Virus record (IMG/VR): IMGVR_UViG_3300011429_000004
Span: 331 to 64,330 of that record
DNA: 64,000 bases
DNA from: a virus
Strand: one strand, 5' to 3'
In this document: in pieces, positions 1 to 64,000 of the stretch
How the letters are laid out: every line of letters begins with the position of its first letter
How positions within the stretch are numbered: position 1 is the stretch's first letter
Translations under genes and position numbers: made by a program
The notes under the pieces: generated by a model
The model's database searches: none
Told to the model about the DNA's origin: nothing
Seen by the model: only the letters and a program-made list of their open reading frames with translations

Positions 1-759
1 AAGGTCCGCGCCTTTGAAGAATTGGAGCGAGTAATTGCTCCAAGGCTCCCGGCTATTCAAAAGTTCGGGACTACTCCAGCTGCAACTATAGATAGACTTT
101 TTCAATGGATGGAAGCACTCTCAGATCAAGATGAGGGTAAACGTGCCAGTTCATTCAAGCAATTGGCTTCCAACTTTGGAATAAATTTAGCGCAATTAGA
201 ATCTACTAAGCACGATGGCACTGATCCTACTCTAACTGAAAGCCAAGACCCGCCAGCATGGGCTCAAGGTATTGTTGGCGAAGTTACCCAACTGAAGAAT
301 CAGCTTACTACTCAACAGCAAGCTGCTGCGGATGCTGCGGTAACTAGTTGGGCCACCTCTAAAGACTCTACTGGTACACCACTTCGTCCTCACTATTCAA
401 AAGTGAACCAATTGATGTATCAGTTAATGGTTAGTGGCGCAGTCCCAATGAAGGATGGAAACCTCGATCTTGATGGTGCATATGAAGCGGCTTGCCGAAT
501 TAATCCTGAAGTAATTGCTCTTATTCAACAAGAGCAAATTGCTAAAGCAGAGCAAGAGACTAAAGATAAAGCCGCTAAAGATGCACAGCTAGCTAAGGCT
601 AGACTTGAAAAGGCAAAGAGAGCTGGTGTAGGGCTCAAACCTTCCGCTCCTTCTATGCCTGTCGCACAAGTCAAAGGTAAGACAAACGGTACTGGTCGAG
701 AAACTACTTCAGTTAGAGATAGCCTCAGATTGTCGTTGGATCAGCTTAGAGACAACTAA
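1..759 (+). CDS. Putative scaffolding/head-assembly protein, 5'-partial. The reading frame is open to the window edge and the tracked start is a TTG.
   Basis: No stop upstream in frame to position 1. Helical, coiled-coil C-terminus rich in K/E/A. Sits immediately upstream of the capsid gene. Confidence 0.4.
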   Translation, partial: KVRAFEELERVIAPRLPAIQKFGTTPAATIDRLFQWMEALSDQDEGKRASSFKQLASNFGINLAQLESTKHDGTDPTLTESQDPPAWAQGIVGEVTQLKNQLTTQQQAAADAAVTSWATSKDSTGTPLRPHYSKVNQLMYQLMVSGAVPMKDGNLDLDGAYEAACRINPEVIALIQQEQIAKAEQETKDKAAKDAQLAKARLEKAKRAGVGLKPSAPSMPVAQVKGKTNGTGRETTSVRDSLRLSLDQLRDN

Positions 760-792
760 TTGTAAGTTTAAACCCTTTAGAGAGTAACAACT

Positions 793-1824
793 ATGGCTTA
801 TCCTAATCTGAGCGAAATTGTTACTACTACGCTCCGCAACCGTACAGGAGTGTTGCAGGATAACGTAAGTCGTAACAACGCCCTTCTTGCTCGTCTGAAT
901 AAGAAAGGTCGTATTAAGACGTTTTCTGGTGGTCGTACTATTGTACAAGAACTGGACTATGCTAACAACCAGACCTTTACTTGGTATAGTGGCTACCAGA
1001 CGATTAATATCAGCCCGAGCCAGGTGTTTACTGCTGCTGAGTTCCCCATTCGCCAGGCCGCTTTGGCTGTTTCCATTTCCGGCTTAGAGGAAATTCAGAA
1101 TAGTGGTGAAGAGGCTATTATTGACCTGTTAGAAGGCCGCATTGAGAACGGCGAGCGTTCTTTTATGAATGGTCTCTCTAATGGTGTCTATGGCGATGGC
1201 TCTGTTGCTGGTTCTATCGGTGGCTTACAGTTACTTGTTGCGGCTACGCCGACAACTGGTACTGTAGGTGGTATTGATCGTTCGCAGTGGGCGTTCTTTA
1301 GGAATCTTTCCTTTAGCGCGTTAACTGATGGCGGCGCCGCTGCTTCTGCAGCTAATATTTTAAATTACATGGATAGTTTATGGGTACAGTTGGTTAGGGG
1401 CCGTGATTTCCCCGATCTTATTGTTGCCGATAATAACATGTATAAGTTCTATCTTCAGGCGTTGCAGTCTATTCAACGAATTCAGTCTGAAGGTGGAGCG
1501 CCTGACTTAGCGGAAGCCGGTTATTCTTCACTGAAATACATGAATAGCGATGTTGTCCTTGATGGTGGTTTCCAGGGATTTTCTGCTGATCCTCTTCCCC
1601 CGGAGATTAGTGGTTCTGGTACTGCTGTTGGTGGTGTTCCGACATCGTTTATGTATTTCTTGAATACCAACTACCTCCATTGGCGTCCACATGCACAGCG
1701 TAACATGGTTCCTCTCGATCCTGATCGTTTCTCTGTTAATCAGGACGCGATGGTTCGCTTGTTAGGCTGGGCCGGTAACGCCACGTTATCGAATGCTTTC
1801 CTCCAGGGTCTTATCAAGACCTAA
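793..1824 (+). CDS. Major capsid protein (HK97-fold, lambda E-like C-terminus).
   Basis: 343 aa. Follows the scaffold-like gene with an RBS-like aggag. C-terminal LDPDRFSVNQ is reminiscent of lambda gpE PDEFVSVQ. Placed at the head of the structural operon. Confidence 0.55.
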   Translation: MAYPNLSEIVTTTLRNRTGVLQDNVSRNNALLARLNKKGRIKTFSGGRTIVQELDYANNQTFTWYSGYQTINISPSQVFTAAEFPIRQAALAVSISGLEEIQNSGEEAIIDLLEGRIENGERSFMNGLSNGVYGDGSVAGSIGGLQLLVAATPTTGTVGGIDRSQWAFFRNLSFSALTDGGAAASAANILNYMDSLWVQLVRGRDFPDLIVADNNMYKFYLQALQSIQRIQSEGGAPDLAEAGYSSLKYMNSDVVLDGGFQGFSADPLPPEISGSGTAVGGVPTSFMYFLNTNYLHWRPHAQRNMVPLDPDRFSVNQDAMVRLLGWAGNATLSNAFLQGLIKT

Positions 1825-1845
1825 TAGAAAGAAGGAGATAGTAAA

Positions 1846-2448
1846 ATGGCTGCTATCGCGACTATCACTACTTTCTATCCTATGGATGGAAAGGAGGGTG
1901 TTAACTTAAATATGACTGTGGCTAACGTCACAGCCACAGCTAATACTCCTGAGTATCCTGCGCCGCCAATGAAACTTGGTGATCGAGTGCAGGGTAATGC
2001 TGGCTCTGAGTGGCTCTTCGTTCAAGCATCTACTACTGTTACTTGCTACATGGTTGTGGCAATTGACAGTGGTTATAATGCTAACGATGCTACTCAGGCT
2101 AACATTACTTCCAACGTCTATACTTATGGCGTTGCGGAGTTCCCGCCCAACCAAGCTGGCGCTACTGTGAGCATTGGTAATGCTAACGGTGGTGTCTGTA
2201 ATGCTGGTGATTTCTTCTGGGCGATGATGAAGTCTAATGGTGGCGCACAGGTTAATGCGCGTAGTTTGGCTAACGCAGGTGGTGCTAGAATATTTATCGA
2301 AGTTGCGACTCCTGGTGTTATCTCAACTACAGCATCTAACTCTTATTTCCCTGCCATTGTCATCCCAGTGTCTCTCCAGACAACTACTGTTGTCACGCCT
2401 ATTCTGTGGGCTGGTGGATATTGGTTCCCAGTGTCAGTGACAGCTTAA
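1846..2448 (+). CDS. Ser/Thr-rich small virion protein. It may be a decoration protein and/or a glycosylation substrate.
   Basis: 200 aa, T/S/N/A-rich. Strong RBS gaaggag. Lies between the capsid gene and Maf-like gene 1. Confidence 0.4.
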   Translation: MAAIATITTFYPMDGKEGVNLNMTVANVTATANTPEYPAPPMKLGDRVQGNAGSEWLFVQASTTVTCYMVVAIDSGYNANDATQANITSNVYTYGVAEFPPNQAGATVSIGNANGGVCNAGDFFWAMMKSNGGAQVNARSLANAGGARIFIEVATPGVISTTASNSYFPAIVIPVSLQTTTVVTPILWAGGYWFPVSVTA

Positions 2449-2488
2449 GTTTAGCCTTGGCCTTACTCGGAGAAGGAGCATCTTATTC

Positions 2489-3397
2489 ATGGATAGTGGT
2501 ATACATAATGTACCTGAAGCATACCACGTCGATGGGTTTGATGCTCCTTTTACGCCTGTTAAATTGATTAATACACAGGCAGCTACTAGTGCTAGTGTTT
2601 TCTTAGAGAATGTATTAGAAAATATTAAGTTAAAAGTGCCTAGGCTTGAGCATTTACCTTCTTTTAGAAAGATTAAAGGCAACGATCATCCAATAGCTAT
2701 AGTAGGTGGTGGTCCTAGCGTAAAAACTCAAATAGAGAAGCTAAAAGAGTTTAAAACTATAGTAGTTGCAGGATCAGCGCACGACTATATAATATCACAA
2801 GGAATAAAACCTACTTACGGTGTTATATGCGATCCTGATCCTGTTAGTATTAACTATTATACTAAATTAGACACAGAAACTACCTATCTTATAGCTACTT
2901 CTTGTGACCCCAAGATAGTTAATCATTTTAAAGAGCACCAACTTGTATTATGGCACTGTCATAGCGAAGAAGCCTCTATAGAGATTAAAAAAGTAGAGAA
3001 AGAGTATTATGGGGTGGCAGGTGGATGCACAGTAGGATTAAGGTCTCTTTGCATAGCTATCCTTTTAGGGTATAATAATATACATTTCTTTGGTTTTGAT
3101 AGCTGCTTAGGACTAGAAGATAATTCACACCATGCTTATGGCTTTTCTACTGAACAAGAAGAAGACTATGGTATAACTCATAAAATTAAATTAGGTAAGG
3201 ATAGACCAGATAAAAAAACTTATACTTGTATCGGGTATCAATTAGCTCAAGCGCATCATTTCAAAGAATTTTATTTTGAGCACTATAATATCTTTACTCC
3301 GACATTTCATGGCGATGGTATGCTACAAGATTTAGGGGCAATGTTAAAACTAGAAGTAGAAGCACATATAGCTAAACAAAAAGAGACCTTGCAATGA
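2489..3397 (+). CDS. Maf-like / DUF115 (MptE-like) putative nonulosonic-acid (pseudaminic-acid) glycosyltransferase, copy 1.
   Basis: Motifs IAIVGGGPS, VVAGSAHDY and GIKPTYGVICDPDP match the Rossmann core of motility-accessory-factor/DUF115 proteins. Paralogous to the ORF at 4211-5131. Confidence 0.6.
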   Translation: MDSGIHNVPEAYHVDGFDAPFTPVKLINTQAATSASVFLENVLENIKLKVPRLEHLPSFRKIKGNDHPIAIVGGGPSVKTQIEKLKEFKTIVVAGSAHDYIISQGIKPTYGVICDPDPVSINYYTKLDTETTYLIATSCDPKIVNHFKEHQLVLWHCHSEEASIEIKKVEKEYYGVAGGCTVGLRSLCIAILLGYNNIHFFGFDSCLGLEDNSHHAYGFSTEQEEDYGITHKIKLGKDRPDKKTYTCIGYQLAQAHHFKEFYFEHYNIFTPTFHGDGMLQDLGAMLKLEVEAHIAKQKETLQ

Positions 3398-4224
3398 GCC
3401 AGGACTGGAATGCAACTAAGATCAATTGGAACGGTGGAGGGCTATCTGGCACCGTCCAATTTGGAAATGATGCTCTTACGTTGGTTATGTTCTACAATAA
3501 ATCTGTAGAAATACCTGCTAAATCTATCGAGATGGGTCGTCGTTGGTTTGAAGACCAAATATATGTAACTATTCAGCACCCAGGCGAAAATCTCAATAAA
3601 ATAGACAGACCGGCTACAGATCAAGATAAGATGCGCTATAGGTCTCAATGGAGCGCATTTGTGCAGAACAGAACACAAATTCCAGAGGGAACTACTATAG
3701 ATTTATTATTTCCAAATCATCCATCTGTGGGTGAGAACTTAAAAGCTATGGGAGTGTACACAATTGAGCAATGCGCCAAACTCTCAGCTTCCGCAATTGA
3801 CAATATCGGCCGTGGTGGCCAAGAATACGTTAATCGTGCGCAAATGTATTTATCTAGTGCCGAAAAAGGCAAAGCTTTCCATAAATTACAAAAACAAATA
3901 GACGACGAAAGAGTCGAAAAAAGAGTGCTTCAACAGCAAGTAGCCGACCTCAAGAGACAGTTAGATCAAGTGCTTATGCGTACAGGGAACCAACCACTAA
4001 GCGCGTTTGTGCCTGGACCGCAACACGACGAACAATCAGCTAGAATTAATGCTAATCATCCTACTCAGGAACTAGCAAAGAAGAGAAAGAAGAAAGTACA
4101 GCCGGTAGAAATAGAGCCTGATCCTATTACTGATCCTCTACATAAGATGCAGCCTTCTATTCATGATGAGCTTTCTAATAATCCTGATATAGGCTCTACG
4201 GATCATCAAGATGCTTCCGTTTGA
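3394..4224 (+). CDS. Hypothetical virion-module protein with a coiled-coil C-terminal half.
   Basis: 276 aa ORF. Its start overlaps the previous stop by 4 bp (ATGA overlap), suggesting translational coupling. Confidence 0.4.
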   Translation: MSQDWNATKINWNGGGLSGTVQFGNDALTLVMFYNKSVEIPAKSIEMGRRWFEDQIYVTIQHPGENLNKIDRPATDQDKMRYRSQWSAFVQNRTQIPEGTTIDLLFPNHPSVGENLKAMGVYTIEQCAKLSASAIDNIGRGGQEYVNRAQMYLSSAEKGKAFHKLQKQIDDERVEKRVLQQQVADLKRQLDQVLMRTGNQPLSAFVPGPQHDEQSARINANHPTQELAKKRKKKVQPVEIEPDPITDPLHKMQPSIHDELSNNPDIGSTDHQDASV

Positions 4225-5131
4225 GGAACAGTTTAATATACCAGGTATGGTTAAGCTTGACGGCATAGATGTACAGACAGCTACGCCGACTGAACACATT
4301 AAAGAGAACATATTAAAAAATAAAGACAGGAAACTGACTCCAATAGATCATAATATATGGTGGCGCGAACAAGTACCTATTGCTATAGTAGGTGGTGGAC
4401 CTTCTCTAGAAAAAGAAGTAGAGAATTTAAGGAAATATAATTATATAATGGCTTGTGGTTCTGCACATGATTATACAATAGAAAAAGGAATATTACCTAA
4501 TTGGTGCGCTGTTTGTGACCCTGATCCTATAGTAGTTAATTATTTAAAGTACAAAAAAGACAGTATAGATTATTTAATAGCATCTCAATGTTCGCCAGAA
4601 GTATTTGAGCACCTTAAAGATTGCCATATTACTATGTGGCATCTTATGGGTGATAAATTTGACCATTCTATTTATGGTGCAGAGGGGCAAGTACTTATAG
4701 GTGGTGGCTGTACTATACTTACAAGGGCAATGGTTATAGCAATGGGCATGGGTTTTTATAATTTACATCTTTTTGGGTGCGACACTAGCCTAGGTCTAAA
4801 CGGAGAGCATCACGCATATGAATGGAGTGATCCAACTAAAGAACAAACATACGACCAAGCAAAGGTTCAGTTTGAAGTGGATGGACCTATCTTTAGAGTA
4901 GCTGGATATCATTTAGGCCAGCTATTTGATATTAAAGCATTATCTAAACAGTACGCTAATAGGATGCAAATTACTGTTCATGGTGAAAGTTTGCTGCACT
5001 ATTTTATGGAACTAGCACAAAAGAGACTTAAACTCAAGAAAGAATGGGATTTAAAAAATGGCGTTAACTCAGGATTTAATGGGTCTGGGACTTCAGCCGT
5101 TTCTGGCGGCCAAGATAGCCCGCAACCCTAG
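4211..5131 (+). CDS. Maf-like / DUF115 putative nonulosonic-acid glycosyltransferase, copy 2.
   Basis: Motifs IAIVGGGPSL, ACGSAHDY and GILPNWCAVCDPDP. Clear paralog of 2489-3397. Confidence 0.6.
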   Translation: MLPFEEQFNIPGMVKLDGIDVQTATPTEHIKENILKNKDRKLTPIDHNIWWREQVPIAIVGGGPSLEKEVENLRKYNYIMACGSAHDYTIEKGILPNWCAVCDPDPIVVNYLKYKKDSIDYLIASQCSPEVFEHLKDCHITMWHLMGDKFDHSIYGAEGQVLIGGGCTILTRAMVIAMGMGFYNLHLFGCDTSLGLNGEHHAYEWSDPTKEQTYDQAKVQFEVDGPIFRVAGYHLGQLFDIKALSKQYANRMQITVHGESLLHYFMELAQKRLKLKKEWDLKNGVNSGFNGSGTSAVSGGQDSPQP

Positions 5132-5462
5132 ATCAGTTACAGCGCAAGGCGCTACTTTAGGCTCTGCGTCCAGAATAGGTAATCAAACTCAGATTGCTTA
5201 TGTTGTTACTACTAACTCAGGCAGTGGCTTAGTTCTGCCAAACGTTGGTGGTGACGCTGGTTGCTTACTTGGTGATGATATAGTTGTTGTCAATGGCTTA
5301 CAGGCAGCAATTATAGTCTATGCTTCAGCAAGTGCTACTTTCCTTGGATTTGGTGTTAGCGCATCTGGTAATACAGGTGTAGCTATTGCTACTGCAAATA
5401 CAGCTATTTTCTATTCTGTGACTGCTACTACTTGGGCAGTTGTGGTTGGAGGCAGTGCTTAA
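5058..5462 (+). CDS. Gly/Ser/Thr/Ala-rich small protein. It may be a virion surface protein or a glycosylation substrate. It overlaps the 3' end of Maf-like gene 2 in another frame.
   Basis: 134 aa ORF with low-complexity G/S/T/A/V composition. The true start is uncertain. Confidence 0.3.
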   Translation: MALTQDLMGLGLQPFLAAKIARNPRSVTAQGATLGSASRIGNQTQIAYVVTTNSGSGLVLPNVGGDAGCLLGDDIVVVNGLQAAIIVYASASATFLGFGVSASGNTGVAIATANTAIFYSVTATTWAVVVGGSA

Positions 5463-5557
5463 TAGTAGTCTATGGTGGCGAAAAGGCTTGGAGGTACGAA
5501 CTCCAATTGTCCTTCCCCGAACCGGGATAGCCACCACTCATTTTATAAGAGGCTACT

Positions 5558-6520
5558 ATGACACAAAAAACACTTCTACAAATAGTACAAACAGCGCAAG
5601 GCGAACTTGGGCTGGCCCAAAGTGCCAGTGTGGTTGGAAATATTGACCAAACCACGGTGCAAATGTATGGCTATGCTAATCAGTCTTTAGAAGAGCTAAG
5701 ACAAGTTAAAGACGATGGTTGGACTGCTCTTCAAAAAGAATATAATTTAGTTGTTAATGTGCCTGTTGCAACGACAGGTAATACTACTGCAAATAATGCA
5801 GTAATTACTAACATACCTAGTACTGCTGCTCTATTGGCTAATTATATGATGGTGGCAGGAGCTAACATACCTGCTGCGGCTAGAATATTATCTGTAGACT
5901 CAGCTACTCAAGTAACTATGACTATGGAATGTACTACTACAGCGGTAGGTATAGCTCTTACGTTTATGCAAGATACTTACCCAGAGCCTAGTGATTTTGG
6001 ATATTTTATAAATCGTACATGGTGGGACAGGACCAATCGCTGGGAGCTTCTAGGCCCCGACAGCCCGCAAATGGATCAATGGCATAGGTCTGGGATCGTT
6101 GTAACGGGGCCTAGGCGGCATTTTCGGCAGCTGGGAGCCTTGGCCAACACATACCGCATATGGCCGCCACCGGCCGAAATCACGGCCCCTTTACAGCTTG
6201 TATATGAATACGTTAGTCAAGATTGCGTGTATGTAAATGGAGGTACTACTACAGCCCCTACGTTTGCTAATGATGCAGATATACCTATTCTCAGCGACCG
6301 TGCAATTATTCTTGCCGTTAAATGGCGTTTTTGGGAGCAAAAAGGTTTTGATTGGACTCAAAAGCGCACTGACTACGATGATTATGTAGAGCGATTAATA
6401 GCAAGAGATGGTGGTAGGAAGACTTTATCACTGGTTAAACGACAGTCGCCGATATTTATCTCTCCATCAAATGTGCAAGATGGGTTTTTCCCAGGTCCTA
6501 CGGGACCGAATATGAGTTAG
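5558..6520 (+). CDS. Hypothetical virion protein.
   Basis: 320 aa ORF in the structural operon, preceded by an RBS. Confidence 0.4.
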   Translation: MTQKTLLQIVQTAQGELGLAQSASVVGNIDQTTVQMYGYANQSLEELRQVKDDGWTALQKEYNLVVNVPVATTGNTTANNAVITNIPSTAALLANYMMVAGANIPAAARILSVDSATQVTMTMECTTTAVGIALTFMQDTYPEPSDFGYFINRTWWDRTNRWELLGPDSPQMDQWHRSGIVVTGPRRHFRQLGALANTYRIWPPPAEITAPLQLVYEYVSQDCVYVNGGTTTAPTFANDADIPILSDRAIILAVKWRFWEQKGFDWTQKRTDYDDYVERLIARDGGRKTLSLVKRQSPIFISPSNVQDGFFPGPTGPNMS

Positions 6521-6528
6521 GAAACAAC

Positions 6529-6795
6529 ATGATGTTCGGCTTTGGATCAAATGGTGAAACAGTAAAGCAAATACAAAGAAAAGTAAATGTAACTGTAGAT
6601 GGTATCTATGGCCCTTTGACTACACAAGCGGTTAGAGATTACCAAAGTAAAAACGGTCTTACTGCCGATGGTGTAGTCGGACCACTTACAATGGAGAAAA
6701 TGAATTTATTCCCCACTACGGTAATAGGAATACTCAAGAAAGCCGGTGAGAATCTTTATGATGCAGTAGTACATTCAACACCGAGTCCTAATTAG
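6529..6795 (+). CDS. Small protein with a peptidoglycan-binding domain.
   Basis: Tandem DGIYGPLT / DGVVGPLT motifs are typical of PG_binding_1 repeats. Confidence 0.5.
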   Translation: MMFGFGSNGETVKQIQRKVNVTVDGIYGPLTTQAVRDYQSKNGLTADGVVGPLTMEKMNLFPTTVIGILKKAGENLYDAVVHSTPSPN

Positions 6796-6797
6796 TA

Positions 6798-8480
6798 ATG
6801 GCTTACGTAAAGAAAAAATATCAACAACAATTTGGGTCTAAAGGTTCTTATTTAGACAAAGACGTAGCTGTAAAAATAGCGCCCTCTCCTATCGGAGGCT
6901 GGGATGCTATTTCTCCATTGGCTGCAATGGAGGCTAAATATGCCTCTATACTTGTTAATTGGGTTCCTCGTACTGGATGGTGCGAAGTAAGAGGCGGCTA
7001 CAACATATGGTCTCAGCATCCTAATACTAATGCTGTTAATACTTTAATGGCTTATAGGCCGCCCCTTGGATCAGAGAAATTATTCTCAGCACAAGGCACT
7101 CAAATATGGAATGTATCTAGTTATGGATTACCTACTCTAGAAAGGTCTGGTGTAGGCAGCTCTTTTTATCAATATGTAAATTTTACACCTGCCTTGGGTT
7201 CTTCTTATTTAATGGCTGTAAACGGCATAGATACTTTACTTACTTACAACGGCACTACATGGGCTAATCAAACTATAACTGGTGCAGGAACAGCAGTATT
7301 CATAGGTATAAATATATTTAAACGTAGAGTGTGGTTAATTCCCCCTAGCTCTACTATAGCTTATTTTCTTGGTACTGATGCTATTACAGGTCCAGCGACT
7401 GCGCTGGACTTAGGTGCCTTTATGAATAAAGGTGGCTATGTAATGGCTATGGGCACCTGGACTGTAGATGGAGGCAATGGTCCAGATGACATGGCTATAT
7501 TTGTTACTTCTAGAGGACAAGTTATACAATATAAGGGCACTGATCCAACTAACGCCAACGCTTGGGCTCTAGTAGGCGTATTTGATTTACCGCCACCTAT
7601 TTCTAGGAGATGTCTATATAGGTTCGGTAGTGATTTAATGCTAATCACTCAAGAAGGTGTGCTGCCTATATCTCAAGCTCTTCCTTTTGATCCATCTGCT
7701 TCTAGAAGTATAGCGCTTACTAATCGTATACAGAATGCTATGTTAGTTGCCGCACAATATAGTAAGAGTTTTACTGGTTGGCAGATGTTGTCTTTTCCTC
7801 TTCAAAGTTTATTTATATTAAACGTGCCACAGGATCAAGCAAGCACTCGTGTACAGTACGTAATGAATACTATTACAGGTGCGTGGACTCAGTTTCAAGG
7901 GTGGAATGCCAATTGTTTTGAAATTTTTAACGATAGTTTGTATTTTGGAGACGCCAATGGAAATACTAACCTTGCTTATACTTCTGGTCTAGATAAAGTA
8001 GCTTATATATTTTACGATATGAAATGTGCTTTTAATTACTTTGAAGAGCCTGGCAGACTTAAAAACGGAAACATGGTAAGACCGTTTTTAATCGCAGATG
8101 GCACACTTATACCCAATATACAAATAGATGTAGACTTTGAGAATAGCTCTCCATCTGCGCCTGTAACTATTCTAACTCCTACAGGGGCTATTTGGGATAG
8201 TTCTTTATGGGATAGTGCAGTATGGTCTACTGGAGCTATTCCAGTAATTAATTGGCTTAGTTGCAATGCGCTTGGCACTGCGTTGGCCATAAGAATGACT
8301 ATTAACCTTGCTGGTGGCGGCACTTCTAGTAGTGTATCTCAATCCAGTGTGTTTGATACTGGTGTATTCGGCACAATGATATTTGATGGTAATGGTTCCA
8401 TTACTGCAAGTGGCGCAGATATACCTGTACTTCAAGTTAATTTATTTGAGATAGTACTTGAGTATGGCGGTCCTATATGA
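6798..8480 (+). CDS. Large virion protein, a tail tubular/nozzle-type candidate.
   Basis: 560 aa. Its position after the capsid/decoration genes matches a T7-like gp11/gp12 slot. No motif-level identification. Confidence 0.35.
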   Translation: MAYVKKKYQQQFGSKGSYLDKDVAVKIAPSPIGGWDAISPLAAMEAKYASILVNWVPRTGWCEVRGGYNIWSQHPNTNAVNTLMAYRPPLGSEKLFSAQGTQIWNVSSYGLPTLERSGVGSSFYQYVNFTPALGSSYLMAVNGIDTLLTYNGTTWANQTITGAGTAVFIGINIFKRRVWLIPPSSTIAYFLGTDAITGPATALDLGAFMNKGGYVMAMGTWTVDGGNGPDDMAIFVTSRGQVIQYKGTDPTNANAWALVGVFDLPPPISRRCLYRFGSDLMLITQEGVLPISQALPFDPSASRSIALTNRIQNAMLVAAQYSKSFTGWQMLSFPLQSLFILNVPQDQASTRVQYVMNTITGAWTQFQGWNANCFEIFNDSLYFGDANGNTNLAYTSGLDKVAYIFYDMKCAFNYFEEPGRLKNGNMVRPFLIADGTLIPNIQIDVDFENSSPSAPVTILTPTGAIWDSSLWDSAVWSTGAIPVINWLSCNALGTALAIRMTINLAGGGTSSSVSQSSVFDTGVFGTMIFDGNGSITASGADIPVLQVNLFEIVLEYGGPI

Positions 8481-8911
8481 TTTATACTATATCTGGTACA
8501 TACCAAGATTCAGTAGGTCAATTAATAGTTGGATATTTTAATCAAGCCAGAGGAGAAATATCTGTAGTTGAGCCTTATTCTGCGATAGGTTGGGTTAGGG
8601 ATAATAAAATTATAGGACAGGCTATTTTTACTGGTTTTACAGGATCGAATGTAGATATACATCTTAATATGCCAAAGTGTATATGTAGAAAAACTATAAA
8701 AGATGTGTATAGTTATGTATTTAATCAACTTAGATGCAATAGACTCACCGCTAAGTTAGAACCAAATAACGATAAATTATCTCGCTTGCTTCCAAGAATG
8801 GGATTTGAGTATAGGTTTACAGACGAGGGCTACTATGGAGAACCTGATAAACCTATAAACGCTGAAGTATATGTTTTAAGTAAGAAAAACGCCCTTAAAT
8901 GGATAAAATAA
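8477..8911 (+). CDS. Hypothetical protein.
   Basis: 144 aa ORF with a 4-bp overlap coupling to the upstream gene. Confidence 0.35.
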   Translation: MIYTISGTYQDSVGQLIVGYFNQARGEISVVEPYSAIGWVRDNKIIGQAIFTGFTGSNVDIHLNMPKCICRKTIKDVYSYVFNQLRCNRLTAKLEPNNDKLSRLLPRMGFEYRFTDEGYYGEPDKPINAEVYVLSKKNALKWIK

Positions 8912-9751
8912 GTGAAAGCTCCAAAAGCACCGCCAGCACCTAATGCCGCTAATACTATTGCTATGCAGACAGGCGCTAATGCTAAAACTGCGGAGCAATT
9001 GCAAGGCGCAAATATGGTGGATCAAGATAGTCCTATTGGTTCACAAACTTATAGTATTATTGGTACTAATCCAGATGGTTCACCTAAATATGGAATGACA
9101 AGGCAGTATACTCCAGAGCAACAAGCTCTATTAGATCAATTGGTTGGAACTAAGGGAACTACTGGCTCTGCTGCGTCTAATCTGGCAGACGATGCATATA
9201 GTTATTTAAGTGAAGTGCCTGATTTTACCTCTGTGGCAGGAAGCTTAACAGGGCAAGGGATAGATCGCGCACTTCCCTATATGGAAAGAATGATGGCGCC
9301 GCAAAGGGCGCAATTAGATACTGCTATGCGTAATCAGGGCATATTACCTGGAACGCCTGCTTATCAGCAACAAATGGATGCTATGCTTGCCCAGCAAGAT
9401 TTGAATAAGGGCAATTGGATGAACTCATTCCAGCAACAAGCATTTGGGCAGGCTAAAGACCAATATACTATGCCTGCTGATATGATTGGAAAATTAATGG
9501 GATTTGGCGCTCCTATGGATTTATCTGGTTCATTTGGTCAAACTCCTACAGTTAATTTTAGTCCGCCTAATGCCCAACAAGCCGTACAAACTGAATATGA
9601 TGCTAATTTTAAGAATTACCAACAAGCTGTGGCACGACAAAATATGCTTATGAATTTAGGGCTTACTGGTGTGGCTGGAATTGCTGGTGCTCCTATTAAT
9701 CCAGTTAATGCTACTTATGGCTCTTCAGTTATGAAAAGCATATTTGGGTAA
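8912..9751 (+). CDS. Gln/Ala-rich internal virion protein candidate (GTG start).
   Basis: 279 aa, Q/A/G-rich low complexity, like T7-type internal core proteins. Confidence 0.35.
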   Translation: MKAPKAPPAPNAANTIAMQTGANAKTAEQLQGANMVDQDSPIGSQTYSIIGTNPDGSPKYGMTRQYTPEQQALLDQLVGTKGTTGSAASNLADDAYSYLSEVPDFTSVAGSLTGQGIDRALPYMERMMAPQRAQLDTAMRNQGILPGTPAYQQQMDAMLAQQDLNKGNWMNSFQQQAFGQAKDQYTMPADMIGKLMGFGAPMDLSGSFGQTPTVNFSPPNAQQAVQTEYDANFKNYQQAVARQNMLMNLGLTGVAGIAGAPINPVNATYGSSVMKSIFG

Positions 9752-9763
9752 GGATGAAATAAA

Positions 9764-10123
9764 ATGCCTAATGGTCCTCGCGGTGCTCCTAGTTTTAATC
9801 AGTCAAGTCCTCCTTGGCAACGTATGGCTCAATCATTTACTCCAGGTGGTATAGGTGGGTTTTTCACTAAAATGCTTGAGGGAAATGGTACTAAGCCAGG
9901 ACAACCTATGCCACAAGTTACTCAACCTCAAGCACCTCAACCTACTTCAATTGACCCCAATATGATATCTAAAACTAGTGGTATGGATTCTATGCTAAAC
10001 AGTGTCTTTAAGGGTGCTGGCGGCACTGGTGTAGGAGTGACTGGAGATGCTAACAGTACGATGAACTCGCCCACACCAAATATTTTCAATAAACAAGCTT
10101 CATCTTATGCTGGATGGCAATAA
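9764..10123 (+). CDS. Hypothetical small virion protein.
   Basis: 119 aa ORF. Confidence 0.3.
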   Translation: MPNGPRGAPSFNQSSPPWQRMAQSFTPGGIGGFFTKMLEGNGTKPGQPMPQVTQPQAPQPTSIDPNMISKTSGMDSMLNSVFKGAGGTGVGVTGDANSTMNSPTPNIFNKQASSYAGWQ

Positions 10124-10126
10124 TAA

Positions 10127-12841
10127 ATGGCTAATAATGTAGATGATATCTACGGTACTGATCCGCAAGTAGAATTTGCGCGGAAAATGGCCGAAGCTTT
10201 GCTCTCAGGTAAGGGAGGCTTTAAAGGGCTGCCTGCTGATGTGGCTACTTTGCCTTATGCGGGCGTAAACTATGGTGGAATGAATATATTAAATGCTATA
10301 CAAGGGGCACAGTACAGGGATATAGCTGGATCACAAGATAAGAACTTAAATCAAAGGCTTATACCTGGAAATGAAGGTCTCAAAGCGCCTGTTACACTCG
10401 GAACAGGAGTAAGTCGTACTCAAGGACAAAGACAAGCGTCTCTAGCTCCTCCTCCAGGCATGTTCCCGCCACCTGTTACTCCTGGGCAAGGAGGTAAAAT
10501 AGGAGAATCAGAGACTCCTCCTACTGGACTGCCTCCTCTTGCTTTATTAGATGATTCTCCTAAATCAGCCAGTATTTATGATGCACTTGTAAATGAAGTG
10601 AAAAAATCAGAAAATATGGCTATGTTCAATGGTAAGGAAACTCAGTCTAAAGCGTATAAAGATTATTCTCAGTACAGTAATGGCTATGGCACTAAAGCTA
10701 CTCATAAAGATGAGATAATCGATAAAGACGAGGCAGAAAGAAGGTTTACATCTGATTGGAGTAAGGCAGAAAGAGTAGTCGATGGCTTTAAGCCTGGATT
10801 AGACCCTGGTACAAGAGCAGCTTTAGTTTCTTTAACTTATAACTCTGGCCCTGGTTGGAGGCAAGGAGCACTTGGTAAAGCTATACGAGAAGGTAATTTA
10901 CAAAAAGCGCAAGAGATATTTAAACAATACAATAGGGCTGGTGGCAAGGTTAATCCTGTTTTAATTGCTAGACGTGATAAAGAATCTAAATGGTTTGGTC
11001 AAGGTAAAGAAGAGCCTAGCATAGCTTCACCTATGCCTGAATTAAGAGGCACAATTCCACCAAATGCCGTGCCTCTTGATAAACCTATACAAGATACGAT
11101 AGAAAAAGATACACTAAAAACTGGTGGAATACCGCCTGCTGAAGGTGCTCCCGTTCCACCAGTGCCTAATATGCCTGCACCTGGACCGCAAGGTATGGGT
11201 TTTGGGCCGCCTATGTCGAGAACAGCTGCACTACCTCCGGCTGCAAGACCATCTATATCAGATGTTAGTCCACAAGGTGCTTATCCCGTTCCTGAATTTA
11301 CTAAAACACCTGAGCCTATTATACCTAAGACTTTAATAGATCAAGTTCCTCAGCCTCCTGTCATGCCTGCACCATCTGTTCCTGCTATGCCTGATCCTGG
11401 GCCTAGAGATATGGGTTTTGCACCTCCAGGGGCTATGTCTAGACAAGCCGCTAAATTACCTGTTTCTACCCCTGGTATACCTGGTGCCTTAGTTAATTCT
11501 CCAAGAGAAGCTACTTCAGCCATTCCTCCTGGTGTAAGTATACCTGAATCTCCTGCTGGTGTAGAAAGAGCGCAAAGTGCAGAAGAATTAGGAAGAAATA
11601 ATGACAAATTAGAAGACATGCTCAATAAAATGCCTAATGTTCCGCCTTCTAGTAGAGGGTCGCCGCCTCCTGGTATTATGAGATTAGGAGGCCCCGAAAA
11701 TCTTGGGGCGGAAGGGCCACCAGCGGGTCCGAGCCCGGCTCCGGGGCAACAATTTGCGCAGGCTAGGCCATATCAAGCAGAGCAGGCTAGGCCAGCACAA
11801 GATAACAACATTACAATACCTGGATACAGTGGACCGGCCCCGCCAGTTATGCCAGCATGGACTGATGAAATGCTGTTAGCTAGATTGAACAGGGCACCAG
11901 ATAGTGAACGCAATGATATATTAAAACAATACCACGATAGCTTAGCTCCAAAAGGTTATGATGTTCCTGGTGGTAGATTAATGGCCATGCCTCAACGTAA
12001 TGGCCCGACACAGTTTATGTTCCTACCGCATGGTGAGACAGAGCCCGGTAAATTAATTCCTAGGGCAGATAAACCAGGACTTAATTATTCACTAACGGTT
12101 CCTGGTGATGTTAGTACTGGAGAAGGTAGATTATCAGGCAGAAAAGTAACAGAACCTGAAACAGGAATGGAGACTTTAGCAAGAGATAAAGCACAACTAG
12201 ATACAGAAACCGAAGTAACAAAAACACTTGGAGCCGCAAAGGCTAAAGACGTTGCTTCTACTATAGAAAGAGGTATGACGGCTGGTCCTGTTCTTAAAAC
12301 TATTGATACAATGGACGCAATATCCAAAGCTAGTAAAAACATACCTCGCGGCCCTACTTCTCCGTTTATGACTGCTGTTAGGCAATTTGCTGATAATTTT
12401 AACATACCTATACCTAAAGATACACCAGAGGGAGAAGTACTGCAAAAATTGAATGCTGGTTTAGCTTCACAAGCAACAAGGGCTATCTCTAATAGAGGCA
12501 CTAATTTTGAATTAGAGACATTTATTAAAAATAATCCAGGACTATTGCAAACTAAAGAAGGCATGGAAATGCTTTTAGACATTATGCGCCAAGAATATAA
12601 ATCATACCAGGACATAGCTAGAATAGCCAATAGAACTAAAGGCAAAGACGTAGATATTTTTTATGATAAAGTGGATGAATATTACGATAAAAATCCAGCT
12701 AAATTCAGTCATAAAATGGAAGACGGCAGTACTGTAAGAGTAACCACTAGGAAAATACGCTCTGAAGCAGATATAGAAAAATATGTAGAGCCCGGTGAAG
12801 GATGGATAACGAGCAAAGGCAAAATTGGAGTAAGAAAATAA
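10127..12841 (+). CDS. Internal virion / ejection protein with a lysozyme-like muramidase domain and a proline-rich repeat region.
   Basis: 904 aa. Residues ~150-290 resemble phage lysozyme (ETQSKAYKDYSQYSNGYGTKATHKD...EAERRFTSDW). Two tandem ~20-aa Pro-rich repeats (MPAPGPQGMGFGPPMSRTAA and MPDPGPRDMGFAPPGAMSRQAA). Confidence 0.55.
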   Translation: MANNVDDIYGTDPQVEFARKMAEALLSGKGGFKGLPADVATLPYAGVNYGGMNILNAIQGAQYRDIAGSQDKNLNQRLIPGNEGLKAPVTLGTGVSRTQGQRQASLAPPPGMFPPPVTPGQGGKIGESETPPTGLPPLALLDDSPKSASIYDALVNEVKKSENMAMFNGKETQSKAYKDYSQYSNGYGTKATHKDEIIDKDEAERRFTSDWSKAERVVDGFKPGLDPGTRAALVSLTYNSGPGWRQGALGKAIREGNLQKAQEIFKQYNRAGGKVNPVLIARRDKESKWFGQGKEEPSIASPMPELRGTIPPNAVPLDKPIQDTIEKDTLKTGGIPPAEGAPVPPVPNMPAPGPQGMGFGPPMSRTAALPPAARPSISDVSPQGAYPVPEFTKTPEPIIPKTLIDQVPQPPVMPAPSVPAMPDPGPRDMGFAPPGAMSRQAAKLPVSTPGIPGALVNSPREATSAIPPGVSIPESPAGVERAQSAEELGRNNDKLEDMLNKMPNVPPSSRGSPPPGIMRLGGPENLGAEGPPAGPSPAPGQQFAQARPYQAEQARPAQDNNITIPGYSGPAPPVMPAWTDEMLLARLNRAPDSERNDILKQYHDSLAPKGYDVPGGRLMAMPQRNGPTQFMFLPHGETEPGKLIPRADKPGLNYSLTVPGDVSTGEGRLSGRKVTEPETGMETLARDKAQLDTETEVTKTLGAAKAKDVASTIERGMTAGPVLKTIDTMDAISKASKNIPRGPTSPFMTAVRQFADNFNIPIPKDTPEGEVLQKLNAGLASQATRAISNRGTNFELETFIKNNPGLLQTKEGMEMLLDIMRQEYKSYQDIARIANRTKGKDVDIFYDKVDEYYDKNPAKFSHKMEDGSTVRVTTRKIRSEADIEKYVEPGEGWITSKGKIGVRK

Positions 12842-13873
12842 GTGGCTGAAACTGATTGGGAAGATAAATATACTATTGAAACTAAGACTAAACCTAAATC
12901 TATTCCTGGGACAGTCGTAGATTGGGAAGATAAGTATGTAGTTAATCCAGATAAAGGTAAAAAAATATTTGTTCCATCTATTGGTGGCGAAGATTTAACG
13001 CCTTTTGGCAAAGTATCTATGGGGCCAATAGATATAGAGTATCCAAGAAGTGTAAAGAGCGCTATTGGTGCTGCGTTTGGTGGTCCTGGTCCTAGAGGTA
13101 TGCCTTTTATTAAAGATTTAATACCTACGACTGTTAAAGACGTAGAGCATATGGAGAAGCATCCAAACCTGGAGACAGCGGGCAATATAGCAGGTAGAGT
13201 AGTTGCCGGCATTCCGCAAGCTATGGTTATGCCATTTGGAACAGGGCTATTAGGTACAGTCGGTAATGCTGCAACACAAGCTTTCCTAAATTCTGTATTA
13301 GGCACAGGTGAAAGGGCGGTGCATAATAAAGAAGAGCCAAAACTAGATAAAGATACTGCTTGGGATGCTGCATTTGGTGCTGCTGGACCCGTAGTAGGAA
13401 AGGCGTTTTCTCCATATCAAAAGCCATCGCCAGTAACACCATTTAAACCTGGAAGTGTCGGGCAAGGGCCACATTCTCTTGACTATACTAATATGTATAA
13501 CAAAGCTAAGAATATGCCAGGTGGAGCTGGCTCAACTGACTATAAAGTACTAGCTAGGCAGCATATAGATGAAGTAAATAAAGTAAATAGAGTTAGGGAT
13601 GCTACTGGGGCTAAAATAGATGCATCACATGCCGGGGTAGATAGAATACTAGACTCCACTACTCAAAACCCCATAGCCAGATGGGGATTACCCATAGCGG
13701 CGGGGGCAATTTCTCATCATGTTACAGGCCATTTAGGAGCGGATGCTGCCGCTGCTGCTTTAGCGCACTGGGGGCCAGGAGTATTAAAGGGCTATTTAGG
13801 TAACCAAGCAATGAATCCAACTACTCAAACTATATTAAATTCAATACTTAGTGGACAGAGAGAAGGTGGTTAA
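12842..13873 (+). CDS. Internal virion protein candidate (GTG start).
   Basis: 343 aa, G/A-rich, directly downstream of the ejection protein. Confidence 0.35.
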   Translation: MAETDWEDKYTIETKTKPKSIPGTVVDWEDKYVVNPDKGKKIFVPSIGGEDLTPFGKVSMGPIDIEYPRSVKSAIGAAFGGPGPRGMPFIKDLIPTTVKDVEHMEKHPNLETAGNIAGRVVAGIPQAMVMPFGTGLLGTVGNAATQAFLNSVLGTGERAVHNKEEPKLDKDTAWDAAFGAAGPVVGKAFSPYQKPSPVTPFKPGSVGQGPHSLDYTNMYNKAKNMPGGAGSTDYKVLARQHIDEVNKVNRVRDATGAKIDASHAGVDRILDSTTQNPIARWGLPIAAGAISHHVTGHLGADAAAAALAHWGPGVLKGYLGNQAMNPTTQTILNSILSGQREGG

Positions 13874-13877
13874 CTAA

Positions 13878-15080
13878 ATGCCACGTAACTCAAGCGGTAC
13901 TTACAGCCTTCCAGTTGCGGCCTATGTGGCTGGCACAACTATCCGCTCAGCGGATATGAATAGTAACTTATCTGATATAGCTACAGCACTTACTCAATCT
14001 GTTGCTACCACTGGCGTATCTCCAATGACAGGGCCGCTTTACTTGGCGGCTGGCTCTCTTGCAGCGCCTTCTCTGTCTTTAGCATCTGACCACGCTACCG
14101 GCTGGTATAATAACGCCGCTGGCGCAATGACTTATGTAAGTGTAGGCGTAGCCATACTAGGCTTATCTGGCTCTGGGGCTTCTTTAATAGGTTCTCTTAC
14201 TGTTTCTACTTCTTTACAAGTAGGGACTACTTTAATAGTTGCGTCCACTACTACTATGCAAGGTATTTTAACTATTGCAGTGGCCTCTAATACAGCTGTA
14301 TTTAGAAATACAACTAACGATACAAATGTTAATTTTATTGTAACTTTTCAGCAAGGTTCTGGTGCTGGGCAAGCCGCAAGCATAAGAGCCGCAGGAACAG
14401 CTGCTAATGACATTACAGCTATAGCATATTATATGGGAGCTACTCTTGCTTATGGATATACTGCTACTTCTATTAATGCTTTTATACCTTTTAGACTAAG
14501 TGAAATAGCCGTACCAGCCGCACCTGCTGCAAATACAGGTTTAATATATGCTTATCTAGATACTACTACTAAATTAGCGTATAAAAATTCAGCCGGTAAT
14601 ATACATTATATTGCGCCTGTTGGAGGTATAATTACAGAGGCGTTTGGTTCTTACGCTTTAAATACTAATTTAAGTGCGACTATTCCAATTGACGATACTA
14701 TACCTCAAACAGGAGAAGGTGATTTAATTATATCTCAAGCTATTACTATTAAAAACGCTAATTCTAGAATAAGAGTACGCGCGCAAGGTCAGTGGGGAGC
14801 TACTTCTATAAATTCAACTCTTATTATGGCAATATTTGATAGCGCTACTGGCGCAAATGCTATAGCAGCTGTGGCTCAAAATAACGATGGCAGTAATAGT
14901 GGGTCCATGCAGCAAGCATTTTTAGAGTGGGAATACGCCGCTCCTGCCGCTGGCGCTGTTACCTATACTCTTAGGGCAGGGTGTAATTCTGCTTATAGGT
15001 TCAATGGAATTGTTAGTGCAAGGCTACTTGGTGGTTCTTCCCATGTGACTCTTCTAATAGAAGAAATTCAACAAGCGTGA
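13878..15080 (+). CDS. Tail fibre protein.
   Basis: N-terminus SSGTYSLPVAAYVAGTTIRSADMNSNLSDIATALTQS matches the conserved N-terminal pattern of phage tail fibres. Ser/Thr/Ala-rich beta-rich body. Confidence 0.5.
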   Translation: MPRNSSGTYSLPVAAYVAGTTIRSADMNSNLSDIATALTQSVATTGVSPMTGPLYLAAGSLAAPSLSLASDHATGWYNNAAGAMTYVSVGVAILGLSGSGASLIGSLTVSTSLQVGTTLIVASTTTMQGILTIAVASNTAVFRNTTNDTNVNFIVTFQQGSGAGQAASIRAAGTAANDITAIAYYMGATLAYGYTATSINAFIPFRLSEIAVPAAPAANTGLIYAYLDTTTKLAYKNSAGNIHYIAPVGGIITEAFGSYALNTNLSATIPIDDTIPQTGEGDLIISQAITIKNANSRIRVRAQGQWGATSINSTLIMAIFDSATGANAIAAVAQNNDGSNSGSMQQAFLEWEYAAPAAGAVTYTLRAGCNSAYRFNGIVSARLLGGSSHVTLLIEEIQQA

Positions 15081-15089
15081 GATAAGTAA

Positions 15090-16250
15090 ATGCCATTTTC
15101 AGGTAGTACATTTACAAACGTAGCTGGCGCTACTACGGCTGTTGCTGGTGATATAGTACAATCAGCCACATGGAATGCTATACATAGTGATTACGCTACG
15201 GCGTTTACTCAAGTGTTATCTCAAGTAGTAGCTGGTATCACTAATAGAAATATACTATGGATGAATGGCGGCTGTGAAATATGGCAACAAGGTGCCGGCA
15301 GCGCTTCTAGCATAGCTGTAGCTAGTGCGGCTACTAACTACACAGCTGATAGATGGTATCTATTAAACGGAGCTAGTTTAGCTCAAGTTGTTGCAGCTGT
15401 AACAGGTCTAACTACTAATTCTCAACTAGCAGCAAGAATAAGAAGAAATGCAGGCATCACGACAACTACTGTATCTACTTTTGGATATCCATTAGACTCT
15501 GATGAACTTCAGAGAATGCGGGGTAAAATAGCTACTTTTAGTTGTGTTGTTCAAGCTGGGGCTAATTGGTCCCCCGCTAGTGGTACTCTTACTGTTGCTC
15601 TATATGTTGGGACTGGTGCAGTAGCTAAGAGGGGAGCTGGATTTACTTCTGAAACTACTGTACTGTCTATTTCTACTAACTTAACCGCTGGTGGCGCAGT
15701 TACTGCTATCAGTGGCTCTAGTAGTGCAATTGTTCCAACTACAGCTACTCAAGGAGAATTGCAGTTTACTTGGACTCCTTCAGGCGCAGCTGGTGCCGCA
15801 GATGATATTAGTATAGATGATGTAATGGTAGAGAGTCAGCTATCAGCTACTACTTGGACACCAACTAATTTTGATAGAATAGCTTTTCCAAATATGCTAC
15901 AAGGATGCCAAAGATTCTTTAATAAAACATTTAATTATAGTGTAGCACCTGCACAAACAGGTGGACTACAAGGCGCGTTAGTTAATCAAGCCATTGCTAA
16001 TTCTTCCCCATTTATTTGGTGGCAGTTTCCAACTGAGATGCGTGTGACTGCCAGTATTGTTACATTTAATCCTTCAGCTGGCAATGCAAATTGGCGAGAT
16101 GTAGTGGCGGCTGCTGATGTGGTTGTGTCTGTAGATAGCGCATTAGGTGGCGGCACTAAAGCCATATTTATATATGGGGCTACTGCTACGGCTACCTTAG
16201 TTCCTACTCATAATTTATACATTCATGCAATCGCCTCAGCGGGTATATGA
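15090..16250 (+). CDS. Second tail fibre-like protein.
   Basis: Same N-terminal style (GSTFTNVAGATT...SATWNAIHSDYATAFTQV). 386 aa. Confidence 0.45.
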   Translation: MPFSGSTFTNVAGATTAVAGDIVQSATWNAIHSDYATAFTQVLSQVVAGITNRNILWMNGGCEIWQQGAGSASSIAVASAATNYTADRWYLLNGASLAQVVAAVTGLTTNSQLAARIRRNAGITTTTVSTFGYPLDSDELQRMRGKIATFSCVVQAGANWSPASGTLTVALYVGTGAVAKRGAGFTSETTVLSISTNLTAGGAVTAISGSSSAIVPTTATQGELQFTWTPSGAAGAADDISIDDVMVESQLSATTWTPTNFDRIAFPNMLQGCQRFFNKTFNYSVAPAQTGGLQGALVNQAIANSSPFIWWQFPTEMRVTASIVTFNPSAGNANWRDVVAAADVVVSVDSALGGGTKAIFIYGATATATLVPTHNLYIHAIASAGI

Positions 16251-16678
16251 GAGATAAAATGGCACAAGAAAAAGTACTAATGAGTTTTCCTAATTTAATA
16301 ACGGTAGAATTACCTAAAGATAGATTAGTTACTCCATTTGCAGGACTAATACCTCAGCAAATAGTCAAAGAGGTATTAGATTTAACCTACAGAGGAGTAA
16401 CCCACAGAGATGGTTCTTGGAGAATAAACCCCGCAGAGTGGAAAATAAATAAATTAGGAGTTGGTGAGTATCAAATAATACATATGCTAGGATACGACAA
16501 TACTTCTCTTAGTGTAAGTTTACTAGTACAGCCAGGAAGTTTTAGAATAGTTGAGCATGGACTATTAAGTTTTACAGTGGAGACTCTATTAGATAAAGTC
16601 CCCACTGACTTAGATTTCTCTTTTACTCTAGCTAGGGTAATTTCCCAGCCGGTCCCGCCAGCGGTCCGTTCTGCTTAG
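16247..16678 (+). CDS. Hypothetical protein, possibly a fibre assembly/chaperone protein.
   Basis: 143 aa. 4-bp overlap with the fibre gene. Confidence 0.3.
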   Translation: MRDKMAQEKVLMSFPNLITVELPKDRLVTPFAGLIPQQIVKEVLDLTYRGVTHRDGSWRINPAEWKINKLGVGEYQIIHMLGYDNTSLSVSLLVQPGSFRIVEHGLLSFTVETLLDKVPTDLDFSFTLARVISQPVPPAVRSA

Positions 16679-17009
16679 CGGATTCTACTAGCTCTTTGAC
16701 ACTCTTCGTGTTCACATTTGCACTATTCCCTAGGGGAACAGAAGAAGAACGAGCAGTAGTTGCACTAGAGCCTTTAGTAATAAGCTCTAAGATAACATGT
16801 TGCAAAAACTGTGAATTATCGTGAACTTGTGCCTTGAGCACAGCTATTTCTTGCTCTTTTGCTTGAAGAATGGCGTTTACTTTCTTCTCTAGTACATAGA
16901 GAAGATCATCCTCGTCTTCAAATTCTTCGTGGTGACTACGAGGAACTGGCGCCGGACTTTTCTTAGACCAGATGTTCATTTCAAGGTACTCCCTTATGGG
17001 ATTTCTCAC
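16632..17009 (-). CDS. Hypothetical protein. The internal Met at 16979 is a likelier start.
   Basis: 125 aa ORF on the minus strand, convergent with the structural operon. Confidence 0.3.
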   Translation of the reverse strand: MRNPIREYLEMNIWSKKSPAPVPRSHHEEFEDEDDLLYVLEKKVNAILQAKEQEIAVLKAQVHDNSQFLQHVILELITKGSSATTARSSSVPLGNSANVNTKSVKELVESAKQNGPLAGPAGKLP

Positions 17010-17046
17010 TTAGCATAAAACTTATCACAAGTCAACTAAAAATTGG

Positions 17047-18573
17047 TTAATAGATTTCTGTCTTTACCTCCCAATCAAAATCGTCTTTCCAATCTACCTT
17101 GCATATAGTACGATTCCAGTTGGATTTAAGAGTGGAGAGTTTAGGGAACACATAGTACTTGAATTGTTCATTTCGTTCTTGTATCACTTTAAGTTTATCC
17201 ATCATTTCTTTTATTTGCCTAGACCCGACTTTATTGTACGCTACGTCCATTTCTTGGACGTATTTTACTAGTTTAGATGACTGTATAGTATATCTACCTG
17301 TTGAATCTCTCTCCCCTGGAAATATGCCTTCTTCTATTAATTCTAATATGGCTTTTTCAGGCTTTCTTAGACTAATATAAGTTTGCTTTAATAATTCAGA
17401 TGTCTCTGGTATATCGTTTCTAGGATGCCATCCTCGTATATCCATTCTTTGTAGGTAGTATAACATAGATTCTATGCCACCATTGTCTAGTTCATCCCAT
17501 AACTCTTTAAAGTATTTCTTTGATTTTATATAATTCACACCGTTTTTGCAGTACATGTTATCTACTTCATTTACAAAATACCTTCTTTCGTCCGCTGTGA
17601 TGGGCATTACCCAGTCCTCGTTAGAGGCAAATACAATATGTAGACAGTTTCTTGCTTGTCGAGCATTTTGGAATTTACCCTCTACTGTAAAGTATGGCTC
17701 AGTGATTATTTGTTTAAGTATGCCTTCTACTTCTTTGTCTCCAGGGTGATAGGCTTCATCCGAGAATAAAAAAGTTTTGTTATCTAAGTGTTGGTTAAAT
17801 TTACCTGTTAAGTGGTCTCTATTAGATATAGTGATCCCATGAGTACCAAATATCCTTTTAAGAGAAGTAAGTATTATACCTTTACCTGCGCCCTTTCTGC
17901 CTTTAAATACTAGAGCAACCTCGGCTCTTGTGCCTGGGTTCTGTACAGCCCAAGCCATCCATCGCATTACGTATTTAAATTTCTCTTTGTCTTTGTTACA
18001 AAGTATTTTCCATATGTGTCTTATGGTAAGGGGCCAACCATAGTGTATAGGCTCTACTCCAAATCCTTCCCACATATTAAAATATCTTTTAACTTCGCCA
18101 TTATTGAGTGTTACCTCATAGCCTCCTGGATTTTTGTTAGGTTCAAAAGTAACAGTCTCATATTCGTTTCGCCATGTTTGACTAAGCCACCATTTGCCTA
18201 ATAAAATAACTTCGCTACCTTTTGGTCCAGTCATTGTTTCATTGCAATGCCTAGTAATTAGATCGTTTGGCTCTATAAATTGTATGGTATCCTTACCTTC
18301 TACGTCATTGTACATATATTCCATGACTTTAGGCTTTCCCCCTAGAGATTTAATAAAAGCATATTTCTCATTCATCTCTTTAAGCCTAGGTACTGCTGCT
18401 TCTTCTTGCTCTCTACCAGGAAACAAACTAATATTATAAGTAACAGGTTCTGCGTTAGTTATACTATCTAATAGTTTTTTCTTTTCTTCTTCTGTACCTA
18501 GCCATAAGTCATTAGCGTCTTTAGGCTTTTGAGTAAATGGAACTATTTTATCGTCATCTTTATTGTCAGTCAT
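17047..18573 (-). CDS. Primase-associated SF3-like NTPase/helicase (P4/D5-type C-terminal domain).
   Basis: 508 aa. P-loop GRKGAGKG and Walker B FLFSDEAY. Architecture typical of phage primase C-terminal helicase. Confidence 0.5.
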   Translation of the reverse strand: MTDNKDDDKIVPFTQKPKDANDLWLGTEEEKKKLLDSITNAEPVTYNISLFPGREQEEAAVPRLKEMNEKYAFIKSLGGKPKVMEYMYNDVEGKDTIQFIEPNDLITRHCNETMTGPKGSEVILLGKWWLSQTWRNEYETVTFEPNKNPGGYEVTLNNGEVKRYFNMWEGFGVEPIHYGWPLTIRHIWKILCNKDKEKFKYVMRWMAWAVQNPGTRAEVALVFKGRKGAGKGIILTSLKRIFGTHGITISNRDHLTGKFNQHLDNKTFLFSDEAYHPGDKEVEGILKQIITEPYFTVEGKFQNARQARNCLHIVFASNEDWVMPITADERRYFVNEVDNMYCKNGVNYIKSKKYFKELWDELDNGGIESMLYYLQRMDIRGWHPRNDIPETSELLKQTYISLRKPEKAILELIEEGIFPGERDSTGRYTIQSSKLVKYVQEMDVAYNKVGSRQIKEMMDKLKVIQERNEQFKYYVFPKLSTLKSNWNRTICKVDWKDDFDWEVKTEIY

Positions 18574-19618
18574 GCTTCCTCGCTAATCGTATTTTTTTGC
18601 CTTGTTTTGAATATTCTTTTATGGCTAGTTTACAAGCTGACATTCCTGCTTTGTCTTCATCTGGAGCAAGGATTACAGTTTTGACGTATTTAGGAATAGT
18701 TAAATTATGATAATTAGTAGAATATACAGTGCTGACTACAAAAGAATGGTTAGCTTCACGATATATAAGAGCATTTTCAGGGCCTTCTGCAATTATTAAT
18801 ATACTACTAGGATTTCCAAACCAAATACCTGCTCCTTTTATGGCTCCAAGAGCCATCTTGGGGTCATCTACAGGTGCCTTAGTTTCGCCGTTTTCCGACA
18901 AAAAGATTCTATGTATGGCTACAATAGGCCCATCTGGTGATTTTTGTGCTTTAAACAACAGAGTAGGATATCTTATACCTGATGTGTGTTTTAACCATGG
19001 GTTTATTCTTATACTAGTTTCCTTTGGGTGTATACCTCTACAATCTAAATATACTTCTCCCTTAGAGCCTTTTAGCTCTTTGGCTGTATGCCATAGCCTT
19101 TGGGATAATTCTATTTTCTTTTGTAATTGCGCAGCTTGCTCTAGGCGTCGTTTCTCTGCTGCGTCTTTAGCTGGAGTAACGATAACCCCTTGTTCGGCAA
19201 TTTTTTTAAGGTCATTACTAAGATATCCGGCTGCATCATTATATGTATTACAATTGTGCACTCTTTGCACAAGACCGATGATATCGAATCCAGATTTTCT
19301 GTACTCTCCATTAGAGTACCCAGAGAAGTCATTTGGTGAGAATCCGATTCCAAGAAGCTTACAATCTTGTTCTGTAATCGTGGAAGATGCGAAGTCGGCA
19401 CCCCGGCCCTTATAAGTATTAAATCTACACGCGCCAAAATTTCTGTCGCTTCGCGTTGGGCTAAGAAAGTCATATTCTACCTCCGTAAGTTTTTTATACT
19501 CTATGCCCCATAGAGTTAACAAACTTTCAAAGTTAGCTAATCCTTTTTCGCGGAGTTGGTCGTGCTTGGCCAAAGGGAAGATGCCATAGATGTGGTAGGT
19601 GTAGTTGTTTCTACACAC
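18566..19618 (-). CDS. Toprim-domain DNA primase.
   Basis: IIAEGPENAL ... ILAPDEDKAG (Toprim E...DxD). Overlaps the downstream NTPase gene by 8 bp. Confidence 0.5.
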   Translation of the reverse strand: MCRNNYTYHIYGIFPLAKHDQLREKGLANFESLLTLWGIEYKKLTEVEYDFLSPTRSDRNFGACRFNTYKGRGADFASSTITEQDCKLLGIGFSPNDFSGYSNGEYRKSGFDIIGLVQRVHNCNTYNDAAGYLSNDLKKIAEQGVIVTPAKDAAEKRRLEQAAQLQKKIELSQRLWHTAKELKGSKGEVYLDCRGIHPKETSIRINPWLKHTSGIRYPTLLFKAQKSPDGPIVAIHRIFLSENGETKAPVDDPKMALGAIKGAGIWFGNPSSILIIAEGPENALIYREANHSFVVSTVYSTNYHNLTIPKYVKTVILAPDEDKAGMSACKLAIKEYSKQGKKIRLARKHD

Positions 19619-19721
19619 TATGGGTAGATTGTTATAGCATTCTAGCGCACCTACAAGTATAAGTCAAGTAGGAAATTATTAATACTTATGTGATATTACA
19701 CTTATACCATAGGAGGCACCA

Positions 19722-19916
19722 ATGTTACAAACATATTTTAAGCTTAAAGAACTAGAGGAAGAACTTAAACAGATTGTCCAAGACTTGAAGAAATTCAAGT
19801 CGTTAGCTCCCTATGAACAAGCCTATGTATGGCGTCGTTCGCATGAAATTCTTAGAGAAGAGCAGCAACTTTTGGGTCAAGTCTTGACAATAGACAAGGG
19901 ACCGCCTAAACTCTGA
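19722..19916 (+). CDS. Hypothetical small coiled-coil protein.
   Basis: 64 aa ORF with an RBS aggaggcacc upstream. First gene after the strand switch. Confidence 0.3.
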   Translation: MLQTYFKLKELEEELKQIVQDLKKFKSLAPYEQAYVWRRSHEILREEQQLLGQVLTIDKGPPKL

Positions 19917-19939
19917 ATTGAACCTTTCGCGTGATGCCT

Positions 19940-20230
19940 TGCGAACGTTCATAAACTGGCCCCTAGGGTGATTCCTGGGGGCCTCCTTTTTCTGGGGTGT
20001 CGTTGGGTAGCTACAACTCTAGGGCTCGCCACAGGCCAGCCTTGGGGCGCACAGACCCTCTTGCCAAGGGGGCGCCTCGATGGCACTATGTGGCTTCGCG
20101 CTTCTGGGGACGCTACCCCGCACCCCCTAGGGGCGCTGCCCCGGTGCTGTTTCGCCCCCCTAAGGTTACCAGCACCGGGGCAACCAACAACAAAACACTA
20201 CAAATACAACAAAACACTACAAATAAGGCA
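19940..20230 (+). other. GC-rich, highly structured non-coding leader followed by a tandem AC-rich 19-nt repeat, immediately upstream of the RNR start.
   Basis: About 65% GC in an AT-rich genome. Perfect 11-bp inverted repeat ccccggtgctg / cagcaccgggg, other GC hairpins and several CTAGG motifs. Tandem repeat acaaaacactacaaata x2 at 20191-20227. Confidence 0.4.
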
Positions 20231-20237
20231 TCAAACC

Positions 20238-22016
20238 ATGAATATAGCCGTACCTACGTCACAACTATATGTTGATGGCGCTGACTCTCCTTTAACGCCA
20301 TATGGACAAGAACTAAGATACTTCGATCAACTTCACCAAGAAAAATACCGAGATAGTAACCAACCTAAGGCACATCATACAGAGATTTTAGCCAATAATC
20401 TAGCTAGTGATAGTACTCATTATCTTAAAATATATGATGCTCTTAGGTTTAACAGATTTCTCCCAGCGGGAAGGGTCCAAGCAGCACTAGGAGCAACAGA
20501 ACGTGAAGTATCTCCCTTTAATTGCTCTGTATCTCAGCGCATTGAAGATAGTATGGATTCTATTATGGCGGCATTGGGCAATGCTGCAAAAATACTCCGT
20601 CTCGGTACAGGAATTGGATATAACTTTAGTAATCTCAGACCCCAAGGCGCCGAGATTAGGAAGCTTAAAACTCAATCATCCGGCCCACTCTCATTCATGA
20701 AAATCTTCGATGTAATGGCTTCCACCATTGCATCGTCTGGTCACAGACGCGGCGCACAAATGGGGATTATGAATGTATCGCACCCGGATATCGAAGCGTT
20801 TATTGATGCGAAAATGCAAAAAGACGCATATAGACAATTTAATCTCAGTGTCGGAATTACAGATGATTTTATGCAATGCGTTGAAGAAGATAGAGAATGG
20901 GCACTCAATTTCAACGGACAAGTCTATAGAACTATTAAAGCAAAAGAGCTTTGGGAGAAAATTACAAAAAATGCTTACAATAGTGCAGAACCAGGAATCC
21001 TCTTTATAGATAGATTTAATAAATCTAATAACTTATACTACTGCGAACAAATAGAGGCTACTAATCCCTGTGCTGAGCAACCCCTTCCTCCTTATGGATT
21101 ATGCACTCTTGGCAGCTTTAATCTTGTTGCTTATGTGTATAATAACGGAGAAGAGATAGGGTTTAACCATGAATGTTTTAAACATGACATTCATACAATG
21201 GTGGAAGCCTATGATAATATATTTGACGACGCCGTATATGCCATACCAGAGCACGAAGCAGAAGCTAAAAGTAAACGTAGAATTGGACTGGGGCTTACCG
21301 GGATCGCAAATGCCATCGAATATCTCAGTGGCAGACCTAACTACGGAGAAGATGATTTTTGTGACAAATTATCAAAAATTTGTGAGATGCTAAGAGATGA
21401 AACCTATCAAGCAAGCGTCAACTTGGCAAAGAGACGAGGACCTTTCAGGCTTTATTCAAGTGAATATACAAAAGGGAAATTTATCCAAACTTTGCCTGAT
21501 GCCTTGCAATCTGAAATTAACAAGCACGGTATACGTAATTCGCACCTTATCAGCTACGCACCTTGTGGTACAATATCCCAAACTGCCGGAAACATTTCTT
21601 CGGGCGTGGAACCAGTATTTCACTACGAACAGTCACGAGATGTGTATATGAAAGAGGGCAAGGTTAATGTCACGATTAAAGATTATAACTACCGAACTCA
21701 TGGATTTCTTGGGAAGACTCTTGAGCGGTGTAGTGTCAGTGACCATATGGCTGTTGCTAACGTTATTCAGCATTTTTGTGATAGTGCAGTGTCAAAGACT
21801 GTTAATGTAGCTAGTAATTGCTCCTACGAAGAGTACCAAGAAATATATAAAGAAGCGTATAGAATAGGTCTCAAGGGGATCACGGTCTACAGGCCAAATG
21901 ATTTAAGAGGGATAGTTATTAAAGCGGCTGACGTTAAAGAAGAAATTATAAAACAAGAGGGATGCTCATTTGAAAGCATCCCTACTAGCTGCGTAAACGG
22001 CGCTTGTTCACTCTAG
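20238..22016 (+). CDS. Ribonucleotide reductase catalytic subunit. It is probably a monomeric class II (B12-dependent) NrdJ-like enzyme, since no beta-subunit gene is adjacent.
   Basis: Motifs NPCAEQPLPPYGLCTLGSFNL (active-site NPC[GA]E and CxLGSxNL) and FLPAGR, plus a C-terminal Cys pair. The annotated ORF start at 19968 lies in the GC-rich leader; the real start is probably the ATG at 20238 (MNIAVPTS). Confidence 0.65.
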   Translation: MNIAVPTSQLYVDGADSPLTPYGQELRYFDQLHQEKYRDSNQPKAHHTEILANNLASDSTHYLKIYDALRFNRFLPAGRVQAALGATEREVSPFNCSVSQRIEDSMDSIMAALGNAAKILRLGTGIGYNFSNLRPQGAEIRKLKTQSSGPLSFMKIFDVMASTIASSGHRRGAQMGIMNVSHPDIEAFIDAKMQKDAYRQFNLSVGITDDFMQCVEEDREWALNFNGQVYRTIKAKELWEKITKNAYNSAEPGILFIDRFNKSNNLYYCEQIEATNPCAEQPLPPYGLCTLGSFNLVAYVYNNGEEIGFNHECFKHDIHTMVEAYDNIFDDAVYAIPEHEAEAKSKRRIGLGLTGIANAIEYLSGRPNYGEDDFCDKLSKICEMLRDETYQASVNLAKRRGPFRLYSSEYTKGKFIQTLPDALQSEINKHGIRNSHLISYAPCGTISQTAGNISSGVEPVFHYEQSRDVYMKEGKVNVTIKDYNYRTHGFLGKTLERCSVSDHMAVANVIQHFCDSAVSKTVNVASNCSYEEYQEIYKEAYRIGLKGITVYRPNDLRGIVIKAADVKEEIIKQEGCSFESIPTSCVNGACSL

Positions 22017-22520
22017 AAGGTCTGTTACAGCGTTTATAACTTCTAGGATAGAGTCAATTTCGTGAGGTTCGTTCTTGTACATAGCGATCATTTGATCGCG
22101 AATTACAGGATCATAGTGACGAATAATCTTAATTTCCATTTTTTCGCCAGTTGACGACTGAGTAATACCCTCTTTTAAATTTTTATCAGTGAGTCTAGAC
22201 CAAGTTTGTAGGTCTAGAGTAGCATATTCACGACGCCGCCAAATCCACTCAGAGATATTTTTGGTTACAGCCTTGCCACCAAGGTTAATTGTCACAGCTG
22301 TAGCGAGATTAGTCTTTGTGATAGCTGTGAGTAATTTAACGTTATCTTGGGATAAATCTATACAAGACTGTATCCAAGATTTAATTTGTTCTGGGGTGTT
22401 AGTCCCATATAATTGGGTCTCAAAGTTAAGATTAGCGCAGTGTTGTGCGATCTTTTGCTGAAGATCAGCAATCTTTATTTTATTGTTTTTTACTGCCTTC
22501 ATTGCTTCGATTAGTTTCAC
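22008..22520 (-). CDS. Hypothetical protein.
   Basis: 170 aa ORF convergent with the RNR gene. Confidence 0.35.
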   Translation of the reverse strand: MKLIEAMKAVKNNKIKIADLQQKIAQHCANLNFETQLYGTNTPEQIKSWIQSCIDLSQDNVKLLTAITKTNLATAVTINLGGKAVTKNISEWIWRRREYATLDLQTWSRLTDKNLKEGITQSSTGEKMEIKIIRHYDPVIRDQMIAMYKNEPHEIDSILEVINAVTDLLE

Positions 22521-22806
22521 TTTTTTTCCCTTTCCAGCTTGTCTAGTCGTTTTTCTGTCTTTCGATGCTCAGTAGCACTAATAAGACAGTATACCCCTAT
22601 AATCATTAGTATTACATCTCTCCATTCCATTTTACACCACCTGCAAGAGAAGCCTAGGAAGTTCCGCTTTAGTGTAAACTAAACTTGTCCTAGGTCATTT
22701 TGATCGCGTCCTTAATACTTATTTCTTGTCGTCTTGCTGGGGATTGATACTTACAAAGCCCTTAAGCCTTACGACTTGCGATCTTACGTTTGGCTCCATT
22801 TCATTG

Positions 22807-22879
22807 GAGCCGCTAATAGGAATCGAACCTATCACACCCTGATTACAAGTCAGGTGCTCTACCAACTGAGCTATAGCGG
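22807..22879 (-). tRNA. tRNA-Thr (anticodon TGT).
   Basis: The reverse complement folds as a cloverleaf: acceptor GCCGCTA/TAGCGGC, D-arm GCTCAGTTGGTAGAGC, anticodon loop CTTGTAA, T-arm ATAGGTTCGATTCCTAT. The ORF at 22719-22916 is its translation artefact. Confidence 0.8.
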
Positions 22880-23059
22880 CGGTTAAGTGGTATGTGTTGC
22901 ATGTAGTACCGAGCAACGGGCGGTTTACACTTCTGCGGTTTTGTATCTTCTTACATTGGCCAGTACTCTCTATACTACGGGAGAATTTTGGTCAATGGTT
23001 AACAACCTCGATCACGAAAACGTGATTGACTTTTGCCTCTCTCTATGCTATAGAGGCAC

Positions 23060-23548
23060 ATGTCTGATCGTCCAAAAATCAAAGAAGTCTTAGCCGCACT
23101 ACAAGATGTGGTGGGCGATATGGTCATTACCCTACAAGCCCTAGATAAAAACGACATACCTACGCTTTTGGCTGCATACAAGCAGCTTAATGAGGTAAAA
23201 GGTATCACAGATGATCTTTACAAGACTGTAAATGAGCAATACCAGAAACTATCTTACGAGGTAATTCCTGATGCCTTTGAAACCAACAAATTCGATTCGG
23301 TTAAAGCACATGGAAGAAACTTTGTCCAGTCAGTACGAATTAATGCATCTATACCGGAACACATGCGCGAAGCTGGACACAAGTGGATTAACGAAGTCGC
23401 AAAGGTCCCAGAACTCATTATACCTAATGTCAATCCTAGATCACTCAGTGCTTTTGTTAAAGGATACTTTGAAGATAATGCAATGTGGCCCCCGGAAGAT
23501 GCGATAAAAGTACATAAACAAAGATACATTAGTATAAGGAAGACCTAG
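23060..23548 (+). CDS. Hypothetical protein.
   Basis: 162 aa ORF. Confidence 0.35.
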   Translation: MSDRPKIKEVLAALQDVVGDMVITLQALDKNDIPTLLAAYKQLNEVKGITDDLYKTVNEQYQKLSYEVIPDAFETNKFDSVKAHGRNFVQSVRINASIPEHMREAGHKWINEVAKVPELIIPNVNPRSLSAFVKGYFEDNAMWPPEDAIKVHKQRYISIRKT

Positions 23549-23679
23549 ATGTGGGTACTAGTTATATTATACGCAGCGTATCAAGTAGGGGCTGCGGTAA
23601 CAACACATGAATTTATATCAAAAGAGAGCTGCGAACAAGCGGGTATAGAAATAAAGAAGGTTATGTCTGTAAAGACGGT

Positions 23680-24027
23680 GTGCGTAAAAAGATGAGCTAC
23701 ATCTGCGAACTCTCAGAACTAAAATCTTTTATTAATACAGCTAAACCTAATGATAAATTTATATACTACACTGGCTTTTCTCTTACCCAAACCATAATGT
23801 CCAATGAACTAAGGAAAATTACTTACGAGTACGCCGTTAAAGGCGAAGTGTACTTAGTACAAAAGAGGTATCAAAATACCTTTGATTTTATGGTAATTAA
23901 AGCCAGTAAGAACCCTATCTATAAATTAATACCTTTTAGTGACGAGAAGAGAAAAGAGCATCTTAGACCTGTCAGACTGCAACCACGAAAGGCAAGAACC
24001 TATGAGTACAAATCTAGTCAAGTCTAA
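23680..24027 (+). CDS. Hypothetical protein.
   Basis: 115 aa ORF. Confidence 0.3.
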   Translation: MRKKMSYICELSELKSFINTAKPNDKFIYYTGFSLTQTIMSNELRKITYEYAVKGEVYLVQKRYQNTFDFMVIKASKNPIYKLIPFSDEKRKEHLRPVRLQPRKARTYEYKSSQV

Positions 24028-24841
24028 TGGAGCTACTGAAGTAATTCCGTTTGACACTACACCTGATTACCTTCCTGCTACCACTAAGAATACTGGCATA
24101 GAAGGACTCGGCAAAGACGACTACAAAACCCCGAGGATTCTTCTCTTGCAGGGTTTGTCTCCTCAACTTACAAATTTCCCAGAGACAGCTAGAGCAGGAC
24201 ATTTTTGGCATACTGGACTTAATGTTTCCCTTGGGGACGAGTTTACTTTTGTCCCGGTTACTGTTAATAAGCGTGTTATTTTATGGCGCCCTCGCAATGA
24301 TAATAATGGGGGTATTTTAGCCTTCTCTAAGGACGGCATCAAGTGGGATACAGGGGCCAATCAAAAGTTTCAGGTTAAACTCAGAGACAGAAAAGAAACT
24401 GTCACCTGGGACACAGGTAAAGATGTTAATTCTTCTGGCCTCACTATGTTTGGTACTGCTGATCCCGATAATAGTGAGAGTGGACCAGCTGCTACTACTG
24501 TCTACGAGTATCTTATTTATCTCCCAGAGCACCCGGAGTTATCCCCTTGTGTTATGGGAGTATCTAAGACAGGGCTACCTAATGGTAAGGGGTTTAATAC
24601 GTCCCTTATGACTATCGCCCGTACAGGCAAGCCTGTAAACTGTGTAGCAGTGCGCGCTTTTGCCGAAGAGAAATCAGGCGATGGCAATAAGTGGACTGTG
24701 CCTAATTTTAAACTCTTGGGTTGGGCTCCTAAGTCCGCTATGGAAGTAGCTGCTAAGATGGCTGAAACCTACGCAGACTATAAAGTTGAATATACAGAAG
24801 ATGACGCCTCTGCACCGTCTGTTGACGAAATAAAGTATTAA
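23939..24841 (+). CDS. Hypothetical protein. The internal ATG at 24002 (MSTNLVKSNG) is a plausible true start.
   Basis: 300 aa ORF. Followed by a perfect GC hairpin. Confidence 0.4.
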   Translation: MTRREKSILDLSDCNHERQEPMSTNLVKSNGATEVIPFDTTPDYLPATTKNTGIEGLGKDDYKTPRILLLQGLSPQLTNFPETARAGHFWHTGLNVSLGDEFTFVPVTVNKRVILWRPRNDNNGGILAFSKDGIKWDTGANQKFQVKLRDRKETVTWDTGKDVNSSGLTMFGTADPDNSESGPAATTVYEYLIYLPEHPELSPCVMGVSKTGLPNGKGFNTSLMTIARTGKPVNCVAVRAFAEEKSGDGNKWTVPNFKLLGWAPKSAMEVAAKMAETYADYKVEYTEDDASAPSVDEIKY

Positions 24842-24880
24842 CCATTCCGGGCTATTGTGGATTATCCCGTAGCCTGGATA

Positions 24881-24915
24881 GGGGAGGGGAATGTGCCCAC
24901 GTTTCCCTCCCCCAC
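24881..24915 (+). terminator. Perfect 10-bp GC-rich hairpin (gggaggggaa / ttccctcccc) after gene 23939-24841. Candidate terminator/processing site without a U-tract.
   Basis: Stem seen directly in the sequence. No T-run, so intrinsic-terminator status is uncertain. Confidence 0.3.
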
Positions 24916-25182
24916 AACGCTGGGGATTAAATATGGTACATCTAATAGGAAGGCTCCTAGAAATGGGTAAGAATGTCGGAAAAAAGAAAGGGCGATCAGC
25001 CCGCAACGGTAATGCGCCGTCACCATATACCAAGTACAATAAGATGCCCTATGTATATAGTGGCGCTTATCATGAGTGGCGTCGAAATAGGCTTGCAGGT
25101 AAAGCACCTGCGGCTATAAAAGATAAGAAATACAGCTATCAAGAGGCAGCGGAGTAACTTACCGCTATCAACCCCTGAGGAA

Positions 25183-25267
25183 GCGCTCATGGCGAAATTG
25201 GTAGACGCAACAGACTTAAAATCTGTCGGGAAATCCCGTGTGGGTTCAAGTCCCGCTGAGCGCACCA
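25183..25267 (+). tRNA. tRNA-Leu (anticodon TAA), with a long variable arm and encoded CCA.
   Basis: GCGCTCATGGCGAAATTGGTAGACGC...anticodon loop CTTAAAA...variable arm CGGGAAATCCCG...GGTTCAAGTCC...GAGCGCACCA. Confidence 0.8.
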
Positions 25268-25762
25268 ATGTCTAGATATCATACTCCAATTCAACCTTTA
25301 AATAATATACTAGACTATATAAATAAAAATTATTTTTATAGAATAGATGGAACAGTAATTAGCAAAATTACTTTGAATGTACTTGGCTGTGATGATGGAC
25401 AAGGGTATTTACATACAACTGTATGTGGTAAATCACTAAGATTACACCATATAGTTTGGTTTTTAAACAAAGGAGAGTGGCCTAAACATCAATTAGATCA
25501 TAGGGATTTAGATAGTTATAACAATAGAATAGATAATTTACGTGAAGTTAACAATAGCATACAAGCCAGAAACAAGAGAAAAACAAACAAAACTGGACTT
25601 ATCGGAGCGTATAAAGTTAAAGATGGCTATCAGTCACAAATATGGAAAAACAATAAAAGGTACATTTGTGGATATTATCCAACAAAACAAGAAGCACATG
25701 AGGCGTACAAGAAAAAATATTTAGAACTATGGGGAGTAGAGTACGCAGATGCAAAACAGTAA
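25268..25762 (+). CDS. HNH homing endonuclease with an AP2-type DNA-binding domain. A mobile element inserted between two tRNA genes.
   Basis: HNH_3 motif LHHIVWFLNKGEWPKHQLDHRDLDSYNNRIDNLREV followed by an AP2-like GAYKVKDGYQSQIWKNNKRYICGYYPTKQEAHEAY. Starts at the base after tRNA-Leu and ends one base before tRNA-Gln. Confidence 0.6.
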   Translation: MSRYHTPIQPLNNILDYINKNYFYRIDGTVISKITLNVLGCDDGQGYLHTTVCGKSLRLHHIVWFLNKGEWPKHQLDHRDLDSYNNRIDNLREVNNSIQARNKRKTNKTGLIGAYKVKDGYQSQIWKNNKRYICGYYPTKQEAHEAYKKKYLELWGVEYADAKQ

Positions 25763-25763
25763 T

Positions 25764-25839
25764 AGCCGCTTAGCTCAATTGGCAGAGCATCTGATTTTGA
25801 GTCAGAGGGTTATAGGTTCAAATCCTATAGCGGTTGCCA
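25764..25839 (+). tRNA. tRNA-Gln (anticodon TTG), with encoded CCA.
   Basis: AGCCGCTTAGCTCAATTGGCAGAGCATCTGATTTTGAGTCAGAGGGTTATAGGTTCAAATCCTATAGCGGTTGCCA. Acceptor and anticodon stems pair. Confidence 0.75.
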
Positions 25840-25956
25840 TATTTAATAAGTATAGAAAAGGTAAGAGGGTATATAACTTTGGCAGCTATCTTTGGATAGC
25901 TCCTACACAACCAATGGCGCAAAGAAGAGCTTATAAAAAATGGATACCGACTTTCC

Positions 25957-27789
25957 ATGCACGATAAAATAGAAAAGTTCTTTAAGATACTTACCCAAAT
26001 TAAAGAACCAGCCTATGACGTAGAAACTAACGGCCTCGACTGGAAAAGGTGCTACATCTGTGGTTATTCTGTTTCCGACGGTAGTGAAAGTGTATATATC
26101 CCCGTTCGTCATAGTTCTGGCAATATTGACCTGGTTAATGATTTTGAGCATGAGCTTGCTCAGTCTATTAAAGCTCATACTGGCCGTATTATTGGGCACC
26201 ACATTAAATTTGACGCGCATTTTAGCGAAAACCATGGCGCTATTCTCGGAAACAAAGTAGAAGATACTATGGTTCAAGAAGCTCTTTTAGATGAGCATCA
26301 AAGAAGCTATTCTCTAGAAAACATATGTAAAAAATATGACATCGTTCCAAAATTAGGAAAGAGATTATATGAGCATATATCTCAACAAGTTGGATGCAAG
26401 CCAGATCGTAATGCTATGGCTCACTTTCATACCCTTGCTGGTAACGATCCCCTTGCCGTCGAATATGCAGAAGGAGATACACTTACTACTAAGCAATTAC
26501 ATACAGCACAAAAGAAAAAACTCTATGCTCAACAACTTGATACAGTGGTTAACCTCGAAAACGAACTTATTTACGTTCTCCAAAAAATGGAGCGTAGAGG
26601 CATAAGAGTAGACCTCGAAGAGGCAGAAAGAGTTAAAATACAAGTAGAAGAACTCTACGATGAAGCCTACTCTAAACTTATAGTGGCTACAGACGACGAC
26701 TTTGGATACGAATTTATAAACGTAAGGTCAGCCAAAGACCTCAAACAGTACTTTGAAATGTGCGATATAGACGACTGGCCTATGACTGCGCCTACTCAGA
26801 CGCATCCTGATGGACAGCCTAGCTTTAATAAAGACTTTCTTGCTACTACGCAAGAGGGTCTTAACATTATGAATGTCAGAAAATATTCTCACCTTAAATC
26901 TTCTTTTTTAGACCCTTTAGATAGGTTCATATATAAAGGTAAGATACACACTACCTTTAACCAAACGATAGGGGAAACCCATGGAACTAGGTCTGGCCGT
27001 CTTTCTTCTAGTCATCCTAATCAGCAGCAAGTTCCTAAAAGAGATAAGCAACTTGGTTCGATTTATCGTAGGATGTTTGTGCCTAGTGATAATTATTTTC
27101 TCATTGAATATGATTATTCTCAAGCTGAACCAAGATTATATTCTCACTACTCTGATGAGCCGGCGCTCTTAAAAGGGTATAATAGTACACCGTTTATAGA
27201 TATGCACACTATAGCGGCTGAGTACATGAACGTATCTAGAGACATAGCCAAGAACTTAAACCTAGGCATAATGTACACAATGGGGCCAAAGAAACTAGCA
27301 ATCAAACTAGGGATATCGTATGACCAAGCAAAAGCTATTCTTGATAGATGGATGCAAACTTTTCCAAGAGTCTCCAACTACGACAGAAACAATCCTGGGT
27401 TTACCCAAAAAGCACAAAAAGTCGCGCAAGACAGAGGATACGTCAAAACTATACTTGGTCGCAGGGCTCGCTTTCCTGATCCTGATTTTGCATACAGGGC
27501 TGCTAACCGAATTATACAAGGTTCTAGTGCTGATGTACTTAAGTATAAAATGGTAGAAATCGATAGATATCTAGTAAACAATAAATTAGAGGACGTGTGT
27601 AGAATGCTTCTTACTATTCATGATAGTCTTGTATTTGAAATACATAATGATCGTAAAGACTTAATTAACGTAATTAGAGACATAATGGAAAGGGTGCAAG
27701 TACCTCCTTTTAATCTTAAAGTACCTATGCCTGTAGACTTCAAATCAGGTGACAATTGGAGCACAGCGACCTATGGCACTGTTTCTTGA
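25957..27789 (+). CDS. DNA polymerase I family A (T7-like), with a 3'-5' exonuclease domain.
   Basis: Exo motifs DVETNGL, HHIKFDAHF, YAEGD. Pol motifs RLSSSHPNQQQVP, DYSQAEPRL (A), RDIAKNLNLGIMY (B), IHDSLVFE (C). Confidence 0.85.
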   Translation: MHDKIEKFFKILTQIKEPAYDVETNGLDWKRCYICGYSVSDGSESVYIPVRHSSGNIDLVNDFEHELAQSIKAHTGRIIGHHIKFDAHFSENHGAILGNKVEDTMVQEALLDEHQRSYSLENICKKYDIVPKLGKRLYEHISQQVGCKPDRNAMAHFHTLAGNDPLAVEYAEGDTLTTKQLHTAQKKKLYAQQLDTVVNLENELIYVLQKMERRGIRVDLEEAERVKIQVEELYDEAYSKLIVATDDDFGYEFINVRSAKDLKQYFEMCDIDDWPMTAPTQTHPDGQPSFNKDFLATTQEGLNIMNVRKYSHLKSSFLDPLDRFIYKGKIHTTFNQTIGETHGTRSGRLSSSHPNQQQVPKRDKQLGSIYRRMFVPSDNYFLIEYDYSQAEPRLYSHYSDEPALLKGYNSTPFIDMHTIAAEYMNVSRDIAKNLNLGIMYTMGPKKLAIKLGISYDQAKAILDRWMQTFPRVSNYDRNNPGFTQKAQKVAQDRGYVKTILGRRARFPDPDFAYRAANRIIQGSSADVLKYKMVEIDRYLVNNKLEDVCRMLLTIHDSLVFEIHNDRKDLINVIRDIMERVQVPPFNLKVPMPVDFKSGDNWSTATYGTVS

Positions 27790-28104
27790 ATGGGCCAACA
27801 ACTCTTGGGCATTAGTTTGTTTTGGTGTAATCATAGGAGCTTTTGGAGGATTAATGTACCGAGCCTCCGAAGTAATGAATCTATCGTATATATGTTGGGA
27901 CTTACAAGGTAAGGTAGAAAACCTAGAAGAGGAGCTAAAGAGAAAAAATGAGGTACTTCCAGTACACGAACACCGTGAGGGACTTAGACAATAAACTAAG
28001 GCCGTGGGAGGATCACGATGCTCTTTGTTATTATGATATGATTCATAATAGTCGTGATTCAAACTATGATCCAGACTATGAAAGTGGAGCAATAGAGATT
28101 AAAA

Positions 28105-28611
28105 ATGAAGAACGAAGCAGCCTTCAAAAGCGCGTTCAAAAAGTCCGTTAAAGCTCAGAAAGGTTTTTGTTTATCCCTTGCTGCTCCTATGATAGCAGGA
28201 ATACCAGATTTATATGTGGTGATTAATGGTTTTATACCTGTGCTCCTAGAGGCTAAGTGGCTAGGTGAAGTAAATCAAGCTAAATTCACTAGAAAAGTAG
28301 CGTATAGTGAAATACAGAAGCATTGGATCACAGAGTGTAATAAAGTACAACCATATACTGCCCTTGGGTTAGTTGGTCTTAAGTACGGTAGGAGCTTATA
28401 CTCTTGTTATATACAAGAAGTTTACAAAGGAGATAATTATATTAGCTCTACTACAGAACATTTTGTAAACATGGTAGATAGCCATTTCGACGTTATACAA
28501 CTGTTTGAATTAATTAAGGTTCCAAAAGTTAACAAAGAAGTAATACATATGGTGCATAGTGATATAAATGTACCGCAACCTAATCAAGGGATACTCAGGG
28601 ATGCCACGTAG
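28105..28611 (+). CDS. VRR-NUC / PD-(D/E)xK family nuclease candidate.
   Basis: GIPDLYVV ... LLEAKW matches the PD...(D/E)xK core. Confidence 0.4.
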   Translation: MKNEAAFKSAFKKSVKAQKGFCLSLAAPMIAGIPDLYVVINGFIPVLLEAKWLGEVNQAKFTRKVAYSEIQKHWITECNKVQPYTALGLVGLKYGRSLYSCYIQEVYKGDNYISSTTEHFVNMVDSHFDVIQLFELIKVPKVNKEVIHMVHSDINVPQPNQGILRDAT

Positions 28612-28801
28612 ATACGGAAATGAACAAATACGAGCTATAATGGTGCAGGAAATAACAAAAGTACTTTATCCTGTGCTTATACCTATAGAACAACAATGTG
28701 TACAAACACAAACTGAAAATAGAAAACAAATTGAGTACATAGCTAATCAAGTTTGGACTATGTTTATTGATTTAAAGGAAGACCTTGGGAGAATAAAGTA
28801 G

Positions 28802-29257
28802 TTGAACATCGAAGAAGAACTAGATGGATTTAAACTATGCTTGAAGTGTCTTGAAGTCAAGGATATAGATGAATTTGGTAAAAATAGATATAAAAAAGAC
28901 GGTAAGCATGTGTATTGTAAATCATGTGTGCTTATTATAGACAAAAACAAAAGAACAATAAATCCAGATAGGCATAGAAAGTACAATAAAAAGCATAGAG
29001 AAAAGTACCCAGAAAAAGAAAGAGCAAGACACATATTTCGTAAGTACAAATTGACTAAAGAACAATATGAGAACCTGCTGAAACAGCAAAATAATTGTTG
29101 TGGAATATGCAGTAAACAATTTAGGAGCACTCCTAACGTAGATCATAACCACATTACAGGTAAAGTTCGTGGACTACTTTGTAATTATTGTAACAGTATG
29201 TTGGGATGGTACGAACTAAACGATGAAAGGAAAATTCAGGCGTGGACTATGAAATAA
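28802..29257 (+). CDS. Endonuclease VII-family (T4 gp49-like) Holliday-junction resolvase / HNH-like nuclease, copy 1.
   Basis: CCGICSKQF...VDHNHITGKVRGLLCNYCNSMLG Endonuclease_7 signature. TTG start in the ORF track. Confidence 0.55.
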   Translation: MNIEEELDGFKLCLKCLEVKDIDEFGKNRYKKDGKHVYCKSCVLIIDKNKRTINPDRHRKYNKKHREKYPEKERARHIFRKYKLTKEQYENLLKQQNNCCGICSKQFRSTPNVDHNHITGKVRGLLCNYCNSMLGWYELNDERKIQAWTMK

Positions 29258-30765
29258 AAACACACGATGGCCAAACTAAAAAATGGCCATTTGATAATAA
29301 GATACCAAGAGAAGTTCAATTAGCGGCTTTATCCAAATCGTGGGGTAAAGGAGGTTTTGCGTTTTTCATGAGACAAAGATTAGGCAAGACTTGGACAGCC
29401 TTTGCTGAGTTCTCTATGCTCCGTGCAGAAGGTAAAGTAGATTGGTTCGTAGTCATATGCCCTAACTCAATCAAAGAACAATGGAAACAAGACATAGAAG
29501 AAGTGGATGAATTTATACCTGTATGTGTATACGAGAGCGGCAATAAGAAGAAATCATACTATTATTTAGAACATAACAAGAACGGCGGTGTGTTCATTAT
29601 TAACTATGAAAGCGTTAAAACTTTCATGGAGGATGGGGGTTCACAGTTCCTTAACCATTCTAGGACATATATAGTTGCTGACGAAAGCACTAAGATCAAA
29701 GAACCCAACGCCAAAATGACAAAGGCTTGCCATGCTCTCGCGACTTTTTGCGCCTATAAACGTGTACTTACTGGTAAACCTACCGCCAATAGTAATGCAG
29801 ATTTATGGGCTCAACTTAAATTTATCGCGGCTACAAGCCGCAATTTTTATCAGCATAAACGTTATTACTGCGTTATGGGTGGCTTTCAAGGAAGAACAAT
29901 TACACGTAACATCAATACGGACTACTTACAAAAAGAGATGTACCCTTACTCCTATATCGCAGAGGATAAATACATCAAGGGTTTTGAAAAGATATATGAG
30001 CCGCTGCGAAGAGTTACACTCACTGAGGATCAGCAAAAACTATACACTCAAATGGAGAATGAATTAATAACGGAGCTGCAAGATGGCACCGAGATTACTG
30101 CGCCTATTATACTCGTTAAGTATTTACGGCTGCAGCAAATTAGCTCTGGTATTGCTGGTGATCCTAGTGGTGTGCAACATAATACTATTGATCCCAGCCG
30201 TAATCCTAGGATTCGCGTACTACGAGACATACTCGACAATGAGATTGACCACAAAGTTATCATTCCCTGTCGTTTTCGCCTTAGCATTGATAACTTGGAA
30301 TATACTCTTAGAAAAGATGGCTATAAGACTGCTCGCTTGGTGGGTGGGATGGGAACAGAAATAGAAACCGAGAAAGAAAGGTTTAATAAAGGTGACGCAA
30401 CAATCCTCCTCGCACAACTCCAAGTCCTATCTTATGGGCATACGCTCTGTGGTCCTGATGATAACCCTTGTGATAGTATTATATATTATGAAAACGACTT
30501 TTCTCTACTTAATCGAATGCAGTCGGAAAGTCGTCCCGAAAAATATCAAAGAGAAGTTCCGATAAGTATATACGACCTCTATGCATCCGATATGGACAAA
30601 TATATTATACAAGCTCTTGTTAAGAAAGAAGACGCCTCTATGGCATTAATGAATTATTCACGAAAATATGGTATGAGACCAGAGCTAAGCAAGGTTCCGC
30701 TAGAGCAAAGGAGCAAGGGCAATGACGACAGACAACAAGCGTACACAGACCTATTTGACAATTAA
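29242..30765 (+). CDS. Superfamily-2 (SNF2/DEAD-like) DNA helicase.
   Basis: Motif I RQRLGKTWTA, motif II IVADESTKI. 507 aa. Confidence 0.5.
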   Translation: MDYEIKTHDGQTKKWPFDNKIPREVQLAALSKSWGKGGFAFFMRQRLGKTWTAFAEFSMLRAEGKVDWFVVICPNSIKEQWKQDIEEVDEFIPVCVYESGNKKKSYYYLEHNKNGGVFIINYESVKTFMEDGGSQFLNHSRTYIVADESTKIKEPNAKMTKACHALATFCAYKRVLTGKPTANSNADLWAQLKFIAATSRNFYQHKRYYCVMGGFQGRTITRNINTDYLQKEMYPYSYIAEDKYIKGFEKIYEPLRRVTLTEDQQKLYTQMENELITELQDGTEITAPIILVKYLRLQQISSGIAGDPSGVQHNTIDPSRNPRIRVLRDILDNEIDHKVIIPCRFRLSIDNLEYTLRKDGYKTARLVGGMGTEIETEKERFNKGDATILLAQLQVLSYGHTLCGPDDNPCDSIIYYENDFSLLNRMQSESRPEKYQREVPISIYDLYASDMDKYIIQALVKKEDASMALMNYSRKYGMRPELSKVPLEQRSKGNDDRQQAYTDLFDN

Positions 30766-31180
30766 GCAGCGGCACACCGTCGCTGCGTGGCTCATCGAGA
30801 ATGGGCATGTCACACAAGACAAAAACACAGACAATACAGATTTTACATACTGGCGTACAAAGAAAGTTACAGCCGAGAAAGAAATAAACGAGGCACAGCT
30901 GCCTGGGATGCCTACTCTTACTCTGCACCAACTAAATACAAGCTTAAATACGTTCAATGAAGTTAATAAATCTTTTGGGTATAAAATTAATCTTCCAGCT
31001 ATTCAAGACACAGTGGAGATGGATAGACTTACAGCAAAAATTAAAGCGATGCAATACCAGTTGGAAGGAGACACAAAAATTATTGCAGCATTGAGAGAAA
31101 AGCTAGCTGCAAATAACCATTTGGATGCTCTCCATAAGATCGCTCAGCTTATCCCCGCAGAAGCCTTCAAGAAACGATAA
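30722..31180 (+). CDS. Hypothetical protein.
   Basis: 152 aa ORF. Confidence 0.3.
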   Translation: MTTDNKRTQTYLTIKQRHTVAAWLIENGHVTQDKNTDNTDFTYWRTKKVTAEKEINEAQLPGMPTLTLHQLNTSLNTFNEVNKSFGYKINLPAIQDTVEMDRLTAKIKAMQYQLEGDTKIIAALREKLAANNHLDALHKIAQLIPAEAFKKR

Positions 31181-31225
31181 AAAATCTCTCTTGCCCCACG
31201 TCTGGCTCGTTGCTAGACGTGGGCT

Positions 31226-32158
31226 ATGGTTGTTCCAGCTGTATTCAAATTTGTAAACTGGATCACTGGTACTCCAGTACCAATTGATGATGCTATAACA
31301 TCTGCTCTTACTCCTACCGTTGATAGCGCTTTAAGTACAGCCCTGTCTAATTTTATTTTTGGTATTGTTAGAGAAAGATTACTCGCTAATAGAGATTATT
31401 ATGTAGCCACTACTGGCAGTGATAGTAATAATGGTTTAACGCCGGCTACGCCTTTTCTAACTCTTCAAAAAGCAATGAACGTATCATCTAGTCTAGACCT
31501 AGGTGTATTTAATGTTACGAATAACGTTGCAGATGGTACTTATACAGCCGGTGTAGACATAAAACCATGGGTTGGCTCTGGTACTATATTCTTTAAAGGC
31601 AATGTTACAACTCCAGCCAATGTTAAAATAACTGTAACAGGTGACGATTGTTTCGCTAATAACGCAGGCTCTTTATCTGGTACATTTGATATATCTGGTT
31701 TTCAATTAAAAACTATTACTTCAGGGTTTTGTATACTTTCTAGACTTCCTGGTAGGATACAATATACTAAAATAGTGTTTGATACTGCACCAGTTGCTCA
31801 TGTTGTTTCTGCTTTTGGCTCTCTTATAGTTGGCTATGGAGCTAATGAGATAATAGGCAGTACTATAATACATGGACTGGCCGATACAAATGGAGTGATA
31901 GCGTGGCCAGCAACAGATGTCGCGGCAGTAGTTTATACTATAACAGGTGCGCCAAACTTTAATGTGGCCTTTGTGCAATCTGGTAATGCTGGTGCAGTAA
32001 GCGCTACTGGTTTTAGTTTCGTTGGAGCGGGCGCTACAGGAAAAAGATATGTTGTTAATGTGGGGTCTATCATACAAACTAATGGGGGTGGGGCTAATTA
32101 CTTCCCTGGTAATATAGCTGGAACAGCTGATGCAGCCACTTTCTCGGTGTATGCATAA
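31226..32158 (+). CDS. Right-handed beta-helix (pectate-lyase-like) protein. Candidate tailspike or polysaccharide depolymerase.
   Basis: YYVATTGSDSNNGLTPATPFLTLQKA is the conserved N-terminal cap motif of beta-helix lyase/tailspike families. Body is Gly/Thr/Val-rich. Confidence 0.4.
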   Translation: MVVPAVFKFVNWITGTPVPIDDAITSALTPTVDSALSTALSNFIFGIVRERLLANRDYYVATTGSDSNNGLTPATPFLTLQKAMNVSSSLDLGVFNVTNNVADGTYTAGVDIKPWVGSGTIFFKGNVTTPANVKITVTGDDCFANNAGSLSGTFDISGFQLKTITSGFCILSRLPGRIQYTKIVFDTAPVAHVVSAFGSLIVGYGANEIIGSTIIHGLADTNGVIAWPATDVAAVVYTITGAPNFNVAFVQSGNAGAVSATGFSFVGAGATGKRYVVNVGSIIQTNGGGANYFPGNIAGTADAATFSVYA

Positions 32159-33213
32159 TGCCGCAACCATATAATCCAGCTATTTGGTACTGGAACGTTG
32201 CCACTAATCCTGGTAATGTGTACTCTAGTGCTGGGGCTGCATATGTAGCAACTAGTAATGGTACTTACTTAGCGTGGGTGGCTTTAGGTAACACCGCTAC
32301 TAATATAGCTACAGAAGCAGAACTATGGGCAGTTCTCGCTAATCAGTATCCAGCTGGCATAGCTACAAGTAATTCAACAGGACTAGAGGCGATAAGAGCA
32401 TATAGAGTAAGTGTACTAGGTCCTGGGCTATTCATTCCAGATCAAAACTTTATACCACTATCGTTTGCGCCTGAGTTTGGCGTCGCTTTATTTGTTGTTG
32501 CGTCGAATGTTTTAGTACTGACTGGCAGAGGGTCATTTAAGTTTTTTATAAATGGTGTAAATTATCAAATTGACCCCACAAATTTTCCAGCTATTAGCAA
32601 CAGTGGATTATCTCCGTCTACTTTATACTATGTGTATGCTTATTGGACAGGAGCCGCTATTGCGTTAGAGTTTAGTTCATCGACTGCGTTTAGCACAGGC
32701 ACCTATGGTCAACTTATTAAATCAGGAGATCAATCAAGAACATATGTAGGAATGATATATACAACATCTGGAAGTACTTTTGTAGATAGCGCTACACAGA
32801 GATTCTGCGCATCTTATTATAATAGAACACTTAAACCAGTTCAAAGGGCTCCATTAATAGCTCTTAGAACTACTACCGCTACATCTATGACAGAATTTAA
32901 CAGCGCAGAACGAATAGAATTTATAACTCATGGCGATGAATTTTCCCAAGCATTTTTATTCGCTTCCTTGTTTAATGATACAAATGGATCAGCAATGGGT
33001 GCTGGCTTAGGTTTAAACGGTGCTGCAACAATTATAGGTCAAAATTTAGTTCTTTCTATAGGAACTATTCAACCATTAATGGTTACTGTAAATTATGGGT
33101 ATCAAATGCCTTTTGGCTATAACTTTCTAACTCCTCTTGGACAATCGTCAGTAGGATGCGTGCTTAGTATCAGTGCAACATTTACAGGATTTGGCGCCTA
33201 TCTTAGGCAATAA
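32158..33213 (+). CDS. Hypothetical beta-rich protein, a fibre/receptor-binding candidate.
   Basis: 351 aa. Start overlaps the previous stop (ATAATG). Confidence 0.3.
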   Translation: MPQPYNPAIWYWNVATNPGNVYSSAGAAYVATSNGTYLAWVALGNTATNIATEAELWAVLANQYPAGIATSNSTGLEAIRAYRVSVLGPGLFIPDQNFIPLSFAPEFGVALFVVASNVLVLTGRGSFKFFINGVNYQIDPTNFPAISNSGLSPSTLYYVYAYWTGAAIALEFSSSTAFSTGTYGQLIKSGDQSRTYVGMIYTTSGSTFVDSATQRFCASYYNRTLKPVQRAPLIALRTTTATSMTEFNSAERIEFITHGDEFSQAFLFASLFNDTNGSAMGAGLGLNGAATIIGQNLVLSIGTIQPLMVTVNYGYQMPFGYNFLTPLGQSSVGCVLSISATFTGFGAYLRQ

Positions 33214-33227
33214 CAAAGGAACGACAA

Positions 33228-34232
33228 ATGGCTGTTTATACGTATGAAGCTCTGAAAAGTGACTATACTCGCAAGTGGACAGGGATGGTAATTAGCCCTG
33301 CTAGATTAGCAGCAATAACAAAAGAGGCAGATAAAGTCATCGCTGGTAGAGATGTATATACACGGCTACAAAACGTAACCAATATACCTTGGTATTTTAT
33401 AGGTATCTTACATCTTAGAGAGAGTTCCTGTAACTTTAATAGGCATTTACATAACGGTGATCCTCTCTCTGGTAGAACATATCATGTTCCGGCTGGAAGG
33501 CCTGTTAAGGGTAATCCACCTTTTACGTTTGAAGAAAGCGCTATTGATGCCCTTACTATGATGGGCTATACCTCTATCAAGGATTGGAGCATAGAACAAA
33601 TAGCCTTTAGCAGCGAAAAGTTTAACGGTTTTGGTTATAGAATGCATGGAGTACCTAGCGCTTATCTTTGGGCAGGCACAAACCAATACATAAGCGGTAA
33701 GTACGTATCGGATGGTGTATTTGATGCAAGCGTAGTAGATGTACAGCAAGGCTGTATGGCCATCTTAAAGACTATTCTTACTAAGACACAAGAGAAAGTA
33801 GCAGAGCCTACGCCTGAAGTAATAGCTATCGAAGCGCCTAAAGCTGTTATACCAGAACCCACAGACAAAGAAATGGCTGTTGTGTCCCGTAAGTTCTGGT
33901 GGACTAATTGGGTCCAATGGCTTGCTGGTATCTTCGGTGTGGCTACAGCTAGCGCCAGTCTATTAGGTTCATTTAACTTTGACTTACTTCAGCCTTATGT
34001 ACCTGTTATCTTACAGTTCTTAAAAGATAACAACGTAGCTGTGTTACTAACTGCTTGTATCACTATTTTCTTCAAAGAAACCTTGATGAAATTATTCATG
34101 AAGCAAGATGTGATCGAGAACAAAGTAGCCCCACCTAAACCAGTAGCTCCTAATGTTCCCGAGGAACAGCCTTTAGAAGTTCTTACTGGTGTTCTACCAA
34201 TGATCTTTAGGTTATTTGGAGTAAAAATCTAA
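33228..34232 (+). CDS. Putative peptidoglycan hydrolase (lysozyme-family, endolysin candidate) with C-terminal transmembrane segments.
   Basis: N-terminal domain with a conserved-looking HLRESS...GFGYRMHG...YLWAGTN. Two hydrophobic helices at the C-terminus. Followed by membrane proteins. Confidence 0.35.
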   Translation: MAVYTYEALKSDYTRKWTGMVISPARLAAITKEADKVIAGRDVYTRLQNVTNIPWYFIGILHLRESSCNFNRHLHNGDPLSGRTYHVPAGRPVKGNPPFTFEESAIDALTMMGYTSIKDWSIEQIAFSSEKFNGFGYRMHGVPSAYLWAGTNQYISGKYVSDGVFDASVVDVQQGCMAILKTILTKTQEKVAEPTPEVIAIEAPKAVIPEPTDKEMAVVSRKFWWTNWVQWLAGIFGVATASASLLGSFNFDLLQPYVPVILQFLKDNNVAVLLTACITIFFKETLMKLFMKQDVIENKVAPPKPVAPNVPEEQPLEVLTGVLPMIFRLFGVKI

Positions 34233-34244
34233 TAGGAGAGATTA

Positions 34245-34787
34245 ATGGAGCCAGGAGAACCTCAAAAACTGTCCTCTATAGAGTTAAGAACTACTATAGA
34301 AAATATTAATAACAGGATGGCTCTGTTTGAGAAGTACTTCTCTGACATACTAAGAGAAAAAGAAGTATCTATCAATGAACGTTTTGCGGCGGCAGAGAAG
34401 GCAGTAAATGCTGCTCTCTCTGCCGCACGGGAGGCTATTAATGCTGCTATGGCAGCTTCTGAAAAAGCTATTCTTAAAGCCGAATCAGCGGCAGATAAGC
34501 GCGCTGAAGCATCTAATGAAATACGCGCAGCAATGATGGATCAACAAAAGAACTTTGCTGATAAGGTACAATCTGATTTTAGGTTTGATGCAGCTAACCA
34601 AAAAATAACAGATTTAGATAAGGTATTTTCTAAAAGAATAGAGCTAACAGAACAACAATTGGCGTCTTTAATAGGTAAGGCGCAAGGAGTTAATTTAACT
34701 TTTGGAGTAGTATTACAAATTATCACAGCTGCTGGGACTATATCAGCTATTGTTAGCGCGTTGTTTTATATTTTTACCAAGCACTAG
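34245..34787 (+). CDS. Coiled-coil protein with a C-terminal transmembrane helix. Spanin- or holin-associated candidate.
   Basis: Ala/Glu/Lys-rich helical region, then TFGVVLQIITAAGTISAIVSALFYIF. Confidence 0.3.
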   Translation: MEPGEPQKLSSIELRTTIENINNRMALFEKYFSDILREKEVSINERFAAAEKAVNAALSAAREAINAAMAASEKAILKAESAADKRAEASNEIRAAMMDQQKNFADKVQSDFRFDAANQKITDLDKVFSKRIELTEQQLASLIGKAQGVNLTFGVVLQIITAAGTISAIVSALFYIFTKH

Positions 34788-34952
34788 ACATTATTAACCT
34801 TTGAGTGCTAGGATGCCCTTCTGCCGAGCGCTGAGCCGCGCTAGGCGAGCCGCAGGGGACCACGCAGGCAGAGAGGGGTTTCCCCACAAGGTCCAAGGCG
34901 GCTTGCCACTCCTTACGCATCCTAGGCCGATCCAGACGCTAGCGGGGCATCC

Positions 34953-35186
34953 ATGGCGACCTACGAGACGATAGACGACCTCAAGGCAGGCATCGATAGG
35001 GTGAGGGAGGAAGGGCGCAAGATCATCTCTCATTTTAACCGTTTAGAAAGAGAGTACAGTGATTGGGAAGAGCGCGTTTTAGAACTTGAAAACGCGATCC
35101 AACAAGCCCAAGAAGACGCAGGACTGACTAAAGAAGAAATAGTGCAACAGATAAACGAACCTGAGTTGAGTTTATTCGATGACTGA
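34953..35186 (+). CDS. Small acidic coiled-coil protein (GC-rich codon usage).
   Basis: 77 aa ORF immediately after a GC-rich structured element. Confidence 0.25.
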   Translation: MATYETIDDLKAGIDRVREEGRKIISHFNRLEREYSDWEERVLELENAIQQAQEDAGLTKEEIVQQINEPELSLFDD

Positions 35187-35496
35187 CGCCCCAAGAGACC
35201 ATTTTCGTATTAGAGAAGTAATAGATTCACCAGAACATACTCAGCAACAAGTGATGTATGTACAGCCTGAAAGAGACATGGCGTCTATTGCAACTATGGC
35301 TTTGTGGGTATTTACTAGCTGGACTATAGTATTTATAAATATAATACTTGGTGTAGTTTGCATTAGAGATATGCTTACTCTAAAATATGAGCCTATGACT
35401 CATTGGTTTATGAGTGCAGTGTTTGTCGCTACAATATTTGGCTTAGTTGCTACTCATACTTGGGTAATAAAGAAAAATAGCCCTGCTAGAGTTTAA
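35179..35496 (+). CDS. Small membrane protein with two TM segments, a holin-like candidate.
   Basis: Two ~20-aa hydrophobic stretches. 105 aa. Last gene of the putative lysis cluster. Confidence 0.3.
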   Translation: MTDAPRDHFRIREVIDSPEHTQQQVMYVQPERDMASIATMALWVFTSWTIVFINIILGVVCIRDMLTLKYEPMTHWFMSAVFVATIFGLVATHTWVIKKNSPARV

Positions 35497-35523
35497 TCTA
35501 ACAAGGCTATTTCTAAGTTGGGG

Positions 35524-36030
35524 TTAGACTACAGTTGGGGTGATTACGATAGAGCTAAGAACCTGCGGCGCAGGGGCGACGTTTACATTCAACGTTGCGC
35601 CAAACTGCTTGCCACCGACCATGGCTGTAACACTAATGGTATCTACGCCATCAGCTACCGGAGTAGCTACGGCCTGAAGGCCATCAGCAGATGCAACAAG
35701 AGTCTCAGTTGCAGGAGTAGTATTAGACCAAATAGGCGGGCTATCCACAACTTGCGGAGTCAGCATCGGGTTGCCGTTCTGGTCCAAAAAGTCAATTACC
35801 ATGTTGATGACATGGCCTAATGATACTTGGGTATCCATGAGTATTCTATCCTTTGCTATTGTAGATACGTAGCCATCTCGGGTTAAGATGGTAAAACGTA
35901 TATACGATGGGAAGCAGTGGTGGTGATGATGATGATGATGATGACGATGGTGTCTATGCTTCTTTCTTCGCTTCATTATCGCAGTATAACACAGAGATAC
36001 TCTTTCGTAAAGCGAGATAATTAATCGCAT
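35524..36030 (-). CDS. Protein with a natural poly-histidine tract (HHRHHHHHHHHH) and a C-terminal bacterial Ig-like (Big_2-type) domain.
   Basis: The His tract is encoded by (GAT)6GACGAT on the + strand at 35925-35948. The C-terminus DGVDTISVTAMVGGKQFGATLNVNV is Big_2-like. Last gene of the sugar operon. Confidence 0.45.
   Translation of the reverse strand: MRLIISLYERVSLCYTAIMKRRKKHRHHRHHHHHHHHHCFPSYIRFTILTRDGYVSTIAKDRILMDTQVSLGHVINMVIDFLDQNGNPMLTPQVVDSPPIWSNTTPATETLVASADGLQAVATPVADGVDTISVTAMVGGKQFGATLNVNVAPAPQVLSSIVITPTVV
35919..35950. repeat. Trinucleotide microsatellite (GAT)n encoding the His tract.
   Basis: gtggtggtgatgatgatgatgatgatgacgatggtg. Confidence 0.7.
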
Positions 36031-36521
36031 GGTGAGTGTGCTCTTGGTAAAACAAACGCTGGGTTAGAGTATTTATATACATACTGTAAGAGTTTATTGT
36101 TTTCATCATAGTCTTGGCCTAAGTACTTAAATCCTTTCATACAAAAGAAAGCCAAGCTCCTAGAATTAAATGCGCCTATGTTAGCTAAGAAATACTCTAC
36201 ATCTGGAGTATCTTCTATTAGCATATTTAGCGCCTTAGAGCCAAATCCTCTCTTTTGGTTGTATCTCTCTATGAATATACCTATTTCGTTGAGCTTAGTT
36301 AGATAAATAGCCCCTACTGGGCCTTTATAATCTATGATATACCATTTTTTATATGGTTTACTCCTCACAAAACTTACGTGCTCGTCGTAAGTCGGCATCT
36401 TCTTATGAGAAATATTCTCCCATGGTTTACGATCCTTAAGAAGGTTATATAAAAACCTCTCGTACATATGACGTTCTGGGGTGGGTGTGTCGTATATACC
36501 AATAAGAGCTAGTTGGGTCAT
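36021..36521 (-). CDS. GNAT-family N-acetyltransferase (PseH-like candidate).
   Basis: GNAT motif A region IGIFIERYNQKRGFGSKALNML. 166 aa. Confidence 0.5.
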   Translation of the reverse strand: MTQLALIGIYDTPTPERHMYERFLYNLLKDRKPWENISHKKMPTYDEHVSFVRSKPYKKWYIIDYKGPVGAIYLTKLNEIGIFIERYNQKRGFGSKALNMLIEDTPDVEYFLANIGAFNSRSLAFFCMKGFKYLGQDYDENNKLLQYVYKYSNPAFVLPRAHSPCD

Positions 36522-36752
36522 TTCGTGCCTCCAGATATTAGAGCAAGTACCTCTTTTAATCTATCGTGATACCCTTGGGCCATTTTTAAACCATGCTCAT
36601 CTCCACCTAGAGCGTCTGGCTCTTCCATCTGTGAATAAAAATCTGTAATGGCTACCCTTAATGACATAGCTTGTCCAAAAGTTAGTTTTATTCCATTGAT
36701 AGTTATATCTGCTTCAGTCCACATGCCGCCGTCAGGATGATTCACCATTAGT

Positions 36753-37376
36753 TCATTTTCTCCGTTTTTCCATGATCCAGAAGGTTACATTATCAAGCAT
36801 GGTGGTCTTTTTCCAACAAAAACCATACCCTATAATTCTTAAGGAATGATTATCAATAAAGTGACTCCCGTAGTCGTCTAACCAAAGAGCGTCTTTTTCG
36901 CCATGGTATAGTTTATTAGTTGTCTCAGGGGCGAAGTACTCTACACACACTATCCATCTCTTGGAAGAATTGTATATATCTCTCATTAGTTGTTTAAGAT
37001 GCGCCGGGTGAGTGTGTATCATTACACCGTAAGTTATAACTAAATCAGCTACCTTTGTCTCTGGCTGCGCTAAGAGCGTTACACTAGGCACGTTCTCTTT
37101 GAGAAGGGTTCTAGCTTTGTCGTTGCACTCTGTAGCAAACAACTCTATTTGTTTCTCTATGCCCATAGAGAGTTTATTTAAAGCAGCTAGGTTTTGCCCT
37201 TGACCTGCACCTATTTCTAAGACGCTCTTGGGAATATCTCCGCACTTTAAATAGATAGATTTAAATACGTTGTCCCAAAAAGATAACCTTAAAGCTACTT
37301 CTTCGTCTGTGAATTTATTTCTGTCTTGGTATAAGTCCCCAAATGGACCTTGCCACAGCTCAACTTGCTTGTTCAT
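36753..37376 (-). CDS. Class I SAM-dependent methyltransferase (pseudaminic-acid-cluster-associated methylase type).
   Basis: SAM-binding motif VLEIGAGQGQN. Overlaps the cytidylyltransferase gene. Confidence 0.5.
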   Translation of the reverse strand: MNKQVELWQGPFGDLYQDRNKFTDEEVALRLSFWDNVFKSIYLKCGDIPKSVLEIGAGQGQNLAALNKLSMGIEKQIELFATECNDKARTLLKENVPSVTLLAQPETKVADLVITYGVMIHTHPAHLKQLMRDIYNSSKRWIVCVEYFAPETTNKLYHGEKDALWLDDYGSHFIDNHSLRIIGYGFCWKKTTMLDNVTFWIMEKRRK

Positions 37377-38067
37377 TTACTTTACCTTGCTCTTTTAGTA
37401 TTTTCTCTAACCTAGATATATCCTCTGGGTAGTCTACACAGTAGTTAAGATGACACATATTTTCTTTTTGTTGTACGTTTGCCCTTTTTATTTCTTTAGT
37501 GCTTTGCATCCAAGGTGTAACATGTTCTTGAAAATAGGGTGCATCAGCCATCTTGTATGCTGCCTCTAGGCAATCCATAGTAAAAGCCTCTACATCTAGC
37601 CCTTTGGGATAAGTACGTTTAGGGAAAATATTAGAAGCATAGTCAAGCTTCCTCCACAAAAGTAATTGTAAGACCTCAGAGCCCACCCTGGGATCAATGA
37701 AAGGACAATCACCTGTAACCCTAACAATATAATCAAACTTGAAAAAACATGCACAATCATAGTATCGTTTGAGCACATTTAATTCATCTCCACAAAAATT
37801 AGATATTCCCATTTTATCAGCATGAGCGATGATGGCTTCGCTATCGGGTGTGTCTGGTACTGCCACTATTGTTTCTGTGTCGTAGTCTTTGTTGGCTCGA
37901 ATATTTCTGGCTCTTTCCAAGACATGCTCTATAACTGGCCTACCAGCTAGGAGCGCCATAGATTTACCAGGGAATCTTACACTGGTCATTCTCGCCTGGA
38001 CTATTACCCCTATCTTTTGTCTAGAGGGCTTCTTTGGTTGTAAGCGAATTATTTGACCTTGAGGCAT
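37360..38067 (-). CDS. Acylneuraminate/pseudaminate cytidylyltransferase (CMP-nonulosonic acid synthetase, PseF/NeuA/SpsF family).
   Basis: N-terminal GVIVQARMTSVRFPGKSMALLAGRPVIEHV matches the IPARxxSxRxPxKxxxxLxGxP cytidylyltransferase signature. Confidence 0.55.
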   Translation of the reverse strand: MPQGQIIRLQPKKPSRQKIGVIVQARMTSVRFPGKSMALLAGRPVIEHVLERARNIRANKDYDTETIVAVPDTPDSEAIIAHADKMGISNFCGDELNVLKRYYDCACFFKFDYIVRVTGDCPFIDPRVGSEVLQLLLWRKLDYASNIFPKRTYPKGLDVEAFTMDCLEAAYKMADAPYFQEHVTPWMQSTKEIKRANVQQKENMCHLNYCVDYPEDISRLEKILKEQGKVNEQAS

Positions 38068-38302
38068 ATTTACTCTCTGTGTATTTTATTTGTTTCTCTA
38101 TTTCGTTTATTAGTTCATTCACAGGAATATCTCTTGTCTTCATTATTCTTTGTATTTCTTTATCTACTTCTCTAGCGTAGTATGGTAAATCTTCTACTTT
38201 AATGTTTATATTATTATCTAAGTAATAGCCAATCCTATTTCTAAAGGAAGTAAATATAATTTCATAAATGCCTGGTTTATAGTATGTATTCCACTTAGGC
38301 AT
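38021..38302 (-). CDS. Hypothetical small protein within the operon.
   Basis: 93 aa ORF between the HisF-like and cytidylyltransferase genes. Confidence 0.25.
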   Translation of the reverse strand: MPKWNTYYKPGIYEIIFTSFRNRIGYYLDNNINIKVEDLPYYAREVDKEIQRIMKTRDIPVNELINEIEKQIKYTESKYASRSNNSLTTKEAL

Positions 38303-39008
38303 GTATCCTCACCGGAACTCTGAATTGACCATGTAACACATCTGCGCACATCTTTGGCGTAATTTCTGTATACAAAAACATACTCCCAGCAGCAACTGCA
38401 CTTGCGCCTGATTTTATTGCAGCGTGCATATGTGCGATGTTGCCGCAACCACCACAGGCTATAAGAGGTACAGATATATCTTTAGATACTTCTTTTATCG
38501 TATCTAAATTATACCCTTTAGTAGTACCGTCTAATTCTCTATCTACTAATAGTATCTCTCCTGCTCCAAGCATCTCCATGGCTGAAGATATAACGGCTGC
38601 ATGGGCTGTGACATTAGGATGTGTCACTACTCCAACTATAGCTTGGCTGCCAAATTTCTCTGCCGCTTCTTTTATTATTTTTGCACCTGACCATATGGCT
38701 ACTTTATCTGCCCCATTAGCGAGGCAAATTTTAATATGCTCCAATGTAGATATGCCACCACCATAACAAATAGGAGCAAAAAGACCGCGAGTAAGTTCCC
38801 TAATTTTTTCACCTCGTGGCTCCCGTCGCTCAGCACTTGCTTCGATATCCAACAAAATAATCTCATCGACGTTGCGCCTTTCCATGACCTTTATGTATTG
38901 ACTCATTGGGCCTAGTTTACGATAAGGTCGCCCAAAAGAAATAGGCTTAATACATTGAAGATCACCATTAAATAATAGAGTGGGTATGATACGGTGCTTA
39001 AGAGTCAT
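38295..39008 (-). CDS. HisF-like imidazole-glycerol-phosphate-synthase cyclase-subunit homolog (WbuZ-like, acetamidino-sugar formation).
   Basis: ICYGGGISTLEHIKICLANGADKVAIWSGAKIIKEAAEKFGSQAIVGVVTH matches the HisF consensus. Confidence 0.65.
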   Translation of the reverse strand: MTLKHRIIPTLLFNGDLQCIKPISFGRPYRKLGPMSQYIKVMERRNVDEIILLDIEASAERREPRGEKIRELTRGLFAPICYGGGISTLEHIKICLANGADKVAIWSGAKIIKEAAEKFGSQAIVGVVTHPNVTAHAAVISSAMEMLGAGEILLVDRELDGTTKGYNLDTIKEVSKDISVPLIACGGCGNIAHMHAAIKSGASAVAAGSMFLYTEITPKMCADVLHGQFRVPVRIHA

Positions 39009-39226
39009 ATAAATTTCTTTTCTGTGTACATTTGTACTCTATCTATAGTATCTTCTACTAATTGCAATATTTCTGCTTTTCCTCTTTTTATACCTTTGTC
39101 TGTAAGTAAAAGATGACAAGCATCAGCTAACATAATTCCTACATTATAACTATTTTCATCGTCGTCGTTTTTATATCCTTTTAGCCTTTCAGGATCGGCT
39201 AATTGAATCATAACATCATCAGGCAT
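39005..39226 (-). CDS. Hypothetical small protein in the operon.
   Basis: 73 aa ORF bridging the HisF-like and amidotransferase genes with 4/8-bp overlaps. Confidence 0.25.
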   Translation of the reverse strand: MPDDVMIQLADPERLKGYKNDDDENSYNVGIMLADACHLLLTDKGIKRGKAEILQLVEDTIDRVQMYTEKKFI

Positions 39227-40352
39227 TTTTTAAGTCCCTCCTAAACATAGCCCTAGGAGGTCTTTTAATATCCCTTGTATCAAATAAATCTTTATTTGCC
39301 CAATGATTACATAATTCCACGAACTCTTCTATACTTACCCCTATTCTATCAAGAACATCTTCCAAGGGCACACCAAGGTAAGTGGAAGGGTATCGGCCAT
39401 CGTACAGTTCCACAATTTCTTTCGCCTCACGTCTTGTAATATTTTTTCTTCTGATGTGATTGGATGCAATATCGGTGCAGCGGCCAAAACCAAACTTGAG
39501 GTACTTAAAGTAATCATGAATACCAGTTTGAAGGTTATCAAGGTTCTCATAGTCATAACCTGTTCCTTCTACAGGGCCGTAGGCTGTTTTAAATCCATTA
39601 TTACATGCTATTTCGGCGTTTGTGGCGCCATCCCAAGGAAAGAACTGCCCTAAGAATACTCCCTTTACAGAGTCTTTCTTTAACTTGGGGTAAGTATAAA
39701 GTAACATATCTTGTTCGGTGGCTATCTTTTGATCTATGATATCTGATACTCTTAGACCGTTCAATCCACCAAATTCTTCTAACCATTTTTGATCCAGAGT
39801 AAATGTTTTTTGCGTCTCTTCATCAGGACCGCCATACTCATTTTGTGGGTTTTCTCCATATATTATAAGCGGAATATCATGCCAAGTAGCAACCCTAAAA
39901 GGAATAGAGAAAATAGTAACATGCTCCGCCCAAGATATATCCCCAATCTCTCTAAGCGTGTACGCATTGATTTTTTTTCTAACTCTTCCATTACATGTGA
40001 CATGGACATGATCTACTCCTAGCTGAGATATATTATCTAGGTTTTTATGGCCTAACTCGCTTACGTGGTCTGTCGTTGCAGTAACAGCAAGAGGGCGCAG
40101 CCCATACTGTAACGCCATTAAAACTTGGTAGTGTGAATCCTTTCCACCGGATACAGGTACAATACAATCGTATTGCTTCTTTTTGGCTTTCGCTTCTTCT
40201 ACTATTTTTGTAAATTCTTTCTGTCTCTTTGCCCAATCTATATCCTCTCGTGCCTCAAAGGCAGTGCAAGCACTGCATACTCCTTGATCGTTAAAAGTAA
40301 GATCAGGTTTTAAGTTATTATATAAGCATTTTTTGCAGTAGGTCAAGATCAT
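39219..40352 (-). CDS. N-acetyl sugar amidotransferase (PseA/WbuX family, PP-loop ATPase).
   Basis: PP-loop CIVPVSGGKDSHYQ. N-terminal Cys cluster CKKC...CSAC. 377 aa. Confidence 0.6.
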   Translation of the reverse strand: MILTYCKKCLYNNLKPDLTFNDQGVCSACTAFEAREDIDWAKRQKEFTKIVEEAKAKKKQYDCIVPVSGGKDSHYQVLMALQYGLRPLAVTATTDHVSELGHKNLDNISQLGVDHVHVTCNGRVRKKINAYTLREIGDISWAEHVTIFSIPFRVATWHDIPLIIYGENPQNEYGGPDEETQKTFTLDQKWLEEFGGLNGLRVSDIIDQKIATEQDMLLYTYPKLKKDSVKGVFLGQFFPWDGATNAEIACNNGFKTAYGPVEGTGYDYENLDNLQTGIHDYFKYLKFGFGRCTDIASNHIRRKNITRREAKEIVELYDGRYPSTYLGVPLEDVLDRIGVSIEEFVELCNHWANKDLFDTRDIKRPPRAMFRRDLKNA

Positions 40353-40813
40353 TTTATATACTCCTCTATGGCGTCTCTGTGTTTCTCATAATGCCCTAGA
40401 GTAGTATTGCATGTAATACATATTAGTCCTCGTACTTTATTTGTATTGTGACAGTGATCTACAAATAATTTAGTTTCTTTTCTACATATTTTACATTTAT
40501 TGTTTTGCTCGTTTGATATTCTATTAAAATCATCCAAAGTGATACCATATGTTCTTTTTAAATGCATGTTCTTAGCGCTGTTTATTACCAATACTGGATT
40601 AGCCTTTCGTCTTTTCTCATAATTTTTTCTGGACTCAATTATAAGTCTATCTCTATGCCTATCATAATATGATTTAGCTACTTTCTTTTTTATATGTGAT
40701 TTTTCTTTTCTATATCTAGCAGCATATTCTTTTCCATGTTTATCGTACCATACCTTATTTCTATTATAAGGTATTGATAGGTCCTCTTCAATCAAATCAA
40801 ATACGTTTTCCAT
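40349..40813 (-). CDS. Endonuclease VII-family nuclease, copy 2, embedded inside the sugar operon.
   Basis: CKICRKETKLFVDHCHNTNKVRGLICITCNTTLG Endonuclease_7 signature. Confidence 0.55.
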   Translation of the reverse strand: MENVFDLIEEDLSIPYNRNKVWYDKHGKEYAARYRKEKSHIKKKVAKSYYDRHRDRLIIESRKNYEKRRKANPVLVINSAKNMHLKRTYGITLDDFNRISNEQNNKCKICRKETKLFVDHCHNTNKVRGLICITCNTTLGHYEKHRDAIEEYIK

Positions 40814-41109
40814 CAGTGTTTTGTCTCTGGATTAGGTTGTTCTGGTTCTTGCGGTTGTGATGTTTCTTCTTTAGGTTTATTTTGTTCTTGAATTTGTTTA
40901 ACTACCCCTCCTAACATTTGTACCGTCTCAAAGAAGTCATTTATAGCCATAGTTATGGATACTCTGGGTATAGCGTTATCTAATTCTGGCACTTCTTCCA
41001 TAAAAGTAATACGTGCGTTTGGCCCCTTGCATATGCAGTGTACTTTATCTACGTGAATAGATTTTATTGCATATGCTGCTTCCATTAATTCTAATCCTTT
41101 TTTATTCAT
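40813..41109 (-). CDS. Hypothetical protein.
   Basis: 98 aa ORF, coupled on both sides by 1-4 bp overlaps. Confidence 0.3.
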   Translation of the reverse strand: MNKKGLELMEAAYAIKSIHVDKVHCICKGPNARITFMEEVPELDNAIPRVSITMAINDFFETVQMLGGVVKQIQEQNKPKEETSQPQEPEQPNPETKH

Positions 41110-42134
41110 TTTAGGTGCTCTTCTTTGAGTGCCGTTCCTGCTTTGATGTCCATACTTGCTTTTCTAGTCAAAATAGATTCATACATACTAGGAGGAAGCC
41201 CGTAGCTAGGACGAATAGAACGTATATTATGCGCAGTAAATTCTTCTCCTTCTGTAATATCTCTAACCACATAGAGTGATCTCCTAAATTGTCTGGAATA
41301 TCCTTCTTCAATTGAGGTTGTCTCAAAACTTGCCTCCGCTGCCCTTCTGCAAGCCTTCACGAAAAACTTGAAGGCGGTTGGAGTAAGTGAGAAAACTGCG
41401 TCCTCAGACGCAGAGTTGCCCGTGTACAAGTGTTTCTCTATCATACAAGCCCCCATGCCGCAAGCGATCTGTGCGGCTAGGAGGCCCTCTGTATGGTCGC
41501 TAAAGCCTATTAACTCATTTGTATTTTCATTTAACCATCTTATACGCCACAAATTAGACTCTTCTAATCTTGTAGGATAAGCGCTAACACAATGAAGAAA
41601 AATAATTTTTCTGTTTTCTATATGTGGTGCTATGTCCCATATTTCATTATCTGTAGACATGCCTGTAGATAATACTATTGGTTTATTTGTTTTAGCTACC
41701 TCTTGTATTAATGGTATATCTACTAATTCAAAACTAGCTATTTTATAAGCGGGGCAGCCTAGTTTTTCTAAGAACTCTATCCCTTGTTTACTAAACACAG
41801 ATGCAAATATAGGTATTTCAATGAAAGAAGCATACTCGAACATTCTCGCAGCTAGCTCATAGTTTGTTTGAGCTTTGGTATATAAGTCATATAGAGTATT
41901 ACCTTTCCAAAGACCATTTTTAATAGCAAAATCTGGGTTATTATAGGTATTATCTATATCTATAGTCATATCCTCTGGTGTATATACTTGTATCTTTACT
42001 GCATCTGCGCCTGCTTCTTTGGCAGCGTTAATTAAATCTTTAGCTTGTTGTAAGTTGCCCTCGTGGTTACAACTAAGCTCAGCCACTATAAATGGGTATT
42101 TATTCTTGCCTATTTCTTTGCCCAAGAAATTCAT
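41106..42134 (-). CDS. Nonulosonic acid synthase (NeuB/PseI/LegI family).
   Basis: IVAELSCNHEGNLQQAKDLINAAKEAGADAVKIQ matches the NeuB N-terminal consensus. 342 aa. Confidence 0.75.
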   Translation of the reverse strand: MNFLGKEIGKNKYPFIVAELSCNHEGNLQQAKDLINAAKEAGADAVKIQVYTPEDMTIDIDNTYNNPDFAIKNGLWKGNTLYDLYTKAQTNYELAARMFEYASFIEIPIFASVFSKQGIEFLEKLGCPAYKIASFELVDIPLIQEVAKTNKPIVLSTGMSTDNEIWDIAPHIENRKIIFLHCVSAYPTRLEESNLWRIRWLNENTNELIGFSDHTEGLLAAQIACGMGACMIEKHLYTGNSASEDAVFSLTPTAFKFFVKACRRAAEASFETTSIEEGYSRQFRRSLYVVRDITEGEEFTAHNIRSIRPSYGLPPSMYESILTRKASMDIKAGTALKEEHLK

Positions 42135-42544
42135 TCAAACCTCAGCATTTCTTTTAGCTGCTCTTTTGCGTTTCTTATCCAATCGTTCTTTTTTCTTTCT
42201 CTCATAGCGCGAGCTATCATTCTTAGTTTATGAGACTCAGATATAGATTTTAATCCAAGTATATTAGGATCAGTAGAAGGCTCTATATAAAAGCTATCTA
42301 GTTCTCTTTGTTGCCACGCATTAAAGTTACCCTCTATAACAGACTGTAATTGGTTTATTCTATTTGAATGCCATAAAGGGTCTACTTTTGGAGAATCTTT
42401 TGCATACCCCGCTACAGTATTTGCCATTGGAATATTTTTACCTAGCTCTTGTGAAGCATCCCTTACTTGCCCTTGTATAATACTAGGACCAGCTACTCCA
42501 GCACCTATCATTGTACCTATTGCATGTCTTCGAGATAGTTTCAT
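42131..42544 (-). CDS. Hypothetical protein in the operon.
   Basis: 137 aa ORF with 4-bp overlaps. Confidence 0.3.
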   Translation of the reverse strand: MKLSRRHAIGTMIGAGVAGPSIIQGQVRDASQELGKNIPMANTVAGYAKDSPKVDPLWHSNRINQLQSVIEGNFNAWQQRELDSFYIEPSTDPNILGLKSISESHKLRMIARAMRERKKNDWIRNAKEQLKEMLRFE

Positions 42545-43221
42545 TTAAAGATGTCCAATTTAGATAGGTCTGGATACTCATCGTTAGGTAAGTCTGGGTT
42601 ATTCTTAGGTAAGTGATGTAATCTCACTAAACCCTCGGCAGCTATCTCTGGAGACATATACATATGCCACCCCAACTCTTTAATATCGTCTTCTTTTGGT
42701 CTTACCCCTTCTGTGCGACCATCAAATCTAGCGCGCCTTGCCCATTTATCAAACTCTTTGTCATTATGTAGAATAGCACCACCCTGTTGAATACCTAGTA
42801 TTTTAGACCAATGAAAAGATACGCAAACATAGCCTTTTTTAGTTAAGTTACCTTTCGCCATACTGATGCACATGTCGCTGGTAAACCTTCTCGCAGCATC
42901 CCATATATTTAATGGTTTTAATTGATATAGCCCACTCCATTCTTCGTCTCTAAATGCTACTTTATATCTTGCATGCATTATTTGCATAGGCACAGATACA
43001 TAAGTATGTTTTGGTATCTCTATTGTATATGGATAATTAGCTCTTACACTATGGTACTCTAAACACAAGAACAGCGCATTAGTACAACTATTAACAACTA
43101 CACAGTACGGTGCCCCTGTATACTCTGCTACAGCATCCTCGAAGTCTTTGACTACAGAGAAAGGGTTTTTCATTTTAACCACCAGTATAAGAGACCTATA
43201 AGTATTCCAGTTATGCACCAA
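42541..43221 (-). CDS. DegT/DnrJ/EryC1-type PLP aminotransferase (PseC-like), unusually short.
   Basis: FEDAVAEYTGA..VVNSCTNAL, DAARRF and SFHWSKILG (PLP-lysine motif). Only 226 aa against ~370 typical. Confidence 0.45.
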   Translation of the reverse strand: MVHNWNTYRSLILVVKMKNPFSVVKDFEDAVAEYTGAPYCVVVNSCTNALFLCLEYHSVRANYPYTIEIPKHTYVSVPMQIMHARYKVAFRDEEWSGLYQLKPLNIWDAARRFTSDMCISMAKGNLTKKGYVCVSFHWSKILGIQQGGAILHNDKEFDKWARRARFDGRTEGVRPKEDDIKELGWHMYMSPEIAAEGLVRLHHLPKNNPDLPNDEYPDLSKLDIFK

Positions 43222-43261
43222 GCAATAATAGCTATGATATCTATTATTTGCTTAGGTATTT

Positions 43262-43540
43262 TCATTTTTTCTTCCTTCTTTTGCGTGGCTTATATTTAAG
43301 AGACTCTTCTAGCTCTTGCTCATATATTTTAAGCTGGCTAGGAAGCACGGACAAAGAAGTAATTAAACCAATCATTTTAGTTGTAATTATTTTGCCTTTA
43401 AAATAGTGCAAAGTGTCTTCTACTGCATCTATGACTATTCTTATTTTTGCTTGGTGTACTCTAGTCTCTTCGCGATCTGCCCTTTTCATGGTATCCTCCA
43501 GCCAGATGATTCTGTTCCCTTGTATATAGTACGCTGTCAT
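43262..43540 (-). CDS. Hypothetical small basic protein.
   Basis: 92 aa ORF. Confidence 0.25.
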   Translation of the reverse strand: MTAYYIQGNRIIWLEDTMKRADREETRVHQAKIRIVIDAVEDTLHYFKGKIITTKMIGLITSLSVLPSQLKIYEQELEESLKYKPRKRRKKK

Positions 43541-44544
43541 AGTACTCCTAGTTTAATTAGTTCTTCTTTGAGCCCTTGCTCACTTAGCATCTTAGTGAAA
43601 GACCCATTAGAAGTAAATGATTTCCCTTGTAGTTCTTGCATATACTCAGCGCCATTGTGTTCATACTGAGGTGGATTAATTATATATGTTTTAGTTGTGG
43701 GGTCATAATCTGTATTTTGTAGCTCCTCTTGTGTTATTATTTCTTCGTGGAGCTTTTCACCTGGACGAATACCTATTACTTCGCACCATTGTTTCTCTGG
43801 TGGATAGTTACCCATCATAACCATGGCGAGGTCTTTAACCCTGAAACTTGGCATGTCAGGAACAAACGTCTCCCCGCCATACATGCGCTCTATGCACTGT
43901 AACACAAAGTTAACGGCCTCGTCTAGGGTTATCCAAAAGCGAGTCATAGAATCGTCAGTTATGGTTAATTGTTTTAGTTCTTTTATTTGTTGCATAAACA
44001 ATGGTATGACACTACCATTGCTATTGGCCACATTACCATAACGAACAACACTAAACTTAGGACCATGGGGTCCTCTAATATTATTTGCAGCATTGAATAT
44101 CTTCTCCGCACATAGTTTAGTTGCGCCGTAGAGATTAATAGGATGCACAGCTTTGTCGGTAGAGAGTGCTATTACTTTCTTCAGTGATAAAATACCGCCA
44201 TAGGATGTAGCTGGAGTAACGCAACAGTCTACTAGGTTCTGCGCACCAAGTACATTAGTTTTAATATACTCAAATGGATTATACTCTGCTGAAGGAACTA
44301 TTTTTAAAGCAGCTGCGTGGACTATTATTTCATAGTCTCTTATAGCTAGTGCCAGTCTTTCTTTGTCTCTTACATCACCAATGAAGAATCTTAGCCTTTC
44401 ATCTTTAAATCTATTCTTCATTTGCTCTTGTTTATGTTCACATCTTGAGTAGATTCCTATCTTCTGATATTTATTGCCACTAAGCAATTTTTCAGTCAAT
44501 GCTTGTCCAAACGAACCTGTGCCACCTGTAATTAAAATATTCAT
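43537..44544 (-). CDS. UDP-GlcNAc 4,6-dehydratase (PseB/FlaA1/CapD family). First gene of the sugar operon.
   Basis: MNILITGGTGSFGQALTEKLL Rossmann motif, YGATKLCAEK catalytic YxxxK. 335 aa. Confidence 0.7.
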   Translation of the reverse strand: MNILITGGTGSFGQALTEKLLSGNKYQKIGIYSRCEHKQEQMKNRFKDERLRFFIGDVRDKERLALAIRDYEIIVHAAALKIVPSAEYNPFEYIKTNVLGAQNLVDCCVTPATSYGGILSLKKVIALSTDKAVHPINLYGATKLCAEKIFNAANNIRGPHGPKFSVVRYGNVANSNGSVIPLFMQQIKELKQLTITDDSMTRFWITLDEAVNFVLQCIERMYGGETFVPDMPSFRVKDLAMVMMGNYPPEKQWCEVIGIRPGEKLHEEIITQEELQNTDYDPTTKTYIINPPQYEHNGAEYMQELQGKSFTSNGSFTKMLSEQGLKEELIKLGVL

Positions 44545-44823
44545 CTAACAGCCCCACCATATATTATATATCTTATACATACTTCACATTCACAAGTAAA
44601 GAAGTGTGTTGGCTCTTTTTTCTTAGGTGAAGTAAAAAACCACTTCATTTAGTTTTACCTGTCTCTACGAATTTAAATAATTTAGCGGCCGTGTCTAATA
44701 TAGTTTGTGAGTTTATAGGTGCTGGTCTATCCATACCGCCCAGAGAGTAATTGCCCTTTGTATCATGTATTTCCAAAGCTAGTTTTAAGCATCTTCCTCT
44801 ATGCTCTACTTTTTCTGCGGTTG

Positions 44824-45081
44824 TCATTGTGCTAGTATCCCTGTTGGACCAAATTTCTCTAGGTCTTTCTTCTTTTGCTCTTTCTCTACTACTTGTATTA
44901 TTTCACTCATTATCTTAGAATAACTCAAAGCTTTTTCTTTCTTGTCTTGGTCCATTATGCCTAATTGTAGATCACACTGTATTCTTACAGCGCAGCCAAC
45001 ATTAGTTGTGGCGTCTGTCATTAGCGCTTCAAAGAAAGATTTAAAGATTGATTGTATACGTAGTTGCTCTTGGTTTAGCAT
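44824..45081 (-). CDS. Hypothetical small protein.
   Basis: 85 aa ORF. Confidence 0.25.
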   Translation of the reverse strand: MLNQEQLRIQSIFKSFFEALMTDATTNVGCAVRIQCDLQLGIMDQDKKEKALSYSKIMSEIIQVVEKEQKKKDLEKFGPTGILAQ

Positions 45082-45350
45082 TAAATTAATCCATCTATGT
45101 CTTTTGACTCGGGCTTATCGTCAGGGGGGAACCAGTTGGTGCGGAGCACTTGCCCATCGGTCAGGCGCTCTATGCGACAGGCAAGCTCGTAAATGGGCCT
45201 AGAGCGGCCTAGGGCGATCATTCGGATGTGGGATGGGTGGCAGGGCACCTGCCGGGCAAAGGCGCTGTAGGTCGTCTCTGAGGCTTCCAGCCACGCTTGC
45301 AGGGTGAGGCTCATAGGCGCCTTTTTAGGCGATTTTTTATCGTGAGTCAA
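45081..45350 (-). CDS. Cro/YdaS-like helix-turn-helix regulator candidate (GC-rich gene).
   Basis: TQAWLEASETTYSAFARQVPCHPSHIRMIALGRSRP resembles YdaS/Cro-type HTH. About 60% GC, unlike its neighbours. Confidence 0.35.
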   Translation of the reverse strand: MTHDKKSPKKAPMSLTLQAWLEASETTYSAFARQVPCHPSHIRMIALGRSRPIYELACRIERLTDGQVLRTNWFPPDDKPESKDIDGLI

Positions 45351-45418
45351 TAGGGTATATGCAACTTTTGGATCAGAATAAAATAGGCAGTTTTAGTCTT
45401 GCCTAGGACTTAGTTGCA

Positions 45419-46342
45419 TTACTTTTTTATGCCGGTTTGGTCTACTCCCATGAATGGCACTACATTAGATAACATAGTTGCCGGGAGCTTACCATCCCAT
45501 CTCTCTGCTTTACGCAAGTCTACTAGGTTAGAGTTTTGTGCAAGCGCTTTAGCTTGAGCCTCAATAGCAGCTGCATTTGCTTTACCGTTTAGTTCTATGC
45601 CCTTGGCTTCTGCTTCGCGGTTTAGTAGATAGGCATCGGCTTCACCCTTGGCTTTAACTACTACAGCCTCGGCACGTTTGCGTTCTTGCTCTAGTTCTTG
45701 AGTACGTGTTTCTACGTTAGCCTTTGCTGCGGCTGCGTCTGATACTGCTTTTTTGAATGTAGTGGCGTACTCAAGGTCAGTCAAAAAGAAAGCAGTTACT
45801 TCTAGCCCAAGAGAGCTTGCACCTTCTTTAATGACTGCATAGATAGTATCTCTTACTTTTGCTCTTTGTTCTGCTACGTGTTGGGTGTTAATCTTACCCA
45901 TTTCAGCCTTTAACCTGTCTTCGGCTAGAGCCTGTAAGCGTTCCTTGTAGTCTTGTACGTTCACCCAAATAAACCTGAGACCTTCTTGAGTTTTGGGCAC
46001 ACGATAGAACAAGTCGTATATAATATCTATCTCTTGATTGTCAATAGTATAAGTATTCACTGCTTTCTTGGGACGAATATTTTGTACGTCTGTCCTGATG
46101 AAGTGCACTGAGTTTACAATAGGCATCTTGAAATGTAAACCAGTACCTTCAATAGAAGATATCGCGCCAAAGCGCGTAACAACTGCGTTCTCGTACTCTT
46201 CTACTGTGTAGTAAGTAGAAAAAAACAACACTAGCAATAAACAGCCTACGATAGCTGCTGATATAGTCTTAAACGGCATTGAAGTTTCTCCTTGTGTTGG
46301 TTCGTCGTCTTGTGGATGTGCGTAAGCCCTTTGTCTTGTCAT
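45419..46342 (-). CDS. SPFH / band-7 (prohibitin/HflC-like) membrane protein.
   Basis: N-terminal TM helix, SPFH core (YTVEEYENAVVTRFG...), Ala/Glu-rich coiled-coil tail. Confidence 0.65.
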   Translation of the reverse strand: MTRQRAYAHPQDDEPTQGETSMPFKTISAAIVGCLLLVLFFSTYYTVEEYENAVVTRFGAISSIEGTGLHFKMPIVNSVHFIRTDVQNIRPKKAVNTYTIDNQEIDIIYDLFYRVPKTQEGLRFIWVNVQDYKERLQALAEDRLKAEMGKINTQHVAEQRAKVRDTIYAVIKEGASSLGLEVTAFFLTDLEYATTFKKAVSDAAAAKANVETRTQELEQERKRAEAVVVKAKGEADAYLLNREAEAKGIELNGKANAAAIEAQAKALAQNSNLVDLRKAERWDGKLPATMLSNVVPFMGVDQTGIKK

Positions 46343-46514
46343 TGTTTATCTACTCCATTTCCTTTGTCCAGAAATGCTTGTGTTTCTAGATTAGCTACCC
46401 TTTGTTCTAGAGACTTAAGTTTGTCGCTACGTTGCTCATACGCTCTATATACAAGCACGCCAAGAAACCCCAGGCATAGAACGCCCAGGATCACACCTAG
46501 TCCTAGCATATGAT

Positions 46515-46785
46515 TGCCCTTTCTTAGTTAAAGATAGTAGACGTTGCTCGAGTAGGTGTGCACCCATACCCGGTTTTCCCCCTAGTGACGGGGCGGCTGA
46601 TTTGTATTATATACTCCTTACGAGAGTACATAAAAGCGTTAGGGGTCTCTAGCCCGCGCCCTTTATCAGCCCTATAATCAACGTCAGGAGCACGAGTGCT
46701 CTCTATTAATAGCAAAAGACCCCAGATTACTCTAGGGCCTTTCACTCCAAACAAGTTTACTCGGGGTAAGTATCCGAGGAATGTT
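46515..46785. other. GC-rich structured intergenic element with CTAG-containing hairpins.
   Basis: ccccctagtgacgggg hairpin. 7-bp long-range stem ggggtct...agacccc enclosing ~65 nt. Palindrome gagcacgagtgctc. Confidence 0.3.
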
Positions 46786-47438
46786 TAGAACAGCGCGTCA
46801 GCGTCCGAAGTGTCCACATTCTTAGCCTGGAGCAACTTCAGATGCTTGGCGTAGTAAGGGTTCTTGTTGAGCTTGGCGAGTGCAGCAGTGCGCTCCTTAC
46901 CGGGGAGAGCAACCAGTGCAGTGCGCTTGTCGTTCAGCTGCTTATCGGTAGGTGCAGCAGCAGCAACAAGCTCACCAGCCTTGGCGTGACCAGCCGGGAA
47001 CTTCACCTTTTTAGTGAACATCTCGGTCTGAGCAAGCTTAAGTGCCTCGATATAGATAGTCGGATCGAACACCTTACCCTTGCGCTCACCAGTGCCTTCC
47101 GCGCGGGCATACATCTTGGCTTCGGCAAAGTCTGCCATCAGCTGCGATGCAAGATCGAGTGCCGGACCATCTTCGATGTTATGAGTAACGAACATCTTGA
47201 CGCGGCTGGCCATGCCATACGCGGCGAACCGCGCAAGCATAGAAGGATTGATCTTGTTCACGGGGAAGTCTTTGTAGGCGCCCTTAGTGTCGGTGACACG
47301 AATTGCACTCACAGTCTCAGGAACACGGCGCGCATCGCCCTTGCCCTTGTCATCGACAAAGGTCACGGAAACCGGACCCTTACCACGCTTAGAAGTCTCA
47401 GCCATAATGTTCTCCTTTGGTTCTCCGTTAATGTTCAT
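46785..47438 (-). CDS. Hypothetical protein, GC-rich (~57% GC), likely horizontally acquired.
   Basis: 217 aa ORF. The plausible start is MAETSKRGKG at 47407. The antisense + ORF at 46842-47459 is rejected as low-complexity. Confidence 0.35.
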   Translation of the reverse strand: MNINGEPKENIMAETSKRGKGPVSVTFVDDKGKGDARRVPETVSAIRVTDTKGAYKDFPVNKINPSMLARFAAYGMASRVKMFVTHNIEDGPALDLASQLMADFAEAKMYARAEGTGERKGKVFDPTIYIEALKLAQTEMFTKKVKFPAGHAKAGELVAAAAPTDKQLNDKRTALVALPGKERTAALAKLNKNPYYAKHLKLLQAKNVDTSDADALF

Positions 47439-47490
47439 TCGCTCTCGCTCATGAACTAATGAAACACCTTACTCTCTATCTCTATGGGTG

Positions 47491-47865
47491 TCAACTAGGG
47501 TTTTGTGCTGGATGCAAATATTTTTTGATGTCGGGGTTGCCCATCACTAGGTCCAAGAATTTATCCATGTCACAGGCTAAGCGACCATCTGTGCGCTCAA
47601 ACTTAGGCAAATAGTGCATATAAAAATAATATACTAAAAGAACTCTAATTAATTCTTGCTTTGATACTTGTACTCTTGCAGTGCCCACTGGTTTAGTAAG
47701 CAAATAGTGCTCACTAACATGTTCATATATGTACAACTGATGTTTAAGCCAATACTCACAGTTATAGAGCTTAGGATGTTTATCTGAAATTAACCACTGA
47801 TAGAACTGTTCCTCTACAGTTGTATTTACATCTGCGCCTATTAGGTCGAATACGTCATCTGACAT
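47491..47865 (-). CDS. Hypothetical protein.
   Basis: 124 aa ORF, AT-rich. Confidence 0.3.
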   Translation of the reverse strand: MSDDVFDLIGADVNTTVEEQFYQWLISDKHPKLYNCEYWLKHQLYIYEHVSEHYLLTKPVGTARVQVSKQELIRVLLVYYFYMHYLPKFERTDGRLACDMDKFLDLVMGNPDIKKYLHPAQNPS

Positions 47866-47907
47866 TGTTTTTACTCCTTCCGTGCCTGTAGGCCCGACCA
47901 GTCGTAG

Positions 47908-48237
47908 TTAGCTTAACTTCCCTTTGTTGAAGGCGGCTACTACAGGGTTCACTTTTTCAGTAAATTCATTTTTAGTAGATGCTTTTTTAACATATACATC
48001 TATTGTCTCTAGACCTTGCTTCTCTATCAGCCTCATAAAACCACTAAGAAGTGTTTTTGCTTCTTCTGGAGATACCTTATCAAGCATAGTTGTAAAGCTA
48101 TATATCATTACTTCTCCGAGTGCAGTGATAGCTATTCCTTTTTCAGTCTTAGCGAGTGAGAACAAAGCATTAATAGCTCTTACAAGAGTGTCTATTTGGT
48201 AGTTTTGCTCTGGTGTCGGTCTATCTGAAATAGTCAT
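47908..48237 (-). CDS. Hypothetical protein.
   Basis: 109 aa ORF. Confidence 0.3.
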   Translation of the reverse strand: MTISDRPTPEQNYQIDTLVRAINALFSLAKTEKGIAITALGEVMIYSFTTMLDKVSPEEAKTLLSGFMRLIEKQGLETIDVYVKKASTKNEFTEKVNPVVAAFNKGKLS

Positions 48238-48658
48238 AGTGTTACTCCTATCTTATTAGTGCCACTAAGCACTCGCTCACTGGCATGTGTGGACCCTTGG
48301 TAAGCTTATATACAACAGCTAAGCCTACCACACTAGAGAATAGCGCACCAATAGTAAAAGAAGTAACAATACTTTTCATTTACTTACCTCTGATCCTGTA
48401 GGATCAACCTGGTTGTTAATACCCATATATAGTTGCATCTGATATTTTATCTCGTGCCACAGCTAGGCGCAGTGCGTCCTTGGCCTCAACATACGTCTTA
48501 AACCTTGTTGCTTGCTTAAAGGCAGTGACCCATTCCCAATGGGAGCCATCTTCCCAGATGTTAAGATATCGCTTACCTTTGAGAACGCCGAGAGTTACTA
48601 TATACATCTTGTTTCCTTTCATTCGCTCTGCGCTGTTGCGCAACCGCTTATGGAGTGA

Positions 48659-48949
48659 CTAGTACTTCATCGCCTTGTTATCTACAACTATTAACAGACG
48701 CATACCACTGACTTCAATGTTGGTGAACGCTTGATCTAATAGTTTTTCACCGTCACGCTTACTGGCCTCAAGAACTACCATAGGTATACCGTCCACTTGG
48801 TGCATGAGACGCCATAGATTAAGCTCCGGCAGCCACCCAAAACATAGCACATCAGACTTTGAATAAGTTTTAATATTTGCGCTTTGAAGCGCAAACATTT
48901 TAATTTGGTTAACTGTGTCTTGTGTGGGCATGTTATATGCAACTCTCAA
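48659..48949 (-). CDS. Hypothetical protein.
   Basis: 96 aa ORF. Confidence 0.25.
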   Translation of the reverse strand: MRVAYNMPTQDTVNQIKMFALQSANIKTYSKSDVLCFGWLPELNLWRLMHQVDGIPMVVLEASKRDGEKLLDQAFTNIEVSGMRLLIVVDNKAMKY

Positions 48950-49074
48950 TTAGTATTAATTTTATTGAGTCATGGTTTCTGCCAAATATTTCATTAGAAA
49001 AATCGCCTAAGTACAACATAAAAAATTTTGTAGTTGTACTATCAAAATAAGTAATTGTTACGTTGTATCCCATA

Positions 49075-49911
49075 TTATGCCTCCACCTGCACGTTGCCAT
49101 GTTTCTTTAACATAGTTTTAACCCATGCGATTGGGTCTCGCAGCATTAGTTCATCGCCACCATGACCGCCTTCAATTAAGATATCGTTAACATCACAACC
49201 ACAAATGTCCCGACGATTGCGACAGAAGGGAATAGACGACATTCGCCTATAGTCTGCTTGAGCGTGCACCGTGGTAAACATCAGGCGCCGACAGTACGCG
49301 GGGTTAGTGAGCATGTACACGGCTCGCCCTAGGTCTAAGGGGTGACTGTCAAGCTTCACTATGGCGCCGTACACGCGCGAATTATAGGCCGGATCACCAA
49401 AACTGCAAGCGTAAAGCTCGACAGGGCGCTGCATCCCCAAGGCCATAACTAAGGCCAAGCACGCTACGCCACGATTAATTAACTCCGCGTGCGATAGCGA
49501 AGCGGAGACAGTTGTCTCTATGAACACCTTAAGAGGCGTAGTCTCTACTTGATTTTCTGAGTGTGATCGCACCAACATATCCTCGGGATGCCCCATAAGA
49601 ACAGCTGGAACGTTAGGCACATACCCTTGAATAGATGAAACAATGATAGGTTGCCCTTGAGTAAATACGTGGGCGTCACGCATCTTGTCTATGATTTTTT
49701 CGGCTTGCTCCAAGCCTTTAGTGTCACCATTAATAAGCCTAGACACTGCGGAATTAAAATCCCCACCACTAAATGAGTTGTCTTGCCAGCCTTCACAAGC
49801 GCTAACCATATCCCTAGGAATAGTCTCAAGCCATTGAGCATATGCAGCTGGGTTTTCAAACCTCATTGCATAGTCGTCTTCTATTGGTGACTGTCTTGGG
49901 ATACTAGGCAT
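49075..49911 (-). CDS. Hypothetical protein, a probable partner of the downstream AAA_5 ATPase.
   Basis: 278 aa, moderately GC-rich. Immediately downstream of the ATPase gene on the same strand. Confidence 0.35.
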   Translation of the reverse strand: MPSIPRQSPIEDDYAMRFENPAAYAQWLETIPRDMVSACEGWQDNSFSGGDFNSAVSRLINGDTKGLEQAEKIIDKMRDAHVFTQGQPIIVSSIQGYVPNVPAVLMGHPEDMLVRSHSENQVETTPLKVFIETTVSASLSHAELINRGVACLALVMALGMQRPVELYACSFGDPAYNSRVYGAIVKLDSHPLDLGRAVYMLTNPAYCRRLMFTTVHAQADYRRMSSIPFCRNRRDICGCDVNDILIEGGHGGDELMLRDPIAWVKTMLKKHGNVQVEA

Positions 49912-49954
49912 TTTATGTTCTCCGCTCTAAGCCTGTAGGCTCAACCGCGCATGG

Positions 49955-51718
49955 TTACTTTATCATATTCCATTGCGCATCGCTAAGACCCTGCTTTAGT
50001 GTGGCGTGCTCAACTAGTTCTTGAGATACACCAGCCGCTAAAAGCGCTTCACCATAGATCGACGCCCTAGGAGTGATAGTATAGCCTTGAATAGATGAAT
50101 TTCCGGTTTCTAGCTTACGGCGAACCTGCCTAACTCTAGCAAGCCAAGTCTTGTTGGCACACAGCGCATCCTCTAGAGCCTCGTCTAATGGCCAATGCAG
50201 GAACACAAAACGATTGGTCAAGGCAAAATCTTGCTTGAACCGACCAACGTATTGCACGGTGCCACCCATGCCACAAGTGTTAGCACCGGCTACAATGATG
50301 CACTGATGATGCCTGGGGACCATCTTATCGGGGAATGAGGCTAGGCCGTTAGCTAATGCACCATTTAGCGCAAGCAAAGCATCAGGCATAGAGCCGTCAA
50401 TCTCATCGAACATATAGACGCCACCATGCTCCCATGCTTCCCTAAATGCAGTAGACATAAATTGCCCATTGGCGTTTATGAAGCCTTGCAGCTGGAACGC
50501 TGTTGCGATAGCGCCATTGTAACGGTATTTGTGTTGGCCGGGAAAGAACACCTCGGCAAGCTTCTCTGCGGCTGTAGTCTTGCCCGTACCGGCTGGACCG
50601 TGCAACCATATGTTGCAATGTGCACCTGATCTAAGCTTGGCGCTGGCGAATTGAACCAATGCAGGAAAGCAACGATGCTGCACGCCCATGTTGAGCGGCG
50701 GCAGGTCTACGCGCTTTAGTTCGATGATTGTTGGCGCTTTTAACTGTATTTTAGCTGTTTCCTCATCGATATATTTGCGTAGCGCGCTTCCAACGTTTTC
50801 TACAACTTTAATTAGTTGTTCACCGTTGACATAGTTCTTAGATTGCAACAAAGCATGAGTAACAAACTGTGAAATGTCAAGTTGCATCTTAATGTCGGGC
50901 TGGCCATTAGGCTTAGGTGTCTCAGTTGTACCATTGTTATATTCTACTTTAGTGTCGTCGGGGAGTTCCGGCAGCATATCATCAAATATCTTGGACTCGT
51001 CTTGCCCCAATACTTTATCCTTGTTGCGCGCGCCTTGCGGACGGCCAACTTTATAGCGCGACCGCGCCATATTGTGTGCTTGGTTTAGATCGTTCTCAAG
51101 GAAATACTTTTGCAGATAGGCTGCGAGCGCACCAGCGTTATACTTAAAACGCTCATCAATGTCGAAACGGGAATAGTAAGGCGTGTTTTGGACCTCCCAC
51201 AGACATTGCAGCATCATGCGAAGATGCTTGTAGTTTTGCCCGTATTGCTTGCGAACGTATTCCGAGCCGGTCATTTTATCCCCCGTTGTATCGTCTCGCT
51301 CCGCGCCTGGACGCGACCGCTCGACTGGTGTTGTGCTCTTATTATAGGGCGGGGAGTATTTATAATCAACTAAAGATTGTTTAGTTGTGTTATTTAGTTG
51401 CTCAATCTTAGGTTGCAAAGGTAAAGGTAAAAAGTATAGTTGATTTTTTATGAATTTATCTAAAGCCGCATTAAATTTTTTGAGTTCATTTTCTGTTGTT
51501 AGTTGTGTATAAATCTCTTGGGCTAAGATAGGATTCTTATTTTGTGTTATTATATCATCTTTAATTAATGGTTGCTCGCTCGGTGGCGCAGGACCATTGT
51601 ATATAGTATCTCTTTGGTTTGTTGATTGTGGTGGCGACGCAAATCGTGTGCGATACTCGCAGCAAAACGCGCAATCGCAGTCTGATCTGTAATCAGATGG
51701 GCCGTCATAGGTTGACAT
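49955..51718 (-). CDS. AAA+ ATPase of the AAA_5 (MoxR/CbbQ/McrB-like) type with a long N-terminal extension bearing a Cys cluster.
   Basis: Walker A HGPAGTGKTT, Walker B VYMFDEIDG, then ALLALNGAL. N-terminal CDCAFCCEY. Codon composition shifts within the gene. Confidence 0.55.
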   Translation of the reverse strand: MSTYDGPSDYRSDCDCAFCCEYRTRFASPPQSTNQRDTIYNGPAPPSEQPLIKDDIITQNKNPILAQEIYTQLTTENELKKFNAALDKFIKNQLYFLPLPLQPKIEQLNNTTKQSLVDYKYSPPYNKSTTPVERSRPGAERDDTTGDKMTGSEYVRKQYGQNYKHLRMMLQCLWEVQNTPYYSRFDIDERFKYNAGALAAYLQKYFLENDLNQAHNMARSRYKVGRPQGARNKDKVLGQDESKIFDDMLPELPDDTKVEYNNGTTETPKPNGQPDIKMQLDISQFVTHALLQSKNYVNGEQLIKVVENVGSALRKYIDEETAKIQLKAPTIIELKRVDLPPLNMGVQHRCFPALVQFASAKLRSGAHCNIWLHGPAGTGKTTAAEKLAEVFFPGQHKYRYNGAIATAFQLQGFINANGQFMSTAFREAWEHGGVYMFDEIDGSMPDALLALNGALANGLASFPDKMVPRHHQCIIVAGANTCGMGGTVQYVGRFKQDFALTNRFVFLHWPLDEALEDALCANKTWLARVRQVRRKLETGNSSIQGYTITPRASIYGEALLAAGVSQELVEHATLKQGLSDAQWNMIK

Positions 51719-51784
51719 AGATTGGTGCCCTTTTCTATGTTAGCCTTGTATATAACACAAATACGAGCGGTTGTCAAAACAGAG

Positions 51785-51875
51785 AGACCACGCCTAGGCG
51801 CTTGAGATACAACCCGTGGGGGACTGATTGTATCGCCGCGACCGATCTAGGCGTGGTCAGTTCGTAGGATAGCAG
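51785..51875. repeat. 12-bp inverted repeat (gaccacgcctag / ctaggcgtggtc) flanking ~60 nt, upstream of the ATPase gene.
   Basis: Seen directly in the sequence. CTAG-containing like the other structured elements. Confidence 0.5.
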
Positions 51876-51882
51876 AGATGGG

Positions 51883-52143
51883 TTAAGAAACTGCTACTCC
51901 TTTTGCATCAATGTAGCCTCTAAGCTTTGGCGCACGCTTGCGCGGCTTCTTTGCTGTGCGGTCATTCATGCAAGCGCGATAAAATCGATCAGACTGATAG
52001 CGTGGATTAGTGCCGCGCAAAGCGTTAGATATAGCCTGCGCAATCTCAAACTTGTAATATTGCTCGCCTTCCTTGAATTGGTCAAAGATCGCATCTGCAA
52101 GCTTGTTGTAGTCTTTACGTGTCATGGCCATGTTATTTCCCAT
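51883..52143 (-). CDS. Hypothetical small basic protein.
   Basis: 86 aa ORF. Confidence 0.3.
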   Translation of the reverse strand: MGNNMAMTRKDYNKLADAIFDQFKEGEQYYKFEIAQAISNALRGTNPRYQSDRFYRACMNDRTAKKPRKRAPKLRGYIDAKGVAVS

Positions 52144-52435
52144 CTCCGTTTGCTAACTTCTCACAACGATAGGCTGAAAAGCTTATGATGCCGTAAATTG
52201 CTAGTTGAACAACACCAGCAACAACAATGGCGACGTTGGCGCCACAAACAAGATTAGCTAGGAACGCGGCGATTGTAGTGCAGAGCATAGAGTCCATGAT
52301 CGCGTTTTGTGCAGTGGCCATAACGACTAGTTTAGCTAGTTCTGGCTCTTGGCGCTCTATCGCTTTGATGACACTTGCGGCTGTAAGTCTAGACATCTGA
52401 TTTCCCTTTAGTCTTGGCGTAACCCTGCATTGCAA
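52133..52435 (-). CDS. Small membrane protein.
   Basis: Hydrophobic stretch LCTTIAAFLANLVCGANVAIVVAGVVQLAIYGIISF. Confidence 0.3.
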   Translation of the reverse strand: MQCRVTPRLKGNQMSRLTAASVIKAIERQEPELAKLVVMATAQNAIMDSMLCTTIAAFLANLVCGANVAIVVAGVVQLAIYGIISFSAYRCEKLANGDGK

Positions 52436-52867
52436 GATAGCTGTGAATAGTTGATACTTTGATATGGTGAGGTGTTCCGCCCATCAAGAAATACATTTCA
52501 AGACAGGCTTTGATTGTTGCACTGTCTATGTTGTATTTACGGGATAATAGAATGGAGATTGTTGTCATTGTTGCCCCTTTTCATTCGCTCCGCGCTGGTG
52601 CGCGACCGCTCATGAATTTACTTTGTCCATTCGGCTCTAGCCTTTGCTTCGAGCGATGCAAGATCACGCAGGAAATTGCGCTGCATGATTGTCGGCACGA
52701 ATTGGCCAGCCGTGTCGGCCTTGACAAGGTCGCGTTGCGCCTCGATCATTTGAAGGATCAGATAGTTGTCGCGCTTGTCATAGTTCTTAATGCGGTTTTT
52801 GCGGTTCCAGGACATTGTAGTTCCCCTTTTAAGCTCTTAATCGCTTCGCGATACGTGCCTAGCTGCG

Positions 52868-53209
52868 CTAGGCTGTTTCAGTGAATAGTGTCTCACACTC
52901 ATCTTGAGAAATGGTAAATTCGGTTTTGTGTTTTTCAAACCAAGATTGCAGCTCAATCGCGCTGCCAAACAAGGATACATCAGCTGCCCAGCGGTCCACA
53001 CATTGGCGGCAGTCGATCTTGCCTGCTACGATTTGGTCGACTAATAGTTTGACAAAATCAGGACCATATGCGTTAATCATACCATGTAGATCATACTCTA
53101 CTGCGAATAGGCGCACAAGATAGCCTTGGGCTTTGGATATTTTGGAGGGGTTTTTACGACGGGATGCCATGGGAGTTCTCCTTGGTTGTATAGAAGAAGA
53201 TACACCCAA
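52868..53209 (-). CDS. Hypothetical protein.
   Basis: 113 aa ORF. Confidence 0.3.
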   Translation of the reverse strand: MGVSSSIQPRRTPMASRRKNPSKISKAQGYLVRLFAVEYDLHGMINAYGPDFVKLLVDQIVAGKIDCRQCVDRWAADVSLFGSAIELQSWFEKHKTEFTISQDECETLFTETA

Positions 53210-53220
53210 TTAGTTAAATA

Positions 53221-53463
53221 TCACTTAACGCGCCAACACATTTTGTGTTTAACAGATATTTCAAAGCGCTTGAAATTATGCTCTGGGTTTTCCCATTCTT
53301 TGTGCCTAAATACGTTGCGCATTTTTTGACAGCGATGTACGTCAGTAATGTCTGTAAGTTCAAAACTAGAGCCAATTGGCATTGTATAGAACTCCTGCCA
53401 ATCAGATAAGTCTAGCCTAGGCTTTTTTGGTGGGATAGGTATATTTGTTAGAAGCTTTCTCAT
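53221..53463 (-). CDS. Hypothetical protein. First gene of the leftward operon leaving the regulatory hub.
   Basis: 80 aa ORF. Confidence 0.25.
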   Translation of the reverse strand: MRKLLTNIPIPPKKPRLDLSDWQEFYTMPIGSSFELTDITDVHRCQKMRNVFRHKEWENPEHNFKRFEISVKHKMCWRVK

Positions 53464-53499
53464 ATGATGTATCCTTGTAGTTGCGCGACTGATCCGTGT

Positions 53500-54500
53500 A
53501 CGTCATGCCGGATATGCCAGATAGAACGGTCTAATCTCTCTTTGTATGGGGAAGAAAGATGTATATAGTATTAACATTCTTATACATTGATATAGTAGTC
53601 TATCTGGCATATCCGACAGGATACCTCGAAACGCCATATATAGAGCCATCTACAGCAATTGTCAATTGAACAGCTATCGAACGGCTATCGGTCGGATAAG
53701 CGGCAGGACGTGTACAGAGTTTCCCGTGGAGCGTGTAATTGTATATATACAACCACAAGGCGAGTTACCTGTAGGATAGCCCGATTTTCATGGTACATAT
53801 CTGGCGGATAGATAATGAATGGAAACAGCGTTCAATTGCAAATCCATGTATTAATACTCTCTTAATGCATATACAACCTATAGCAACTCATTACTTATTG
53901 CTTTTCCATTAATACTCATGTCAAGTAAAATAATTGTGATCTCGCAACTGCTAACAATTCGCATAATATCTGTTATGTAAAATATCAGCGATAACGAAGA
54001 TGTGATAGTGATGTTCTGGGTATGTTCTATTAATACAGGTATATACAACTCTTATGTTCCCGCTTTGTTGTAATATATTATTAACTCAACTAGGTTATAC
54101 TGATTTCAGGATCGAGAAACGGAGAAATACAATGCTCGCGCATCTTTACGGCAAACCCGGCAAGTGGTATCTTGACGTAACAGATATGGAGGGGCGCACA
54201 ATCATATTGATTGATGTGAAGAACAAGAGAGAAGCGCGCAAGATTTGTAAGGTATATAATTACAAAGAATGGAATTTCTAAGAGCAGCAAACTGGTGAGC
54301 AATCACCAGTATTGCACCATTTAGTTGTATATACAACTTGGTGGACTGCAGCTATGCGGAGCACGCATAGGTTAAGATTGTATTACGATGTAGATGCAAC
54401 TCGGGCAACATATATATTTATTTTCGTGTGGAAATTAACGTTTTAGAAAAGAAGGTATGGTACTATACCCCCCCTGGACCCCCCCAGCCAGAAACACGGT
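53500..54500. promoter_or_regulatory. About 1 kb AT-rich regulatory hub. It has four copies of a TATATACAAC motif, a 16-17-bp inverted repeat pair (ccggatatgccagatag / ctatctggcatatccg) and two C7 homopolymer tracts.
   Basis: Motif copies at ~53741, 53870, 54038, 54320. Inverted repeat at 53508-53524 and 53600-53616. C7 tracts at 54466-54487. Divergent transcription units on either side. Confidence 0.45.
54132..54281 (+). CDS. Small hypothetical protein inside the regulatory hub.
   Basis: Internal ATG (MLAHLYGKPGKWY) of the tracked ORF 54054-54281. Confidence 0.2.
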   Translation: MLAHLYGKPGKWYLDVTDMEGRTIILIDVKNKREARKICKVYNYKEWNF

Positions 54501-54886
54501 CTAAAATCACATTTCCACATTGCGAGAAAATTTCTCAAGTTCTCTCCATCCTGTCCAACTTAACTTAGCTAAACTTATCTTATGAAACTTAACTCCACTA
54601 TTTATTATTTGGTCATATTTATATAAAGCTTTCCAACCATTTAAATAATTTCTAGTATATATTCTATACATAGGAACATTATTAAGAGTAGCGTTGCTAT
54701 GAGTATCATCATATATAACTATAATCTTATACATCTTTTTTCTTCACCTCCGCTATATTCCACCCCTTCTTCATACAATACTGTACCACTTTCTCAATCT
54801 TCCATTTATCCCTTGCCATATAGTACACAATGGGGGCAGCTGTAGTAACTACCCCATTTACAGTCTCTATGCCTGAAGTAAAGTAA

Positions 54887-55225
54887 TTACTCTTTATTTG
54901 GTATAGCTTCACTAACATTCTTTATCTCTATATTATTCACAAAACTAATACCAACCGTCTCTAAGACTCTTTTACTTACTTCATCTGCCCTTGGATCAGG
55001 GTTCTCTGTAAGTATATTTCCAAACGCTGCACCAATACCAATAGTTAAATAATCAAACTCACTAAGAGCCAACATAGTTAACATCTCTAATTTCTTAGAG
55101 CGAACACCTTTGTTGGTTTTCTTAAACTCTTCGTGAAGTTTTCCTACATCTACTTCAAAGGTAAATAATTTCTTTGTCATTTGATGCGCTCCTTGCGATA
55201 AAAATTCGTGCTTGACTTGTATCAT
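54887..55225 (-). CDS. Hypothetical protein.
   Basis: 112 aa ORF. Confidence 0.3.
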   Translation of the reverse strand: MIQVKHEFLSQGAHQMTKKLFTFEVDVGKLHEEFKKTNKGVRSKKLEMLTMLALSEFDYLTIGIGAAFGNILTENPDPRADEVSKRVLETVGISFVNNIEIKNVSEAIPNKE

Positions 55226-55296
55226 ACCTCTATCCGAAAGTCAACCCTGAAAGGAGGCGGCGGTTTAAGAGTAAACAGGTTCTTGCCCTTGTCCCG

Positions 55297-55842
55297 TTGG
55301 CTCCCCCGCCTTCTTTCACTTTACGACTGGTTGTGCTTACAAGCACAGAAGGAGTAGATAAAATTAAAAGGTATAGAATAAATAAAAGAAGATTAAAGGT
55401 TGCAGAGAGAACTCGCCTCGCTAGGGATGTTCTCTATGATGGTATGGTTAATTTTGAAACCCGCGCTAAGCAATGCCTAGCAGTAATGATAGATAGTATT
55501 AAAGGGCAACAAAAATCTAACTACGCTGAGCTTAAACTACTTTATCAAGAGTTTCGTAAATGTCAAGAGCTAGCTGCTGACTATGCACATAAGCTAGCAC
55601 CATATCAATCTCCAAAACTTGAGTCTATAGAAGTAAAATCTCAAGTTGAGCATAGATATGTAATGCGTGTGCCACATCAAATGAAATCCACCGACGAATG
55701 GACTAAAGCAACAGGGGCCTCTAAAGTGTCTCTAGAAGAGATGACTAAGCATAGCAAGAATAATATGACTAAAGTAACTAAAGATGTAGTTGAAGCAGAG
55801 TACGAAGAAGATAATTATGTTGAGCCCGGAATGGTGCATTAG
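55297..55842 (+). CDS. Hypothetical protein at the head of the packaging module. Small-terminase/DNA-binding role is possible by position only.
   Basis: 181 aa, K/R-rich N-terminus. Confidence 0.25.
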   Translation: MAPPPSFTLRLVVLTSTEGVDKIKRYRINKRRLKVAERTRLARDVLYDGMVNFETRAKQCLAVMIDSIKGQQKSNYAELKLLYQEFRKCQELAADYAHKLAPYQSPKLESIEVKSQVEHRYVMRVPHQMKSTDEWTKATGASKVSLEEMTKHSKNNMTKVTKDVVEAEYEEDNYVEPGMVH

Positions 55843-56249
55843 GCTCACGAGCGGTTGCACCCCAGCGCAGAGCGAGAGATACAATGCCTTTTGATAGAAA
55901 CCGTACACCTATTGCAGGTGATTTAAAACTTATAACAGTTAGTGTATCCACTGTTGCGAGCGCAAGTGTTCCTACAGGTTATAGAGGATTATTTCTTATT
56001 ACAAGCTGCTCTATGACTATTGTAACTCCTGGAGGTACTTCTGTTCCTCTTGATAACCTTGCTAAGAACTCTTTCATTTGGATGGAGATAGCTTTTGTGA
56101 GTGTAATAGCTACAGCAACATCAGCGTATGGAATTATATGAAAGTGCTTAAAGAAGTAGTGTGTAAGAAATGTAAAACTAAATACGAAACGCCGAAAGGC
56201 GCTGAGAGTAAGTTTAAATTTTGGTTTTGTGTGGAGTGTAAATATAACA

Positions 56250-56846
56250 ATGGACTTAAATAGACGAGGGTTCTTCAAACTTCTAGGTGGTGGCATAGCT
56301 TGCGCCATACTGCCGTCTATAGTTCTAGCCAAAGAAGTAATACAAGTACCTGTAGAGTTTGGTTGGACTTGGTTTATTAAACCCACTGATCTACCTTTGG
56401 AATTAGCTAAGACTATTCCTAACATAATGGCGTCCAATACCCAAAAGATTTATGATTCTACAGCAAGAGATAAACATTTATTATTAGACCTAAAAGAACT
56501 ACCTCACAGCCAAGTAAAATTAAATTTAAGCTATATAAGTGAAGACGAACAAAATAAGCGTATGATCCAGCGTATGGCCGACAGAAAAAATAAAAGAGAA
56601 AAAGATAAATTATATTATAAAAATAAATTTGAACAACAAGATAAAATAATAGAAGATACAGAGGCTAATAATAAACACCTATATAAAGAAACAAGGATTA
56701 AGTACTGGGAAAACAGAGTAGCTAGTCTAGAAAGAAACATAGAGAAAGACGCAAAATTAGCTAATCCTAATATAGATGCATACACATATTGGGACAAAGC
56801 TTTGAGACACGCTAATAAAGAACTTAATCTAGCTAGGAGCGCATAA
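56250..56846 (+). CDS. Secreted protein with a twin-arginine (Tat) signal peptide.
   Basis: MDLNRRGFFKLLGGGIACAILPSIVLA-KE. RRxFFK motif, hydrophobic core and AxA-like cleavage site (VLA). Lys-rich helical C-terminus. Confidence 0.45.
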   Translation: MDLNRRGFFKLLGGGIACAILPSIVLAKEVIQVPVEFGWTWFIKPTDLPLELAKTIPNIMASNTQKIYDSTARDKHLLLDLKELPHSQVKLNLSYISEDEQNKRMIQRMADRKNKREKDKLYYKNKFEQQDKIIEDTEANNKHLYKETRIKYWENRVASLERNIEKDAKLANPNIDAYTYWDKALRHANKELNLARSA

Positions 56847-56848
56847 AT

Positions 56849-57175
56849 ATGTCAACTAACCCAGTTAAACCCGGTAAAGGTCAGTTCAACGGAAAAAACA
56901 GCGGCGGTACACACCGTAATACTCCTGTTTCTGGTCAAATGAAAGCAGGTACTGCGCACTGTCTTGGAGAAAGAGCAGGTAGGTTTGGTAGTAGAATGGG
57001 TGGTGGCGGGGGCACTGATGTTCGCCGTGGCGCCACATTCAGCGGCGGAACATCTAGACTATCTAATGCCGACAAAGCCGGTGGTCAACATGGTGCAGGT
57101 CACTCTAAACAGCCCGGCGGGCACGGTAAACAAGGTAAGTTTGCTGATACGTCCCATAAGGGGCATACGAAGTAA
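56849..57175 (+). CDS. Gly-rich, highly basic small protein.
   Basis: 108 aa, G/K/R/H-rich. Confidence 0.3.
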   Translation: MSTNPVKPGKGQFNGKNSGGTHRNTPVSGQMKAGTAHCLGERAGRFGSRMGGGGGTDVRRGATFSGGTSRLSNADKAGGQHGAGHSKQPGGHGKQGKFADTSHKGHTK

Positions 57176-57464
57176 ATGACCAGATATATGTACCTATTTA
57201 GTGGGCCATATATTTATGTAGTAGAAAGAGAGGCTTCAATGGCAACTCGTAAATCTCATCCTAAACCAATCGACATCGCCAACCCTCAAGAAAACTTTGT
57301 AAAAGCTTGTTACGAGAATCATAACGATACTGAGGGTTTCTACGATTATATGTATCCAAGAATGAGTATAAACGGCGAAACTCCAGCTAAAACTAAAGCA
57401 CATAATACTCACGGACATTCTATTGGTCAACGTGCAGGTAAGTTAAGATTATCAGGTACAGCTG

Positions 57465-57722
57465 GTGCGCACCGAATCGGAAAGAGATAAAATGATAGAG
57501 TCAATCGTAATGGCAATGATTAGCTTGTGCCTTCTGGTACTGGCTATCTATATCGTTCTTTGGGTGCTTTCACAATTAGGTATAGTTATTCCTGAAAACG
57601 TAATGAAGATTGTTTGGGTCATAGTGGTTTTAGTTGCTATTCTTATTTTAGTGAGAACCGTGCTTCCTGGGATGGGGGTTAGGATTGGTCTACTAGAAGG
57701 AGCGGTTAAACTGTTGACCTAA
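57465..57722 (+). CDS. Small membrane protein (two TM helices).
   Basis: MAMISLCLLVLAIYIVLWVL and IVWVIVVLVAILILV. Confidence 0.3.
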   Translation: MRTESERDKMIESIVMAMISLCLLVLAIYIVLWVLSQLGIVIPENVMKIVWVIVVLVAILILVRTVLPGMGVRIGLLEGAVKLLT

Positions 57723-59344
57723 TGAGCGCCAGACAAACTAAAATAAACTACACAACTGTTTGGAAACCAAACGACGGGCCTCAAAGCTGGCTTATAACTT
57801 GTCCAGTCTTTGAGACTCTATTTGGAGGCGCGCGTGGTGGTGGAAAAAGCGACGGTGTCCTTGGCGAATGGGCAAGTCATGCCGATCTTTATGGGGAGAA
57901 CGCTATTGGGTTATGTGTACGCAGAGAACGTACACAACTTGTTGAGCTTGTTGAAAGATCAAAAGTACTTTATTTCCCGCTCGGAGCAAAGTTCAACGAA
58001 CAAGACAAAGTCTGGCGGTTTCCTAATGGAGCAAGATTAAGGTTTGCATACCTTGAGAGCGACAATGACGCGATGGCTTATCAAGGGCACAGTTATACTA
58101 GAGTTTATGTGGAAGAGATGGGGACGTTCCCCAATCCTGAGCCCATTTTTAAGCTTATGGCTACTCTTGGCAGGAATCCTGCTGTTCCAAGCAGGTTTAT
58201 CGCTACTGCAAATCCCGGCGGTCCTGGTCATAGTTGGATTAAAAATCGTTATATTGACCCTGATCCTCTCGGAATGAAGATTCTCCCCACGCTCTTTGAG
58301 AATCCTTTTACCAATGAAAAAATCTACAAAGAAAGAATTTTCATTCCATCTAAAGTTACTGATAATCCTTATACTAATACAGCTCAGTATATCGGGAATC
58401 TTTATTTATCTGGTAATGCGGAACTCGTAAAAGCATGGTTGATGGGCGATTGGAATGTAATGCTCGGGGCATTCTTTCCAGAATGGGATACACGAAAACA
58501 TGTCATTAAAACATTCCAGATACCGAAACAATGGACAAGATTTATGTCTATTGATTGGGGAACAGCGACTCCATTCTCTATTGGGTGGTGGGCAGTGGTC
58601 CCTGACGAATTTGATGCCGGCCTTGAGGTTAGACCGGATCAGTGGCAATTCTACAAAGGGCAGTCTGAAGAGACTAAGATCACTACGCTTCCTAAAGGTG
58701 CTATTATTCGATACAGGGAATGGTATGGTTCCAGAAATGCTGAAGCTCAAAGTGTTTCTACGACCGAAAACATGAACATAGGTCTTAAACTCACTGCTGA
58801 AGAAGTAGCAGAGGGTATTTGTCTACGTGAAGCCCAAGAGCCAAGAAACCATTTCGAGCAAGCAAGAATAGCCTACCGAGTAGCTGATCCTAAGATGTTT
58901 GCTATGGAAAGCGGACCCTCTATAGCCGAGAGAATGGGTAATCCTCCCTATAGAATTAATCTAATGAAAGCCGACAATAAGAGAGCTGCTACAGCTGGTA
59001 CAATAGGCGGTTGGGATATGCTTAGAGCCCGATTAAAGGGAGACGGTATAACACCTATGATGTTCTTCATGGATAATTGTATCCATGCTATAAGAACATT
59101 ACCCATAGTACAGCACAATGAGAACCACTTAGAAGATGTTCTTAAAGAAGGGGAAGACCACGCACCGGATGAAATAAGGTACGCTTGTATGTCTAGGCCA
59201 TATTCTTCTACAACACATGTAGAGCGCATTAGAACTCTTCTTAGAAAGAAGGATAGTGGATTTAGAGACGGAAATATAGTTCTTCACGATGAGTTAGATA
59301 CATTAAAGAAAACTACAAGATTTAATAATGCCCGCATCAACTAA
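57722..59344 (+). CDS. Terminase large subunit.
   Basis: Walker A GGARGGGKSDG and ATPase-coupling motifs. C-terminal nuclease-like region. 540 aa. Confidence 0.75.
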   Translation: MSARQTKINYTTVWKPNDGPQSWLITCPVFETLFGGARGGGKSDGVLGEWASHADLYGENAIGLCVRRERTQLVELVERSKVLYFPLGAKFNEQDKVWRFPNGARLRFAYLESDNDAMAYQGHSYTRVYVEEMGTFPNPEPIFKLMATLGRNPAVPSRFIATANPGGPGHSWIKNRYIDPDPLGMKILPTLFENPFTNEKIYKERIFIPSKVTDNPYTNTAQYIGNLYLSGNAELVKAWLMGDWNVMLGAFFPEWDTRKHVIKTFQIPKQWTRFMSIDWGTATPFSIGWWAVVPDEFDAGLEVRPDQWQFYKGQSEETKITTLPKGAIIRYREWYGSRNAEAQSVSTTENMNIGLKLTAEEVAEGICLREAQEPRNHFEQARIAYRVADPKMFAMESGPSIAERMGNPPYRINLMKADNKRAATAGTIGGWDMLRARLKGDGITPMMFFMDNCIHAIRTLPIVQHNENHLEDVLKEGEDHAPDEIRYACMSRPYSSTTHVERIRTLLRKKDSGFRDGNIVLHDELDTLKKTTRFNNARIN

Positions 59345-59861
59345 AGTTGTGCATATATGAATGAGTCAATTGATCCTAGAATGTTATTACAAGCTCTACT
59401 TAAGCCTATGGATGGTGGGCTAAAGAATGTCGGTGCGCCACAAGCTGGATCACCAGACGCAGGAAGTATGCTAGATACTATTATGGGTAAAGGGGCAGTA
59501 GCTAATCCAATGAAATTTTCAACAGGGCTGGAACAAGTAGAGCCAGGTGCCAATAATAAAATATGGGATGAATATGTAGGTACAAAGAAATTACCTATAG
59601 ATGCACTCATAAGAATGATGGGGCACAGATAATGCCAGGGTATTCTGATATTAACCATATACCTCCTGATCAAATGGCTATACTTCAAGCTTTACTTACA
59701 CCAAGATGGTATGAATTTACTAACGCGTATAAGACAATAGACAGAATGAATATACCATATCCTAAAGAGGGGAGACTGTCTAATAATATAGAAAATCGTA
59801 TACCAGGGCATCCAGATGCTAATTCTAGTGAGCATAGTAAGATCAATAATCCCTGGAATGC

Positions 59862-60578
59862 ATGGGGCCAGATGCTATGGCCGAAGTAAGTTTATATAAG
59901 AACTTAGAGACTCCTGTAGACACCTCTAAATCATTTTCAGGGGACTTGAAAGAATTTTTATTGAAGAGTATACTTCAAGGATCAGCAGGGCTAAGAGCTA
60001 GAACAGGAATTACTGGCTCTACTATGAAGTTACCTGAAAGTACACAAAACGCTTTACAGAGACTACAACAACAAAAACCAGTAGACCAAGCATGGGTAGA
60101 AAATTGGGCGAAAGAAGCGGGAGTACCAATAAAAGACATTAGAGGGCAAGATACTAAATATATGCGATTTGATACTTTACATTCAAGATCAGGAGAAAAA
60201 TTACCTACAGTAAGAATACCTCAAGATGAATTTGGACATTTAGGAACACATACAAAATCGACTGAAATAGGTAATTATTTTGATACAGGATTGGGATTTA
60301 CTAAGAAAATGAGTCCAAGTAAAGTTAATCAAGTTGAGCCTTCCATATTAAATCAATCAGGTATGAGCTACGCGCATCCAGAAGCCTTGGACGCCGCTTT
60401 AAAGTATCGTCTTCACCCACCTAATAAAAATTGGTTAATACCAGAAGAAATGGCCCCAAGATTACCTACTCCTAAATCTACGCCTGAAGCGCCTATGTCT
60501 ACTCCTAATCCTGAAATGTTTAAACTACCTTATAATATACCAACTATAGCTGAGATGCTAGCAGCAATAAAGAAGTAA
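59862..60578 (+). CDS. Hypothetical protein.
   Basis: 238 aa ORF between the terminase and portal genes. Confidence 0.3.
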   Translation: MGPDAMAEVSLYKNLETPVDTSKSFSGDLKEFLLKSILQGSAGLRARTGITGSTMKLPESTQNALQRLQQQKPVDQAWVENWAKEAGVPIKDIRGQDTKYMRFDTLHSRSGEKLPTVRIPQDEFGHLGTHTKSTEIGNYFDTGLGFTKKMSPSKVNQVEPSILNQSGMSYAHPEALDAALKYRLHPPNKNWLIPEEMAPRLPTPKSTPEAPMSTPNPEMFKLPYNIPTIAEMLAAIKK

Positions 60579-60584
60579 ATCAAA

Positions 60585-63149
60585 ATGGCCCGTAAACAAG
60601 CTTTAAATATATCAAACATAGATGCTTCTAATCATCCTGACGACGGAGGTGTACTATCTCCGGGTCCAGGAAGAGAAAGTTTTAAACTCGCGGCTTTTTG
60701 GAAGTCACAAGTAGAGTCTATAGACCAAGCCTATGCTAAATGGACTAAAAGGGGTAATGCTGTACTTAAGAGGTTCCGAGACGAGCGTAACCGCGTAGAT
60801 GAAGAAGGTCAGAGACGTATGAACCTTCTTTGGTCTAACTACAAAGTAATGAAACCTGCTATCTACTCTAAGTGCCCTACACCTGTAGTAGATAGAAAAT
60901 TCTTAGATAGAGACCCCACGGGTAGATTATCTTCAACTATGCTGGAGCGTGCCACAAAGAATGAATTAAATAATGGTTTTCATAGAGCTGTATCTAGGGC
61001 AGTAGACGATAGGTTACTCCCAGGCAGAGGAGTAATTTGGATAAGGTATGAGCCTCAGTTCGGCGAAGGAGACTCTATACCTGCCCCTACTATTAATCCT
61101 CTTGAAGACGCACTCCATAAAATAGAAGAGGAAGTAGGCAGGGAAGGAGAAACCTCAGAAAAAGAAGAGAAATTAGAAGACACAAACGAAATAGTGATTG
61201 CAGAGAAAGTAATTACAGACTATGTAGATTGGAAAGATTTTTATGTATTTCCTGCCAAAGCAAGAACTTGGACTGAAGTACAAGCCATAGGTAAAAAAGT
61301 ACATATATCTAAGCAAGAAGCTAAAGAACGCTTTGGAGATAAGATCGGCGGCGCAATGAAGCCCGATACTACTCCAATGGGCTCTACTTCCGAGAGGTTA
61401 GTATACTCCGAGACAGCTATATTCCAAGATATAAATGAGAGGGCTATAGTTGTATATGAAATATGGAACAAGAGCGATCTTAAAGTATACTGGGTTTCTC
61501 CTGGGTATCAGTATTTAGCAGATGTAAAAGATGACCCTCTTGAGTTAGAGCAGTTCTTCCCTGTTCCTGAGCCTCTTTTCTCTACAATGACTAATGATAC
61601 TTTAATCCCTGTGCCTGATTTTATGGAATGGCAGGATCAAGCTATTCAAATAGACGAACTTACTTCAAGAATAGCTATGCTCACCAAAGCCTGCAAGATA
61701 GCAGGCGCTTATAACTCTGCTAATGTCGCACTTGGAAGAATATTAGACGAAAGCGTAGAGAATCAGCTTATACCTGTGGATCAATGGGCAGCATTTGCTG
61801 AAAAAGGCGGCGTGAAGGGAGCAATTGATCTATTACCATTAGACGAAATACAAAAATGTATAGAGACATTAACGAATGTTCGCCAACAGGCTATGATCGA
61901 CCTCGATCAAGTCACAGGTCTTAGTGATATTGTTAGAGGTACTAGTGACAGTAGAGAGACACTTGGCGGTATAAGACTTAAAAATAACAATGCGGGAACC
62001 AGACTTAGTGATAGCCAAGAAGAAGTCGCTAGGTTTGCTAGAGATGGGATAGGTATAATTGCTGAGATTATTAGTAAGCATTTTAGTGATGAAACCCTTA
62101 TTCAGTCTTCGGGAATACTCTACGAAGAAGAGCTACAGCCTGATAACGTATTAAGAGAATTACAGGCATCTACTGACCCCGTGTCATCACAAATGCCAGG
62201 ACAGCAAAAAGAATCAGCACCACAAGCAGGCCCACCACAGCCCCAACTACCTGCACCGGCTCCGCAACAAGCGCCATCGCCTTCTCCTATGCCCGGTCAA
62301 CCCGACAACAATATCGTACCCTTCCCCGGTATGCAACAGCCTAACATGGGAATGCCTTCTATTCCGTTAACGCCACCGCCACCTGATCCTCAAGTAATTA
62401 TTTTTCAAAAAATACAAAAAGCTATATCTCTATTAAGAGAAGACATAAATAGAGGCTATCGTATAGATATAGAAACAGATAGCACTATTTTTGGAGATAA
62501 AGTACAAGAACGCGAAGATGCAACTGAGTTTATTACTGCTCTTGGCGGTACTCTTAAACAATTTCAAGGCATAGCCGCAGAGATGCCTGAAGTAATGCCT
62601 CTTCTAGGGCGTATATTACAATGGGGAGTGCGTAAATACCGTACAGGTAGAGATTTAGAGTCGGAAATAGACGCATTTGTTGTAAAAATGGATAAAAAGT
62701 CCAAACAAATGATAGAGAATCCGCCTCCTAATCCGGAACAACAGAAGGCCGAGGCGGAAATAGAGCAAATTAAGCTAGAAGGTCAAATACAGCAAACAAA
62801 CGATCAAAGAGAATCAGAGCGCCAAGCTCAAAACGATCAAAGAGACTATCAATTACAAGCTGCCGACGATCAGCGCAAGATGCAAATGGCAAAAATGGAG
62901 GATGACCGTAAGGCGCAGATGTCTCAATTAGAGCAACAACATAAAGAAAAACAAATGGCTATGGACATGGAATTTAAGATAAAAGAGCATCAATTAAAGA
63001 TGCAGCAACTTGAGCGAGAAGCTACTCATGCCTCACAAGCTCACACTCATAAAATGGCTGAACTTAAGGTAACAGCTGAAGAAAACGAAAAGAAGAGAGC
63101 AGAGGCTAAGAGAAAAGCTTCTACCACAGTAAAGAAGAAAGCAAGCTAA
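60585..63149 (+). CDS. Portal protein candidate with a long Gln/Glu-rich coiled-coil C-terminal extension.
   Basis: 854 aa, positioned after the terminase and before the scaffold-like acidic gene. C-terminal ~150 aa Q/E/K-rich helix (P22-barrel-like). Confidence 0.45.
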   Translation: MARKQALNISNIDASNHPDDGGVLSPGPGRESFKLAAFWKSQVESIDQAYAKWTKRGNAVLKRFRDERNRVDEEGQRRMNLLWSNYKVMKPAIYSKCPTPVVDRKFLDRDPTGRLSSTMLERATKNELNNGFHRAVSRAVDDRLLPGRGVIWIRYEPQFGEGDSIPAPTINPLEDALHKIEEEVGREGETSEKEEKLEDTNEIVIAEKVITDYVDWKDFYVFPAKARTWTEVQAIGKKVHISKQEAKERFGDKIGGAMKPDTTPMGSTSERLVYSETAIFQDINERAIVVYEIWNKSDLKVYWVSPGYQYLADVKDDPLELEQFFPVPEPLFSTMTNDTLIPVPDFMEWQDQAIQIDELTSRIAMLTKACKIAGAYNSANVALGRILDESVENQLIPVDQWAAFAEKGGVKGAIDLLPLDEIQKCIETLTNVRQQAMIDLDQVTGLSDIVRGTSDSRETLGGIRLKNNNAGTRLSDSQEEVARFARDGIGIIAEIISKHFSDETLIQSSGILYEEELQPDNVLRELQASTDPVSSQMPGQQKESAPQAGPPQPQLPAPAPQQAPSPSPMPGQPDNNIVPFPGMQQPNMGMPSIPLTPPPPDPQVIIFQKIQKAISLLREDINRGYRIDIETDSTIFGDKVQEREDATEFITALGGTLKQFQGIAAEMPEVMPLLGRILQWGVRKYRTGRDLESEIDAFVVKMDKKSKQMIENPPPNPEQQKAEAEIEQIKLEGQIQQTNDQRESERQAQNDQRDYQLQAADDQRKMQMAKMEDDRKAQMSQLEQQHKEKQMAMDMEFKIKEHQLKMQQLEREATHASQAHTHKMAELKVTAEENEKKRAEAKRKASTTVKKKAS

Positions 63150-63273
63150 TGAAAAATAAGTATTTTTGGATCACTAAATTTCAAAATAAAAATGGAGATA
63201 GTGGTTGGGGTATACTTACCTCAAGACATATATTTATTTTTAATTGGAACAATTTTAAGAAAAGGTTCTTTAA

Positions 63274-63711
63274 ATGACTACTTATCTATTTAAGCCTGAT
63301 TGCCCATATGCAGATAAAAGAGGCATGGTCACTAAAGAAGAATATTATTATCATAGATTTATGACTACTGAAAGCAAACAAATGATGAGGGGCAATGAGC
63401 CTGTTACTCTTAGATTTATTGGAGATGAACAGCTCCCTACAAGGCACATGGCTAATGGTAAGTACTACACTTCCAAGAAGAAATTCAGGGAAGCAACTAA
63501 AGCCGCCGGTTGTATAGAAGTAGGTAACGAGTCGCCTATTAAACAAAAATCTTACGTTCCTACTACTTCTAGAAAAGAACTAAGAGAAAACATAAGACAA
63601 GGCATCAGAGCGCTTAAAGAAGAATCACTCCCTCCACAAGAACTAGCAGAAGTAAAGCGAATAGGAAGACAAGTAGACTATCAAAATAGAAACCGTAGAC
63701 GCACTAAGTAA
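63274..63711 (+). CDS. Hypothetical basic protein.
   Basis: 145 aa ORF. Confidence 0.3.
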   Translation: MTTYLFKPDCPYADKRGMVTKEEYYYHRFMTTESKQMMRGNEPVTLRFIGDEQLPTRHMANGKYYTSKKKFREATKAAGCIEVGNESPIKQKSYVPTTSRKELRENIRQGIRALKEESLPPQELAEVKRIGRQVDYQNRNRRRTK

Positions 63712-63769
63712 AAAAGAGAGTTTTTATCTTTATTGACCCACCCCTATACTATAAGAGAAACCTTAGCGC

Positions 63770-64000
63770 ATGGCAAAAAATCACTCAGAAGATTCTGAAA
63801 AAGACGACGACAAGCTCGTGAATGGGCAGCTTGGCGATGAAGATGAGGGCCACGATGAGCCCCAAGATACCTCTATTCGTGGGGCGCTTAAGGCTGCGGT
63901 AAAAGAGGTAGAGGAAAAGGAGGATGAAGACCCCGAAGACGAAAGAGAAGAAAAATCTTCGTCTAGAGATGATAAACTGGTTCAAAAAAAGCCTAAAGAA
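63770..64000 (+). CDS. Acidic protein, 3'-partial (runs off the window). Scaffold-like composition.
   Basis: MAKNHSEDSEKDDDK...EDEDPEDEREE, no stop before the window end. Confidence 0.3.
   Translation, partial: MAKNHSEDSEKDDDKLVNGQLGDEDEGHDEPQDTSIRGALKAAVKEVEEKEDEDPEDEREEKSSSRDDKLVQKKPKE

Follow-up and report, generated by a model that had tools for sequence, protein, structure and literature searches.

The largest gene-poor stretch of the window, which is the whole stretch of 64,000 nucleotides of phage DNA that was analysed, extends from about 53500 to 54490 (greedy ORF set), in agreement with a first-pass annotation that had regarded it as the largest non-coding stretch. This region, below termed the hub, is flanked on both sides by genes read leftwards, from 53463 leftwards on the one side and from 55225 to 54507 on the other, and thus is not situated between divergent transcription units as had been assumed; the true divergence point of transcription is located at 55226-55296. 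To the left, the long leftward (early) gene block starts with a gene for a protein of 80 amino acids (53221-53463, minus strand), which has neither a family match nor a detectable counterpart in the related phage L004, followed by a gene for a protein of 113 amino acids (52868-53209, minus strand) with 44-52% identity in the relatives L004, L037 and L041. To the right, three small leftward ORFs (54507-55225, minus strand), which encode 75, 63 and 112 amino acids and have no family match and no homologue among the relatives searched, end at a tract of cytosines. Beyond the divergence point, the rightward packaging and structural block begins with a clade-conserved gene for a protein of 181 amino acids (55297-55842, plus strand), with TerL, 74-78% identical in the relatives, at 57722. 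The 181-amino-acid protein possesses an invariant KLAPYxSPKLESIEVK motif and has no match in Pfam, PHROG, PDB sequences and Foldseek, while its AlphaFold model is poor (pLDDT 65); it is a candidate for a DNA-binding protein or for the terminase small subunit.

Within the hub, a small ORF with a GGAG ribosome binding site (54132-54281, plus strand; 49 amino acids), which is a gene call in the contig L278, is followed at its 3' side by the hairpin CTGGTGA-GCAA-TCACCAG (54292-54309). As no counterpart of this ORF is present in the relatives' hubs examined, it is probably a lineage-specific insertion. The hub contains no tRNA, and when 52.5-55.5 kb were compared with Rfam at E values up to 1, two sub-threshold matches to snoRNAs were the only ones.

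The phage itself is a new tailed phage and apparently lytic. No DNA nearly identical to the window was found among GenBank phages, and the phage has genes of its own for PolA, primase, helicase and RNR, including a Toprim primase and a DUF5906/VapE-type helicase, with the primase-helicase at 17-19.6 kb. Pfam and PHROG scans, which covered the great majority of the window ORFs, all but a few small ones, and left many ORFs without family, gave no match for an integrase, ParAB, a repressor, a sigma factor or an RNA polymerase. The source record of 64,330 bp appears circularly assembled; the window has no terminal overlap.

A dif-like core with oriented flanking repeats

The first-pass annotation had missed a dif-like site in the centre of the hub, the presence of which changes the likeliest function of the entire region. 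This 28-mer (53956-53983, plus strand) is composed of the XerC arm AATTCGCATAA, the 6-bp centre TATCTG and the XerD arm TTATGTAAAAT and displays the 11-6-11 architecture of dif including the inner inverted ATAA/TTAT, a pattern with one match in the window versus 0.04 expected. Compared with the published chromosomal dif arms of Betaproteobacteria (tabulated in PMC2731167), the XerC arm equals that of the Bordetella pertussis dif site and the XerD arm that of the Methylobacillus flagellatus dif site. Hub DNA of the relatives does not align except for short motifs, and the dif-like 28-mer is the sole fully conserved block in a four-way alignment of relatives, more conserved than its flanks as expected under purifying selection, and is present in at least nine clade members. 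The core was found in the window and in L004, L037, L041, L256, L259, L275, L279 and L281, with central regions that all begin with TAT. From its sequence, we infer that the 28-mer would be the binding and cleavage site of host XerC and XerD.

Around this core, copies of the motif TATATACAAC accumulate. Six exact 10-mers occur in the window versus 0.29 expected, a number reached by none of 100 shuffles, and four of those lie within 53744-54337, namely at 53744, 54040 and 54328 on the plus strand and at 54324 on the minus strand, with ATATACAAC at 53869 in addition; the four near-identical copies previously noticed in the hub are borne out by these exact matches and shuffles. Copy A (TTGTATATATACAACC, 53739-53754, plus strand), a 14-bp palindrome TTGTATATATACAA plus two central bases, begins 217 nt upstream of the core's CGCATAA, and copy B (TGCATATACAACCT, 53866-53879, plus strand) is located 93 nt upstream of the core. 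Copy C (GGTATATACAACTC, 54038-54051, plus strand) is found 79 nt downstream of the CGCATAA, while copy D (AGTTGTATATACAACT, 54323-54338) is a perfect 16-bp palindrome (no strand assigned). A degenerate copy TGTAGATGCAAC (54389-54400, plus strand) has ATGCAACTCG in common with L041 at the equivalent place, and GTCAAGTAAAATAATTGTGAT (53920-53940, plus strand) corresponds to the inverted-repeat element GTCAAATCACAnTAAnnTGTGAT found after many motif copies in the relatives. In seven clade members, 49 motif copies were counted (at most one mismatch), all 49 with one polarity relative to the core and with both sides occupied; the window has four and the relatives have 6-12. Positions at about -52, +55 to +63 and +110 with respect to the core recur, and degenerate copies abut both core arms in L041 and L275. 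Repeats rich in CAATTG had also been described and do exist, with a pair at 53651-53671 and 53830-53850 (76%).

The same layout, a dif-like core, aGTTGTATATACAACtc copies of the same orientation on both sides and, towards the XerD arm, a (GAC5-8)n tract, is shared by at least nine related metagenomic phages despite otherwise unalignable hub DNA. With motif, C tracts and layout maintained in relatives this diverged, the initial view of the region as a functional hub, non-coding and with repeats that bind proteins, holds, and a vague 'regulatory hub' turns into a concrete conserved architecture of core, accessory repeats and G/C tract. The product of the second leftward gene, the 113-amino-acid protein, may be considered a candidate binder of the invariant motif. 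Metagenome matches of the motif to T7-type or CRISPR-related elements turned out to be unrelated to the hub, and these identities were discarded; L270 and L268 have CRISPR-like arrays beside TnpB-like genes with a repeat that ends in TATATACAAC, while L247 is a 45-bp tandem array and L255 a coding repeat, neither related to the hub.

The tract GGTATGGTACTATA-C7-TGGA-C7-AGCC (54454-54489, plus strand), conserved in the relatives, includes the twin C7 tracts already pointed out, present at 54468-54485, which are the only G/C runs of at least 7 in the 64 kb of the window. The relatives' tract reads GGTAGAC5..C7..AGAC7-8(T)AGCC. Without exception, it is located on the side of the XerD arm, and the strand read in the direction of the dif-like site is the one that carries the G runs. 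C7-TGGA-C7 is part of a widespread module of dif-like site and G/C run, and could represent a terminus, an assembly-break point, a polar FtsK-type signal or a priming signal. A terminator for the small leftward genes was rejected, as the tract folds no better than its shuffles (z = 0.16) and the relatives do not conserve the hairpin.

On the opposite side of the hub, a perfect inverted repeat of 16 nt, CTATCTGGCATATCCG, has its left arm at 53509-53524 (minus strand) and its right arm at 53600-53615 (plus strand). The arms are 75 nt apart, as had been observed, with an AT-rich spacer, and can be extended to 23 nt at 91% complementarity. The presumed third half-site at about 53797-53813 has just TATCTGGC in common and does not match at up to three mismatches. 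At the position of the inverted repeat, the relatives carry other, lineage-specific repeats. The inverted repeat lies directly upstream of the first leftward gene and probably serves the early operon as its operator, and the operator suggested previously is plausible for this repeat pair.

dif-like sites in other phages

At least 118 IMG/VR contigs contain the same dif pattern versus 14 for a reversed control, the contig counts being inflated by related contigs. Together with the 28-mer being the most conserved block of the hub, this distribution argues that the dif resemblance is not due to chance. In about 58 loci with TerL genes near the dif-like site, the 5' end faces the site in 60 of 60 genes. 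At distances of up to 200 bp from phage dif-like sites, G/C runs of at least 6 show a 16-fold enrichment (1.95 versus 0.12 per kb), with G runs oriented towards the site in 61 and away from it in 23 cases. E. coli-type KOPS as an identity of such runs was dismissed, being absent at the C tract of the window and present in rV5 once towards and once away from the site. Microviruses are also found among the dif-like site matches.

About 120 rV5-like records carry a dif-like site. It consists of GGTGCGCATAA, the centre TAGGTA and TTATGTTAAAT in rV5 and of GGTGCGCATAA, GGTGTA and TTATGTTAAAT in Hena1, so that the arms in both phages are exactly those of E. coli dif, while the centres differ from the E. 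coli TGTATA. In rV5, an array of GTAAACAG-type repeats is located beside the dif-like site. The direct terminal repeats annotated in Hena1 (1-519 and 148324-148842) and Gotham (1-459) contain the site, and for Hena1, Gotham, EdH4, YN3 and ECP2309 two matching places per record are reported. The literature searched does not describe dif or Xer in terminal repeats of tailed or virulent phages, which does not by itself prove that such a finding is unpublished.

Among bacterial genomes of GTDB, 80 loci with TerL relatives (at most 56% identity), mostly from Alphaproteobacteria, have no dif-like site within 10 kb; a closer genomic relative was not retrieved, and no prophage of the clade of the window was found by this search via TerL relatives.

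Possible functions of the region

We consider the stretch from about 53500 to 54490 to be a conserved recombination and control region of the phage, in which a Xer module flanked by accessory repeats would circularise the phage DNA or reduce it to monomers, with a probability of about one half. The core 28-mer would be bound and cut by the host tyrosine recombinases XerC and XerD, while the aGTTGTATATACAACtc copies of the same orientation would serve as accessory sites for a clade-conserved protein, and with this protein a nucleoprotein complex would form around the core, comparable to that on the accessory sequences of cer and psi or on the arms of lambda attP. As the likeliest reaction, the phage site would recombine with a second copy of itself, with a circular genome from terminally repeated incoming DNA or the conversion of multimers into monomers as the outcome. 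Exchange with the host dif site would be disfavoured by a central spacer particular to the phage, and an IMEX-like integration into the dif of the host would be the less likely variant. In support of the Xer module, the core equals real dif arms and is conserved, the motif is tied to the core and a phage-encoded alternative was not found among the ORFs scanned; further support comes from the wide distribution of dif-like sites in phages, from their location in the terminal repeats of lytic phages and from the G/C runs near them. Chromosomal dif recombination normally requires FtsK at the septum, and a route independent of FtsK would need accessory factors. On the other hand, the accessory role is deduced from position and polarity of the motif, the repeats could be iterons or terminase-binding sites which merely share the intergenic space, and a terminal-repeat location for the clade of the window would follow by analogy with rV5 and Hena1.

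Such an iteron function, already proposed by the first-pass annotation, would make the GTATATACAAC copies binding sites for the primase-helicase or another initiator, with unwinding of an AT-rich trough, and the dif-like site would resolve circles or be incidental. We regard a replication origin of this kind as unlikely. The proposal retains its direct copies, with at least three repeats in one orientation throughout the clade, and its AT-rich trough, with a GC content of 29-33% over 53800-54100; the phage has the Toprim primase and DUF5906/VapE-type helicase to go with it, and the rV5 repeat array beside the dif-like site is in line with it. Primase-helicases of the P4 type recognise short repeats in their origins that are spaced irregularly. 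However, the spacing of the copies (125, 171 and 288 bp in the window, 13-273 bp in the relatives) is irregular, not helically phased and different among relatives, DnaA and IHF boxes have no match in 53464-54506, an initiator gene does not adjoin the hub, as its neighbours are without family match, and the replication genes are 24-37 kb distant. Moreover, the trough largely consists of the AT-rich dif-like site itself and its surroundings, while the recurring distances of the copies on both sides of the 28-mer are left unexplained. The cumulative GC skew, proposed earlier as a check, indeed has its minimum at about 50-56 kb, but it tracks gene orientation and is thus uninformative about an origin.

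Alternatively, the repeats could be sites for the terminase small subunit in a pac- or cosB-like array, with the C tracts marking or adjoining the cleavage site or terminus. This packaging function we judge rather improbable. The hub is located upstream of the packaging operon with TerL, the dif-like site in other phages is always 5' of TerL, an invariant motif would fit a conserved binder, TerL is conserved in the relatives, and the equivalent region in rV5-like phages is the terminal repeat. The contigs L256, L259 and L118 stop exactly within the C run and L085 about 10 nt past it, but the window, L004, L037, L041 and L278 read straight through the tract, and contig ends at homopolymers are possibly assembly breaks; the contig ends of L001-L003 were discarded as evidence for a terminus, since their upstream gene content is simply different. 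A terminase small subunit was not found, the 181-amino-acid candidate being without family, PDB or fold match, and packaging leaves the dif-like core unexplained.

A comparably low probability is given to an attP site of an integrase-less temperate phage, in which host XerCD would integrate the circular phage genome at dif, with the repeats as binding sites for a phage factor by which Xer would be activated or directed. That inoviruses, DJR phages and microviruses behave as IMEX is established (PMC12715192). Both dif arms are present, an integrase was not detected among the great majority of ORFs scanned, and the TAT at the start of all clade centres, as in many dif sites, would allow homology on the XerC side. 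The gene content with PolA, primase, helicase and RNR nevertheless looks virulent, repressor and partition genes have no match, and an integrated relative was not found in GTDB among TerL relatives of at most 56% identity. As the strictly lytic phages rV5 and Hena1 carry such sites in their terminal repeats, a non-lysogenic function exists.

Mere transcription control by GTTGTATATACAAC copies as operators or phage-specific promoters, with a dif resemblance devoid of function, is very unlikely: the partial dyad symmetry of the motif with the perfect palindrome of copy D, TTGACA 7 nt upstream of several motif copies in the relatives, the inverted-repeat operator beside the early operon and 35 loose matches (at most two mismatches) versus 8.4 expected window-wide speak for it, but the full motif outside the hub occurs only at 32756, 48307 and 61449, in three of three cases inside ORFs (greedy ORF set) and never upstream of a gene as the earlier promoter consensus would demand, most copies have no downstream ORF, the 7-nt spacing is not a sigma-70-like geometry, and the 28-mer is the most conserved block with its wide distribution in phage contigs. 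Sigma-70-like sites are not enriched (7 found versus 9.4 expected), and neither are terminators; with no cognate RNA polymerase or sigma factor among the Pfam and PHROG matches, a genome-wide promoter motif as suggested before does not hold.

The dif copy with repeated motifs on both sides suggests that the phage of the window borrows the XerC and XerD recombinases of its host, a strategy known until now chiefly from plasmids and from phages without tails, filamentous and others. As a tentative generalization, to be taken as a whole and with more doubt than confidence, many tailed phages, even strictly lytic ones, might combine host-type dif arms with a private spacer at genome ends or at the packaging start, often with G runs oriented towards the site; host XerCD, perhaps loaded or activated via FtsK or a phage protein on GTATATACAAC-like repeats, might recombine the terminal copies for circularisation or multimer resolution, and the private spacer might prevent suicidal integration at the chromosomal dif site. 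It is textbook knowledge that plasmids, filamentous phages such as CTXphi and some non-tailed phages with dsDNA or ssDNA exploit Xer; its use by tailed phages, if true, would be previously unrecognised and widespread. Recombinase-less circularisation of linear phage genomes under RecBCD pressure would then be directly testable, as rV5 has E. coli K-12 as a host, of which xerC, xerD and ftsK mutants exist. Xer would also be a host dependency factor of relevance to phage therapy, considering rV5-like phages in cocktails, and the arms of a phage dif-like site would provide a host clue from sequence, here a betaproteobacterial-type dif.

Comparison with known systems

The site of the window resembles chromosomal dif of the XerCD-FtsK system in its 28 bp with 11-6-11 organization, in both arms being published betaproteobacterial dif arms and in G-rich runs that tend towards the site as KOPS do towards dif. 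It differs in its location on a phage genome instead of a chromosome terminus, in the private centre TATCTG and in the clade-specific flanking repeats, and the G runs are homopolymers (GGGGGGGTC) and not the E. coli KOPS GGGNAGGG.

In the plasmid sites cer (ColE1) and psi (pSC101), a dif-like core in combination with accessory DNA leads to FtsK-independent, intramolecular recombination, whereby PepA plus ArgR or ArcA bind to an accessory stretch of about 180 bp at the XerC side. A dif-like core with flanking, putatively accessory DNA is likewise present in the window, but its repeats occur on both sides, are clade-specific and are not ArgR-, ArcA- or PepA-like; an ARG-box-like site was not found in the hub beyond an overlap with motif copy B. 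The attP site of lambda similarly displays a recombinase core with repeated, oriented protein-binding sites on both sides. Xer recombinases are not known to possess an arm-binding domain, so that, unlike in lambda, any binder of the arm sites must be a separate protein.

With the attP sites of IMEX such as CTXphi, VGJphi, TLCphi, DJR vibriophages and gokushoviruses, the window shares a phage-borne dif-like site without an integrase (PMC12715192), and a dif-like site on an integrase-less genome implies the use of host XerCD. In contrast to those elements, the window represents a 64-kb tailed phage with lytic-type genes, without an integrated copy found and without a XafT- or RstR-type module, and many accessory repeats flank its core. 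The proposed function finds its parallel in loxP-Cre of P1, where a site located close to the packaging start or the terminal repeat circularises incoming DNA and resolves dimers, although the proposed recombinase is that of the host and not of the phage, and the terminal-repeat placement in the clade of the window would hold by analogy.

The Vequintavirinae rV5, Gotham and Hena1 are unrelated myoviruses of about 137-149 kb with another repeat motif and gammaproteobacterial arms. Nevertheless, as in the window, exact host-type XerC and XerD arms are combined with a non-host centre, within a long non-coding hub that harbours arrays of short repeats (GTAAACAG in rV5) and, on the XerD side, tracts rich in C.

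The dif-like core

The repeats listed for the gene-poor hub of the window (~53500-54490) in the first-pass annotation, which had read it as a regulatory region, candidate origin and/or promoter cluster with an operator, are present, while a dif-like element in their midst was overlooked. Relatives of the window's phage were collected by TerL-based and pattern-based searches of viral and metagenomic collections (L004/L030, L037/L260, L041/L269, L256, L259, L275, L279 and L281, plus the fragment L278, 99.9% identical). The relatives' hubs do not align with that of the window at the DNA level, and across the four aligned relatives TCGCATAATATnnnTTATGnAAA is the only block kept without a difference. 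This pattern recurs in at least 118 IMG/VR contigs; a control of equal composition, the pattern reversed, gave 14. A full-text match to the core string led to the dif literature.

At 53956-53983 (+ strand) the window reads AATTCGCATAA-TATCTG-TTATGTAAAAT, an 11-6-11 structure as in dif, found once in the window with 0.04 occurrences expected. The XerC arm of this 28-mer is that of the Bordetella pertussis dif (AATTCGCATAATGTATATTATGTAAAGT) and the XerD arm that of the Methylobacillus flagellatus dif (ACTTCGCATAATGTATATTATGTAAAAT), the difference from these published sites being confined to the centre (PMC2731167). Throughout the clade the centres begin with TAT (TATTAG, TATGGA, TATCTG, TATAGG, TATAGA and TATATA), and the XerD arms (TTATGACAAAT, TTATGGAAAGT and TTATGGAAAAT) show the kind of variation seen among host dif sites. 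The more distant member L279, which also encodes an H-NS-like protein, possesses two inverted dif-like sites within its hub (3336-3363 and 3707-3734, ~370 bp apart), recombination between which would flip the intervening segment. The arms of the window's site look betaproteobacterial. By contrast, TerL relatives of 42-56% identity are located in large contigs from the chromosomes of many Alphaproteobacteria, among them Caulobacteraceae and Hyphomicrobiales (GTDB, L165-L244); apparently these loci are prophages or GTA-like elements, and none shows a dif-like site in the 10 kb around the TerL gene.

Repeats around the core

The repeated motif is real, as TATATACAAC occurs six times in the window (0.29 expected), with hub sites at 53744, 54040 and 54324/54328, joined by ATATACAAC at 53869. 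Each relative's hub contains 6-12 copies of GTATAT(A/G)CAAC(TC) in a single orientation, and the logo of 48 copies, aGtTGTATATACAACtc, is a 16-bp palindrome that is nevertheless directional, because its right half is kept far more strictly than its left. In every member, copies flank the 28-mer on both sides with constant polarity. Counted from CGCATAA of the core, a motif start recurs at ~-52 in L004, L256, L259 and L037 (-46 in L041, -43 in L275), others recur at ~+53 to +63 and ~+110, and those of the window lie at -217, -93, +79 and +367; L041 and L275 have degenerate copies directly against the XerC arm, and L275 has one against the XerD arm too. Such a layout is what a recombinase core flanked by accessory, or arm-type, sites would show. 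A set of promoters would look different, because most copies are without a downstream ORF and no full copy is located elsewhere upstream of a gene. The copies are also unlike classical iterons: their spacing is irregular, DnaA and IHF boxes are absent, and no initiator gene was found next to them.

The twin C7 tracts (C7-TGGA-C7, 54468-54485) are the only G/C runs of at least 7 in the 64 kb, and among the relatives the far end of every full-length hub carries a GGTAGAC5..C7..AGAC7-8 tract followed by small leftward genes. Judged from its conservation, the layout shared by the relatives shows the hub to be functional. Its supposed position between divergent transcription units does not hold, since both of its flanks are occupied by leftward genes and transcription diverges at 55226-55296.

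The inverted repeat CTATCTGGCATATCCG is perfect (53509-53524 and 53600-53615, arms 75 nt apart), the third half-site proposed for it weak. Short repeats beside the first leftward gene differ by lineage, with ATGACACATCG in L004 and L256, a GTGACA type in L041, TGACGC/TGACA in L037 and this inverted repeat in the window, and L004 is without a counterpart of the window's first leftward gene. Lineage-own repeats next to an unmatched first gene are the pattern expected of a putative lineage-specific regulator and its operator. Loose matches to TGTATATACAAC (at most 2 mismatches) number 35 across the window against 8.4 expected. Most are intragenic, and the excess is probably a compositional or codon effect.

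Inserted between the motif copies at 54038-54051 and 54323-54338 is a small ORF of 49 aa (54132-54281, + strand, GGAG RBS), to which a terminator-like hairpin within the hub (54292-54309) belongs; gene calling recognises this ORF in the near-identical fragment L278, and it has no counterpart in those relatives' hubs that were inspected. Directly upstream of the copy at 53866-53879, TTAATACTCTCTTAA (53851-53865) conforms, probably by chance in AT-rich DNA, to the CtrA-box pattern TTAA-N7-TTAA, of which the window has five instances. Two metagenomic contigs (L270, 1750-4760; L268, reverse strand, 2050-2900) carry arrays in which a 33-36-nt repeat, GTTGTAAGAGACCTTTTTGAAAGGTATATACAAC, alternates with spacers of ~20-35 nt. 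Beside these arrays are TnpB/IS605-type 'transposase' genes (phrog_506), along with a structured element that recurs; the arrays resemble CRISPR-like or omega-RNA-associated ones and are unrelated to the hub.

Dif-like sites in other tailed phages

IMG/VR contigs with the dif pattern have unrelated flanks and derive from diverse tailed phages, encoding TerL of at least two families, a podovirus-type adaptor, head and tail proteins and O-like replication initiators. The 5' end of TerL faces the dif-like site in 60 of 60 TerL genes (~58 loci having TerL), usually at 0.14-2.5 kb and for a few genes at 8-11 kb. G/C runs of at least 6 are 16-fold enriched within 200 bp of the site (1.95 versus 0.12 per kb elsewhere in the same loci), are found there in 54 of 105 distinct loci and point towards the site in 61 cases versus 23 away (85 versus 30 within 800 bp). 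The C7-TGGA-C7 tract of the window is therefore part of a general module of dif-like site plus G/C run.

Matching GenBank isolates include microviruses, as would be expected, as well as small Acinetobacter phage records, small non-tailed phages and the strictly lytic Vequintavirinae. In the classic lytic coliphage rV5 (DQ832317.1, 102644-107665; locus L246, 1050-3650) the site, GGTGCGCATAA-TAGGTA-TTATGTTAAAT, lies within a 2.6-kb non-coding hub. Some twelve GTAAACAG/GTGAACAG repeats, a GC hairpin and a C-rich tract, which contains one KOPS on the strand that reads towards the dif-like site, give this hub an architecture parallel to that of the window's. The segment is common to ~120 rV5-like records. 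In those deposited from physical ends, such as Gotham (repeat 1-459), EdH4, YN3 and ECP2309, with two matching places each, the site falls inside the terminal repeat, ~150-215 nt from the terminus. Likewise, Erwinia phage Hena1 carries GGTGCGCATAA-GGTGTA-TTATGTTAAAT inside an annotated 519-bp direct terminal repeat, with two matching places reported for the record. Both arms in Hena1 and the rV5-like phages are those of E. coli dif (GGTGCGCATAATGTATATTATGTTAAAT; PMC2731167), with a different centre.

A predicted Xer module in a lytic-type phage

The window is nearly all of one 64,330-bp phage contig. Its rightward packaging and structural block includes TerL (57722-59344), portal (60585-63149) and major head protein (793-1824); replication genes encode PolA (25957-27789), a helicase (29242-30765), a Toprim primase with a DUF5906/VapE-type helicase (17047-19618) and RNR (19968-22016). 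Genes for tRNAs Thr-TGT, Leu-TAA and Gln-TTG are located at 22805-22880, 25183-25267 and 25764-25839. A DNA search with the window found nothing near-identical among GenBank phages, the nearest isolates showing just 28-45% identity in TerL, portal or polymerase. By far the most of the ORFs were scanned against Pfam and PHROG, and none matched an integrase, a repressor, ParAB, a sigma factor or an RNA polymerase.

The long leftward block (53463 down to ~35.5 kb) includes a CobS-like AAA ATPase (587 aa, phrog_249 'porphyrin biosynthesis') adjoining a DUF7192 protein (49075-51718, - strand), a pair reminiscent of the cobalt-chelatase-like genes of marine 'cobaviruses'. At 36753-44544 (- strand), Pfam matches that include Polysacc_synt_2, DegT aminotransferase, NeuB, CTP_transf_3 cytidylyltransferase, epimerases and a HisF-like protein point to a sugar pathway typical of nonulosonic (pseudaminic/legionaminic-type) acid synthesis, which could act in DNA or virion modification or in host-surface remodelling.

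The most economical reading of the hub is a predicted Xer recombination module. From two direct copies in a terminal repeat, host XerCD would excise one repeat and thereby circularise the injected genome, while copies within a multimer would allow its monomerisation. The private centre would permit phage-by-phage exchange and disfavour exchange with chromosomal dif, and the flanking repeats would supply an accessory complex freeing Xer from FtsK, as the accessory complex at cer and psi makes Xer FtsK-independent. A terminal-repeat location in the window's clade, modelled on the annotated repeats of other phages, would be only an analogy.

Repeats and C tract could also serve as an origin or packaging site, which could coexist with an Xer module. 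Four independent contigs end exactly in (L256, L259 and L118) or ~10 nt past (L085) a (GA)C6-7 run beside a dif-like site; these ends would fit either a physical end of the DNA or a homopolymer of variable length at which assembly broke off. Integration of IMEX type by host Xer is possible but less likely, given the lytic-type gene content, the same feature in strictly lytic phages and the lack of any integrated relative among the GTDB TerL loci, where 10 kb around TerL showed no dif-like site.

Phage dif-like sites are already known from inoviruses, DJR phages and microviruses (PMC12715192). In full-text literature of incomplete coverage, no dif/Xer site was found for virulent tailed phages or for the terminal repeats of such phages. 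The proposed generalisation of the Xer module to tailed phages can be put to a direct test in E. coli, using relatives of rV5. The proposed reaction would be like that of loxP-Cre of phage P1, with the difference that the enzyme would be provided by the host.
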